Assembly (NCBI GenBank): GCA_903813345.2
Contig: CAIIXF020000001.1
Coordinates: forward strand, 8,122,001 to 8,186,000
Direction: 5' to 3'
Source of the DNA: Owenia fusiformis
Lineage: Eukaryota
Length of the DNA stretch: 64,000 bases
Below, piece by piece: positions 1 to 64,000 of the stretch. The first letter of the stretch is position 1, and every line of letters begins with the position of its first letter. A program made the translations under genes and the position numbers. The notes under the pieces were generated by a model. That model was not told the origin of the DNA, made no database searches, and saw only the letters and a list, made by a program, of their open reading frames with translations.

Positions 1-373
1 ATATATGATGCCTGTAACAAGTATGCTATTATATAATGCTATATAATGTAAAAAGAATGGTCATATGTGATGACTGTACAAGTATGGTAACATATGATAC
101 CTGTAACAAGTGTGGTAATATATGATACCTGTAACAAGTGTGGTGATATATGATACCTGTAACAAGTGTGGTAATATATGATACCTGTAACAAGTGTGGT
201 AATATATGACACCTGTAACAAGTGTGGTAATATATATTACCTGTAACAAGTGTGGTAATATATGATACCTGTAACAAGTGTGGTAATATATTATACCTGT
301 AACAAGTATGCTACTATATAATGCTATAAATAGTATAAAGAGAATGGTAATATATATGATGCCTGTAACAAGT
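1..373. repeat. 28-bp minisatellite (ATGATACCTGTAACAAGTGTGGTAATAT)n with degenerate flanking units
   Basis: CCTGTAACAAG recurs at 100, 128, 156, 184 and onward with 28-bp period; it explains the repetitive ORFs at 29-277. Confidence 0.95.
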
Positions 374-1113
374 CAGCTAGCTCAGAATGAATGTCTATAA
401 TTTTATATTTCTTGATTTTCATTCCAAGACCAAGATAATAAAGTCAGGTAGCAAAGAAAAATGTCTGTGTGCCAGGTTATTAACAATTGACTTAGAGAGC
501 AATATTTTGGTATTACGTTTGTTTTCTACTTAAGCTAAGTAATAATTTTTCAATTTATGATGTTAAAATATACCGTAAATTAGAAAAGATATTAGCACTG
601 CTCTTGGGTAGATGACAATTTTATGAACCCCTTGTTTCTTAGCCAGGTAAGCACGAAACGCGATGGCCGATGGGGAAAGCATAGAACTAATAAAACACAT
701 GATTACAAGCAGTTAGATGGAAATAAACTCCTAATTTCCAAACTAGTGATTTAACATTAAAAAAGAAGACAGTGTCAAATGACAGCACTTATATTTTTTC
801 TGATAATCCAATGAAGGAATTTCAATAACTAATATCAGTTTAATGTTTAAAGAAATTTGTTCAGATGTACAAAACTCTCTGTATACTCAATACTAGTATA
901 CCCTTAAGGGATGATATGGGAAATAATAAATAAAATAAATAAAAAACAACAGCTATTCTAAGAAGATATTAATATTCTATCTGCGCGGGAACAACTAACT
1001 TAAAGAAAGAACCCAAAACAACAATAAAAATCAACTGCTTATGTCACATTTCACAACATCCATGGAAATTACGATAACTCATACAGCTTAATAAATTGAT
1101 GTTTCCGTTTCAG

Positions 1114-4100
1114 CCTCAAGTGTTTCGACCTGGTGTGATTGACCCACAAAGAAGTTGGAAGCGCTTTATAACACATGACAGAATTAACAGTAGAAAATCT
1201 AAACCAAACAAAAATAAAATAATACATGAAAGATCGAATACAATACTTAGTGTAAGTAGAATTTGTATTTTAGGTATCTAAACAAACCAATGTTTTAGAA
1301 TTTGTGTAGGTCACATTTTTCTTTTGATTACGATCATCATCATCCAAAATAAAGTTTTATTACTAATTTAGAAAAAACAGATGTGTTTAAATCAACCCTG
1401 GATAAAAATCAACAATTTTCATGAACATTCACCAACAATTTTAACAAATTGTGCTACATCCTGCTATGTTTATGGAATTTGTACTATTTTGTTCAAATAC
1501 TCAACTAGACCCACCACACAGCTTACGTAATTCCATATCGTCGATTACAACGACAAACTACACTACCTATTTAAATTATAATTGATGATTATGTTCCTCC
1601 AGATAGGGCCTAGAGGTCCCCCTGGTCCTCCAGGACCACCTGGTCCCCCTGGGGCTGAGATAACCAAAGAAGTTATGATGAGAGAATTCAAGGAAATGGT
1701 CAGAGGTAAGAAGGTGTCATTTTTGTGAAATGAAACTGCAATCATGATGAAATCCATTCTCCGAACGCAGTGCTCCAGAGTCCAGACATCACCTAATCTG
1801 TTTTATTTTTTGTGGGTTGTAGCTCAGTGATTTAGACGGTCTTCATTTTGTTTTATGAATGGCATGTGAAAGTATATGAGGATAATAACGTAACCTATAT
1901 GTTGTTCCAGATGCAGCCGAAAGAAGGGCAGAGAGGCTATTGGCGGAAAGGGTAAGCTAGGTACTTGTAAACAGTAATTTCATTATGTTGGTTATAACGA
2001 AAAGGGTATGACAGAACAAATAAATGGATAAGTAGTGCAATGAATACGATTGTTATTTTTATTGTTTTATTGTAGGTACAAAATATTTTCCTTCCCCTCA
2101 ACGTAAAATCTGATTATTTTGGCCATCTCATCCACTCATTGGATTGAATAGTCTGATAGATATCCTTAGTCATTCTACCTATTTTTTCAAATTATACGTA
2201 TGTAGTGCCTCTGGCGATATTGACATTACCCTGTTATTTTATAGTGTCCAGGTTGTGCGAAGAAGATTAATGGCACATATTACATTCCTCTGGTGGGAAG
2301 CGAGGAGTTCACTATGGTTCCAAAGATCGCTGCAGCGTTCCATTGCAAACTAAGAGGGAACGTTGTTGTTTCTAAGAAGACTTTTTTGGAGCTTCAAAAT
2401 TTTCAGGTGGTAAGTTGTTCTAAGATACGGGCCTAATCATGAATCCGTTTCAAAATTTATATATAACCATTCCTTTGACATGTTTTAATATCCAGTAAAG
2501 TACGTTACGAAATCTAGTGATTTATGTTATACCACAAGCGACAAGTGCGTTATTAAGATTATGAATGGAAATGATGCGGTGTTACGCCAATAGAGTATCA
2601 GCGCCCTGCGTCTGACCCAAAGGAACTGAAGAGGTTATCTACTCTTTATCATTTTGATGGTTTTCGTGCATGCTGTTTCCATGGTTATGCGTTCAGTTTC
2701 CTACAATAAAACGACGGTATAAGTAGTGACCGCTTTTATACCTGACAAAACTACATATAAGTACTTGTGTTGGACTACTTTACTTCCTTTGTTATTGTTA
2801 ATGCAAATATTCCTAGGCCTCGTTATCCATAGCCCTGTCATTGAACTATGTTAGAACCTTGATTCCTTATTGGAGTTATTTGTTCACATTCTGGGAGATG
2901 TCTCAACTTGGATGTTAAAGGTAGTATCCACAGATCTAGCGAGAAAAACATTGTTTCAATTTAGAATAATTTGACACACATTATTCCTTGTCATGTCTTT
3001 TTTCTAAAAATACCAAAAGTACACATTCGAGGAAAACTAACGATTTTTACAATAATGTATTTTTATTTCTATAAATATGGTCATCACATTCATAATTTTG
3101 GGAAAATTGGTAACATTTCCCCCATATTTGGCACTGTGCATCTTGAATAACTACTTCGCCATGAACATTTGACATGAACAGCGTTTTCAAGTTCACTTGC
3201 ACATGTTACAGTATGCCTTAACTAATTGTTCACAGCCATATAGTCTCGAGAGCACGTTTACTGTTGGCAAGTTTACATTCATCAAATTGAATTAAAAATG
3301 AATATATAAGTATAAAATATATGAATCAATTTACCTCAATAAGGGAAATCAATATTTTGATAAATAGCCATTCAGAACTCACCTGCCACCTATATTCTTA
3401 TTACATATCTATTTGAAAACTTTTGCATGAGGCAAAATTATTTTGGTAGTTTTTTATCGCTGTTGTAGTTTTATAATAATTGAAACCTTTCATACTTTCA
3501 GCCGTTTGGGGGAGGTGCCTTCCAACGAGGTGATGTGTTCAATACAAAGGAGGGGCGTTTTAGTGCCACCGGGGAGGGGATTTACCAATTTACAGTCAAT
3601 ATACATATAACACAGGATTTTTCACAAAAACGCCGAAGAAGTTATAAAAGTTTAAAGAAGCGAGATAACATACGGGTCTTAATATGTATAGAATCTCTAT
3701 GTCAAAAACACACGTAAGTTTGACTTATATTGCTAATTTTATTCTACAATCGCACTATTTTTGTATAATCGTCAGTAATCGTAACTTTTGCAGTTCACCC
3801 GGGTAGTTTGTTAATTCCGAGACTGTACTGGGAAATAAAAACAATTTAGCTTCATTATTTATGATCAGATACTTTTTATTCTAATCATTACAATAAGGCC
3901 ATAGTTTAAATCATGTACATTATAAACATTCGGAAACACGGATCTGATTGCTATAAGAAAATATGTGGAAAGTGCAATTTGGAGAATATTATATGTTTGG
4001 AATTGTGGTAGAAAGTTTGGCGTACCACACATTGCTCAATAAATCAACAGATACCTTTGTACATTGCCTGGTTCTCTTCCCCTCCTGGATGTTTATTTAC

Positions 4101-7100
4101 GCCCTGCTTCATTAAGAGATGTGGAAATAAACAAATTACAAGAAAATGTTATTCTTCAAGAAAGATTCCATCCTGAATTGCCAATGATGTGTTTACCTCG
4201 ACATTCTATCAATCTTCTTAAACTGTTCTCGGCTAAAGCTTTTCCCAGATGCTTGTGAAGTAATTGCTATTTAACATTGATGATTGAATAATCACTCATT
4301 AATGACCTTGTGGTCTTATTTCACTGTGGTTGAGCTCCAACAGATCCATTTTGGTAACAAAATGGCATCAATGTGATTTTTGTAAGTGCTTCTTGAAGAC
4401 GGCGCTTTTTGATAAGTTTGCAAAATTGTGCCTCTTAAAAACGATACGTTTATCTGATTTAACTAGAATATACCAATAACCACATTTCAAAGGTCAGCAC
4501 AGTGAAATCTTAGCCCAGGGGCTAAAGGCCGGGGCGGATAACGACCCCTATGGCCCTCCACTATGGCCCAGTACTATGGCTCCGCCTATAGCAAAATATC
4601 TTTCTAGACTAGCACTAATAGGATAGTTTCTAAATAGCAGAAAAATCAATGAAATCTCGTGCTGCCATCTTTTATTCAGCTTTTAACTCTGGCTAGAGCT
4701 CCATTCACTTACATGCTAAAATCTTGGAAAAGTGGCTTAATTTCATGATTTATCAAAGTGTGTTTGTTGAATCTGTATAAAACTTGAATGATATACCACA
4801 TGATGACCCTGTTTATGAACATGTTGTGATTGAACATGCTAATGTTGATTGACATACAAATAATCCACGGTTTTAAAGAATTTTAGCATTGCATCTATGG
4901 ACATTTGGCCCAACTTTTTTTAAATTGTCATAGAAAATTATTCAAATTACATAACTGTGTAAATCAAAGCTATTAAAGGAGAAAACATTCCACTGAATTC
5001 AAATATACCATTTAAAAGAAGGTAATGTAAGTCATTAGAGGTCTAATATGCAAGTCTCTTAAAATCTCACGAAAAACGAGATTTAGCGAGATTTCAAAAG
5101 CTATATGGAAACTATACTATTCCATGAGAACAGACCTCGTTATGAAAGTGGTGATAACTGATAATACACAATAGTAGCCGCAAATAAGAAGTATTTTGAT
5201 AAGTATCAATTGAACAAGGAACAATACAATACAATACATATAAAGTAGATTTGGTATAGTAGGTAACAGGGTATGATACAAAGTAATAAACATTCTCATA
5301 TTGTATGTTTTCAATTTTGCTAATAAATAAGCTATCAAACCTGTATGTTATGAAATTAGAAAAGTAACAATTGCAACAATTTTGAAAATAAATTAAGCTA
5401 TCAAACCTGTATGTAATGAAATTAGAAAAGTAACAATAGTATAGTTTCCATATAGCTTTTGAAATCTCGCTAAATCTCGTTTTTCGTGAGATTTTAAGAG
5501 ACTTGCATATTAGACCTCTAATGACTTACATTACCTTCTTTTAAATGGCATATTTGAATTCAGTGAAATGTTTTCTCCTTTAATAGCTTTGATTTACACA
5601 GTTATGTAATTTGAATAATTTTCTATAACAATTTAAAAAAACTTGGGCCAAATGTCCATAGATGCAATGCTAAAACTCTTTAAATCTGTGGATTATTTGT
5701 ATGTCAATCAACATTTGCATGTTTAATCACATCATGTTCATAAACAGGGTCATCATGTGGTATATCATTCAAGTTTTATACAGATTCAACAAACACACTT
5801 TGATAAATCATGAAATTAAGCAACTTTTCCAAGATTTTAGCATGTAAATGAATGGAGCTCTAGCCCGAGTTAAAAGCTGAATAAAAGATGGCAGCACGAG
5901 ATTTCATTGATTTTTCTGCTATTTAGAAACTATCCTAATATGCGACAATTTTGAAAATAAATTAAGCTATCAAACCTGTATGTAATAAAATAGAAAAGTA
6001 AAAATTGCGGCAATTTTGAAAATAAATTAAGCTGTCAAACCTGTATGTAATGAAATAGAAAAGTAAAAATTGCGGCAATTTTGAAAATGAATTAAGCTAT
6101 CAAACCTGTATGTAATGAAATAGAAAAGTAAAAATTGCGGCAATTTTGAAAATAGATTAAGCTATCAAACATGTATGTAATGAAACTAGAAAAAGTAACA
6201 ATTACGGCAATTTTGAATGTAGAGCTCGAGGTAATAATTTGTGCAACTAAAAGTTGTGCACCTATAAACATAAATTTTCAAACAAATATAAGGTGGACAT
6301 TTTAAATCGATCTGCCATTTTTGATTTTTTGTCTTCAGAATTTAAAGTCCCGGTATTTTATTTAGCGATGGAGCAAACGAACGGATGGACAAACAATGAT
6401 TCTTTTCATATATTCTCGAAGTATAGTACCACACTTTTGTTTTTCCAACAAAGTCTCACAAAGGAGTGAGTTCTCTAGTAAGTAATGAGTGATTTGTTAT
6501 ATTTTTCCAGATCACTTGAGTTTATATCAGGATTAGAAAGCAACAGTAGAGTGTTCACCATAAGTGTTAGCGGGCTTCTGCATTTAGAGGTAAGAACTCT
6601 CAAAAATGAATGTACATTGTGAAAACATGGTCTGCATATATTATATACATAGACTATATAGTACCTCGGGCAGGTTGAATGATGCAGTCGTGTTTTTACT
6701 CTATACTGTGTGTTGAGTTGTGATTAACCCTACTATCACACCAAACTAGTTCTCACTACGTTTGTACGAACGGATTGGACTTAGGACCGTTTGAGGTATA
6801 TTTACAAACTCAATGGACCTACTCAAAGAGTGCCAAACTGCTTTTAAACTGTGTGAGAACGAAATGAACGTAGGTGCAACTTTCTACGGTCTATTTACGA
6901 AGTTCATGGACGTGCTCGGACGGGAAGGTGATTTAAAAGTTAAAATCATTTCAAAATGCGATGGCGACCGTGCTGTTCTACTGATTAGATCGTGGGACAA
7001 CGTACTTCAAACGAGAATCAGATAACCTACTAGACTACGAACGTAATTACCGTACTTCGACTCTACTAGGGACGCGTTCGACGTTGTGTACATCGACATG

Positions 7101-8791
7101 GTGCGATCTGAACGAACTGCACATGAAATGGACGTATTGAAGACTGTTTATGAACGAAGTGGCTAATTATTTTAGACAAATTTTCCGACTACAGTCACAT
7201 TTAGCCCGTTTACGACTTTTTTGATAGGGGGTATGTGAGCTATTTCGGAATTTAGAAAATTGCGCTTAAATATCCATTTATTCGAAATTAATTTATCAAA
7301 ACAATTCTGAATTCCATAGAGAAAATTACCCTAGAATGAAAAGAAGAATACAAGTATGTAACACTCAAAATTCTATGTTTTAGTACGCATTTAACAATAT
7401 TATGAGTGCCACAGTCTACTACTAGTATTGAAATAACCAAATTGGGCCTTGCGTGCAACGTTCAAGTTGAACTAGAGGCATTCACTTTTGAGTCATTCGA
7501 TCACCAATATTTCTTGAATTGCTATTAGAAATTTATCCTTGAATGGAGGAGTCTTTTCACTAATATCTGCAATCTTCAATCGAAGTATGCACCATACGCA
7601 GACTCTACTTGCAGAAAACTTTTATAGGCCTCCATTCATTATGAACGAATCCACTAAACGCAGGCCTTGCGAATTGGGTAAATTGTAAATTATGGGGATT
7701 TGGAACGTAAACAATGCGAACCGAAGCGCAACTTTGCGCATGCTTCCGAAGCCGTCCGAAGCTTTTCGAAAGGATACCTCTATATACGAACGCAACGATG
7801 TACATGCAGCGTACAATACAAATGGGGACGAATTTTACTCTCAAGTCCTATTCGTCACACACAAGTTGACATTGTAGGGGGGGGGGGGGGTTCGTTCATA
7901 CGTAAGGGGACCTTTAGGTGCGGAAATCCTGCGTAACCAACGGTCATCTATCAATCTGAACGTGTTATGATTTATAAACTAATCCGTGCTGGGTACTCAG
8001 TTATATTCTTGTATTTGTTGTGTAGATAATACCTAAAAAGGGAATTGTGTAAATAGCCGTGTACTTCAATCTTATAACCACATGATCCGCACTGAGCGCT
8101 TTCTACAAGCACTGTCTGTATAAGGTACAGATAGTACGTACATAATGCCTTGGTCACATTTGCTCCGATTTTCACTACGGCGCCCGGCCGATTGAGTATT
8201 TTGTTCAAAATTGAATACTTTATTGAGCAAAGCACTCAATCGGCCGGGCGCCGGCCGATGGATCGGAGCAAATGTGACACAGGCATAAAAGATTTTCTAT
8301 GGAATATGCCATATACCGCAGGTGAGTATGGCATATTCAGCCGTATCACAAATACCGCGCAACCATGAATGTATGCCATATTCCGCGTAACAACTTTATT
8401 GAATTTTGAATATTTAATGACGTAAATCGAGATTATTTCTACTCGCATCTAGTCTATTAAACATATGTTTTTTTGTAATAAAACAAGCGCAGGAGAGACA
8501 TGTGGCCGATCTTATACTCATTGACCATAATAATCGATTTGCGTTGCTGATTGGTTGATAGATGAAAGTAACGGAAACACCCGAGAAAGTCACAAAAAGG
8601 TGTAATTTAAGTCATGGTTGCGAGAAGCAGAGAAACGGGCCGTTGTTTAACAAAACTGACGGAAATAATAATTGAATTTTCTTTCTTTCCAGGCGGGCCA
8701 ATATACATCTGTATACATAGACAACAGTTCATCATACCAGGTCACAGTACAGAGTGGGTCAACATTTACAGGTCTTCTCGTAGGCGTCTGA
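1114..8791 (+). CDS. Adipolin/erythroferrone (FAM132/C1QTNF12-ERFE family)-like secreted C1q/TNF protein, 5'-partial, 7 exons
   Basis: Exons 1114-1251, 1603-1705, 1911-1951, 2245-2409, 3502-3713, 6511-6589, 8693-8791, all AG/GT with consistent phases. Protein shows [11 protein letters not shown], a short collagen ([16 protein letters not shown]), [92 protein letters not shown], typical of FAM132A/B. The signal-peptide exon lies upstream of the window or was not found. Confidence 0.88.
2915..3200 (+). mobile_element. Partial copy of TTAA-targeting (Kolobok-like) MITE family
   Basis: Begins TTAAAGGTAGTATCC..ATCTAGCGAG..TTGTTTCAATTT..ATTCCTTGTCATGTCT, similar to 55149-55521 and to the reverse copy at ~35150-35449; the end is approximate. 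Confidence 0.6.
4619..5119 (-). mobile_element. ~500-bp MITE with ~20-bp TIRs (TAGKATAGTTTC..), copy 1
   Basis: Near-identical reverse complement of 5437-5937; ends TAGGATAGTTTCTAAATAGC / GCTATATGGAAACTATACTA. Confidence 0.8.
5325..6220. repeat. 65-bp tandem repeat interrupted by MITE copy 2
   Basis: TTAAGCTATCAAACCTGTATG at ~5393, 5962, 6027, 6092, 6157; the array is split by 5437-5937. Confidence 0.85.
5437..5937 (+). mobile_element. ~500-bp MITE, copy 2 (inverted relative to copy 1)
   Basis: Inverted near-identical partner of 4619-5119; a degraded third copy lies at ~25935-26280. Confidence 0.8.
8146..8285. mobile_element. 140-bp hairpin MITE, PIF/Harbinger (Tourist)-like
   Basis: TAA|TGCC..GTCACATTTGCTCCGAT...GGCGCCCGGCCGATTGAGT pairs with ACTCAATCGGCCGGGCGCC...ATCGGAGCAAATGTGAC..GGCA|TAA; TAA TSD. 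Confidence 0.7.
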
Positions 8792-9095
8792 TACTAGCAC
8801 ACATACTTGTACATAAGTCTGATGTGAGGGCCAAGTCCTAGCGTCCCTGATAGACGAAACGTGCACGACTGTGCACGTGTACTATCACATGCGAACGTAA
8901 CGGGTATGCAAATTGCATTCGAAGCGTGGTGTCGGTCTGGGAAATGATCAATATAAATTAATATGACATTGGATGGAAGGAATCCCATTGCTGAACCATA
9001 TTGGTGTTTGTGTACCCAAAGTCATGACGTCATTTGACCTAAATTTCAACTGGCGTGACGTCGGTTTCAACCTGGTTAGGATGGAATATTACATT

Positions 9096-9611
9096 CACCC
9101 CAGAATAGCCTGACAACGGTAAAGTCAGATACCGTTGTAACAAATGGCGGACATAATCGTCGCTTCAATTAGATTTTCATGAACTGTATGTTTAATAGAG
9201 CAACTAGACTAAATTCCTTTGGAACAACAATCAATCAAAGTGTCTTAATACTCATTGTACAGTTAATAATGTTCTACCATCGAAATAAAGTCTTTAATCT
9301 AACCGATCAAAATGAGATACGAGACAACGGACACTGTACTTACCATATGCCATTGTCTTTTACTCAAATTCAGATTCCGCTGTCATTGACGATATCGAAG
9401 ACGCTATATTGTGGCGATTCACGACCCAATTTGATCGAAAATGGGATTTCATATGATACATTATCACAAGAGCTTAATCCATGCACAGAATTAGCGACGA
9501 TAAAATCCAATGAAATGAGGACCAAGTGATTAAACAGTTGAAGCGGCGGTTATGTCCGCCATTTTGTGACAACGGTATCTGACTTTACCGTTGTCAGGCT
9601 ATTCCGGTGTG
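9096..9611. mobile_element. MITE with ~75-bp TIRs, CAC..GTG ends, 5-bp TSD (Transib-like)
   Basis: ACATT|CACCCCAGAATAGCCTGACAACGG ... CCGTTGTCAGGCTATTCCGGTGTG|ACATT. Confidence 0.8.
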
Positions 9612-11917
9612 ACATTGCACACATAACTGTGTACACCAGGTGTGTGGTTCTTCATAAATTCTAACATAAGTGAATGCCTTGTGACCTGTCCTGCTTTGAC
9701 GATATAGTATAAAGAATCAAGTGGACAAAATATCTATTGATGTTGTAAAGTAGCTTAAATGTTATTAAGTTCCACACAGCGTTGTTACTATTGTAGTATT
9801 ATTGTACTATCCACATGCAATATAGGTCAACATGTAAATGAATATGACAAAAAGTATGATATACTTTTTTATTACGTTATACATTTTTATATATTTATTA
9901 CAATGTAAATAATTATCTGTAAATAAAATTCCAGATTAATATAATTTGTTTAAAACAGTAACAATAACAAGAATACATACGAGTCGATAAAATGTGCATT
10001 TAAATGTAGTCAAATATGTCCCAGTCCAACCTGGGGTGCTTTAGTACTTCTTATTTCCAACAGTTTACGTATACCTTCATGAAAATACTGAAAATATATG
10101 TTTTTCGCAATATGCCAGTTTCAACTTTTTAGCGAAATAAATTCACTTATCAAAAGCTAACTATTACACTTTTGATTTTTCATACGCCTCCTCAATGGCA
10201 CTGGACGTGTCATGCTGACATTAAAGTAATATATATTTGTTCGATATATTTTTCACGGTACGGACAATTGATTGTATATTAAAAATGACATATTTGCGAA
10301 ATAACATCCACCGAATACATGTTGTATACATTTAATAGTTCACTGTCTAACATCTTGTATATTTTCAATGCACTCTTCATACACTGTGGCTAGTCGATCT
10401 ATGTGGATGCAGCCAGGCACATGTAATGTTTCGTGAGTACCCGCCCCTGTACTTTTCAATGGAAGAATATTGCACTTCTGTTTAAATAATCTATATTTAC
10501 TCATCCGTGTATATCATACTTCATTGATTTACAAAACCAAAGCTACGCTATAAACACACATTCTCTGATATTTTTTCGGAGAATAGATAACTCAAACGAG
10601 TTCACTCGACCAGTTTTATCATCTCGCTCACAGCTGTGAGAAGGCTGTATAATTTGCTATATACTCAAGGGGCGAGGAGGGAAATTCTCAATAAATGGAG
10701 TATAGTTGGTTTGGCAGCATTTTCAGTTAGGGGAGAGTCTTGGATGAAATTTCCACCTAGGTGATAGCTTCACAGAGTGGTAGGAAGTTCTTTTTTTGAA
10801 GAGTTAGCCCCCTACCCCACAAAAACACCCCACCCCGGGGAAAAAAATTGTTCACACTAAATAACCTTAGATATTTTGATGTTTGTAAGTGACATACCTA
10901 GATATTATATATATGAATCATTTGCAGTATAATTGATGCTGATTACTCCTAAAAAAATTGAATATTAGTACAAAGTGTGTACCCAAGGGGGCAAATTCGT
11001 GACCCATTTCCTTACAATTTTGATCTTAACTTTTCAACTAGACACTGTAAGAGGTTGAAAAAATTCATGTGAAGTGCCCAATAGCAGGGTTAGTAACCCT
11101 GAAAGATGCAAAGCCATGAAAGAAGTAGGAGCTGAGAAAAAAATTGTTGATTTTTAGAAAACTTTGACATTTTTGACCACTGGATTTTGTGTATGACTAT
11201 AGCTGACCCCTATAGTTTCTAGATCCATCCCTCTATGATGATATTTATGGGTTTACAGTGTGGAACTAAGATGTAAAACATAATTTAGATGGGTTTTAAG
11301 GAAGTTAAAGGTTTTAAACAAGTCCAAAATTTGAAAAATTGTAAATATAAGGTTTCAAATTTACGAATTCCAGGTATAGCCATGGCTGACCCCTATAGTT
11401 TCTAGATCCATCCATCTTTGATGATATTTATGCTTTCATAGTCTGAAACTAAGATATAAAACATAAATTAGATGGGTTTTAAGGAAGTTATAGGTTTTAA
11501 ACAAGTCCAAAATTCGAAAAATTGTAAATGTAAGGTTTCAAATTTACAAATTCCAGCTATAGCCATGGCTGACCCCTATATTTTCTAGATCCATCCCTCT
11601 TTGATGATATTTATGGTTTTGTAGTATGGAACTAAAGATGTTTAACATAATTTAGATGGGTTTTAAGGAAGTTAATGATTTAAAACAAGTTCAAAATTTG
11701 AAAAATTGTAAATATAAGGTTTCAAATTTACGAATTTTAGGTATAGCCATGGATGACCCTTATGGCTTTTTCATCAATACTTCTATGATGAAACATATAC
11801 TTTTAGAGTGTGAAACTAAGATGTAAAACATACCGAAGATGAATTTTAAGGAAGTTTAAGAATTTTAACAAGTGCAATATGAGAAATGTGAAAAATTGAA
11901 AAAGATCAGGTCTCAAA

Positions 11918-12590
11918 GGAGCACGGAAAGTATCGCAACAGATTTCAGACAGTCATATGTTGGGTTTTGTCGGTTTTCTGAGGATTTAAGCAGGTGCATA
12001 TGATAGGCCATTGCATTACCTACGGGAAAAGAACTCTTAGAGATAATAAAATAGTTTGGAATTTGAGACAGCGAAGGTGAAAACAATCCACCCACATGTT
12101 TTTTGGGAAATGTCGTCCTGATTTTCAACCCCGTTCAGCCCTGGTTTTTCAATTTCTGTTGCATCAATATGTTGCGTTTTGAGACATAGTTAACCATTAA
12201 AAGGATAAATTTCTTTTGCATAAAGCGGAAAACAATATTTTCCTGTTATTTTCCCATAGGGAAAACTCATGTGATCCATTGCTTTCAGCTTAATTTTGGT
12301 CACCCATATTTGATATCTTTAAAATCCCTGATGGAATGTATTTTTCATTTAAATGGGTTAACTGTATGTAAAAACACATATATTTATACATATACACATA
12401 TATATTTATGCATGTGGGTGGGTTGTTTGCACCTTCCCTGTCTCAAAATAGAAATTATTTTATCATCTCTATGGGTGCTTTTCCTGGAGGAAATGCATTG
12501 GCCTAACATATGCACCTCCTCAAATCCTCAGAAAATAGCCAAAATCCAACATATGATTGCTGAAATCTGTTGCGATACTTTCAGTCCTCC
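11918..12590. mobile_element. Spy-like MITE (GG..CC ends, inserted between AAA and TTT, no TSD)
   Basis: TCAAA|GGAGCACGGAAAGTATCGCAACAGATTTCAG ... CTGAAATCTGTTGCGATACTTTCAGTCCTCC|TTTACG; removing it restores the host unit TCAAATTTACG. Confidence 0.7.
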
Positions 12591-14332
12591 TTTACGATTT
12601 CAGGTATAGCCCGGGATGTCCCTCTTTTTGAATGTATGACTTAGCTTAGAAATTAGATGTTGAAAATATTGTGGTCATGTTTGATCCATGTTACATGTAT
12701 TGTTAAAAGAAAAATCATTAGAGTTGAGGACTTAACCCTTGAGTTCCTAAGGGGTTGAGAGGTTAATAAATCCCCCAGTAAGTGTAACTGCTCCTAGGGA
12801 TATCGTATACAGTGTAGTAATTGATTGATCAAATGGATTATAACTAATTAATTATTATTTGATGATATTTATTATTTTTGATGGAGTAGTCAAATATAGC
12901 TTTCCAAAACTCTCCAAATTTCAACATATAAGTTAATCTTCATTTTCCCTTTGTCATAGCCATTGCATCAATCACGAAAGTTTTATCAATTTGTGGTATG
13001 GTTTCATCGATCTCCATTTCAAACCCCTTTTTAAGTTCTGATTTTACAGGATAAGATAGATGATCATTGTCAAACGAACTGTTTGTATCCATATAAGATC
13101 ATAGTTTACTCACACATTTCTAGGCAAGGTGTGTCCAATTCCAGCCAATTCAATATTCCATATAACTGCATTCCAATTTACTACTCTCATAAACCCAAGG
13201 TCAATTTTAGATTCTAGAGAAACTAATGAAACTAATGATCATAGGGAATAGCATGCCAAGTGCTTGTATTTGAATTTATGTGGATTACTCATTTGGTAGA
13301 CACCTTTATCAAATGTTAAAGTGTTGTTGATTTTCAAGTTGTACAAGCACAGTGTCATGGGTGCTTTCTTTTCCTGACATAGTATAACATTGTGGTAAAA
13401 ATTATCAAAGGCACCTAGTACAGTAGTTCTAGTTCATCATCTTGTATAAATGATATATCAGCAGTGAAACCTGTATATCCCAACATCTGACTATTGTGAA
13501 CACCTACCAATCATCCCAACACCTGACTTATCTGAAAACCAACCAATCTGAACACTTTTCCCCAGTTCAATTTTTCCTTCCTCCCATTGACTCCTATGTT
13601 TAAAAATTGAAATCTGAACACATCTTAATTCGAACAGTGAACACTCATATTTGAAAAATCAACCTGTTTAACTTGAACTTTTTTTTTACCAAATATCACA
13701 TATTTCTTACAAAATTGCTCAAATATTGTCAGTTTAACACTGAATTGTTATGATATCAAAACTTTTGAATTGGATTTTGGAATGCTATTAAGCTTTTTGG
13801 GTGGTCAGTATAAATATTATTAATATTTATTAATATTTTTCATTGAGAATGCATTCATATTTCTTCAAAATCCAGAATATTGCAGATGTAAAAACCTCAA
13901 AATTCAAACACTTCTAATTTGAACGCTTTATCTGGTCCAAATACTATATCTAGTAGCATTCAGATTAGAAAGAATTTACTGTAGTTCATGACTTTTCACT
14001 CCATCTATATGCAGCAGACTAACTGCTGCAACAGGTATATATTCTACACCTGGTCTCTAAGCTATGATATCACAGTTGTTACTATTGTGCTCATAACCTT
14101 CGATTATGAGGGCTAATTCAAGGCTGTACCTGAATAACGTGAATTTGAGACCAATTTTCGAAATCAATTTTTCAAATTTTGCACTTGTTTAAAACCTTGA
14201 ACTTCCTTCAAACTCATCTTATGCATCTTTTACATTTTAGTTAAATACTCTAAAAATATATATCTCATCACTGAGGTATAGATGTAAAAAAACCCATAAT
14301 GGTCATCTTTGGCTATACCTGAAATTCATAAA

Positions 14333-15052
14333 GGAGCACGTAGGTTATCGCAAACAATTTCAAAAGATTCTAACTTGAATTATGAATATTTTCTGATCAT
14401 AAACATGGGTGTATCTTTTAGATCCATTCATTATCTTCAAGAAAAGTATATATAATGATAATTTAGTTAATCAGACCTAAGTGATATTGAAGGGGCAATG
14501 GACCAATCAACATACTTTTTCAAAAATGTTGACCTAGGTTTCACCAATAATGCAACCTAATATTATATTGTTGAATGCATAATTAGAATGTGCTTTGAGA
14601 CATGTTTCATTTCCTAAAAGGAAAATTTGATTGCTCCAGGGACTTTAAAGATATTCAATTTGGATGACCAAAATGAACTGAAACCAATGGATAGCATGAG
14701 ATTTTTCAATGGAGAAATAACATGGGGAACACTTATCTTAATGCAATTAAGTTTTTCTTTCAAGAACTATTTGATACATCAAAATAAAGAATAGTAATGC
14801 ATTAAACATTGTAAAAAATGATTGCATTTTTGGTGAAATTGGGTCAACATCTTCAAAATGGGGTCAAAAAGTGTGTTGATGGGTTAATTGCTAGCTAAAT
14901 ATCTCCGAGTTTGTTTGAATTTTTTATTACTGTGCATAATTTTCTTAGAGATAATGAATTGATCTAAAAGATAAACTTGTCTTCATTGTCAGAAAATAGT
15001 CATAATCCAAGATATAACCTTCTGAAATTGTTTGCGATAACCCACGTGCTCC
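14333..15052. mobile_element. Spy-like MITE, related copy in the opposite arm
   Basis: CATAAA|GGAGCACGTAGGTTATCGCAAACAATTTCA ... TGAAATTGTTTGCGATAACCCACGTGCTCC|TTTGAAA. Confidence 0.7.
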
Positions 15053-16424
15053 TTTGAAAACTTACATTTACAATTCTTCAAATTTTTGACTTGTTTAAAA
15101 CCTTAAACGTTCTTAAAATTCATTTTGGGTATGTTCAATCTTAGTCCCACACTCTAAAACTGTATATTTAATCATAGAGGTATGGATGTAAAAACCATAA
15201 GGGTCAGCCATGGCTATACCTGAAATTCGTAAATTTGAAACCTTATATTTACAAATTTTCAAATTTTGAACTTGTTTAAAACCTTAAACTTCCTTAAAAC
15301 CCATCTAAATTGTGTTTTACATATTAGTTCCATACAGCAATACCATAAGTATCACCATAGAGGGATGGATCTAGAAACTATAGGGGTCTGCCTGGAATTC
15401 GTAAATTTGAAACCTTATATTTACAATTTTTCAAATTTTGGACTTGTTTAAAACCTTAAACTTCCTTAAAACCCATCTTAATTATGTTTTACATCTTAGT
15501 TCCACACTATAAAACCATATATATCATCATAGAGGGATGGATCCAGGAACTATAGGGGTCAGCTATAGTCATACACAAAATCCAGCTGTCAAAAATGTCA
15601 AATTTTTCGAAAAATCAACAATTTTTTTCTCAGCTCCTACCTCTTCCATGGCTTTGCATCTTTCAGGGTTACTAACCCTGCTATTGGGCACTTCACATGA
15701 ATTTTTTCAACCTCTTACAGTGTCTAGTTGAAAAGTTAGGATCAAAATTGTAAGGAAATGGGTCACGAATTTGCCCCCTTGGGTACACACTTTGTACTAA
15801 TATTCAATTTTTTTAGGAGTAATCAGCATCAATTATACTGCAAATGATTCATATATATAATATCTAGGTATGTCACTTACAAACATCAAAATATCTAAGG
15901 TTATTTAGTGTGAACAATTTTTTTCCCCGGGGTGGGGTGTTTTTGTGGGGTAGGGGGCTAACTCTTCAAAAAAAAAGAACTTCCTACCACTCTGTGAAGC
16001 TATCACCTAGGTGGAAATTTCATCCAAGACTCTCCCCTAACTGGAAATGCTGCCAAACCAACTATACTCCATTTATTGAGAATTTCCCTCCTCGCCCCTA
16101 GAGTAATAGGTTTACCTTGTAATGGGGAATAAAAAATTCAAGTAATATAATTATTTCACATACACAAATATGTCTGTGTGAAGTAAAATACAAATACAAT
16201 GGTTCTATAATATTTTTGGGGTTATGGTATAAAATATCCGCTTTAAAAAAGCAATTTTATTATGATGTATCATGTGAATTAGTAGACGTTCTGATTGGAT
16301 TCATTAAACAGACTGGTTAGGTTTCAATTGAATCATTTTGAATGTGTGTATTTTTAATATTTTAATCCACAGTGTCAAAGAACAATAATAATGCTATATT
16401 GGTAATTGGAAAGATTCCACTTAC

Positions 16425-17297
16425 CACGATTTCAAAAAATTGTAAATAGATAATATTATTCTTGAATTATGGTCATTTGTTTCAAGGAATCTGGAGGCTC
16501 GTTCAGCTGAGCTGACAAAATCATCAAGATTTACGGATTGTCCATCTGTTGGCTGCTCATTGTCACTTTCAAGGAATGTTAATGGCTCTGAAACTTGTAG
16601 CCTTGCCCAAGTCAGTATTTATTTACTTATCTGATCTTGAATTATTACAACCTTAAACAATCCAATGCATCATCGCTGATATTATGCTAAGTTATTCAGC
16701 GGTTCCGAGACGGTATCGCAAAACCATATTGATTGACAATATGGACATGGACACAACGTGTGACTTCAGGCTGATTGACCAATCAAAACGTTATCAAGTT
16801 GACCTGCATAAAAAAAGCAAACTACCCGTCTAGGACTTGAAATTCAATGTTCTGATCGAGTGATTCTTGAGAGTTACAATATATTATGTTATTAAATGTA
16901 CATTGGAATGTAAGCAGTCATTAATACTCGTCTAAATGAAATCATGCAATTCAATGTTGATTCAAAATCAAAACTAAATTCTCGATGGAAATGCACGAAG
17001 ACCTAGTCCGGCAATGTAGGCTCGTCGTTGATTTGTCAAATTTTACCGACAAAAACATTGGGTCGGTAAAGCACGTGGCTTTCTCTTTGGTACAAGGCGG
17101 TCATAATAGAAATCAAGATAAGTAAAAGAGACCGACTTGGGCAAGGCTATGAAACTTGATTTGTGGGTATTCCAGTGGGTCGATGGGTCTTTTGCTCTGA
17201 ATTCACTTCATTGGCGTACCTAATTCTAACATTTTCATTGTCATCATTACATGTTATGGACCCGTTTTTCAAATTAACAGTATTAGCGATAAAACCA
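16425..17297 (-). pseudogene. Probable disrupted coding exon (~105 open codons after removing the MITE) ending in a GTAAGT donor; product unknown
   Basis: NYGFIANTVNLKNG...PTGIPTNQVS joins in frame to EPLTFLESDNEQ...IILSIYNFLKS once 16598-17158 (element plus one TSD) is removed. Confidence 0.35.
16598..17149. mobile_element. 552-bp MITE with TAG..CTA ends and 9-bp TSD (AcademH-like)
   Basis: TGAAACTTG|TAGCCTTGCCCAAGTC ... GACTTGGGCAAGGCTA|TGAAACTTG. Confidence 0.8.
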
Positions 17298-17299
17298 TA

Positions 17300-18293
17300 G
17301 TTTTTGGTCCGTCCGTCTGTCAACATTTGCTGCACAAATTAAAACTGCTATTCGGATTGAGTCATTTCCACATTCATTTTATGCATATCCATAATGTCTA
17401 TTTGACCTATCATCGCCATTTCCCAAGTTCGCCCGGTTTTCGAGAAATTGCTGATTTTTAAATTTCGAGAAAAATCGATCTGATGATAGCCTTATAGAAA
17501 GTCAAGAGAAGTGAAGAAAAGATTGAAAAAATACCAGTCCAGTCCATTTCCAGGTCTAGGTCCAGGTCCAAGTCAAGGTCCAGTTCAGGTCCAAGTCCAG
17601 ATCTAGGTCTAATCAGGTTTAATCTAGGTCAAAGGTCAAGAACTAGGTCAAATCCAGTACTTTGTCATTTTTTCAATTTTCTCAGTCGTCCTTCAATATT
17701 TTTGCTCCGTTTTTTTAATCATGTTCCTTGGAAAAAAGCTAATCCCTACAGGCAAGTTGTTTTTGATCACTCTTACCGTTTTTGAGATATGGCATCCGAA
17801 AAGTAGGTCACAATAAAAACTTCTTGGAATTCAATGTATGAGTTATGAAAAATGTGTAGAATTGTCCAAAAAATCCGAATCTGCAAACCAGATTTTGATC
17901 CGACTTCTGGTTCGGAAGTTATGGCATTTTGAAATCTCAAAAATCGCTATTTTGGTATCCGATGTTAAGTCAATAGGGCTTGAGAAAATTATCAATTGTA
18001 ACAACACAACACTAGATACAGCTTGGATGCAGCCAACTTAATAAGAATCTACAATAGAGGCCGTCCTCAAAATCTACTTTCCTTCAAAATTTGGACACTA
18101 AAAGGCCTAGGTCAAAATCTAGGTCAAATTCATAGTTTTTCCTTTGACTACAACAAATCATATCTGAACCAACAACAAAGGACTCATCTTTCATTGATCT
18201 CATATTTACCAATACTTTTGTTTGAAAAATATCAGGATATACATTCCTCTGAAGGTTCTACACTGTGTGAGCAGGACCGTGGGTCCTTTATTT
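17300..18293 (-). mobile_element. Helentron-associated (HINE/DINE-like) non-autonomous element, copy A
   Basis: Segments 17306-17458 and ~18215-18290 are reverse complements of 20751-20897 and ~19976-20055; GTCC microsatellite at the truncated 3' end. Confidence 0.65.
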
Positions 18294-19383
18294 CATATGT
18301 AATGGCATTTTCCAGTTGATGGGTTTATATATAGTATTTTCAATTTTCCATGAGGGTGTCTTTAGACTACTTGTAATGGGGTGGCTAATTACTTTAATGA
18401 ATAAGGAATGTTTATCCGAACAATGTATACAAAGAAAATCTTGCCAGTTGTCCATCAGTAAATAAATCATCATGATAAAAGTATAATTTATTAAAGCATC
18501 CATTTGTTACCGTTCTGAATCCAAATGATACATAGGTGCATCCATTTTATACATATATGTTGACGTTTACGAATTTTTTTCAAATATCTTCCCTATAACA
18601 GGAATATGGTAGCTGAAACTTTCACACATTGTGATACTATGTATATTGAATATGTATGCAAGATTTCAAGTCACAATGTTAAGTAGAAAATCTGAGATCA
18701 CTTACCTCGATTTGCTGTCATATTTTTGCAATGATTCCATTCCTATAATGTACGCGAGCACCCACGATACATTACATATAAATGACTGCATCCACATAGA
18801 TCGACTAGCCACAGTGTCATAAGTATTTATAATTGTGACTTATTTCAGCTTGGAAAAATTTTGAAAATTAGTATTTTAAATGACCATTTTTAGAATGAAG
18901 AATCATCAAAGATCCCTTCCGTTTACTGACTGAGAGATATGGGGTGTGATCTTCATTTTGAAAATGGTTGTTTTCTCCACATGAACAACACCACAAAATA
19001 TTAATTAACAAAAACTCAACAAGACAATAGGTTTTTCCAAACCACACAGGCATTGTGAAGTATTCCTAAGTGTTTTTATGAAAAATAACATGCTCCGTCA
19101 CAATGACGATTTAAGTCAACGTTTAAGTCATGAATTGATGAACGTTCGATTGTAGTTAATCACATTCGAATTTGCCGCCATGTTTTTACTGAAACGAACT
19201 CATTTATACAGTATATCATGATTTTAAGTGTAGATGCGTGGTTATTTTTTGGTGATATGTATAAGTATCCATTTCTTTGTATTATCAGATAAATATAAAA
19301 TAAATATACCTCAATCAGCAAGCACAAATATGAGAGTTTGTTCATATTCTCAGTCATAACTTTCTAAGCAGATCTCTCTATAT

Positions 19384-19868
19384 CACGCGGTACTAACTCT
19401 CCGGGGCGTATCGGAACCAAAACGTCCCGCAAAACCGTTAATTTGAATTTCAAATCTACCCTGTCTTTGGAAAATCGATGATTGTGAGTCTCACACAACA
19501 CCGTTTTTCTTCAAACTTGTTCCATTAAAACCTTCACAGAAATACCTTTCAGTCGAGACGTTGCCTTTGTTTACTAAGTCCCTCGTTTTAGCGGCGTTTT
19601 GGTCCCCAGATGTGAGAAGATGCAAATCTTCAGGGATTTCAACCAGAAGTCTCGACGCCGCTAAAACGAGTGACTCTGTACACAAAAGCAATGTCTCGAC
19701 TGAAAGGTATTTCTGTGAAGGTTTTAATGGAACAAGTTTGAAGAAAAACGGTGTACTATGAGACTCACAATCATTGATTTTCCAAAGAAAGGGTAGGTTT
19801 GAAATTCAAATTAACGGTTTTGCGAGGCGTTTTGGTTTCGATTCGCCCCGGTGAGTTAGTACCGCGTG
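19384..19868. mobile_element. Palindromic MITE (~210-bp arms), CAC..GTG ends, 5-bp TSD (Transib-like)
   Basis: TATAT|CACGCGGTACTAACTC ... GAGTTAGTACCGCGTG|TATAT; explains the mirror ORFs 19491-19691 and 19561-19761. Confidence 0.85.
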
Positions 19869-19971
19869 TATATATCTCTCAGATATATATATATGGGATC
19901 TATACCCGGTGTAAAATATATTATGGTCCCCTGGGGATTATGGTCCCCTTTCCTTGCGGCCCTTACTGTGT

Positions 19972-20974
19972 AATAAGGAAAATAGGACCCACGGTCCTGT
20001 GCTCACACAGTTTGAACCCTTCAGAGGAATGTATATCCTGACTTTCAAACAAAAATATTGATTTGGATTTGTAGTCTCGATCTTTGAGAAACTTAGACAG
20101 CACAGTTGTGTGACCTAGTTTGATGACCTTTGACCTTGAAAATTTTACTTATTTAGAGCTCAGTAAGGTCTTTTGTGATTAAGCGACCAAAATTTACATC
20201 CAAAAATCAATTTGAAAAAATCAACTTTTTTGACATTTCAAAGGTCACTGAAGGTCAAGTAAAGGTCAAATCCTAAAACTAATGTCAGATTTGAACTCCT
20301 GGTAGATGATTTTCAAAAAAAAATTGGTCAAATTGAAGCAAGTTGAAAAACAACTTATTTTTACTGTTTTTTGACGTCAAATATCTCAAAAACGGTAAAA
20401 ATTTGATGCTGACATATATTGAGCAATATGTAGGGAATGCTTAAATCTAGTTATGATGTAATTCATTGCAAGAAATGATCAAGTATAAGGCAAACTTTGA
20501 GAAACTTTTCAATCACAAAACCTGCCATTGACTTTATACATAAATGAATAAACATAAGAAAGTTTCCTGAAAATGAATAAGTCCTACTTTTTGTCAAATT
20601 TTATAGAGTAAACACCAAAAACTGTAATTCCAAGAGCTTTGAAATCTTCAGAGGACATAAGTTGCATATACAGCAACTACAACAAGTTATTTGAAAGTTG
20701 TACTTCAACAAAGTGTCTAGTATTTACAGAAAATTTGACTTTTTGACGTCAAAATCAGCAATTTCTCGGAAACCGGGCGAACTTGGGAAATGGCGATGAT
20801 AGGTCAAATAGGCATTATGGATATGCATAAAATGACTGTGGATATGACTCAATCCGAATAGCAGTTTTAATTTGTGCAGCCAATGTTGACGGACGGAAAA
20901 AAATGACTGACGGACGGACCAACGGACGGACGGACGCCTGGTCAATCCCATAGGCTCACTGTGTGAGCCAAAAA
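19972..20974 (+). mobile_element. Helentron-associated (HINE) element, copy B
   Basis: 5' subTIR GCTCACACAG, GACG microsatellite at 20887-20937, 3' hairpin GGCTCACTGTGTGAGCC followed by AAAAAT. Confidence 0.7.
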
Positions 20975-21453
20975 TAATTGTAATTACGTCACCGTATACT
21001 GTAAATCAATAGAGAGTAGGACCAAAATTTGATAGGACCACCTATCCTTTTACATTACCCCATAAATGTGGGGTTGCTTTTAATCTTGGGGTTGAAAGCT
21101 GGATTAGTGGTTAATCAGATAAAATTCAGCTGTTTGTGACTGATTTCAATACACAAGTAGTTGTGGGGGTGATTTGAAACACACATTTATGGGGACCGGG
21201 GATTTTTATTTACAATTTGCCATCTTATAACAATTAACTGACAAGTCTTGTTCGATGTTAAATACCAGATCTGTCAAGCCCCGATTTAAATTCCAGTTTT
21301 TAGTGTTTACAACTACGATTTTTCATGTGATCCCCCCATTTTTAAGTCATAAATCTTTCTTGAGTAACCCCGATTTTTTGTAAAAATAATTTTTGACGAA
21401 CAGAGCTCTCGATCCAAATTTTAAGATAATCGACATAGCAAAACAATTTAAGC

Positions 21454-24400
21454 CTATGGATTTTTGTTCAGTTCCACTTCATTGAGACTAACAAGTATCC
21501 CATCCAGCATTTGAGGTGGTTCATCATATCCGAAAGGAGATGGTGGTGTGTCTCTGCGTACGAGAGGTGGAGATGATTTCTCCACGGTCTGAACGCTACC
21601 TCCTTTTGACACCTCTTGTCCAATTGATTTCGTGGTCTTAGATTGTGATTTCTGACTAAAAACAACTCGAAACGATGAGGTCTGGTCGCTACTGTCACCC
21701 AAGCCAAAGAATGCTTTAGAAAGTCGGAAGGTTCTTCGTGTGCACACGAACGAAAAGCAAATGAACGCACCCTGAAGGGAATTCATCACAATGAAAACAT
21801 ACCAGAACGCCAAGATTTGAGAAAATGCAGCAACAAAACCCATGATCCAAGTAAACCCCATGATGCTTGCCATCTTGAAATACTGCCAATTGTTGCTTTT
21901 GCGATATCCTCGTAATTTGACAGTCTGAGCAAGATTTCTTATATCAGATATTTTCAGTACCGTGTTGATGTAAAACACTGCATTAGCAATGAGTATGAGA
22001 CCCAAGGGCAAAGCAAACGTAAAGAGAAGGGCATTTGGGTTGCTGATCCAACAAGCAGTGCTACTGCCATAACCAATTGTTAATCCCCAGAGTTGATAGT
22101 AATCAACAACGAAACAGAAGCTGACAGCAACGGCGGGCATGCCCCATGCGTACACAAGATAAACGTAAAATCGTTTTGTTCTCATTGATGTCATCACAAC
22201 TTGAAATTTATGCCTGAATGTAAAATAGATATCAAATGACAAGACGTTTGACCAGAACGCAGACGACAACCAGAAATAATGCTCCGTCACAGCGATACCA
22301 GTACAAACAAGCGGTATGGATGTCTCATTCATGACGGATACCATCAGTAGTTGAGCAATGAAAATAGCAACAGAAAGGTTCATTATGCATTTGCCAGGAA
22401 GTGTCTGGAGGGAAGGAAATATGGAGAATGTGACGAAGGTTATACCCAGTGATATGAGAGATATTATGTTTCCTACTTGGGACATGATTCTTTGCAAGTA
22501 TGAGTAATCAAAAAACATCAATTTACTGAATTCTGAACTGTAATTTGCGCAGACAAAAGCAGATGAGTTGAAGATAATGAACTGGTTTTCCAACAGATAT
22601 TCATCGATTCTCTTCAAATATAGAGATGAGCCATTGCTTTCGAATTCATCTTTGTCAAGTTTGATAACAGAACATTGCAGAAATAATTCATTTGTTACAT
22701 TTTGAGTAAAAGATGCATTGTTGTGGCGAGATGCAAGCACAGAACATACACTAGAATCGACGTTTAAGCCAGTTTTACCACAAAGAACAGGTCTACATTT
22801 ATCAACAGCAAGATCGTATATTTCTGTCTCCTCGCATTTTCTTCCCATACCTTTTATTTCCTCACCTGTCTTGGTTCTAGTGGCAGTCAGGCCGCTGTGG
22901 GAGAAATCTAAGAGAATGGCCATGGACGGAGGCAGCTCACCGAAACTTTGAGAATCACCGAAGAGCCCAAGAGGTCGTATTTGTGATTCGTTGTATCCAT
23001 TGCAAAGAGCACATGCAGCATTCTTAAAAAATATGTTTATTGTCTTTCCGATGTTCAAGTCTTCAGCTACGACGAATGTTTTCAAAGCGTATGATTTGCA
23101 AGCAACTTGCAAAACATGAAAATTCGAAATTTCCTCACTGAGAGATGAATTACATTGGATGATGTCTCCAGGTAAACATGGTTCAAGCCATTTTTCGATT
23201 TGCTCCCCAGGGGGTTGGAAATTAAAACTTATATCATTGTTTTGTATAGAATCTACTAGACTATCAAGATCATCAAGGGTTATTTCTTTCAATTTCTCAC
23301 CCAGTTCTCTCAACTTAGCAATGTACCTTATTTCTGTCTTCCAATAAAGCAGTTCAGAAAGCGATTCGAAGTTGCACATTGCGCAGAAAATGTTGGTGTA
23401 CGTTGCGCCAGTTCGATTAGAAGTCACAGGAACAAGACTTCTCAATATGTCATTGAAAGTTTCCCCCTTTTGTCCGCGCTCACATTTCTCTCTAACATCA
23501 CCTGCTGGGTAGTCATGGTTACAGCCAATATAGGTATAGTAGAACTTCTTGATCCAATTGTCCAAAGGGGAATAAAAATCATCCGGTGGCAACTCAACGT
23601 ATCTCAAGAATCTGCAACTAGCTTCTGGACGACGATCAAGATACCTTAAGTTGCGAAGATCGTTTTCTGAGAAACTATAGTTTGCATACCAATTAATATC
23701 GAAGAGTTTCGGATTAATATTGGCCAGGATGTCAGTGTTGGTCAGTTCATCTTGTTGGTGTGAATTTTTGTTGCATTCGGTGTGGTAGTCATAGCAACAG
23801 TTACTATATAGATAGCACTTTGGGGTACACAAACAAACTTGGCTAGAATATTTGAGGCCGTAGTCCTTCACTTCTAGGCACTTATTTTTACAAGATGCAC
23901 GTGGATGCTTGGACTTTGAGAATTTTTGGTTTTCGGAATTACATACAGGGTTTTCTACAGACAACGAGCACCGCAACTCGCTATTGTTTTGATAATTAAA
24001 GGCAGCCATGCCCAAAGTTTGGATCTTACACTGGTCAAATGGCCCATCGATTGGTTTCGATTTCTCAACATCTCCCCTTTCGCATATAACTGCAAAATAA
24101 AGCAAATCTATCGTGAAACTATGAATTTGAAGGTTCATTAGCAGCCCTCTAACGATATGTTTTTCGAGAACAGCAATGATAAAAATACATGACAAGTATA
24201 GTGACATAATAGTGTGACATTCCAGACCTGCCAACCACTGCTCATAAAACAGGGTATTGTGAGCAGTTAGAAACAGGGGGAATCAGAGAACTGAGATATT
24301 TAAACAAACCTTTCTTTGAGAAACAGTGGAATACTTGGGAAAACAGAAAGTTTTTTAAAATTGGAAGAAAAAGACTGACTTAAAATGTCCTTTTCTGATA

Positions 24401-26768
24401 AAAGCTGATTATGTCACAATTAATTATGCGTTGTGAAGTATCAAAAACTTATAGCACTTATAAATGTAATGGATTGATTTTCGATTGAATAATCATTTTA
24501 CCATATTAACGTTTTCTTAAAAGTGATGAAATCAGTCACTTTTTCAAATGTGATGGCTCATTTATTGAAATCTGCATGTAAAAACTGGTTATCCATGAAT
24601 ATAATATTAAATATTATTCATACCACTTATTCACACATAGCAAGCAATGCCTCGTAGTATCAAATACCAGCCAATCAGAAAACAATATTTCAAATAGTCT
24701 GCATTCTTGAATTTACAACCAAGCACTGGCTATTTTGATATTCTTTGATTCAGATTCATCAATCTTATAATTTCTTTTAATTTTTTTTAATTTAATTAAA
24801 TATTTAATGAAAACACATAATGCAATCCTGTGCTAAGGGCTAATGTGAAAAGTCAGTAGACCCCACTGGGGATCGAACGCACGACCCATCTTTTGCAGGT
24901 CTAATGTCAAATGGTTTGTGTTGGCCTAGTTATGACCACCTAACCTTGAAACCCTTGAACTTTCTTTGCAAAATATTCTTTTAGTGGTACAGAACAAAAT
25001 CTTTTGCAATGTGTGAAAAGAAATTAAGCATATGCTTCAATGAATTGTGAATGATTTAATGCACTGGTGTCCTAGACTTTGAATTTTGGCTGCTGCACTC
25101 ATTCAAAATCTGAAAAGAACTGAAACAAATTGAATAGTTGAATACTAGTACTTGATTAATTCCCTGGAAAAATTTATGTCATTCCATAGAATACGAGTAT
25201 GTTACACTTTTTAAAGAACAGAATATTTAACAATGATAAGATCTTATTTCCATGTATTTTTGTTTAGTTGTTGTCTTGCATAAGTTGTCTTATTACATAC
25301 ACATGATTGTAAAAAGTTACAAGCTCACTGGTACTCACCTAGTTACGCTGACGATACGTCAACGTAACAACGTCAGCGTAACAAGATGAAAGAACTTTCG
25401 GGCTTCGGTTTCGGTAAGATATCTTTATTTCTCGATTCTACACCACTTATAAGTCAAGTTGTGGACAATAATTTGGCTCAAAGTTAAGGAATATATAAGC
25501 ACAAATGCCAAAGGGAATGGTGACTAAAAACTTTAAAGAAACCCAACAAGAAAAGCAAACTGTAAGTGTAAATCTGTCATAAGAAAAGTAGACCCTATAT
25601 ATCCCAAAACCATTATCTAACTTGAAAAGAAACAATGTCTAACAGTCTAGAAGATAGTCTAGTTTGAGAATATGCAGGCGGTTCTATGTTTAGTATATTA
25701 ACGAATACGCAATTCACATATTTAGTCCCTCGCTTTTGTTACGTTGACGATCTTCATGAATATTGTCACATTATAATAATGCCACATTTTCGGGAAATAG
25801 TGTAAAAAGTTTCCCTTCGGGAATATCCTGTCCACTGACTTTCCTCGGGAAAAATATTTTGCACTATTTCCCTCAATGGCAGTCACTATTTGTAAAAGCA
25901 TATTTGAATTAAGTGTCAAGTTTTCACAAATAATAGATTTGATTTACACAGTTATGTCATTGTAATCATTTTCCATGACATTTAAAAAAAACTTGGGCCA
26001 AATCTCCATTGGTGCAATGGTAAAATTCATTAAAACTTTGGCTTATTCGTATGACAACCAACATTTTCATGTTTCATCACAATATGCACATTGACAGGGT
26101 CATCCAATAGTATGCCATTCGAGTTTCAGACAGATTCAACCAACACTTTTTGATAAATCATGAAATTATGTGACTATTTCAAGTTTCTAGCATTGAAGTG
26201 AATGGAGGCCTAGTCCAAGAATATCAAAGACAAACAAGGGTGACATCTATTATGACAGCGTTATTCAGCTATTTAGAAACAATTGATTGAAAATAAGTTC
26301 CAGGGTATTTTGTTAATAAACTATGAGATGCAGTTGTATCTAGTTCTAGACTACACTTACTGAAAAACATAAAATATACCACAATATAGTTTACTTTTAT
26401 GTTAAACTTATGAATTAAATATATGAATACACATCATCATTGGTGGACAAAATAAACATAAATAAATAAAAAAAAAATCATAGTATAGTGTCTAAACTAT
26501 GATTATACATTTCTCGTTGTGTTCTACAGGTTGACCAATTAGCAGAAATAAATACAGTGTAGTAACAAAATAATGGGTGCCAAGTTAATTAAGTAATTCT
26601 AATCTACTATTACTACAGCACACATGGTGTATGTACCCTTTATAACACATCTTTATCTCTGTCATAACCAACTTCATATTTACCTTCACTTTGTCCATCA
26701 GCTTTGTGGAGACTTGCCATTAGAAATGTGCAAAAAATCACACAAACCAAACTTTGAGACATTGCCAT
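21454..26768 (-). CDS. Family B (secretin/adhesion/Methuselah-like) GPCR with somatomedin-B-like Cys-rich ectodomain, ~906 aa, 2 coding exons
   Basis: Exon 26684-26768 encodes signal-like MAMSQSLVCVIFCTFLMASLHKADGQSE with a phase-1 GTAAAT donor. It joins the acceptor TTATTTTGCAG to exon 21454-24089 (VICERG...), which has an SMB motif (SCKNKC..CLCTPKCYLYSNCCYDY..C), Y.NIFCAMCN/FKNAACALCNG repeats and 7TM motifs (TLPGK..MNL, C..IAV..HYFWL, YAWGMP, CWI, IMGFTW, NSLQGAFI). Confidence 0.88.
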
Positions 26769-27659
26769 GCCTGTCTGTGAGATGTCCTTAGCACAAGTTT
26801 TGCAAGTTGCAAATAAGTGTCCTGTACGCTTATTTTTATAACCTTTGATTTGTTTACGTTCAAGATTTGCTGTCTCAGCTGCTTGGTGATTAGTTTTTTG
26901 AAGAATATTTTAATAAGTTGAAGTAAATTAGCGTTGTTCTAGCTTTAGTAACATCATCATCTTCATTGCGTTTTTGTTATTCTGACTACTTGGACTGTTC
27001 CTGTGTTTATATATACAACGATAGACCATTGTGTAAAGCTTAATCCCTTTGGACTTCAATCATGATGGTTTCCTCAAATCCCAGTTCACTAATTATAATT
27101 TTGTTGATAGAAATTTCAAACTTAATTATTTATGATAAAATTTCAAGCATCCCAATTCATTTCTTTGAATCACGAAATTAATTCTATTTTGATTATGCAA
27201 AAGGAAAAAAATCTCGATGTGGCATGAACTTTAAGAAAAAATTGAAAACTGACATGATGTGATTTTGTTAGTAGTCCCCTGGTTACATTTACGCCCATGT
27301 GCATCTAGAAATGCTAATAAATCTACACCACCTACGAGTAAGTAGCAGGTGCAAGATATGAAACAATACATTGACTCACATAACCCATGTTGACCAATTA
27401 GTACTGAAAGAATTCCTCAAAGTTTAAAAACGCTTAATTGGAACTCGGGGGATCAGGGCAATGAGAGCACCTGATTATGGACATCATTGTTTTTGCAATA
27501 GGTGAAACTGGGACAGTCTCATTGTTTTTTTCAGGAGGTGAAATTGGGACATTCTTTGAAAAATAATCAAATCATCATTGTTTTTCATATGTTTACCACA
27601 AAGATAACACCATTTATAGAATTTTATTCTGTATACAAATGTATATATTTGTGTGGTAT

Positions 27660-30600
27660 TCATGATTCACAAGTTCTTGACTGTACAATAATAGCATCTC
27701 CTGAGTCGGAGCCAGCATTTAGTGAGAGTGTTTCAGTTTTTGATTGTAAAATGTCAAATTCGTTACTTGGACTGAGAGTCATTTTGTCAGTGTCTGCACT
27801 GGAATTCTCCTTAGTTTGAGAAATTGGTTTATTTAAGAGATCATTCTTTCTCAAGTAACAAGCTTCCTCATAAGGTGGGTTGATTGGGCCCTGGGTTGGA
27901 GGGTGGTATACATAATCTGCATCACTAGTTAGCTGAAATATAGGAATTACTTTGAATGAATGGATTATTTTAATACTCTGTCAGCAGTACAAACTGTACA
28001 ATACAGTAAATCTCATATTATGTATATGGCATTATATAAAACATGAGATGTTCATTTTAGTTCTCCACAATCATATCTTTACAAATCTTTCCAATCTTTA
28101 TTTTCTCACTTTTAATTTCTGCCTTGGTCTTTCATATTTTTTTTTCAAAAATAAATCCACAATATTTTAATTTTCAAAATGATATCCCTTAACATTTGTA
28201 CCTGTTTTCCCTACTCCAGGTTATTTTAAAGGAATCAATCATTTCCACTAATGAATATTTATATATTCAAGGGTGATCGCAATTTCCAACTTTCATATCT
28301 TCAGGTTTTGGTGTTTTACAAAAAATAAAATATCTCAATCTGCATATCTTCATGTAATTCTTGATCGATATCCTTACAATAAAATAAAGGATATTGATGC
28401 TTTATATCATCCTCTGAACACAGGCTTCCAGAATTCATACCATATTGCTGGAAGAAGGATTGAATGTAGTGGATGATGTCTGAAGTCCTGAGTTCAGAGG
28501 AGGCAAAAGATTCAAATCAAACTTTCCAAATGACTGGTCAGCCACTGTTACTGTCAGCTTCTTTTTGTGAACTAGCAAAAATCAGTTAGCCATCATATCA
28601 CACAGTTGGTTTAATGATTTAGTAAAAATTTGCAAAAAAATTTTTTACCACTTTACATGATATCCTAGAATATCTCGGTGATGATTTATTAATAAGCCTC
28701 AGTCACATTTGCTCTACAACAGGCCTACAGCAGTCGTAGTCTCAATAAATCAATATAGAAAATCTACATCGTACTGCTTATTCCTATATTTTATGCTGCA
28801 TTTTTCTCTCGATTTTGGGAAGCTACAGCCACCGTACAGTTGCCGTAGATTATGTGTGACTGAGGCGTTAGTCACATTCACCTACCTTAAGGGGGTATGT
28901 CATATCAGAGTCATATGCACTGAGGTCTCCACATGCCAGAAATGGCACAATAACTCTATTCACTCCTTCTAACTGGTTAAAGTCAACATCTGGAAATGAA
29001 CAATTTATTCTACTTTACCCCTCTTCATTGTTCATAAGACAGATACACTTTACATTGAGAAGAAAATCTCACCAACATTTTGACCACCATATTAAGGACA
29101 AGAATTTGACAACTAGATTTTGTTCATGAAAAAAATTACTTTTGTCCGATAACTGTATTTTTCTGAAATGATGGTGACCATCTAGAATTTTGAGGAAAAG
29201 AATTTTGATACACAGCCAATCTGCGACATTGCCGTATGGTACTGTTTTGGAAATGGTACTGTAAGGTATCCATGATACCATGATATTAGAGTGTGGATTG
29301 GGGGTATACCCAAAACTTGAATAAAGTCTGATCAAGGGTTTGCTGTTAAGATATAGAAAAAAAGATAAGCAGAGAAATATGTGTTTATTTTACTTACCAT
29401 AATGGTGGTCAAGGAGTGGATTGGACATGTTGGGTACATAGCCCTCAGGGGGAGAGTAATTCTGGCACACAACAAAAGCCTCTGAAATACAAAATTGATT
29501 TTCAAGAATCGCATAACTTTGGAAAAAATTCAATCCAGGCATGGTGATTTGCTTTCCTTCAGTGTATGAACTGAAGTATAAAATATATACTACATGTACA
29601 TGTACATAAGGTATCACAGTTATCACCTAGATCAATAGACAGATGGACAGGCAGATGGAAGGACGGATGGAGGAAGGTGTTGTCTATTCCACTCAAACTT
29701 TGAATTATTGAATATGTTTGGGAGAATGTGAGCATTCATCAATACATTACCCTAAGTTCAAATAATCATAAAGTTCATATATTCAACGATCTTCCACCTT
29801 AAGCGTTTGCAGATAACGCACCTATACTTTTTTTATATTTTTTTTTTACGCACCTATACTTGAGTTCCTGCTGCTTCTGGGCTTTGCACATGTTACAAGA
29901 GGGAAGAATATCTTCAGTTGAGAATAAAGCAATGTGACATCCTTTCCTCGAAATATCTACAGAAATGGAAATGATTTATAAATATCTGGTGATAATTATC
30001 ATGTAAATACAGGGTGGTCAAAAATGGCACACTTGTATTTCAAAAATAAATATTGATTTTAATGATGAAAACCTGTCAAATTATATACCAGTTTAATTTG
30101 GTATATATAAGTTCAAATTTATTATACTGTCTGTCAACCAGCGTATATAATACAAGTGACCTGATTTTCATTTCAAAATAGGTTTTCCAAAACTTGCAAA
30201 AACCAAGTTTTTAGTCAAGTTTAAGCAGATGTTCAATATGTCTACCATTTTGATCAACTATAGCCCTCAATTTCGGCCTAAACTGGTCAATAGCATCATT
30301 GATGTTGAGACAGGGAATTCCAAGCTAGGCACACTCTCCTTGAAATAGTTGACTGTCTTTTGGAATCTCTGGCTTGGAGCACAATCCTGTTAGAAATGTT
30401 ATATCAGGAATCCCCCTAATCACTGGCGCCCCAGACCACCCGATGCTAATGTCTGTGACTACAACGTATAGGGAGAACTAAGACAATTGGTATACTATGA
30501 CCCCTATAAATCTATTTAGTTTAGGCCAAAATTGAGAGCTATAATTGATCAAAATGATGGACATATTAAGCATCTGCTTATATCAATAAAACTTACAAAA

Positions 30601-33600
30601 ATTTGCAAGTTTTTGGGAAAACTGTTTTGAAATGAAAATGACATCATTTGTATTATATTAGTATTATGGATTTTGGTAGACAAATATTATAATAAATTTG
30701 AACTTATGATAAACTGAATTAAAGATAATTTAAATTCCATATCCACTGGTATATAGTTTCATCAATAGAATCAATATCTAATTTTGAAATATGAGTGTCC
30801 CATATTTTAGACCACCCTGTACATATGACATAAGAATGAAATAAAGTGATTTAAACATTTAAGACTTATGCTTTGAAATGTCCTGTTTATTAACCATATA
30901 TGTATGAGTTACATACATCTTTTTCATTAAAACATTATTTTTCAATTAAAACTAAATGTTTTGTTAACTATAATGCAGTGTACCTTTGCTACAAAGGTTC
31001 CTCCCTTTTTCAGAACATGTGTTGTGATATTCAGTGCCTGAAGAAACAGAGACATCTATAAATGCATGTTATGGAATTGTATGGGAGTGGACGAGTCATG
31101 ATATAATTAGACAATTAAAATTGTTAACAAACTGATGTTTACAAAAGTAAGCTCATAAAAACTCAATCTATAGAAAAAGGTCCTTGATATTTTGATAGAA
31201 CATTTCCTGTATGAGGACATAAAACCAAAACACGTCAACCACAAGTGTATCATGATTCACCTGACAAATTGCAATTGGAGAAACACTCTTGAGGATACCT
31301 ATAGAGAAGGGCCACAGTGGATGTGTTTTCAAATGCAAAATAGAAAGAGAAAGAGCATGTAAAATAGCATGTAGTAGATACTCAGAAATATATAGAATGT
31401 ACAAAATTAGGCTGCTAATTCAAATTTTAGAGAGAAAAAGTGGAGCACAGGCAAGAATGAGTGATTTTTATTTTTTCATGGGAAAGCCCATCTGTGGTTG
31501 ATATGTATAGCTGAATATTTTTCCTGCCATCCTCCCAATAGGTTAATTATAAAATAGGAGGCTCTAGCATTTTATTCCCATTGCTAATTAATCTGATCTA
31601 CATGACTAAGTAAACAAACTGAGAACGACACACCCAGATCAAGTGAAAAATAAATGAAAAAATAATAATTTCTCCAGATAAAGATGAGTTGCAACACTAC
31701 TGCATTTATGCAGACCAGGCATGTATGGAATGTTTTCTGCTTCATTATTCGTATTTTACTATATGTATTCGTATATTGAACTTTTGAATTTGTTAAAAGT
31801 ACATTTATGTTTGTAACTTGAGTATTTTAATTCATTGTTTGTATTTTCTGTCTGTTAATCTAATTTGTTTCGTTAAAACGTATATGTAGGTGTTTTATAC
31901 AGAAATACATTCAAAAGTCCTCAAACGCATTTGTAAGTGACACATTGTATATCCGTATTCAAATAAATTTAAGTTCATGTTTTACCATTATCGTTGTTTC
32001 TGCAAATATATTAGTTTAATATCTACGAACTGAATGTCAAATTTATCAATGAATAAGTACTTGCCTTGGCATTTCATCTTTTAATTGTCGAATTTATTTT
32101 TGTAACAAGGTAACAAAAACTCTCGTGTCACGTGACCTATTTGTCTATTTGATACATCATATATGTATTTGTAACTTAGGCATTTTATTTGTAAATGTTA
32201 CATTAATATTCGTATAAGGGAATTTATTACAAACGAATAATGAAGCAGTTATGACGCTATAGGCACGGGCTTAATTAAGGATTTGAATACACCTATCTGA
32301 TGCCAGATATTAAAAAAGAGTTATTAGTAGTGTTGTGCTCAGGATAATTGGACTTTTCTCAATTCAGACCAGACCATCTACCATTTAGACCATTAATACA
32401 TAGTGTTCTCATTTTCAAATGGGTGCAAATGGGTTTTCAGGTGGGTATAAACATATTCTTAAAATTCCAAGAGGTAATGGTGCCCTCTTGTCTGTTATGT
32501 ATGCAGAACATACATTCACTTGCTTTAATGCTTTGGAGACTACTGACAGTGGAAACTCTACGACATTAAATTGTATACTTACTGCCAGCAATAACTGTGC
32601 TTGTATGTACTCATCAATATCATGTAGACCAGTCACTAAAATAAAGAAATCACAAACTTTATATATAGTCTGATGTTAATTACCTAGATTTCCAAATTGT
32701 TGTGGAAAAATATTGATTTTCACTTTAAAATTCACCTAATATACATAAAATATGTATAAATGCATTTGTATAAATTGAATAAATATCACCCAAATTGTAC
32801 TATTTTTTCCTGTGATCATATTCAGATGTTGATTACAGGGCCGGATATGAATGTGCATGTAGAGTACTCTGAAAATAGTTTCATTTGGTAGCTTTTTGGT
32901 AATATTTGTTCAATAAAAATATGTGATGATACAGCCATTTCCATGATATACTAGTACACATAAAAGGGGAATTTTGTCAAGAAATATAGTGAAAACTTTA
33001 TGCCAACGTGTAAAAGGGTCACTTGGAATAACTTTTAGTGAGTGATATTTTACAAATAACTTAAAAGATATAGGTAGCCTAGCCATCACCTTCTTGGATT
33101 TGCAAGCATTGATGAATTGATGTATGATGAACAATGAACAATGACTACCAAAGACCAATCCTGGGATGGAAAAGTTAGTATTACATGTATCTCTCTTTTC
33201 TATCTGGAAATATTCCATATCTCTAATTATCAATGTCTCGGGGGAAATCATATGGCAAATCACAATTTACATCACACTCCACTGTAACACTACACTCACC
33301 ATATATTACATGTACATACCTCACACTATTCAACATATATCATACTAATACTACAATGTAATATTGAATTGATTTAATAACGTTTTTAAACTTTACCGAC
33401 CGTCAATCTCTCTTTGGAAATAAATAATTTTAAGTGTTTTTATGTTGAGTAATTAGGAATAGGGTGTGAAAGTTGATCATTGGAATTCTGAAAATTTTTG
33501 TTTTTCATGTTTGTATTTTATTGTTTATTCACATTTCACTATTTTTTTGATGTTTTTTTATTGAGAAAAAGTTTTTGATCATCCAAAAAATGGTAACCTT

Positions 33601-36500
33601 CGCATCTGAGATGGCGGACTGTAATTGTCAATTTTTATATTTTTAGTTTTCATTGAATTAAACTACTTTTGGCAAATCAAGCTTATGTGACATGGGAAGA
33701 CATGGGAAGATATGGTTCAACTGTGGTGCCTATGCATGGTATATGAACAAATGATCATACTCCAGAGTTTCCATGTCATATGAGTTGATTAAGTTCAAAT
33801 ATCAAAGTATAACGTCAAGTATAAAGTGGTTTAATTCGACGAAAATAAAAAATATCGAAATTGACACTAACCATCCGCCATCTTAGATACGAACATTATG
33901 GCCGTTACCTTCACTTGATACTGACCAGTGACACGAGATCTCCAATTTTTACGTATTCTAACCAATCTTTTTCAAATCTGCATATTATTTTTTATCCAGC
34001 TCTCTAGATCCTTACCCATGGAATATAGTTATCTGATTCAATCAATTATTGTTGTCTAACCTGCCTTCGTAAACATTGCAAAATTAATTTTGTCCAATTT
34101 CATTTAGTTTCAATCTGGCTACCTTTAAGTTCCTTATCAGAATAAAAATGTTGACCAAAAATGGTTTTTGAGGAGACCAAACTTATAGAATTATAAAGCT
34201 TTTAACTTTGGCATACTTTCCATTTGTGAAATCTTCTAAAGTAACTTAAGAGGGGGGGGGGATCTCAAAGGGGGGTTCTAAGGAGACAAAGTCTAGAGTG
34301 TAAATGTGCATTGAGAAGACATTGTTGCTGATTGGTCAAATCGAAAGGCAAATGACGTCATTCAATGGTGAGTTGTAATCGGAAACTAGCTGGTGAAAAT
34401 TCAAACACGAAGGTGGTGAGCAAGAGATGTAACATGTCTGTCATCTCTAAGCTCTGGGGGTTTCCCTCCTCTTAAGAAGTATTATTGTAATATCATGCAA
34501 TAAATCTAACCATTTTTTCAGTATTCAAAAGAGATTTCAAACTGACATATAAATGTTGTAGAACTGACATTGCTCAAACATTAAAACACCACATCAAATA
34601 ATACTACTTTTCATCAAAATAGAGTAAAATTGAAGTGTCTGTCAACACATCTGTCATTAAGTTGTTATGGACATCATTGTGTCATTGCCTGGAGGTCACA
34701 GCCTTTGAAATTTTAGAAATGAATTCATAATTGCATTAGACATGCTGAAAATCTCAGCAAGGTTCCTTCAAATTTGACAAAATGGGAGCCTTAGCATCAT
34801 TTTTTTTTGACCACCCTGTATATGAGCAGTTGGAACTTTATTTTACTACATGTACATGTATTTAGATTTCTTGTTCAATTGCAGCCCTAAGGATACACGC
34901 ATTGCATAGTCATATTTTATTTGCTTGACATGTGTCAATACAACTACATACCATCTGGTGCTCCATCACACACCACAAGGTCTGCTTTGTCACCCTCAAA
35001 ATGCCCAATAATCTTGTGTGCTGTAGATAACTGAAAAAAAATATTGAGGTAAAAATCTGTAAATTGGGGAATATGATCTAATATGTATATTTGATTTACA
35101 GGGAGTGACAAAATTGCAAACAACATGTACTAGCCTAGTGACCTCACAATGTATTTCTTATGATCTCAAATAAAATTGCTCCCAAAAGATCCATTATTTG
35201 TAACAAATAGGTGAAGTTATTTAAGATTCAAAGTGCAAAATGGGGGAAATGTTTTAATTCTCCCAAATAATAAAACCACATTAAAGAAAAATGATACATC
35301 ATCGTAAAATTGTTTAGTTTTCCTCAAATAAAATATACACTATGAGGATTTTTAGAAAATAGACATGACAAGGAATGATATGAGCCAAAAATATTCTAAA
35401 ATTTAAGCAATTTTGTTAAGATTACTTGCTAAACCCAAAACTACCTTTAAATATAATATGTACCTAATATAGATCTCCTATTTTTAAATTCAATAACTGT
35501 ACATATACTTTCTGAAATGTAGAACTACATCAATAGATTTAAAACAATATGGACAATACCTTTGTAATGTCCCCTTGTATCTGAATCACACCAGGTATGG
35601 GTGCCATTGCCTGGAGATCCACTGCAACAATCTTGCTATCTTCACTGACAGAAGGACATTTGCCTGCTTCTTTACTAGCTCCATCAGTTATTTCCATATT
35701 TGTATTTGATTGCTGTATTTTTGAAACTAATTTTTCTTTGTGTCCCTCAGGATTTTCTATGACTGTTTCTGGGTTAGAGTTGTTTTGTCCACGAGGAGGA
35801 TCATTATATGCTGATGCAGTGGTGTTAACTGAAAGGCTTTCTTTGTTTTGAACAGACAGATCTTCCTTTGACTGAACTTTGCTTTTATCTGCCCTGTAAA
35901 CAACAATACCAGTACATGTAATTCATTCATCTGGAGTTCAATAAGTCAATGATCAATGTAAAAATATGCAAATTTGATTTATGCTCTAAAGTGAAATACA
36001 TGTACGAGTATAATTGATATGTAATAAATTGTAGAATTGATATGTATTAAATATTTAAGAACGTTTGTTCCCTGGGTGGATTAAATGGACAATCTTTATG
36101 AATGAGTTACAAGAATATGAAATTATTTTTTAAATGGGGGGAGAGGATCACAATCATCTACTAGTCTCAGTTGGCCCGAAATATTATGGACTTCAATTTG
36201 ATTGGTCCATTCAGAGTGATATGAGGGCCAAGAAATCTCGCATGAAATCTGGGCAAGGTACATGTACATTGTTCTTTACAGTGTTTGTTTCCCAATTAAT
36301 TGTACTCACTTTAGTTTCCTTGCTAAGACTTGACTCCAACTACCTGGTGCAGCACACAGATCTACTACTTTGTTGACGCCTTCAAATATGTTGAACTCTT
36401 CATTGATCTGTAGCAGTTTGTAGGCACTACGGGCTCTCCAACCTTCTTCCTTAGCAAGCCTGTAGTAGATGTCTCGCTTATCTTTTGATGAACGCCCCAT
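27660..36500 (-). CDS. FTSJ1: tRNA (cytidine32/guanosine34-2'-O)-methyltransferase FTSJ1/TRM7, 9 coding exons
   Basis: Exons 36310-36500, 35560-35893, 34952-35030, 32583-32635, 30984-31037, 29854-29956, 29398-29481, 28886-28989, 27660-27932 with consistent phases. Motifs [103 protein letters not shown]; the K-D-K-E tetrad is intact. Confidence 0.96.
30010..30819. mobile_element. Tc1/mariner-type MITE (TA TSD, CAGGGTGG ends)
   Basis: TA|CAGGGTGGTCAAAAATGG ... TTTTAGACCACCCTG|TA with long imperfect arms; related partial copy from 56378. Confidence 0.8.
33591..33897. repeat. Degenerate inverted-repeat element (MITE-like)
   Basis: TTCGCATCTGAGATGGCGGA..TGTCAATTT..GAATTAAACTACTTT mirrors AAAGTGGTTTAATTC..AAATTGACA..TCCGCCATCTTAGATACGAA. 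Confidence 0.6.
35150..35449 (-). mobile_element. Kolobok-like MITE family copy (reverse)
   Basis: AGACATGACAAGGAATGATATGAGCCAAAAATATTCTAAAA..CTACCTTTAA is the reverse complement of the left half of 55149-55521; the start is approximate. Confidence 0.6.
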
Positions 36501-36504
36501 CCTC

Positions 36505-36878
36505 TAGTCTGTCTATGTTTACAGTATGTCAATAATCTGCAAAAGGCTAATAAGCCCATATAAAGCAGTCACACATTCAACAGTGATATAATTTGAACAG
36601 AATACAATTTAAATAATATAAAATACAATCTAAAGAGATTGTAATAAAAAAAATCAGTTTCTACTATATCCCTCATGCAATCAGAGATAATACTGTTTTT
36701 ACATTATAGCAAGGGATTTTGTATTTGAGTTAGGTAAAATGAGTTGTAAACCATAGATCTATTTTTAAATGTTAAGGTTTTAAATTATATTCTATTCTAT
36801 CACTGTTAAATTATATATCTGCTTTATATGGGCTTATTAGCCTTTTGCAGATTACTGACATAGACATAGACATAGAGT
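36505..36878. repeat. Inverted repeat whose arm carries the splice acceptor of the FTSJ1 start-codon exon
   Basis: TGTCAATAATCTGCAAAAGGCTAATAAGCCCATATAAAGCAG (36527-36568) vs CTGCTTTATATGGGCTTATTAGCCTTTTGCAGATTACTGACA (36819-36860); similar text at 44513-44545. Confidence 0.7.
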
Positions 36879-37069
36879 TTTACTTCAATGATGGTTTATG
36901 GATTTTCTCCTGTGGGCGATAATTGAGTCATTTCAACGTGTTGATTTTGTTGAATTCAAATAAAGCATCCCGATGAGCAAAAAACGACACTTGGCGATTT
37001 AAACGAGACTTCTACTTAATTATGAATTATCTAAACAAATAAATAGATCGTGAAAGTATTGTTATATAC

Positions 37070-37328
37070 CTTATTGCATTGGTTTTGTGCTGTTGATCTT
37101 TTTTCCAATTTTATTGTACTTCCGGTACAGCGCACTAATTTAAAGTTTCTCATTTTCACTTTAGTCTGTTTTTCCGCATAATCACGCTATTCAGGCGTCA
37201 AAGTTCCACTTTCCTAAAATATTGAATCACATTCCACAGAATCTTGTGTATAAAATTAAATTTAATGAACAATGAAAGAGAAATATATTTAATTCGGATG
37301 TGTAGAAAAATAGTGTTGTTCGGTCAGC
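37070..37328. promoter_or_regulatory. Bidirectional promoter region FTSJ1/PUS3 with ETS-like motifs
   Basis: Putative FTSJ1 non-coding exon donor (AAG|GTATA on -) at 37069; ACTTCCGGT at 37118-37126 and CGGATGTG at 37295-37302; PUS3 ATG at 37329. Confidence 0.6.
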
Positions 37329-40300
37329 ATGGAGAAGAATAATACTTGTCCTAAGCCGAAACCAGAGCGGGATTCATTGTCCAAAGAGGTACTTATTTAC
37401 TATTTATATTATTTTTATATTCTTCTTAGTGTATGACCACAATTCATATCATTACTAGATTTCTTCAAATCTTTGATATGAGGTTTGAAACCCGGTTCTA
37501 AAATCAGTCGTGTTCTGACATTGGCTTTGAATTAGAATTTATTCAATTAGAATTTAATCAATTCTAGTTGAGAGCCCATGGTTCTGACAAACCATTTGTA
37601 CACCAGTCAATGTTCCAAAAATCGAAGTCAGTGCTTAGACACTGGTGGATCAAGAAACTAACACGGGGGGGGGGGGAATTTCTAGTCGGCATGCGCAGAA
37701 AAATCTTTTGGGCCCATATACCAAAAATTGGGCCCAAGTTTTTGAGAATTTCAGGCCAGTGTTTTGATAACTTGGCAAATTATGCCCAAAATGTTTCGCT
37801 TTTTGAAGCACTACAAAAAACAAAGGGATGGGGGGTGGCGCAGATCCCATTGCCCACCCCCCCTTGATCCACCTCTGCTTGGAGATTGATGGTTGAAGGG
37901 TTCGGTCTTTCTCAAAAACCTCATCAATTTAGCATAGGGTGTTGATATGGTATACCCCCATAAATGTAGGCCAGATTTGCGTTTTTCTTATTTGAGACAT
38001 TCTAGATCACAATTATTAGCGATCTAGAATGTCTCAAATAACACAAATATTTGCGATCTAGAATGTCTCAAAAAAGAAAATAACCAAATCTGGCCCACAT
38101 TTACGGGGTAATACATGTATGGTACGGCCTTAATAATCTAAGGTTTCTGTAGTGACATCAATACTTATAATTGACCAATTTTCAATGTACGTGCACATGA
38201 TCAATTTTCAGTTTTGAAAGCATGTATTAATTTAGTTATAGAAATATATAAGGGTTATGTACTGGGAGGTTTCGGATATGGGGTTTATCCAGAGGGAGAT
38301 ATGCATATCTACCTGAGGGACCATAGGGACCGAAGGTAGATGTGCATATCTCACGAGGGATGAACCCAATATCCAAACCGACCGTATCCTATACCAAGTA
38401 GAGTTTTCAGGGGCATATGGCCGTTTCAATAGCACAAGGTGTAAATCATTTATTTGCAAAGTCATTTAATTGCATTATCGGAAGCGGGAAGATATGCACC
38501 GGAAGCGGGAAGATATGCACCTAAGTGGGAGATATGGCGGGAGATATGGAGGTTCTGGATATGGAAACCTCAAAATCAGGATACGGGATATATCTTACAA
38601 ACTTATCTCCCTAAAACTCTACTTGGCATAGGATAATGTAGGTTATTTATATCACGTGCATTATTTATTTTCTAGTCATGAAAAAGGCCAGAATTGACAG
38701 CTATGCAAATTAATATAAAGCATACTTGTTGTACCATACAGTCAAAAATGAATTACTGTTCTGGTTAAATTGTATTTAAAGTGTCTGTGGATCTAAAATT
38801 CTATGGTGTCATTTTCAGGAACTCCAGTGTCGCGTGACACAGCTAGAAGCACATGTTGCACAGCTGAAAAATATCATTAAGAAGCAGCATGAGGACAAAA
38901 CACGTACAACACCATCAAAGAGGAAACAAAGAGAGTTTGACTTTACAAAGTATAGTACTATATATTTCTACATGATTTCAAATTATACAATAACGGAGAT
39001 GCGAGTAGGTAGTTACCAGATTCACCATCAGGTGGCTCGTTCGGGTCAGATAGCATGGCGGGTATAGTAGAAAGTTCCCTTTAACTTAAATTACATCTAT
39101 TTGCGTGGTTCAATTTTCATATAACCCTTATGTATCTAATAGTTATGCAAATTAAAATATGTCCAGTAAAAGAAAATGTTATCTGTCCAATACAAGAAAA
39201 GATAATTCACTTTTTGTGATTTTCTAACATGGGGTCTATGAGGAATCAACCCGAACAAGAAGTCACATTTTCAAAAAAAATTAAATTTTCAAAGTTGATG
39301 GACAATTTTCGAAACCATATTTCTAGATGTACATTTTCATGCAGATTTCAAATATGACATCGCTTTGACTAAATTTTGAATATTAATGACGTAAATCAAG
39401 ATTATTTCTACTCGCATGTAATCTATTACATGTACACAATTACACATACTGTGAACACATGTGCATGTACATGTAGATCATTTTAAAATCATTCAATCTT
39501 TTTGCATATCAAAGTGAACAATGTGTTGTAATATTATACATTTTATACACACTCAAGTTTAAAAGTTCTATTTGCTTTTTATACAATGCTTTCTGTTTTT
39601 TTGTTGCAATGTACTAATATTAAAATGAATAGCACATTTATTTATTGCCCTTTTTATTGACATTACCACGGGGTACCATCGAATAATTTTGGCAACGTAC
39701 CGGAGAACGACATTTTACTAAGAAATGGCAATAATTTAGCACAAAATATTTTTTAACTAGAGTTCTACTTTGATTTTGACAAAAGTAAGTATTCCATGCA
39801 ATGGCTATTTCATTCATGAGTTTGTAGGAATTCTGTTGGAACCCAGTTCTGATCAAGTACGAAGTTATTGAAATCGGAGCAGTCGGACTTTACTCCGAAA
39901 GATGGTTTTTCGATTATAACTTTTTACAACATTTAAGTATAGACTTTTGAAAAAAGTACAGAATAGTCCTTAAACTATTGAATAATTCTGTTATTTCTGA
40001 TTCACACGACTCTGATTTGTTTAATTAAAAAAAAAGTTTTAAAAATATTACTTAGGAACGTAACCGGAGCTGGGAACGTAACCGGAGCAGATCAGTTGAA
40101 TTATATAATTTAAAAAAATAAAATATATGATTTAAAGCATATATATTAATAAATACGCATTCGAACAATCCCGTATGTTTTTAAATTAGTACAGTATGTG
40201 CTTTAAATCACTTTTTTTTTGATTAAATAATTCAATTTCAACTGATCTGCTCCGGTTACGTTCCCAGCTCCGGTTACGTTCCTAAGTAATTTTTTTAAAA

Positions 40301-43300
40301 CTTTTTTTTTAATTAAACAAATCAGAGTCGTGTGAATCAGAAATAACAGAATTATTCAAAAGTATAAGGACTATTCTGTACTTTTTTCAAAAGTCTATAC
40401 TTAAATGTTGTGAAAAGTTATAATCGAAAAACCATCTTTCGGAGTAAAGTCCGTCTGCGCCGATTTCAATAACTTCGTACTTGATCAGAACTGGGTTCCA
40501 ACAGAATTCCTACAAACTCATAAATGAAATAGTTATTGCATGGAATACTTACTTTTGTCAAAATCAAAATAGAACTCTAGTTAAAAAATATATTGTGCTA
40601 AATTATTGCCATTTCTTAGTAAAATGTCGTTCTCCGGTACGTTGCCAAAATTATTCGATGGTACCCCGTGATTACTTTGCAAACATTTCAGATGTAGCAA
40701 GAGGCATGTCCTCCTGAAGATATTGTATGTAGGGTGGGACTATCATGGTTTTGCAGTGCAGGATGAAATTCCAAAGACCATAGAATCAGCATTGTTTGAT
40801 GCTTTAAACAAAACAAGGTTAATCGAAAACAGGTATGTGGAGGTTGTACCCTGCGTTGTACTCATATGATTCATAATAATAATTACTTGATTAATAAAGA
40901 TAATTACAGTATTTGGGACTTTTTAGCTCACATTGTATTTTTGTACATATGATTATCACATCTGTATACTTATACAGTATATATATACGTTATGTATGCA
41001 TGTTTCTTTATTGTGAATGACCAATATACTCTAGAAGGAGACGAGGAACAATTAAGTACTATCTTAGTACTATCTATAGCTATCACTCACTTGTTTTAAC
41101 TTAAGTTTTCTGATTCCTGTCATGTGATAATAGTTTCATTAAATGAAGTTGAGCATTCAAACACCATGGAATTTGATATAAAGTACAATATATGTACGAA
41201 AAGTACAGTACTGTATTTTTCTAATTTTAGGGAAACATCTAATTATCACAGGTGTGGAAGGACAGATAAAGGAGTCAGTGCATTTAGTCAGGTAAATTAT
41301 TATGGCAGAACATTTGAACAATGCCAGCTCTGTTAAACAAGAGTTCTGCACAGATTGATGAGGCTACCACTGATGCTAACACATTTAAACAAGACATTAA
41401 ATAAGAAAAGCACAATTTAAGGCTGGCACATCTAGATAAATCGAACATATTTAAAACAAAGCTGCCTACAGTTACATATTGCCTATTGCATTATAACAAG
41501 GCTTCCCCATGGAACAAAAATTGTTTGAATTGATTATGGATCAAAAATTTGGTTGTCAAAATAAACATTTGACAATTTTCCAGGTTATATCTATTGATCT
41601 GAGGAGTAATCTATCAGAAGGTCCAGGTGTTATAGTGCCAGAGGGTCACAATGTTAGCAACAAAAAAGGTCAGTAGGGTGTTTCTTTAATTTACAGAAAA
41701 GATGCATGTCATAATATCCTATACATATTTCCATTTAGAATTCAGGCTCTCTATGACCTTTAGCACATTACAATTATGTTCTCTAATTCCTCTGAATTTT
41801 GCCCTTGTTGCCTACAGTCATCTTGCTTCATCAAGCTTCGGACCTCTCCTCACCTTGATTCACAACAAATTATTGGTTATACACTAAATAAACAAACCCG
41901 AGCTGATGCGCTGTTTTGAATATCATTATCCATAGGAAGGGCCTTTGTCACCACAGCCCAGTTTTCTGTGACACGAATACATCCCTGCCTATTGTTATTG
42001 CCTCTATCGCTTCTTTTTGATCGGGTTTTAAAGAATTCATGATCAGATGAAATTTACCGCAAATCTTTTCAAACAATTTCTCCATTTTTATTTTCTGAAT
42101 ATTGATTCAGGGGCCTAATTTGAATAATTTCCTCAACTTTGATTGGCACACGGGCTATCCCGCGCACTCCGTGAAGCATTTCTACAAATGAGACGCCACA
42201 TATTTCTTGGGTCTCAAGTTTGTCATATGAACCCACAGGATAGAACATAGAGATTGAGCATGGGAACTGACGATGGCCTACAGTATCAATACACTTTCTT
42301 TTCCATAATGCAAGAGCCAAAAATCGTTCATATCATTCAGTTAATTGCCATTTAGAAATCATTTGGAAATCAGTGCATGCACCCTTGGTATTAGAGATTT
42401 TGCAACTCACTTATAGCATGTTTATTATCCCATCGAACGAAGTTCGGAGGGATATAGGGAACGCCTCCGTCCGTCCGTCCGTACACAGTCCGTCCGTACG
42501 TCCGTACGTCTGTCCATCCGTCCGTCCGGGCAATAACTCAAATACCGTTGGCCCGATTTTGTTCATATTTTGTACACATATACCCTATGGGAATAGAAGT
42601 TCTGCTCAAAAGCCGATTTTCAAAATGGCCGCTCATTTCAAAATGGCGGCCATTTTAGTGCCGATTTTACAGTAATTTAGGTGCAATATGTAAAACTGTA
42701 ATAGCAATATGTTTTAAATGTAAAAAAATTATAAAGGACATTAATAAAGCTACAAATTTAGATATTAAAAAAGCACATGGCAGCCATCTTGAAAAATAGC
42801 GGCCTTTACTTGTTATTTTACGATTTTTGCTGTAACTCGAAAAGTAGTGGAGCGATTTTGTTCATATTTGGTATGTGAATACTATAAACATTGCACACTG
42901 TCTAAAGACACTTTTGGTAGAAGGCGGCCATTTTGAAAAATGGCCGCCATTTTAACGTATTTTACTATAACTCAAAAAGTAGTGGAGTGATTTTGTTCAT
43001 ATTTGGTATGTGAATACTATAAGCATGGCACACTGTCCTATGACACTTTTGGTTGAAGGTGGCCATTTTGATAAAAATTTTGAAAAATGGCCGCCATTTT
43101 AACGTATTTTACTATAACTCGAAAAGTAGTAGAGCGATTTTGTTTATATTTGGTATGTGAATACTATAAGCGTGGCACACTGTCTAATGACACTTTCGGT
43201 AGAAGGTGGCCATTTTGAAAAATGGCCCCATTTTAACGTATTTTACTATAACTTGAAAAGTAGTTCAGCGATTTTGTTCATATTTGGTATGTTTCATATT

Positions 43301-46300
43301 TTATATGTGAATACTATAAGCATGGCACACTGTCTAATGACACTTTGGGTAGTAGGCGGCCATTTTGAAAAATGGCCACCATTTTTACGTTTTTTACTTT
43401 AACTTGAAAAGTAGTGAAGCGATTTTGTTCATATTTAATATGTCAATACTCATGAGCCTTGCACACTGTCTCATGACACTTCGGATCGTAGGCGGCCATT
43501 TTAAAAAATGGCTGTCATTTTTACATTCTTTACTATAACTTGAAAAGTAGTGGAGCGATTTTGTTCATTTTGATATGTGAATACTCTAAGCATGGCACAT
43601 TGTCTTTACAAGTACATGTGTGCGATTTTTCAAAAATTTTATAGGTGGCTACTTAAAAGCATATTATTTCTTCTGATGACAACTTGGCTAGTGAGCAACC
43701 ATTTTGAAAATGGTGGCCTTTCTGGTGTGTTGTTTTATGATATTTGTTATATATTTCTTTTGTAAAAATGCCAGCCATTTCTGTTCGATGGGATTTGCTA
43801 CGCTTTGGCGTTGCCGTTGTTCTGGTTATTATATTCCTTTATAACTTATGAGGCGTTTGATTACGTCACCTTTTATTGCACAGCTCTATATTTCCATACA
43901 TGTGATAATCTTATAAATTGTTGTCTTTAAGTAAGGGCGTCATACTTACTTATGGACATACATGTATAGAGCTAGAGCTGCGTAATAAATGATAACATAG
44001 TCAAATGCTTCATACACTGTAAGTTATATGTTTTACGGAAATAATAAACATGCTATTAGTGAGTTGCAGAATCTCTCTATTTTCTGAGAAGAAGCCTTGT
44101 TTAAAAAGTCTGCTATGAAATTTAGAAGTTTGGATTGAATTTTTTTGGCATATATAATAAGTTATAGTACTTTAACCCATTCAGTTATATTGTTATTTGT
44201 GTTGTAGGCAACGGGAAGGAAGAGATCCAATATATGAAAATCCTGAACAAGGTACTTCCACCAGAAATTAGAGTTTTAGCCTGGAGTCCTGTGGAACCAG
44301 ACTTCAGTGCAAGGTATGAAATATAAACTTATACCTTGAGTGCAGGTATGAAATATAAACTCATACCTTCAGTGCAGGTATGAAATATAAACTTATACCT
44401 TCAGTGCTGGTATGCAGTGTGAACCTAGTTCAAGGTATGCAATGGAGACCTTTAGTTTAAGTTAAATTGAAAAAAAACTGTTTGAAAATGACTTTAGATT
44501 ATCTGCTTGAAATGGGCTTCTTAGCCTTTTGCAGATTATTGACATGTGTTATATTAAGCAACAGATTATATTTCAATGATTACAGGGTGAGCCAAAAAAG
44601 GTAACCCAACCAAATGTTTGTTGATAACTCAGTCATTCAGCATGGGTTTAAATTATGTTTGGCACAATTAGACCTTGTTCAATGTCCTTTCCCTCTACTG
44701 AGTTTCAGTGGTCTATCTCTAAATGTCACGATTTTATGGCCATTTACAAAACATACTCCAAGTGCTGGATACTGAATGACTGAGTTTCCCTTATTTGGCT
44801 CACCCTGTACAAAATGATATCCCAAGAAAAGATGGATGATTTACCTGCACATCTATACTTTTCTGTTGCATATTTCAGATTTGACTGTAAAGAGAGGACA
44901 TACAAATATTTCTTTCCAAGAGGGGACATGGATATCGAGGTACAGTTTAACAGGGTTACATTATGGAAGGTTTTGGATATGGCTTATATCCTGTGGGAAA
45001 TATAGTCATGGGATATAATACATACACATATATCTTCAAGTGAGACGTATTTCATTGAACCTTATGTCATCAAAACAAAATCAAAATTTGAAGCAAATAC
45101 AAAGGTCAGGTTTTTGACATGAATATAGAATACATGGTGGGTCAAGAATGGTGTGCACTTTTATATTATCATATTATGTGGACAAACATAATTGGTCCTA
45201 CTCTGTTTTAGATAATGCGGGTGGCTGGTCAAAAACTGGTGGGTACCCATGATTTCAGAAACCTCTGCAAGATGGATGTCGGAAATGGAGTTGTTACTTT
45301 CATGCGCCGTATCATGAGCGTTAACATAGAAGAGGAGGATCCCAGCCCCACCAGGTAAAACTATTTCTAAATTAATGTTCGTTAAAAATATATTGACGAA
45401 CACATTTGTATAAATGTGCACAACAGCCAGTTTAGACTGGAGGCTAGAAGTTAATTTGATGATGGTTTGTTCACCACAGATTGGATGGCTATCGGATGTG
45501 TACATTAACAGTCGTTGGCCAGGCTTTCCTGTGGCACCAGATCCGTTGCATTGTAGCAGTGCTGGCCCTCATAGGTCAAGGTAAAGAGAAAGCAGAGGTA
45601 AGAGACTAGGGAGTATTTGAATATGTATAGCACTTCATAATACAATGAAGATACAGTTAACCTTCACATGACAGGATGAAAATGTATAATTTCGCAAAAT
45701 CAAGATCATTTATTTGGGTCTTCCAGTCTTGATCGACAGGAGCTCAAACATTAACAATCCATCCCATTATTAGTTTGGTAACAATACCCTGTACAGTGAC
45801 CAATTTCCATATCATTCGTAATATGTTATATATTTGTTCATTGTTACATGGGCAGTGATATGACTAGGCCCTTTTTTGGCCTTTCATGATATACATGGGC
45901 AATTAATGGAATCATTTCCACGTTTGAAGCTGATCTGGAGGCAGAGAGCAAAATGTAAAATGTATCTCGACATAGAACACTTATATGGGAGCTCCAAACA
46001 GCATAACGGTCACACCACTGTGTATTTGCATCCAATTTTCAAACACTCAGGTGTATAATTAAGATGTGTGTGTTTTCAGGTGGTAGATGAGTTATTAGAT
46101 GTAGAGAACAACCCACGTAAACCTCAATACACTATGGCTCTTGGTAAGTAACATAGAATGAAAGAGAATAATGTGTTGTAGTTAGTAGTCATATTTCAAA
46201 TTCACCAATCTCAACTACAGTTAAGTCAAAGATGCAAAGGATAATTATACAGTATACTCGGAAGATCAAAATATAGCATTCCAATACCTTCTAAAATATT

Positions 46301-47803
46301 CTTGAAGTTTAGAAATAATTGTTATACTTTTACATAATGTAGTATGTTGGAGCCTTATATCCAAAAAGATAAATCAAAGGTTTAATCAGTAACTTAAAAT
46401 TTAATGTTTATTTCCAGAGCTTCCATTGAACTTGTATGAATGTCAGTATGAAGATGTCACGTGGCACTATGATCACATATCACATGGTGACACCTTAAAA
46501 CATCTTCAGAATCTCTGGGCAACCCATGCAATCAAGTAATTATATGATAACTAATAATCTTGAAGAATATCATTTTGATGCATTTTATGAACATGTGAAT
46601 TAGTATATTTATATGATATAAGCATTTGTGTATGATAGTGTAAATGCATATAATAAAATGCAAACTGTTTTTCTTTAGACTAAATAAAATGATTTCTAAA
46701 AAAGAAACTAAATTGTTCAGTTAACCGGAAACTTCTTGTCCCATGTTCTAAAAAGTCCATTGCTACAATAATTTTCCATGGAACTTTCCAGACTGGTAAT
46801 ATAAAGATTTATTTTCATGTTCAACATTATTCCAGGACCACCATGATAAAAAATATGCTTGATGACCTTGCTAAAGTACCAGTGGCACTAAAAGATGGCA
46901 CTGAACTAGGTAAACTAAATAAACCCAAAGCCTCATATAAATAATGCAAGCATGTAAGCAATAAATATCACGTTACATAAATTCTTCTTATCTTTTCTTG
47001 TGTAACTACAAAATTGTTCAGTTCTACTCTCAAATGAATGCTACTCTCTACTCTTTTCCCTTTGACTCATATAATTGATAAAATGTATTTTCCAAAACCA
47101 AATCTGCCTATGAAATGACTGCATGCATGAGCATTGTAATTTATTAAGTCTGGGAAAATCTTATTTTTTCCTATAGAGCCTGTTACTGTTAAGTGCCAAT
47201 CAGACTGCCTTCTACCTGGAAACAAACCTAGAACATACCAACCACTACTAACCAGGCACACATGTGGTATGTATATGTTTGTACATTGAAGCACATTTAT
47301 GAAAAAGTACAAATATCTACTATTAGTAATAGCTTAAAATCTAAGGGTTCACAAATTCCAATTTGTTTTCATATTTCATTAGTTCTGTACTGAACTGGTT
47401 CCATACGTCAAATATTCACAATTCAATAATTTTGAAAAATATCATGAATTGTAGGATTTCTCATCCTCTCCATATGGAATAGTATTCTCCCCAAGGAATA
47501 GCCACTTATGTGTAGATTCAGCTCCATCATGTTTTAACATAATTAATTAAAGTATTCTATGTGAGGTGAAATTGTAATTGAATAAATAATTTATTTACTA
47601 GTATTTATGGCCTTGACTAACTGCAATCCAAGGTTTTATTGTACTTTATGATAGATATTGATCTTATTTAGAAATGTCACATACCTAATTGCATTCAACT
47701 TGTTGTTTTTCCAGAGAGCTTAGAGGAGAGGATCGAGTATTATGCAAAACGAAGGAAACTAAACACTTCCTCCACACCAGAGACTATAGAGGATAAAACC
47801 TGA
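37329..47803 (+). CDS. PUS3: tRNA pseudouridine(38/39) synthase PUS3/DEG1, 14 exons
   Basis: Exons 37329-37388, 38819-38949, 40692-40832, 41231-41291, 41584-41668, 44208-44313, 44879-44939, 45212-45354, 45480-45597, 46080-46143, 46418-46535, 46836-46909, 47177-47266, 47715-47803 with consistent phases. Motifs REFDF, RHVLLKILYVGWDYHGFAVQ, YHRCGRTDKGVSAFSQV (catalytic Asp), FSARFDCKERTYKYFF, GTHDFRNLCKMD, AFLWHQIRC, PRKPQY; AATAAA at 47824. Confidence 0.95.
37953..38110. mobile_element. Short TA-flanked MITE (TACCCC..GGGGTA)
   Basis: TACCCCATAAATGTAGGCCAGATTTG ... CAAATCTGGCCCACATTTACGGGGTA; the same terminus occurs at ~21057-21195. Confidence 0.6.
39667..40670. mobile_element. 1-kb near-perfect palindromic MITE, CAC..GTG ends, 5-bp TSD (Transib-like)
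   Basis: ATTAC|CACGGGGTACCATCGAATAATTTTGG ... CCAAAATTATTCGATGGTACCCCGTG|ATTAC; ~480-bp arms; explains mirror ORFs 39638-39856 and 40481-40717. Confidence 0.9.
42421..43821 (-). mobile_element. Helentron-associated (HINE) element with internal ~135-150-bp tandem array
   Basis: Terminal hairpin ATCCCATCGAACGAAGTTCGGAGGGAT, (CGTC)n microsatellite, six AAAAGTAGTGGAGCGATTTTGTTCAT-type units, matching subTIR GTTCGATGGGAT at 43783; it sits inside an older inverted-repeat element (~42392-44078). Confidence 0.8.
44303..44415 (+). repeat. 32-bp tandem repeat containing the PUS3 exon-6 splice donor
   Basis: TTCAGTGCA(A)GGTATGAAATATAAACTTATACC x3.5; GT at 44314, 44346, 44378, 44410. Confidence 0.85.
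44583..44807. mobile_element. Tc1/mariner-type MITE
   Basis: TA|CAGGGTGAGCCAAAAAAGG ... CCTTATTTGGCTCACCCTG|TA. Confidence 0.75.
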
Positions 47804-49611
47804 GAAAATGAAATATGTTGATTAATAAACTGAGAATTGTTTGAAAAGCTACCAAGATGAGACTGAAGCAATTGTGAAAACAAGTTATGTTATGATTGGA
47901 CTATAGTAGTATTGTGAACTTTGTGTCAAGTATGCTGATTGCATTTTTGTACATGTTGCCAAAGAAATACAATTGTATTGATACAATACAACTCATAAAC
48001 TTTTGCTTTATTGAATTACCTGTAATCATATTGTTGTTAATAAGTGTGTTTATCTGATGTCGTAATGATATTCGGTTTGTTGATCCAGAAAATCTCGAAT
48101 TCTGTTTTTGAGGTACTTGCTTTGAGAAATTGCTAGATGAATAGGCGCACGACATGGTAAATTAGGTTAGGTATTCTAGAATTTTTTTTGAACTGATACC
48201 CTGTGTGCAGAGTCTAGTTAAACTACGAACGACGAAGCTTTCTTTTAAGAAATGAAGTCAAACGAATGCAAAGGCTAGTAAAAATGCTAATCGTGCAAAA
48301 GTCAATGTTTTTGCTATAAATCAGTCAACAATGGTCTAGACGACCTGAAATAAATACTTATAAGTCCCCTTATTATCACAAAACTAATGCCATCTCAATC
48401 TAGAGTTTAGATTTGACCTGCGACGCCTTCAGTGACCTTCGTAAGGTGGTAACATTTTGTCCTGTTAATGCCTTGTTATTTTTTAATTAAATTGCTCAGA
48501 ACGGTCGATTTAAAACTCAATTTGAAGAGCAGATATTTTCTATGTCACATACTGCATTCTAAACCCAATCCAAACGAATTATTATCCAACAATGAAGTTC
48601 GGTCAGGATAAACAGAAGCCGATAATCTGTCTGTCCGTCCGTGCATTAATCTTACCGGTTTTTACACAGAAACATCTAAGTTTTGGTTTTATGAATTACA
48701 AGACATCCCTCCATTAGTCAGCTCTCTGTTCATTTGTGTCCGGGTGATTACTCAAATACCTGCTGACAGATCGGGCTCAAAATGCATAGATCTATCAGAT
48801 TTTCTGATATGGCGTCACATCATGGGTATAAGATTTGCCAAAAATGATACAAAATGAAGAGTGATTTGAGAAATATGTTTTTTTCAATGGGATATGCTAC
48901 TCCTGAGAGTTGTTGTTTTTTAACGTGTTCAAGTTTTATAACTTAAGTTCATTAATTTTACAGTCACATCCAGATGTGTTTTCAATATAATAGAGTTGAA
49001 TAGAAACGTCAGCTATGAAATACATGAACAAGGACAAGGAATGTCCTTTTATTGGACTTTTTAAAAATCCAAATACACAGAGACAAAAGAGTCTTATTAA
49101 AACAAAGAAATGTGGGATAAATTGCTGTAGGCAAAATTTTTGTTTTTCAGCAATCTGAGAAAATATTTTTAAACTACTCTGAACACTTGGATCGATAAGC
49201 ATGTTTCGTACTTATATAACTGAATTTTGTTTTTTATTCATTTTATCACATTTAATTATAAGGTGTTATTATTCCAGACCAAACAAAAAGTACACGTATT
49301 ACATCTAATGTCATGGCAATAAAGCACATCGCTTACACATCTAACTTTATTAGCGGGCCATTATACTTTGATTTGGCATTTGGTTACTTTTGATGTAAAA
49401 ACTTATCGTTATTTGTTATTCTTATTATGCAATTAGCTTATAAAAATATCCTTAGGCATTTGCAGAAGAAAAATGACACATGGCCAGAATTGAGGTGTGA
49501 CTGATAATAAAAATATTTCTCATCAGAAATTTCAAGGCAATTTGGTGTATTTTAATTATAATTTATAGCATCAATTTTGCAAAATTTTGCATCACAAGTT
49601 TGAAGTTACAT

Positions 49612-49795
49612 TGTCCAAGCTACTGTCTCCAAGTTAGAGTCTCCAAGCTACAATCTCCAAGCTATAGTCTCCAAGCTACTGCGTTCATTCTACAGTTGTC
49701 AAGTTACTGTTTCCAAGGTGTTTAAGATGCCGTTTCCAAGCTACTGTCTCCAAGTTACTGTTTCCAAGGGTCTATTTCCAACGTCTCCAGGCTAC
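49612..49795. repeat. Degenerate ~14-bp tandem repeat (TCTCCAAGCTACTG)
   Basis: Repeated TCCAAG(C/T)TA units. Confidence 0.7.
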
Positions 49796-51674
49796 CGTGC
49801 TCAAAGTACAATATCCTATATAGATACAGTCAATCTTAACATAGCAATGCGTGTGACATAATGAAATAGTGTAGGAGTGAGCCGTCAGTTTTCTCTTATG
49901 AGGTAAATATATTGGAACACGACAATTGTCAATCTCAAGTCATATATGAAATTAAGAAGTGACAAGGTTGTATCTTCTTATTGTTATTCTTTATACATTG
50001 TTTATTCATGTTATTAAGCCAATGGTATTAAAACACACACGGTTGCTGATCAAAGGGTGAGCAATTGTTAATAGGAATCAAGCTGACATTTTAATAGATA
50101 AATCTATGAAAATAGTTTTAATGCGAAACAATAATAAAGCAAAAATGTGCAAAATTCAGTTATTTTATATTCTTATGCTCCAAATGAATTAATCAAATGT
50201 CAATAGTGATTATTAAATCTATATCTAATTAAAAGTTTGTTACATTTGTAAATTCAAATAATTTGATTCTCAAGAAATAAGTTGGCGATCTGATTGAATT
50301 GGAAGAAGCGGAAAACAAAAAGAACATGTATTAAACACCTGGAGCTTGTAATGACGTCTCAAGATAGGGATTACGTGTTATATCATTCACTTCGATCATA
50401 TCGTTCATCACTTAATGACATACTTCAACTTCGGAGGTAATGTGAGACTTTTCTAATCTATTCATACTGTTTTTATAGAATATTTTTTATAGAAAAGGTT
50501 TGATGAGGGTTATTTATTGGATTTCTCGCGGTATGTTAATATTCATCAAGAATAGATAACTTTGAATGGATTCACAATCAATTTTCAAAACAAATAGCAA
50601 ATAGATAGCAAATATTTCGTTTCGGACTGAACCTTTACATGGATATTACCATTTTTTGTCAGTTTCAAAATGGAAAACCGATTCATTACTACTTTCACTC
50701 ATACATTTCTGATTTAGATTAAATTAAAGAACGGCAATTACATATTTACGCCAAATGATGATTGAACTAATAATTGATTGATTTAAAGGGACTTGTTTTC
50801 GATAGATTTTTTTAAATTCAAATTTGGGTTATGCAGACATCAATGATGCCGATGCCGATGACTCAGATATTATTATTAGGGTTAATAATTTATCATTATC
50901 ATTTAATCGTCATTTGACTGTTACATCACATAACACAGAGATTTATCTATACCTCGTACAAACATCGTAAATTGCGACGGTTCCAAAAACGGACCCCTGG
51001 ATAACTCATTCTTTTGATCGTCATTGGAGTCATATATTGTGTCTACTGTTTAATTTCTGTGCTATTTTGCATATTATTTTCATAATATCGTATTGCAAAT
51101 CATAAATGCTTTATAATTTAGCAATTGGAGAGAGATTAGCTTGTTTTTTTCACATAAATGCCATTCTAAAAAGCTGACTTAGTCATTATAATTCTATCTA
51201 GAAACAAGGTCTTATTGTAATATTTTACATCTTATTTACGACACAATATTTTGATACATCTTGTTGTTGTTACGTTGAATGGTTATTAGAATTAATCCAT
51301 TTCCTGATGACATTTCCGGAGAGCAAAACTACAACTTATATCATGAGAGTATTTTACAACAATACAATTAAATAAAAGTATTGTGTAGTATCAAAGTATT
51401 TCAATCAAACAACGAAACCAAAAAATGAATCACATTGATTCAAGTGACAATATGACATGACCAAGAACAACTGTAAAATGATTCCTACATGTAACACAAG
51501 AACTAAAGTAAATTGATACCTGTAACATTTGACACAACCAGAATTACTGTAAATTGAATCCATTGACACTTTGACGAGAATTACCGTGGATTGATTCTTA
51601 TGACATTTTGACATGACCAAGAACTACTGGGAATTGGTCACAGTGACATTCTTACTCAACCAAGAAATATAGTT

Positions 51675-54600
51675 TTTTTAACATCTTTCATATTTATTGT
51701 AAGCACAAGTCATTTAGATACAATTACAAGGGGCAAAGCGCTGTAAGCATTAGATGTCCCCTTATATAAATAAACAATAAAGTACAATATTCATTTTAAC
51801 CTGGATGTCACCTGTAAATGGTAGAATGCCTTGCAATGAAACAAAAGATAGGAGGGCTGCTGATATCCTGGGGGAGGGGTAGTATGTTGAAAAATGGAAA
51901 CAGGTCATAGGCAGGAAAATATTTAGATTCTGGTTGTGTTTTCAATGAGATAATTCGCAACCAGTGAAAATAGATTATCCATTTCTAATTGGGTTAATGA
52001 TGGGTCCCCAAAAAGAAAAAAGTGAATTTTGTCTTGCTGAGTTCTGAAATGAGTTAATAAGTCCCCATATATCCCTAAAGTATCTGTTATTAATTTATTT
52101 CTTTGTTGTTCTTTCAGAGGGCATTTGAAAAAGAAGTGGGGAAAAGTTTCAGGGGAACCACATAAACAATTTGATGACTCAACTAAGCTCCAATTGTGGG
52201 CTTTGAGCTGGGCTTTTAAAATTAAATCTACCCTGGCTCTATTCAGATAAAGTTCTTGTTGACGAGTTAATTTTAAACAAATTGTTGAAACAACACCAGG
52301 GAACAAATTTAATTTAAGTGTTCTTTTAAAAGATGCAATAGTTGGCAAGAGCTTTTGTTCCAAGGGAACAGATCCTGGATCATTCCATAGGTTCATCATT
52401 TTGTATATTGGAGACTTATGTGGATAGTGAATAGGGATAGTGAAATCTCGAGATTTCCTTAACAATCTTGCTTGAGGGTTTATGAATGGCCTAAATGTAT
52501 CTGAGATATAAATAGGTGTTAAATCGTTCACGGCTTTGTACATAATTGTTTTAAAGTGGAGGATCCTCCTCTCAGTTAAGGTGGACCAGTTCAAAATGTT
52601 AAGTACTTTGGAAGTGCTGGAGCCTGGGAGAGCACCAGAGACTATTAGACCAGCTTGGAACTGGAGACTGTCAAGTCTGTTAAGGTCACAAATAGGAGCA
52701 CAGTCGTAAAGGATATCACAATAATCAAATAAGGACTGAATATAAGCTGTATAGAGAATATTTAATTGTTTTGATTTTAGTCTACCCTTAAGTGCTTTTA
52801 AGGGGTTAAGAGCTGTTTGGATTTTTGCACAGATAGAATTTATATGTGCTGACCCACTTAATTTTTTATCAAAAATGAAGCCTAGGTGTTTATGAATGTC
52901 AGTTTTTTCAATTTGTTTATCATTTAAGATAACTGGTGGATAGATTGGATTATTTTTCTTAGAAAAGGTCATTTCTCTGCTCTTTTCTGGTTTAAAATCT
53001 AGTTTCCACTGTTTAGACCAGGCTTCGATTTTTTTAGATCATTTTGAATTTGTATATGAGACTGCGGATTGTTTGGGGAAGTAGGTACAAAGAGGGAGGT
53101 GTCGTCTGCATAAATAAAGCACTCTGAGGTCAGGTTGTCCGGTAAGTCGTTTATATAGAGGAGAAACATCAAAGGTCCGAGAATACTTCCCTGAGGCACA
53201 GAACAGTTTATGTAGTTGCTAGGAGAGGTGTCAGAACATTTGCCATTCACAGTTACTTTGACACTCCTATCAGTCAAATAAGATTTTAGAAATACTAATA
53301 AGTTTCCTGAAAATCCATACGCTTTCAACTTTTTTAGAAGAAGGTAATGGGGGACACGGTCAAACGCGGCCGAAATATCCCAAAAAATTGCACGTGTATC
53401 ATTGCCGTCGCTAAAATTGCGCCAAATTAGGTTTTGGATGGCTAACAGTTGTAACTCATTGCTGTGCCCTTTCAAAAAACCGGACTGGTATTTATACAAT
53501 AAGTTATTTTCAATTAGGTGTTCGTACATCTTAGAGTAGACAATTCGTTCTAATATTTTGGAAGTAATACTGAGAAGAGATATAGGTCTATAATTTCTTA
53601 TGTCATTCTTTTTATTCTTTTTAAATATTGGGCAGATATCCCCTAATTTCCAGTTCTGGGGAAAATTACCTGTGGTCAAAATTTTATGAAAAAGTAAATT
53701 TAGTGGCACAGAAATAGTATTCCTGCATAGCTGGAGCATTTTTATTGTAACTCCATCTGGACCATTTGCTTTTGAGGGGTCAAGATCCTTAATTATAGAG
53801 ATAATTTCCTGTTGGTCAAAGTCAATGTTCTCTAATTTGTTATTGCATCTGTCAGGAAAATGAATATTATTGTTCAATGCATCTGGTTCTAAGTGATACA
53901 TATTAGAGAAATATTTTTGAAATTCAGTCGCTTTCTCCTGACTGGTCAAACAGGTAATTCCAGTTAAAGGGTTTTCTATGGTAGGAATAGGCGAGCTAAA
54001 TTTTTGACCTAAAAACTTTTTTATAAGTTGCCAAAATTTGTCACTTGCATGTGTTTCTCCATTTAGACTTTCTATTTGATCTGATGTAAATTTTGCTTTG
54101 GTTTCTAAAATAAGGTTCTTGACAGCTTCAGTCTGATTCTTATATGCTGTATAATGTTCAGGAAGATTGCTTTTCTTGAATTTAACATAGAGTTTTTTCT
54201 TTTTCTGAATCGCATGGGATATACTCTCATTGAACCAAGGTCTATCATTCGCTTTAATTCTTTTCATTTTGTGAGGGATATGCTTTTTAAAGATGGTAAG
54301 AATTGTATCAGTAAATTGATCATTTTAGGTGTTCATATCATGGTTTTGAGTAAAAAAAAATTAGCCCAGTTTATTTTTTCAATTTCAAGGTTCAAAGCAT
54401 CTTTATTTGCAGTATCATATTTCCAAATAAGTTTAAATTGATCTTCCTCTCTATTTAATAGTACATCGAGTTGAGTAAAAATTGAACAATGGTCTGATGA
54501 GCCTATAGGTTCAATTACAGTCGAAGAATTTATAAGACCTGGGACATTAGTGACTGTGAGATCAATGCAAGTAGCAGATGTTGGTGTGATTCTTGTTGGT

Positions 54601-55800
54601 TCTTTTATTAACTGGTCAAAATCATTATCAAAAAATATATCATTTAAAATTTTTCCGTTTCTATCTTCATCCCCATTGAGAAACCACTGTTTACATTTAG
54701 CGTTGAAGTCACCATTCAAAATGATTCCATCTGCATTTCGTGATTTTGCCTGTTTTATGTTCATTGTCAAAAGTTTCATAAATTCATCTCTCTCATTTAC
54801 TGACTGTGAGGATGAGCGATAAAAAACTCCATACAAAAAGGTTTTATGTTTAATTCTCAGTTCGGCCCACAGGGAGTAATTTGTATTCAAGTCGGGTCTT
54901 TCGTTACATAAAATGTTGTTGTTTATATAGATCAAAAGTCCTCGATTATTTTGATTGTGTAATGGATTATGAAATCCGTTCAGCAAGAAATTATCTTTGA
55001 TTGATATAGTGGTCAAATTTCCAGTCTCACAAAGTCCCACAATTGATACATTCATTTCCTTAACTAGGTCATTCAGGGATTCAAATCGAGTACCCGCATC
55101 GAGTACCCGCACCCGCATACTATTTATATTGGAGAATAAAATGTTTAAAGAGAGTATCAGATATAGCGAGCAGGCTAAACAAAAAATTGTTTCAATTTTA
55201 GAATATTTTTGGCTCATGTCATTCCTTGTCATGTCTATTTTCTAAAAGTCACAAAAGTGCATACTTTTTTCAAGGAAAACTAAAGATTTTCACAATAATG
55301 TATTATTTTTCTATAAGAATGGTTACCATTCTTATTATTTGGGAGAATTTAAACATGTTTCACTCATTTTTGCACTTTGAATCATTAATAACTTCACCAA
55401 TTTATAACATATTGTGAATCTTTTGGGAGATATTGTATTTGATATTGTAAGGAATAGATTGGAAGGTCAATTATACAAGTTGCTTGTAATTTTGTCACCC
55501 CCTATAGATCTGATTCTGCCTTTAAGTTACCTTTATATGGGACTGACCCTGGGTGAGGATGTACATCATTTGATAATGTAAGCTTGAGCTGATTGATATT
55601 AGGTTGCAGATAAGTGCCGCTTAATCCAGGAACACTTAAAAATATCAAAGTAATGCATATTAAGGCTAGCAAAAACCTTGGGTTAATTTTCCTGTGACAT
55701 AGTGAGTATATTCTTAAGAGAAATATAGTAAATAGAATTATTGATAGCAAAAACGTTGATTTGTGCCTGTTGATGGCCTTGCGCCTTTTTTAATAGATCT
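51675..55800 (-). mobile_element. Decayed non-LTR retrotransposon (CR1/L2/Crack-type LINE): 2A-like leader, APE endonuclease, RT, C-terminal Cys/His domain
   Basis: APE motifs (NINS, GLCET, GVFYRS, GDFN, PTR, CIDL, SDH) at 54333-55148; RT motifs (KANGPDG, NYRPISLL, QSGF, DISAAFDRV, VPQGSILGP, YADDT) at 52999-54267; C-terminal CLCG..ET..HFFFKCP at 51923-52972. Frameshifts in homopolymers at ~54355 and ~53032 and a TAA near 54326; 3' AATAAA and short A-tail near 51675-51698. Ends are approximate. Confidence 0.92.
55149..55521. mobile_element. 373-bp Kolobok-like MITE (AG..CT ends, TTAA TSD) inserted in the LINE ORF
   Basis: TTAA|AGAGAGTATCAGATATAG ... CTATAGATCTGATTCTGCCT|TTAA; excision restores the in-frame YKGNLNILFSNINSM. 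Confidence 0.8.
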
Positions 55801-56377
55801 CATACCTTAGATGCGTATCGTTTCAAAAAAAATCCCAGAAAACCTAACATATTCTACCATACCGTGCGCCTATCCATTTAGCAATTCAATAGTAAATTTT
55901 TTCTTGAAAAAATAAATCTTCCAGATTTGTTGAATTTCCTAGCAGAAATTGCCTGCTCCCCCCCTCCGTCCCATATTCACGATCACCGGGCGTGATAATG
56001 AGACATAAAATTGGATATACTAATATTATGTATGTATGAATAAGGGTTCGTTGAAATTGTAATTTAATATCTCAAGAAAGTCGTTGACTTGAAAGTTATT
56101 TATATCGGGAATCTAATTAAATCGACATGGGAGGAAACGTTTTCTTTTGAGATCCGATCTATTTAATTTCATAACAAGTTTGTGTCTCTCAATATTTTGA
56201 CACGCTGACCAATCTATAGATCTATGGACGTACGAACGATACAACAAAACAGAACAGTATTTTATATAAACGTCATCCATATGTTTCCTGCCTAATTGCA
56301 ATCATATTACTGAATCAAATTGAAATAAGATATAAATGAAAGTATACCAATAAGGTTATATTTTAAGGTTATATTAT

Positions 56378-56800
56378 ACAGGGTGGTCCAAAAAATGAGA
56401 CACTCGCATTTCAAAAATAAATATTGATTTCCTTGAGGAAAACATGTCATATTATATACCAGTGGATAGGGAATTAACTCATCTTTAATTTGGTATATCA
56501 TAAGTTCAAATTTATTATAATGTCTGTCAACCAGTGTCCATGATGACGTCATTTTCGTTTCAAAACAGGTTTTCCGAAACTTGCAAAAACCAAGTTTTTG
56601 TCAACTTGATTTACATAAACGGACTCTCAATATGTCCACCATTCTGATCAGTTATGGTCCTCAATTTTGGCCTAAACTTGTCAAATGCATCATTAACATG
56701 CTGTTGAGACAGTGAATTCGACTTCTCAATAATTCTGTCCTCAAGGGACTGTCCGACTGAGTAGATGTAAGGGGTTCATGATAAACCAATTCTGTTAGTT
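56378..56800 (+). mobile_element. Partial Tc1-like MITE related to 30010-30819
   Basis: TACAGGGTGGTCCAAAAAATGAGACAC..TTTCAAAAATAAATATTGATTT..AAACTTGCAAAAACCAAGTTTT shared with the 30010 copy. Confidence 0.7.
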
Positions 56801-57051
56801 CCCCAAATTTGTATATGTTGTTCCCCAGGGCCGAAACGCAATTGGATTAATCACATTTCAATAGTTCAGTCTCCTATTGTGTAATTTTAATATTTATTTA
56901 AATTTTCAGAAAAAAAGATATTTCTATTTTCTAATCGTTAAAACATCGACAAAACATGGTCGATTTCTACCTTCTCAACCCTCAAATGTAATTGATTATG
57001 AATTGTGCGTACATCAATAGTTGCTTGTCCGGCGAGCGGCGAGCGGTACCA

Positions 57052-57686
57052 TTTTATAATGTCACCACCAAAAAGTGGTGACATATTGTTATTGTCTGCG
57101 TTTTTTGTGACGAGGGTTGGTGATCGGCGGGCGGCGGTTAGCAATCGGCGGGCGGCGTCTGTAACAAATATTAACAAAAACTGTTTAGAGTAACTTCAGT
57201 TTTTTTCAAAATCATCTACAAGTTTTCAGAAGTTCAAATCTGACTTTATATTTGAGATTTGACCTTCAGTGACCTTTTAAAGGTCAAAAAAGGTCTTTTT
57301 TGAACTTGCTTCAAATTGACCAATTTCTTTTTCAAAATCATCTACAACACGGTGTACAAGTTCTCAAAAGTTCAAATCCGACTATAGATTTGACCTTCAA
57401 TGACCTTTCAATGTCAAAAAGGTCTTTTTTCAACTTGTTTCAAATTGGCCATTTTTTTCTCAAATCATCTACAAGTTCTAAGAAGTTCAATTCTGACTTT
57501 AGATTTGAGATTTCACCTTTAATGACCCTCTAAGGGTCAAAAGGGTCTTTTTTCAACTTAATTTAAATTGACCTATTTTAAAATCATCTGCAATGCAAGT
57601 TCTCAGGAATTCAAATCTGACTAAGATTGAACAAACAATATTGTGAGCAACTAGGTGTTGACATTTTGTCATGTTAATACCTTGTT
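57052..57686 (-). mobile_element. Helentron-associated (HINE) element with ~125-bp tandem array
   Basis: Hairpin ATGTCACCACCAAAAAGTGGTGACAT, GGC-rich microsatellite, AAATCATCTAC units at ~57208, 57334, 57462, 57580, subTIR GGTGTTGACATT; related ends at ~48445-48478 and ~62390-62425. Confidence 0.7.
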
Positions 57687-57868
57687 TGAGATTACATGGT
57701 CAACAGATTTTAATGTACAGAGGTTGAATGATGGTTGTTTGAAAGTTCCCCGTGAAAATACTAATGGCGGGAAAGAGTAGGCCGCCCTATATTCATTGTT
57801 TGTTATCAATATCATAAAAATGACTTTACTTTGCAGTTTTTACTTTAAAATAAGACTTTTCTATCTAG

Positions 57869-60452
57869 ATGAGGCTACACCTGATGCGAGAAGCCATCAC
57901 AATCGTGTTGTTTGCGTACATGATCGGAATACAAGCAAGACCATTTAAGATCATAAAAGCAAGACCTTTCCAAATTAAGAGGACCAAAATTGGCATAGAG
58001 ACTATCCGTGTTGAAAATGGAATCACATTCAAAATATATCCAACGAAAAAGAACTTTGAGGAAGCACAGGAGAAATGTAAAAGATCTGGTGGGAAATTGC
58101 TGACAATTAAAGATCGTGAACGTCAAAAGGTAGTTGATAAATTTATGAATGAATGGTTAAAACGTGGAAGAAATGGTGCTGTCCTAGCTAAAGGTATTTG
58201 GATAGGTATGTATATAATATGGTTCTGTTAATCCATATTGAAACAAATGTTTACTTTTCAGGTATCATCTGTCGCACTTTAAATAAGATTAACATTCCTC
58301 TAAAAATCAGTGAAGTTTCGTATCGTGCCAACATAAAAATATTAACATTTATCCCATACTTGAACGTGTTACAGGTACATAAAGCCGGTTTGTAAAAACG
58401 TATATTTTCATCAGCGGGCAGATATAGCTAAATACGTCCCGCTCCGAGCGGGCAGATATAGTATATCTGCCCGCTCGTCATAATCGCCGTTCGCATGGTT
58501 CATTCTTTGTAACGTTCGCATAATAACTGTAAACTGCAATGAAGAAAAACGCAGACAGTCGCAATCAGTGATGATTTAAAGAAGGGAAGGAGCAGTATGC
58601 CCTGTTAATAATCAAAGATTCGAGAAAATAAATATGAATGAATGAATCGGGATAATCCCAATATCCTAAACCTCATGTAGGATAATCTCTATATATCTTT
58701 ATTTTCTGGACACCCTGTTTATATAATATCAACCATGTATTACTTGAAATATGATGTCTAATATAAGGAGCGAATGCAGATGTACTGTAGATGTAATCAC
58801 GGGCATTCAATAGAATATCTATTTAATATAAAAGCCCATGATGTTATCACTTTTTTGTCTTTTAAATGCTAAACAATATACATGTATCATATGACACGGG
58901 TTACCATATTCTATGGCCACTAAGTGTGGCCAAGAATTGGCTAGAGACTCGAGTTACACACGGGCGTCTCTATCACCAGAGCTTGCACTTGAAACCTAAC
59001 TCATTCTCCACCTCTTTCACAAGAGCATATAGTTCTTTCCTCCGTGTCTCCTTCTCAGCACCATTAAGAGGGGGGTCGGTCGCACCCAACGCGCCTCCAA
59101 CCACCGCCCAACCATGATACAATATGTTTAACATGTATTCTCCAGGTCTGAGTTCCGTAGTAAAATTCCAATGGAGTGATGGGGAGACAGCGGACTACGT
59201 TAACTGGATCACTGATGTCAGACCAAGCGAACAATGCTCTGAAATCTCCAGGCCAAAGACCAATACCTACAGATGGAAGTTAGATTTTTGTAGGAAGAAA
59301 CAACCCTTTATCTGTGAATATGGTACGTTTGTTGCTGGGCCACCCGTACATGTAATCCAACTTAGAACAATTCCATATAATTATCCCATAAGAGGTGCAG
59401 TGTATTAGTATTATCCCCATGCTAGAGAATATCTCAATATCCTGAAACAATTATAATATAGGATGATCTGTCAGTCTGTCGATCATTGTTCTTTTTCTAT
59501 TTCTATTTTCTATTTCTCTTTCCCTTGGCAGGTGCATTAACAAAAAAGACAAATCTTATCTATATACCTCAGACATACAAGTGTGGGATACATATCAACT
59601 ATTTGTATACATGAATGTGTTTTAGAAGATGATGTCGATTCAACCAAAGCTGGTGAAGGTGCACCACCAGGACACAAGACAGCGGACATTCCTTTTGAGA
59701 CACAAGAGAAAACCAATGTTGTTGAGGATCCTGATACAAATATTGTTGACGAGACTCCAGAGAAAACCACAATTGAGGAGACTCCAGAGACAACTACTAT
59801 TGAGGTGACTTCAGAAACAACCACTGTTGAGGAGACTCCTAAGAAAACCACTGTTAAGGAGACTCCTGAGACAACCACTGTTGAGCAGACTCCAAAGATA
59901 ACCACTGTTGAGAAGAATCCAGAAACAACCACTGTTGAGGAGACTCCTGAGGCAACCACTGTTGAAGAAACTCCAGAGACAACCACAACCGAGGAGACTC
60001 CAGAGACAACTACTATTGAGGTGACTTCAGAAACAACCACTGTTGAGGAGACTCCTGAGACAACCACTGTTGAGAAGAATCCAGAAACAACCACTGTTGA
60101 GGAGACTCCTGAGGCAACCACTGTTGAAGAAACTCCAGAGACAACCACAATTGAAGAGACTCCAGAGACAACCACTGTTGAGAAGACTCCGGAGACAACA
60201 ACTGTTAAGGAGACCCCTGAGACAACCACTGTTGAGGAAACTCCAAAGACAACCACTGTTAAGGAGACTCCACAGACAACCACTGATGAGGAAAATCCAG
60301 AAACAAACACTGTTGAGAAGACTCCAGAGACAACAACTTTTGAGACTCCGGAGACAACAACTGTTGAGGAGACACCTGAGACAACCACTGTTGAGACTCA
60401 AGAGTCAACTACTACTGAGGACCAAAGTTACATGTTCTTTGGTGGACGTTAA
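57869..60452 (+). CDS. Secreted C-type lectin domain protein with acidic Thr/Glu/Pro mucin-like repeat tail, 3 exons
   Basis: Exons 57869-58205, 59146-59322, 59626-60452 (phase 1/1). Signal-like N-terminus; CTLD motifs NFEEAQEKC..GGKL..I, IWIGL, FQWSDG..YVNW, EQC, RW..C.KKQPFICE; then (PETTTVEET)n. Confidence 0.82.
59745..60420 (+). repeat. Coding 27-bp tandem repeat (PETTTVEET)
   Basis: CCAGAGACAACCACTGTTGAGGAGACT-like units repeated more than 20 times. Confidence 0.95.
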
Positions 60453-63400
60453 ATGGTTAGAAAATACTTGGCTTTTGTTTCCGTTTTCATATCCCGTTGA
60501 GATATTTTATTCCAGGAAACCTTTACTAAGTCTGAAGAATGTGGTATTTTACCAGAACTTAAACTAAAAGCATCCGATTGATGCATTTATGGAAATATCG
60601 TATCTTTATTTTTCTGCATCACTTCAAGATTCAATTCATTAGAATTGGCAATGATATAACAAACGGTTGCAATCGACCAATATTCAAGTTTAATTTAAGT
60701 CTAGTGATAAGACTTGAGAGACGTTTGACAAGCATGCGTCAGCAATACATCACAATGACTGCGCAGTAATTGATTTATAAATAAAAGTCCCTGTAATTGA
60801 AATGTATGAAAGGCGTGGGTATATTTGGATAAATGTTTTCTAACTGTCAATTTACTAATCATTGTTATATTAGAAAACGTGCATGGATTGTATATTTAAT
60901 ACATTGAAGCCATGAATATTTTAATTCAGTTTTCATTTGAGAAAAATTAGATGTTATTTCAAACAATGCTGTGCCAGGACGGTCAATTGAAAGATGCGAG
61001 GTTCGGATTTATTGTTCATATAAATTTTGGCCATTTGACTTATTTGTACATTATCCAAAACACAAAACAGCATTCTGATATTCATAGCATCTCTCTCTGT
61101 TGCATCGCAGAAGGATAGAGATGGAGAGGGCGTGGCTTACCACGATGCAAAACAGCGACATCGCGTAATTTGACTGTTGGAGTTGTCGGGAAACACGAGG
61201 ACACGAGTTTACCTTAAAAAAGGGAATCACTTTCTGTGAATAAATAAGCAAAATATATTGGTCTAGATCTGGTGTTCAGTATTTTCAAAGGAATCGAAAA
61301 TACACAATAATAATGACTCGAATTTAAAAAATAACCAAATGTTAACATACTTTTAAGTCCATTGGCCCGAGAATTTTGCTTTGTCATAGAAGGTTTTTTT
61401 TATATAGAAACACTAAATAGACTAGTTAGTTACAAAATTGATTACGACTTTATACACCTGCTTATGGGGATACCAGGAAATAAATTAGAACTAAGGTCAT
61501 TCAAACAAATATATGTTTGACGTCCTTCAAACATAAAATTGAGGCAACATTTTCAGAAACCAAACACATGTACATTTGTACTGTGTAAGGAATACAAATG
61601 ACAATGAAACTTAGAAATTATGTTAATCTTTCCCGTGTTATGATATTTGAAGTTCAATGGAGATGGATTGAACACAATTGTATTCGAGCTTCAGTATTAT
61701 CGTCATTAAAACCTAATAGCGTACACTCAAACAACGTGTCATTGTGTCATTCATGCTTTCTGCGTTTTGCATGTGTAATTATGGTTGGTGTAATCAGAGT
61801 GTCTCTGGTGTAATGCAAGGCATTTAAATTAACCTGCCATTTGTTCCAGACCCTGACCGCCGAATGCCAACAGCCGTACGCCAAACACCGTTCACAAAAA
61901 CTTTGAGACGATATATGTATTTTTCCTACCACCACGTCATGACATCTTGCTTCATCAAGCTTCGGACCTATCCTGATGCGACCCTATAGGACCTTAAACA
62001 TAGGAACACCCTGGATAAAATTGAATTTAACTATACTTTAAATGACATTGGCCTTAAATGTTATATCATTCAATGCGACATAAAATTAATTGATAATACA
62101 GGTATCTACATGGCACTTTGTATTAATGAAAATAGTATTCATTCAACAATCATGTCCTAAAATCTGTATGCTGAGGGAACATGGGTCAACAATCCGACAT
62201 GATGTACCAAATGGAATTTCTTTTACTATTTCTCAAAAAATATACCCGACCCATATGCTTTCTTTGGCTAATTTTTTCAACAGATTAGGTGTTTAATTTT
62301 TTGTCTCAAGCTAATGCAAAATATCACTACCTGCCATTTGTTACAGACACCGACTGTTAACACCTTACACAAAAAAGTTGCACCATAACAATATATGTCA
62401 CCACTTCTAGTGGTAACATAAAAATCCAAAATGACATTAAAATTTATGAAGAAAAATTAGAAACAAAACAAATAATGAATATTTTAATACTATATATTTT
62501 TATGCAGTTTAACCCGTAAATAGACATGTAATGATCGGGTACTTAAAAACATGGTGAATTCCATCACCACACGAAAAACTGTTTTCCCCTTTAAAAAATA
62601 TTGAAACTCAGATGCATCAAGACATAAAGGGAATAACTTTGGAAACACCTTACTATAAACGATTGCACTGATGTGAGACAGGAAGAACGCAATATGTATG
62701 TATTTACATTGATCAATGAATTTAATACAATGAAATCAATGGATTTAATACAATGAATGACTGCATCAATGATGTATTTACAATTCAACAACAACAGGCA
62801 TTTCATATAAGTTTGTTTCCAAAGAATCCATTTTCAATATTACCAATTTTGTTTGAAAAAATATTAACATCAATCATTTTTTTATATTCGGAAGTCAAAA
62901 AACAATTAATTTCACAAAACAATCACTTTTAGACAACTTTTAAACCGTTAAATCAGTGTCATACTGCATATTTATAGCATGCTCCATGTACTAAAATTAC
63001 AACTAACGTAAATGTAGATAATATAGAATAAAATGCAATAGTACACATTAAAATAATTCACAATTTAAAACAATTTGTATAAAATATGCAGGTACAGCCA
63101 TAACATACACACATAATTTTTGATATTGAAATTCTATGTACATACTACATAATGAGATCTTAGCATAAGAAAACTATGCAAGTTCATGACTTTTTTTGAT
63201 GACTATTTTCCTTCAATAGTATGCCTTTATAGTCAACAAAACTAAAGCAACTTGTCCTAGACATACAGCAAATCAGCTGTTTATGCTTTAAAAACGAATA
63301 CACTAAAATCATTGGGGTTCTATCAATTCTATGTACTCGAGGAAAATCAACAACTGAATATGACTAAAAATCGAGTGTATGAGGGCAAAGAAGTGCATGT

Positions 63401-63740
63401 GTATGCTGTTAAAATTATCAACTCATACTCTGAGATATGCAATTAGTCGATTGTTCCAAGCGTAAAAGTCTGTGCTACCAGCACAGCTAGTACACAATTC
63501 ACTGATATTCCATGACTAACTATGGAACCATTCATGGTAAGAGACTAAGAGATGCCATGGTCCATTGACTGTGCTCACTTGTACAAATGAGACTGTTGCA
63601 TAGTTTATAATTAAGTCTATTTACAAGGATTACTCAGACTCAATAAATAAGCTTTTTTTGCCATCCAAGCTTTGAGATGGTCCATTAATTGTGCTCTGTT
63701 GTGATTTTGAGCTTAGTCTGATTGCATTGTTGATTTATTA

Positions 63741-63824
63741 TCAAACACATCCACAAAGAATCTCAGATCGACGTTCTTCAAATGTGTTCTGGAGGATTGA
63801 GAGATCTTGGTCTGCATCTAATAC
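63741..63824 (-). CDS. Probable terminal exon of a thymidine kinase 2 / deoxynucleoside kinase-like gene (rest outside window)
   Basis: ATTTCAG acceptor then VLDADQDLSILQNTFEERRSEILCGCV*, resembling the V(L/I)(D/E)AD...FE..R..IL C-terminus of TK2/dNK; AATAAA follows the stop immediately. Confidence 0.5.
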   Translation of the reverse strand, partial: VLDADQDLSILQNTFEERRSEILCGCV

Positions 63825-64000
63825 CTGAAATCACATGTAATTTCATAATAATTCATATTTTGCATTCAATCAAAGATATAAGGACGGTCAATAGATGGTG
63901 AAAAATTCAGTGGGCTTAATTGTTTACTTAAACATGTAAAAATCTCATAAGAAAATATCCAATTCATAAATAAAACATGTTATTAAATAATTTACAAGAA

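Follow-up and report, generated by a model that had tools for sequence, protein, structure and literature searches.

The analyzed window, a 64-kb stretch of DNA of the annelid Owenia fusiformis, contains FTSJ1 and PUS3 arranged head-to-head. The FTSJ1 start codon is at 36500 on the minus strand and the PUS3 start codon is at 37329 on the plus strand. A sequence-only reading of this DNA had described the same divergent orientation with 829 bp between the two start codons, and our recount gave the same value. The coding regions of the two genes taken together extend exactly from 27660 to 47803. Both proteins, P0001 for FTSJ1 and P0121 for PUS3, were rebuilt letter for letter from the window DNA, with GT/GC-AG introns. 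Neither tRNA genes nor Rfam families were found in the 64-kb window, and thus no nearby known RNA explains the pairing of the two genes.

The two genes and their proteins

The FTSJ1/Trm7 coding region occupies 36500 to 27660 on the minus strand in nine exons (36500-36310, 35893-35560, 35030-34952, 32635-32583, 31037-30984, 29956-29854, 29481-29398, 28989-28886, and 27932-27660, the last including the stop codon), as defined by the exact rebuilding of the 424-aa P0001, tblastn, and the Pfam FtsJ match. The first coding exon showed 100% identity with this Owenia protein, and the splice junction at about 35893|36310 was supported by 23+14 RNA reads, which join 35892 to 36309. An FtsJ-type Rossmann methyltransferase domain is present, with PF01728 matching exon 1 (2.1e-15) and weaker colinear matches on exons 2 and 3; the precomputed Pfam annotation of P0001 also gave PF01728. 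The closest solved relative of P0001 was FTSJ1 (8y2o_B, 7.6e-139), and yeast Trm7 (6jp6_B) matched at 1.8e-88, against weaker scores for the paralogues SPB1 (1.6e-42), FTSJ3 (5.3e-37), and MRM2 (2.8e-27). The best named matches were all tRNA (cytidine32/guanosine34) methyltransferases, and the 14 residues of SAM-binding motif I were the same as those aligned from other animals. By these comparisons, P0001 belongs with FTSJ1/Trm7 and is more distant from the paralogues SPB1/FTSJ3 and MRM2/FTSJ2. FTSJ1/Trm7 is the 2'-O-methyltransferase of tRNA positions 32 and 34 (Cm32/Nm34) and acts with the partners THADA/Trm732 and WDR6/Trm734; the Owenia enzyme is predicted by orthology to be a tRNA 32/34 methyltransferase.

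PUS3/Deg1 is the pseudouridine synthase of tRNA positions 38 and 39. Its coding region in Owenia covers 37329 to 47803 on the plus strand in 14 exons (37329-37388, 38819-38949, 40692-40832, 41231-41291, 41584-41668, 44208-44313, 44879-44939, 45212-45354, 45480-45597, 46080-46143, 46418-46535, 46836-46909, 47177-47266, and 47715-47803), from which the exact 446-aa P0121 was rebuilt. The exon query showed 98% identity with P0121 over the exonic 74% of the stop-to-stop query, and intron 1 (about 37389-38818) was supported by 10+9 RNA reads, which join 37386 to 38817. A TruA-type pseudouridine synthase domain (PF01416, PseudoU_synth_1) was detected on two exons (3.9e-06 and 6.8e-10). P0121 matched human PUS3 (9enb_A) at 1.1e-136 over residues 16-433, compared with 4.5e-18 for TruA and 7.7e-15 or weaker for PUS1, and over its full length it is nearer to PUS3 than to PUS1/TruA. 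The protein includes CGRTDKGVSAF, with the RTDKGV motif that we take to bear the catalytic aspartate of pseudouridine synthases. The comparison of both proteins with solved structures confirmed the orthologies that had been proposed from the sequence.

Divergent transcription from a short shared core

Transcript ends were examined with stranded RNA reads from two runs (X15 and X16) of one study. The exons of both genes were covered in both runs, at depths of about 10-32 for FTSJ1 and 4-11 for PUS3. FTSJ1 begins with a 55-nt non-coding first exon on the minus strand (37070-37124), defined by its donor in splice joints and by read ends; FTSJ1-strand reads stopped at 37124 in both runs (7 and 5 molecules, with an adjacent depth of 12). 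Spliced reads delimit a 5'UTR intron of 523 or 533 nt (36547-37069), after which the 5'UTR part of exon 2 (36501-36546) is entered at alternative acceptors, 36536 and 36546. The corresponding joints on the FTSJ1 strand, 36536 to 37070 (9+6 reads) and 36546 to 37070 (7+14 reads), have CT..AC ends. The donor at 37070 agrees with the putative non-coding exon donor previously placed about 260 bp from the PUS3 start codon (37329-37069 = 260).

On the PUS3 strand, the first signal was in the bin 37138-37254 (depths of 1.53 and 0.38), and it increased in the bin 37255-37371 (5.7 and 5.4). The PUS3 transcription start is between about 37138 and 37254, located to within a 117-bp bin, and read ends from RNA-seq substitute only poorly for CAGE. 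Strand-specific depth and read ends delimit a shared core of at most 130 bp between the two starts (37125-37254). In X15, the stranded signals of FTSJ1 and of PUS3 did not overlap outside this core. In X16, there was a slight FTSJ1-strand signal beyond 37124 (3.4 in the bin 37138-37254), and minor upstream FTSJ1 starts are therefore possible. Because the divergent starts are about 130 bp apart or less, well below 1 kb, the FTSJ1-PUS3 spacer is by start spacing a classical bidirectional promoter. A tiny shared promoter had been anticipated by the sequence-only reading, and the RNA reads gave a tighter arrangement than was visible to that reading.

An assembly or annotation artefact, in which the genes are not true neighbors or the non-coding exon is spurious, is extremely improbable. 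Spliced RNA reads establish this exon and the first intron of each gene, and a 465-nt contig of the independent run X1 covers 37114-37578 with 1 mismatch, thereby connecting the first exon of FTSJ1 with exon 1 of PUS3. No evidence favoring an artefact was found.

The contigs of X1 and X2, two runs without a recorded library kind, covered the promoter and the introns and left FTSJ1 exon 2 uncovered. Their peak non-repeat depth was in the bin 37021-37137, directly 5' of the shared core (53.4 in X1 and 34.6 in X2), and the depth in the bin 37138-37254 was 37.6 in X1 and only 8.5 in X2. This coverage would fit open-chromatin libraries and is a hint in that direction.

Two repeats were noted at the locus. 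A MITE-like repeated element (36525-36862) with 44-nt terminal inverted repeats (I1; 36525-36568 and 36819-36862, 98% complementary) is located in the FTSJ1 5'UTR intron, and its left arm holds both splice acceptors (36536 and 36546). The summed contig depth of X1 and X2 over 36436-36903 was about 4,000-48,000, which is 75-1,400 times the top non-repeat depth of 53, and RNA reads in the element region came from both strands. The second, a high-copy repeat in PUS3 intron 1 (38191-38658), had a summed contig depth of about 12,000-167,000 in the same runs, inverted repeats (I2 and I5), and RNA reads from both strands whose loose ends fell at 38244 and 38636. This repeat belongs to neither the FTSJ1 nor the PUS3 transcript.

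Two oppositely oriented ETS-like motifs had been noted between the genes, of which one stood out from chance. An exact ETS-type core, CCGGAAGT, is located at 37118-37125 on the minus strand, overlapping the FTSJ1 5' end, and is the sole copy in the 64-kb window (1 versus 0.42 expected). The second word, CGGATGT at 37295-37301 on the plus strand, is weakly ETS-like, is 28 bp 5' of the PUS3 start codon, and is probably within the PUS3 5'UTR; the pattern CGGAWGT had 5 matches in the window versus 5.6 expected and is not above chance. We take CCGGAAGT to be an ETS class I core, with the role of the word coming from the vertebrate literature. The likeness to ETS-driven TATA-less housekeeping promoters lies in the exact CCGGAAGT at the start of a divergent housekeeping pair. 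The Owenia site is a candidate ETS site, and a role in annelids would be by analogy.

Linkage of FTSJ1 and PUS3 in other animals

Outside Owenia, adjacency was judged solely from the order of accessions and the length of shared scaffolds. The Owenia accessions themselves are consecutive (CAH1772758/759), which calibrates accession order as a proxy. In the spider Larinioides sclopetarius, the two accessions are consecutive (CAL1295832/831) on one 1.74-Mb scaffold. The pairs of Trichonephila inaurata (GFY51781/783 and GFS34097/101), T. clavipes (GFU00172/183), and Caerostris extrusa (GIY66180/176) each share a common scaffold of 169-609 kb. Among abalones, Haliotis rubra has XP_046559173-175 and ..178 on one 1.98-Mb scaffold, and the H. 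rufescens accessions end in ..064-065 and ..072-074. RefSeq numbers are not always positional, as H. asinina has 822 and H. cracherodii about 204 between the two genes. The XP-number distance was rejected as a measure of adjacency, since it ranged from 3 to 822 within Haliotis, where the arrangement is presumably one. The distances in Asterias (90), Glandiceps (161), Tubulanus (1011), and Mytilus (71-110) were read as same chromosome only. Linkage was at this level only in mussels, sea stars, one nemertean, one hemichordate, and one tick; in the tick Ixodes scapularis, the genes are about 69 gene models apart. The accession data point to tight FTSJ1-PUS3 linkage in abalones and orb-weaving spiders too.

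These proxies bear on the explanation that the Owenia adjacency is a chance event restricted to this species, with two independent promoters, and that the cross-phylum linkage is an artefact of accession order. Accession order is a mere proxy, and the nonpositional RefSeq numbers of H. asinina and H. cracherodii favor such an explanation. However, the 5' ends within about 130 bp are too tight for two separate promoters, the proxy was calibrated on Owenia and returned consecutive accessions in Larinioides, and in four spiders and two abalones both genes are on one 0.17-2 Mb scaffold. We therefore regard chance adjacency as very unlikely.

Linkage was missing in at least 10 of the species compared. 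The genes are on separate scaffolds or chromosomes in the annelid Paralvinella palmiformis, Lingula, and Pinctada imbricata, in the spiders Stegodyphus mimosarum, S. dumicola, Caerostris darwini, and Trichonephila clavata, and in the crustaceans Eurytemora, Oratosquilla, and Homarus. Linkage in related species, which had been suggested as a check on the pairing, held in part: by the proxies the genes are near or adjacent in Haliotis and four araneoid spiders, but not in Paralvinella, Lingula, Pinctada, Stegodyphus, the three crustaceans, or the tick. The human loci encode the orthologous enzymes but are known to be unlinked, with FTSJ1 at Xp11.23 and PUS3 at 11q24. The sequence-only reading had also stated that they are unlinked in human, and Simakov et al. 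2013 (supplementary file 7) assign them to separate human segments, Hs_6 and Hs_13. In the same file, both genes fall into ancestral linkage group (ALG) 8 at two nodes, the bilaterian and the lophotrochozoan, and for Lottia the assignment is ALG 15 versus 6/8.

In environmental eukaryote contigs, no PUS3 relative accompanied any of the 80 FTSJ1 N-terminus loci, and a cutoff relaxed to E <= 1 returned only four chance-level matches (E 0.15-0.85). More than 2 kb of upstream sequence was available for 41 of these loci and more than 5 kb for 29. As a positive control, heterologous PUS3 queries recovered 5-9 exons on the Owenia window. Most of the loci look intron-poor (one HSP, about 360 aa) and are probably not from animals. 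This null result indicates that the linkage is not general among eukaryotes and has little bearing on animals.

The microsynteny table of Simakov 2013 contains PF01728 (7 occurrences) and PF01416 (9 occurrences) and no block with both, but its blocks need at least three genes, and a two-gene pair could not appear. There were no occurrences of FTSJ1-PUS3 in the seven supplementary files of Robert et al. 2022 (PMC8851819) and no entries for either gene in the two supplementary files of the Owenia genome paper that were searched. Our literature search found no paper reporting the FTSJ1-PUS3 pair.

Possible joint dosage and age of the pairing

We consider it probable, at about 0.62, that Owenia FTSJ1 and PUS3 form a true bidirectional promoter pair, in which one core doses both genes jointly and the pairing is old. 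A single nucleosome-free core would recruit polymerase in both directions, an ETS-type factor would probably bind it at 37118-37125, and both housekeeping enzymes would thereby be switched and dosed together. The pairing would be old rather than an Owenia accident: both genes belong to bilaterian ALG 8, and in abalones and orb-weaving spiders they appear to be neighbors or close to it. The pairing would later have been broken in many lineages, including vertebrates.

A less likely explanation, which we hold tentatively, is that the genes met once long ago, that their common anticodon-loop target is coincidental, and that joint dosage is not under selection. The pair would then be retained in slowly rearranging genomes since a viable break must hit the shared promoter of about 130 bp. 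Its repeated loss without obvious harm in vertebrates, Lottia, Pinctada, Lingula, Paralvinella, crustaceans, and Stegodyphus fits such an accident. In addition, a scan of about 250,000 windows should yield some functionally suggestive pairs by chance alone. One report also describes neighboring genes as often co-expressed and seldom functionally related (PMC5572396). On the other hand, close linkage seems to have survived in three phyla that split more than 500 My ago, despite scrambled gene order within chromosomes. Short-spacer 5'-5' pairs are enriched among conserved pairs and were read as a sign of regulatory constraint in Irimia et al. 2012 (PMC3514665). Furthermore, the two enzymes have common substrates and a common yeast mutant phenotype: only the trm7 and pus3 deletions, among six anticodon-loop mutants tested, led to substantial induction of GAAC, the response to amino-acid starvation (PMC5892943). 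Both genes are also described as human intellectual-disability genes (PMC5892943; PMC6340380).

The FTSJ1-PUS3 pair has a known counterpart in HSPD1-HSPE1 (HSP60/HSP10), in which two functionally related housekeeping genes are likewise head-to-head and separated by less than 1 kb. The products of HSPD1 and HSPE1 assemble into one physical complex, and these genes are linked in nearly all species studied, whereas FTSJ1 and PUS3 have come apart in many lineages, including human. We know of no binding between FTSJ1 and PUS3. The HSPD1-HSPE1 linkage, kept from humans to Capsaspora and fungi, was attributed to the shared promoter in Irimia et al. 2012 (PMC3514665). The Owenia pair also resembles the conserved ancient microsyntenic pairs (CAMPs) of co-regulation type in that study in its 5'-5' orientation, very short spacer, and apparent retention across phyla; however, neither FTSJ1 nor PUS3 occurs in its main text, and the 5'-5' orientation of the pair was read in Owenia only.

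A further and rather speculative possibility is that the head-to-head unit goes back to the protostome ancestor at least, possibly to the bilaterian one, and was kept in slowly evolving lineages for a fixed ratio of the two enzymes. This is suggested because both enzymes modify the same anticodon loops, at positions 32/34 and 38/39 respectively, and the loss of either leads to the same translational stress response. If true, the pair would be a eukaryotic analogue of an operon that serves anticodon-loop maturation and was split apart in vertebrates. One promoter of about 130 bp for both genes, in an arrangement seemingly present in annelids, abalones, and spiders, suggests that their dosage may need coupling, and this idea predicts correlated regulation even where FTSJ1 and PUS3 are now unlinked.

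The bidirectional arrangement is of an ordinary, known kind and reveals no new type of mechanism, and this pairing seems old. The Owenia pair is a clean, RNA-supported addition to the small set of old bidirectional pairs whose genes are functionally related. Human PUS3, apart from FTSJ1, sits in a retained block together with a DEAD-box helicase and an FAD oxidoreductase, and the sponge Amphimedon has this block too (Simakov 2013, supplementary file 4).

Gene models and orthology of FTSJ1 and PUS3

The window is AT-rich (GC ~0.33) with many introns. Between 27.6 and 47.8 kb, stop-to-stop frames on the minus strand encoded parts of an FtsJ-type methyltransferase, and frames on the plus strand encoded parts of a TruA-type pseudouridine synthase. 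FTSJ1's first coding exon was identical (100%) to P0001, a 424-aa Owenia fusiformis protein, and a PUS3 exon matched P0121, a protein of 446 aa from the same species and from the same 62.2-Mb contig as P0001. The genes were rebuilt by a scripted walk from each ATG in which only GT/GC-AG introns were allowed, with tblastn alongside. Both proteins were regenerated exactly from the window, P0001 from nine exons on the minus strand (36500..27660) and P0121 from fourteen exons on the plus strand (37329..47803). The interval proposed in the sequence-only reading therefore coincides exactly with the coding regions of both genes. The start codons at 36500 (-) and 37329 (+) lie 829 bp apart, as that reading had stated.

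Among solved structures, P0001 matched FTSJ1 (8y2o_B, 7.6e-139) and yeast Trm7 (1.8e-88), with far weaker matches to the paralogues SPB1/FTSJ3 (~1e-42 to 1e-37) and MRM2. P0121 matched human PUS3 at 1.1e-136 over residues 16-433, and TruA/PUS1 at 4.5e-18 or weaker. Judged by these similarities, the orthology of FTSJ1 and PUS3 is clear. FTSJ1 exon 2 (35560-35893) carries an insertion of ~77 residues that follows the SAM-binding motif and precedes the next strand; the insertion is of low complexity, rich in Ser/Asn/Glu/Lys, and missing from 12 of 12 other animal FTSJ1 proteins in the alignment. RNA reads showed that the insertion is transcribed and unspliced internally (depth 10-28, no joint inside), and it explains why the PDB match of Owenia FTSJ1 falls in two separate stretches.

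In yeast, Han et al. 2018 (PMC5892943) found substantial induction of general amino-acid control in only two of six anticodon-loop mutants, the deletions of trm7 and of pus3. Human FTSJ1 and human PUS3 are each linked to intellectual disability.

Divergent transcripts from a shared promoter

Two stranded RNA-seq runs of one study with the same organism label (X15 and X16) were mapped over 35500-39000. The FTSJ1 (-) exons were covered only by pairs with the first mate on the plus strand, so the first mate represents the strand opposite the RNA. On the FTSJ1 strand, a joint at 35893-36310 (23 + 14 reads) corresponded to the first coding intron, and 37070 was joined with CT..AC ends to 36536 (9 + 6 reads) or 36546 (7 + 14 reads), which defines a 5'UTR intron. 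The donor of an FTSJ1 non-coding exon had been predicted ~260 bp from the PUS3 ATG, and the spliced reads placed it exactly there, at 37070. In each run the FTSJ1-strand reads stopped at 37124 (7 and 5 molecules, where the local depth was 12), and together with the donor this gives a non-coding first exon of ~55 nt (37124..37070). PUS3-strand reads carried a joint at 37388-38819 (10 + 9 reads), and their depth in the two runs rose from 1.5/0.4 in the bin 37138-37254 to 5.7/5.4 in the bin 37255-37371, indicating that PUS3 transcription starts somewhere within 37138-37254.

The two starts are therefore at most 130 bp apart. Both divergent transcripts were present in two of two samples, and the tiny shared promoter of the sequence-only reading was borne out as a core of at most 130 bp. 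FTSJ1 and PUS3 thus share a promoter. The head-to-head observation of the sequence-only reading was verified and refined, and its interpretation as a co-regulated pair is supported in part. The starts did not overlap in X15, and X16 showed a slight FTSJ1-strand signal (3.4) in the next bin, which may reflect minor upstream FTSJ1 starts. In addition, contigs from two runs of unrecorded library kind (X1 and X2) covered the promoter and introns, not FTSJ1 exon 2, and reached their highest non-repeat depth at 37021-37137 (53 and 35); this coverage would fit open-chromatin libraries and hints at that origin. One X1/X2 contig (37114-37578, one mismatch) linked both first exons independently of the RNA runs.

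Two oppositely oriented ETS-like motifs had also been proposed between the genes. The exact ETS-type core word CCGGAAGT at 37118-37125 (-) was the sole copy in 64 kb, with 0.42 expected across the whole window, and the FTSJ1 5' end lies within it. The opposite-strand word was probably CGGATGT (37295-37301), which probably falls within the PUS3 5'UTR; its pattern, CGGAWGT, was not above chance, with 5 found versus 5.6 expected in the window. Only the first motif therefore stood out. One nucleosome-free region, with a putative ETS-type site at the FTSJ1 start, would drive both directions, and the housekeeping genes FTSJ1 and PUS3 would accordingly be co-expressed, with co-regulation as a prediction.

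Linkage of the pair in other species

Bidirectional gene pairs are frequent. Irimia et al. 2012 (PMC3514665) described a class of old 5'-5' pairs separated by short spacers and typified by HSPD1-HSPE1; their main text names neither FTSJ1 nor PUS3. No report of the two as neighbours was found by full-text search on microsynteny, bidirectional genes and tRNA modification; supplements may still list the pair. The microsynteny table of Simakov et al. 2013 (at least three genes per block) contained no block combining both families, and the supplements of Robert et al. 2022 yielded no occurrence.

Linkage was assessed in a protein collection by the length of the contig bearing each protein and by accession-number order, proxies that report proximity, not orientation; the order was calibrated on the Owenia neighbours CAH1772758 and CAH1772759. 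By this measure, linkage appeared tight in the spiders Larinioides sclopetarius (CAL1295832/831, consecutive, one 1.74-Mb scaffold), Trichonephila inaurata (GFY51781/783, and GFS34097/101 on a second scaffold), Trichonephila clavipes (GFU00172/183, one 609-kb scaffold) and Caerostris extrusa (GIY66180/176, one 169-kb scaffold). It also appeared tight in Haliotis rubra (XP_046559173-175 and ..178, one 1.98-Mb scaffold) and Haliotis rufescens (XP_046362064/072; ..064-065 and ..072-074). Because the gap between FTSJ1 and PUS3 numbers ranged from 3 to 822 within Haliotis, RefSeq numbers are unreliable as positions and were used for these two species only. The linkage expected in related species was thus indicated by proxy in these spiders and these two Haliotis species, but the genes lay on different scaffolds or chromosomes in the annelid Paralvinella palmiformis, in Lingula anatina and Pinctada imbricata, in the crustaceans Eurytemora, Oratosquilla and Homarus, and in Stegodyphus mimosarum, S. 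dumicola, Caerostris darwini and Trichonephila clavata.

The genes shared only a chromosome in Mytilus trossulus, M. californianus, M. edulis, M. galloprovincialis, Asterias rubens, A. amurensis, Tubulanus polymorphus, Glandiceps talaboti and Ixodes scapularis (69 models apart). According to supplementary file 7 of Simakov et al. 2013, FTSJ1 and PUS3 fall together in ancestral linkage group 8 at the bilaterian node, at the lophotrochozoan node and in Capitella; Lottia has them in different groups, and in human they occupy different segments. This common group explains the same-chromosome cases. The tight linkage shared by an annelid, a genus of gastropods and orb-weaving spiders is, we infer, accounted for much more easily by one old adjacency, repeatedly lost, than by three independent chance meetings. 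The FTSJ1-PUS3 linkage is therefore considered old but patchy. PUS3 was found on none of 80 environmental eukaryote contigs with an FTSJ1 N-terminus, indicating that the pairing is not general to eukaryotes.

Several gene models in other genomes were noted (proteins P0062, P0282-P0284, P0008 and P0285). Each Asterias species had two FTSJ1 loci on the PUS3-bearing chromosome, mollusc PUS3 models often included long forms of 709-967 aa beside ~450-aa forms, and two sea-urchin FTSJ1 models were of 665-679 aa.

Repeats and flanking genes

The FTSJ1 5'UTR intron contains a MITE-like element (36525-36862) whose 44-nt terminal inverted repeats are 98% complementary and whose copy number, judged from summed contig depth, is very high. 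Its left arm contains both splice acceptors used (exon starts 36536 and 36546), so that the mRNA leader of FTSJ1 includes 12-22 nt of the element. Near 44461-44604, where the ORF translation is similar, such an arm seems to recur. Another very high-copy repeat, which has the inverted repeats I2 and I5 inside it, lies in PUS3 intron 1 (38191-38658); RNA reads covered both of its strands and had loose ends at 38244 and 38636, which indicates that they come from other genomic copies. In PUS3 intron 2, ~500-bp inverted duplicates (39638-40113 and 40203-40717) gave identical ORF translations on opposite strands, e.g., EFCWNPVLIKYEVIEIG... at 39828-39950 (+) and 40387-40509 (-). Several tandem-like unit copies in intron 5 (~42650-43850), with a repeating translation such as KMAAILTYFTITRKVVERFCLYLVCEYYK, are probably a satellite or decayed repeat.

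No tRNA genes or Rfam families were found in the 64-kb window. Beyond the FTSJ1 3' end, a 942-aa open frame (21457-24282, -) matched the secretin-family 7TM domain (PF00002, 6.1e-24) and, weakly, somatomedin B, and looks like an adhesion/secretin-type GPCR gene. On the other side, a non-LTR retrotransposon (51926-55241, -) had endonuclease (PF14529/PF03372) and reverse transcriptase (PF00078) domains, with its frame in three pieces. C-type lectin exons (PF00059) were located at 57869-58228 and 59118-59405 on the plus strand, in the region 57869-60449, and were followed by a long, repetitive Thr/Glu/Pro-rich open frame (59541-60449, +).
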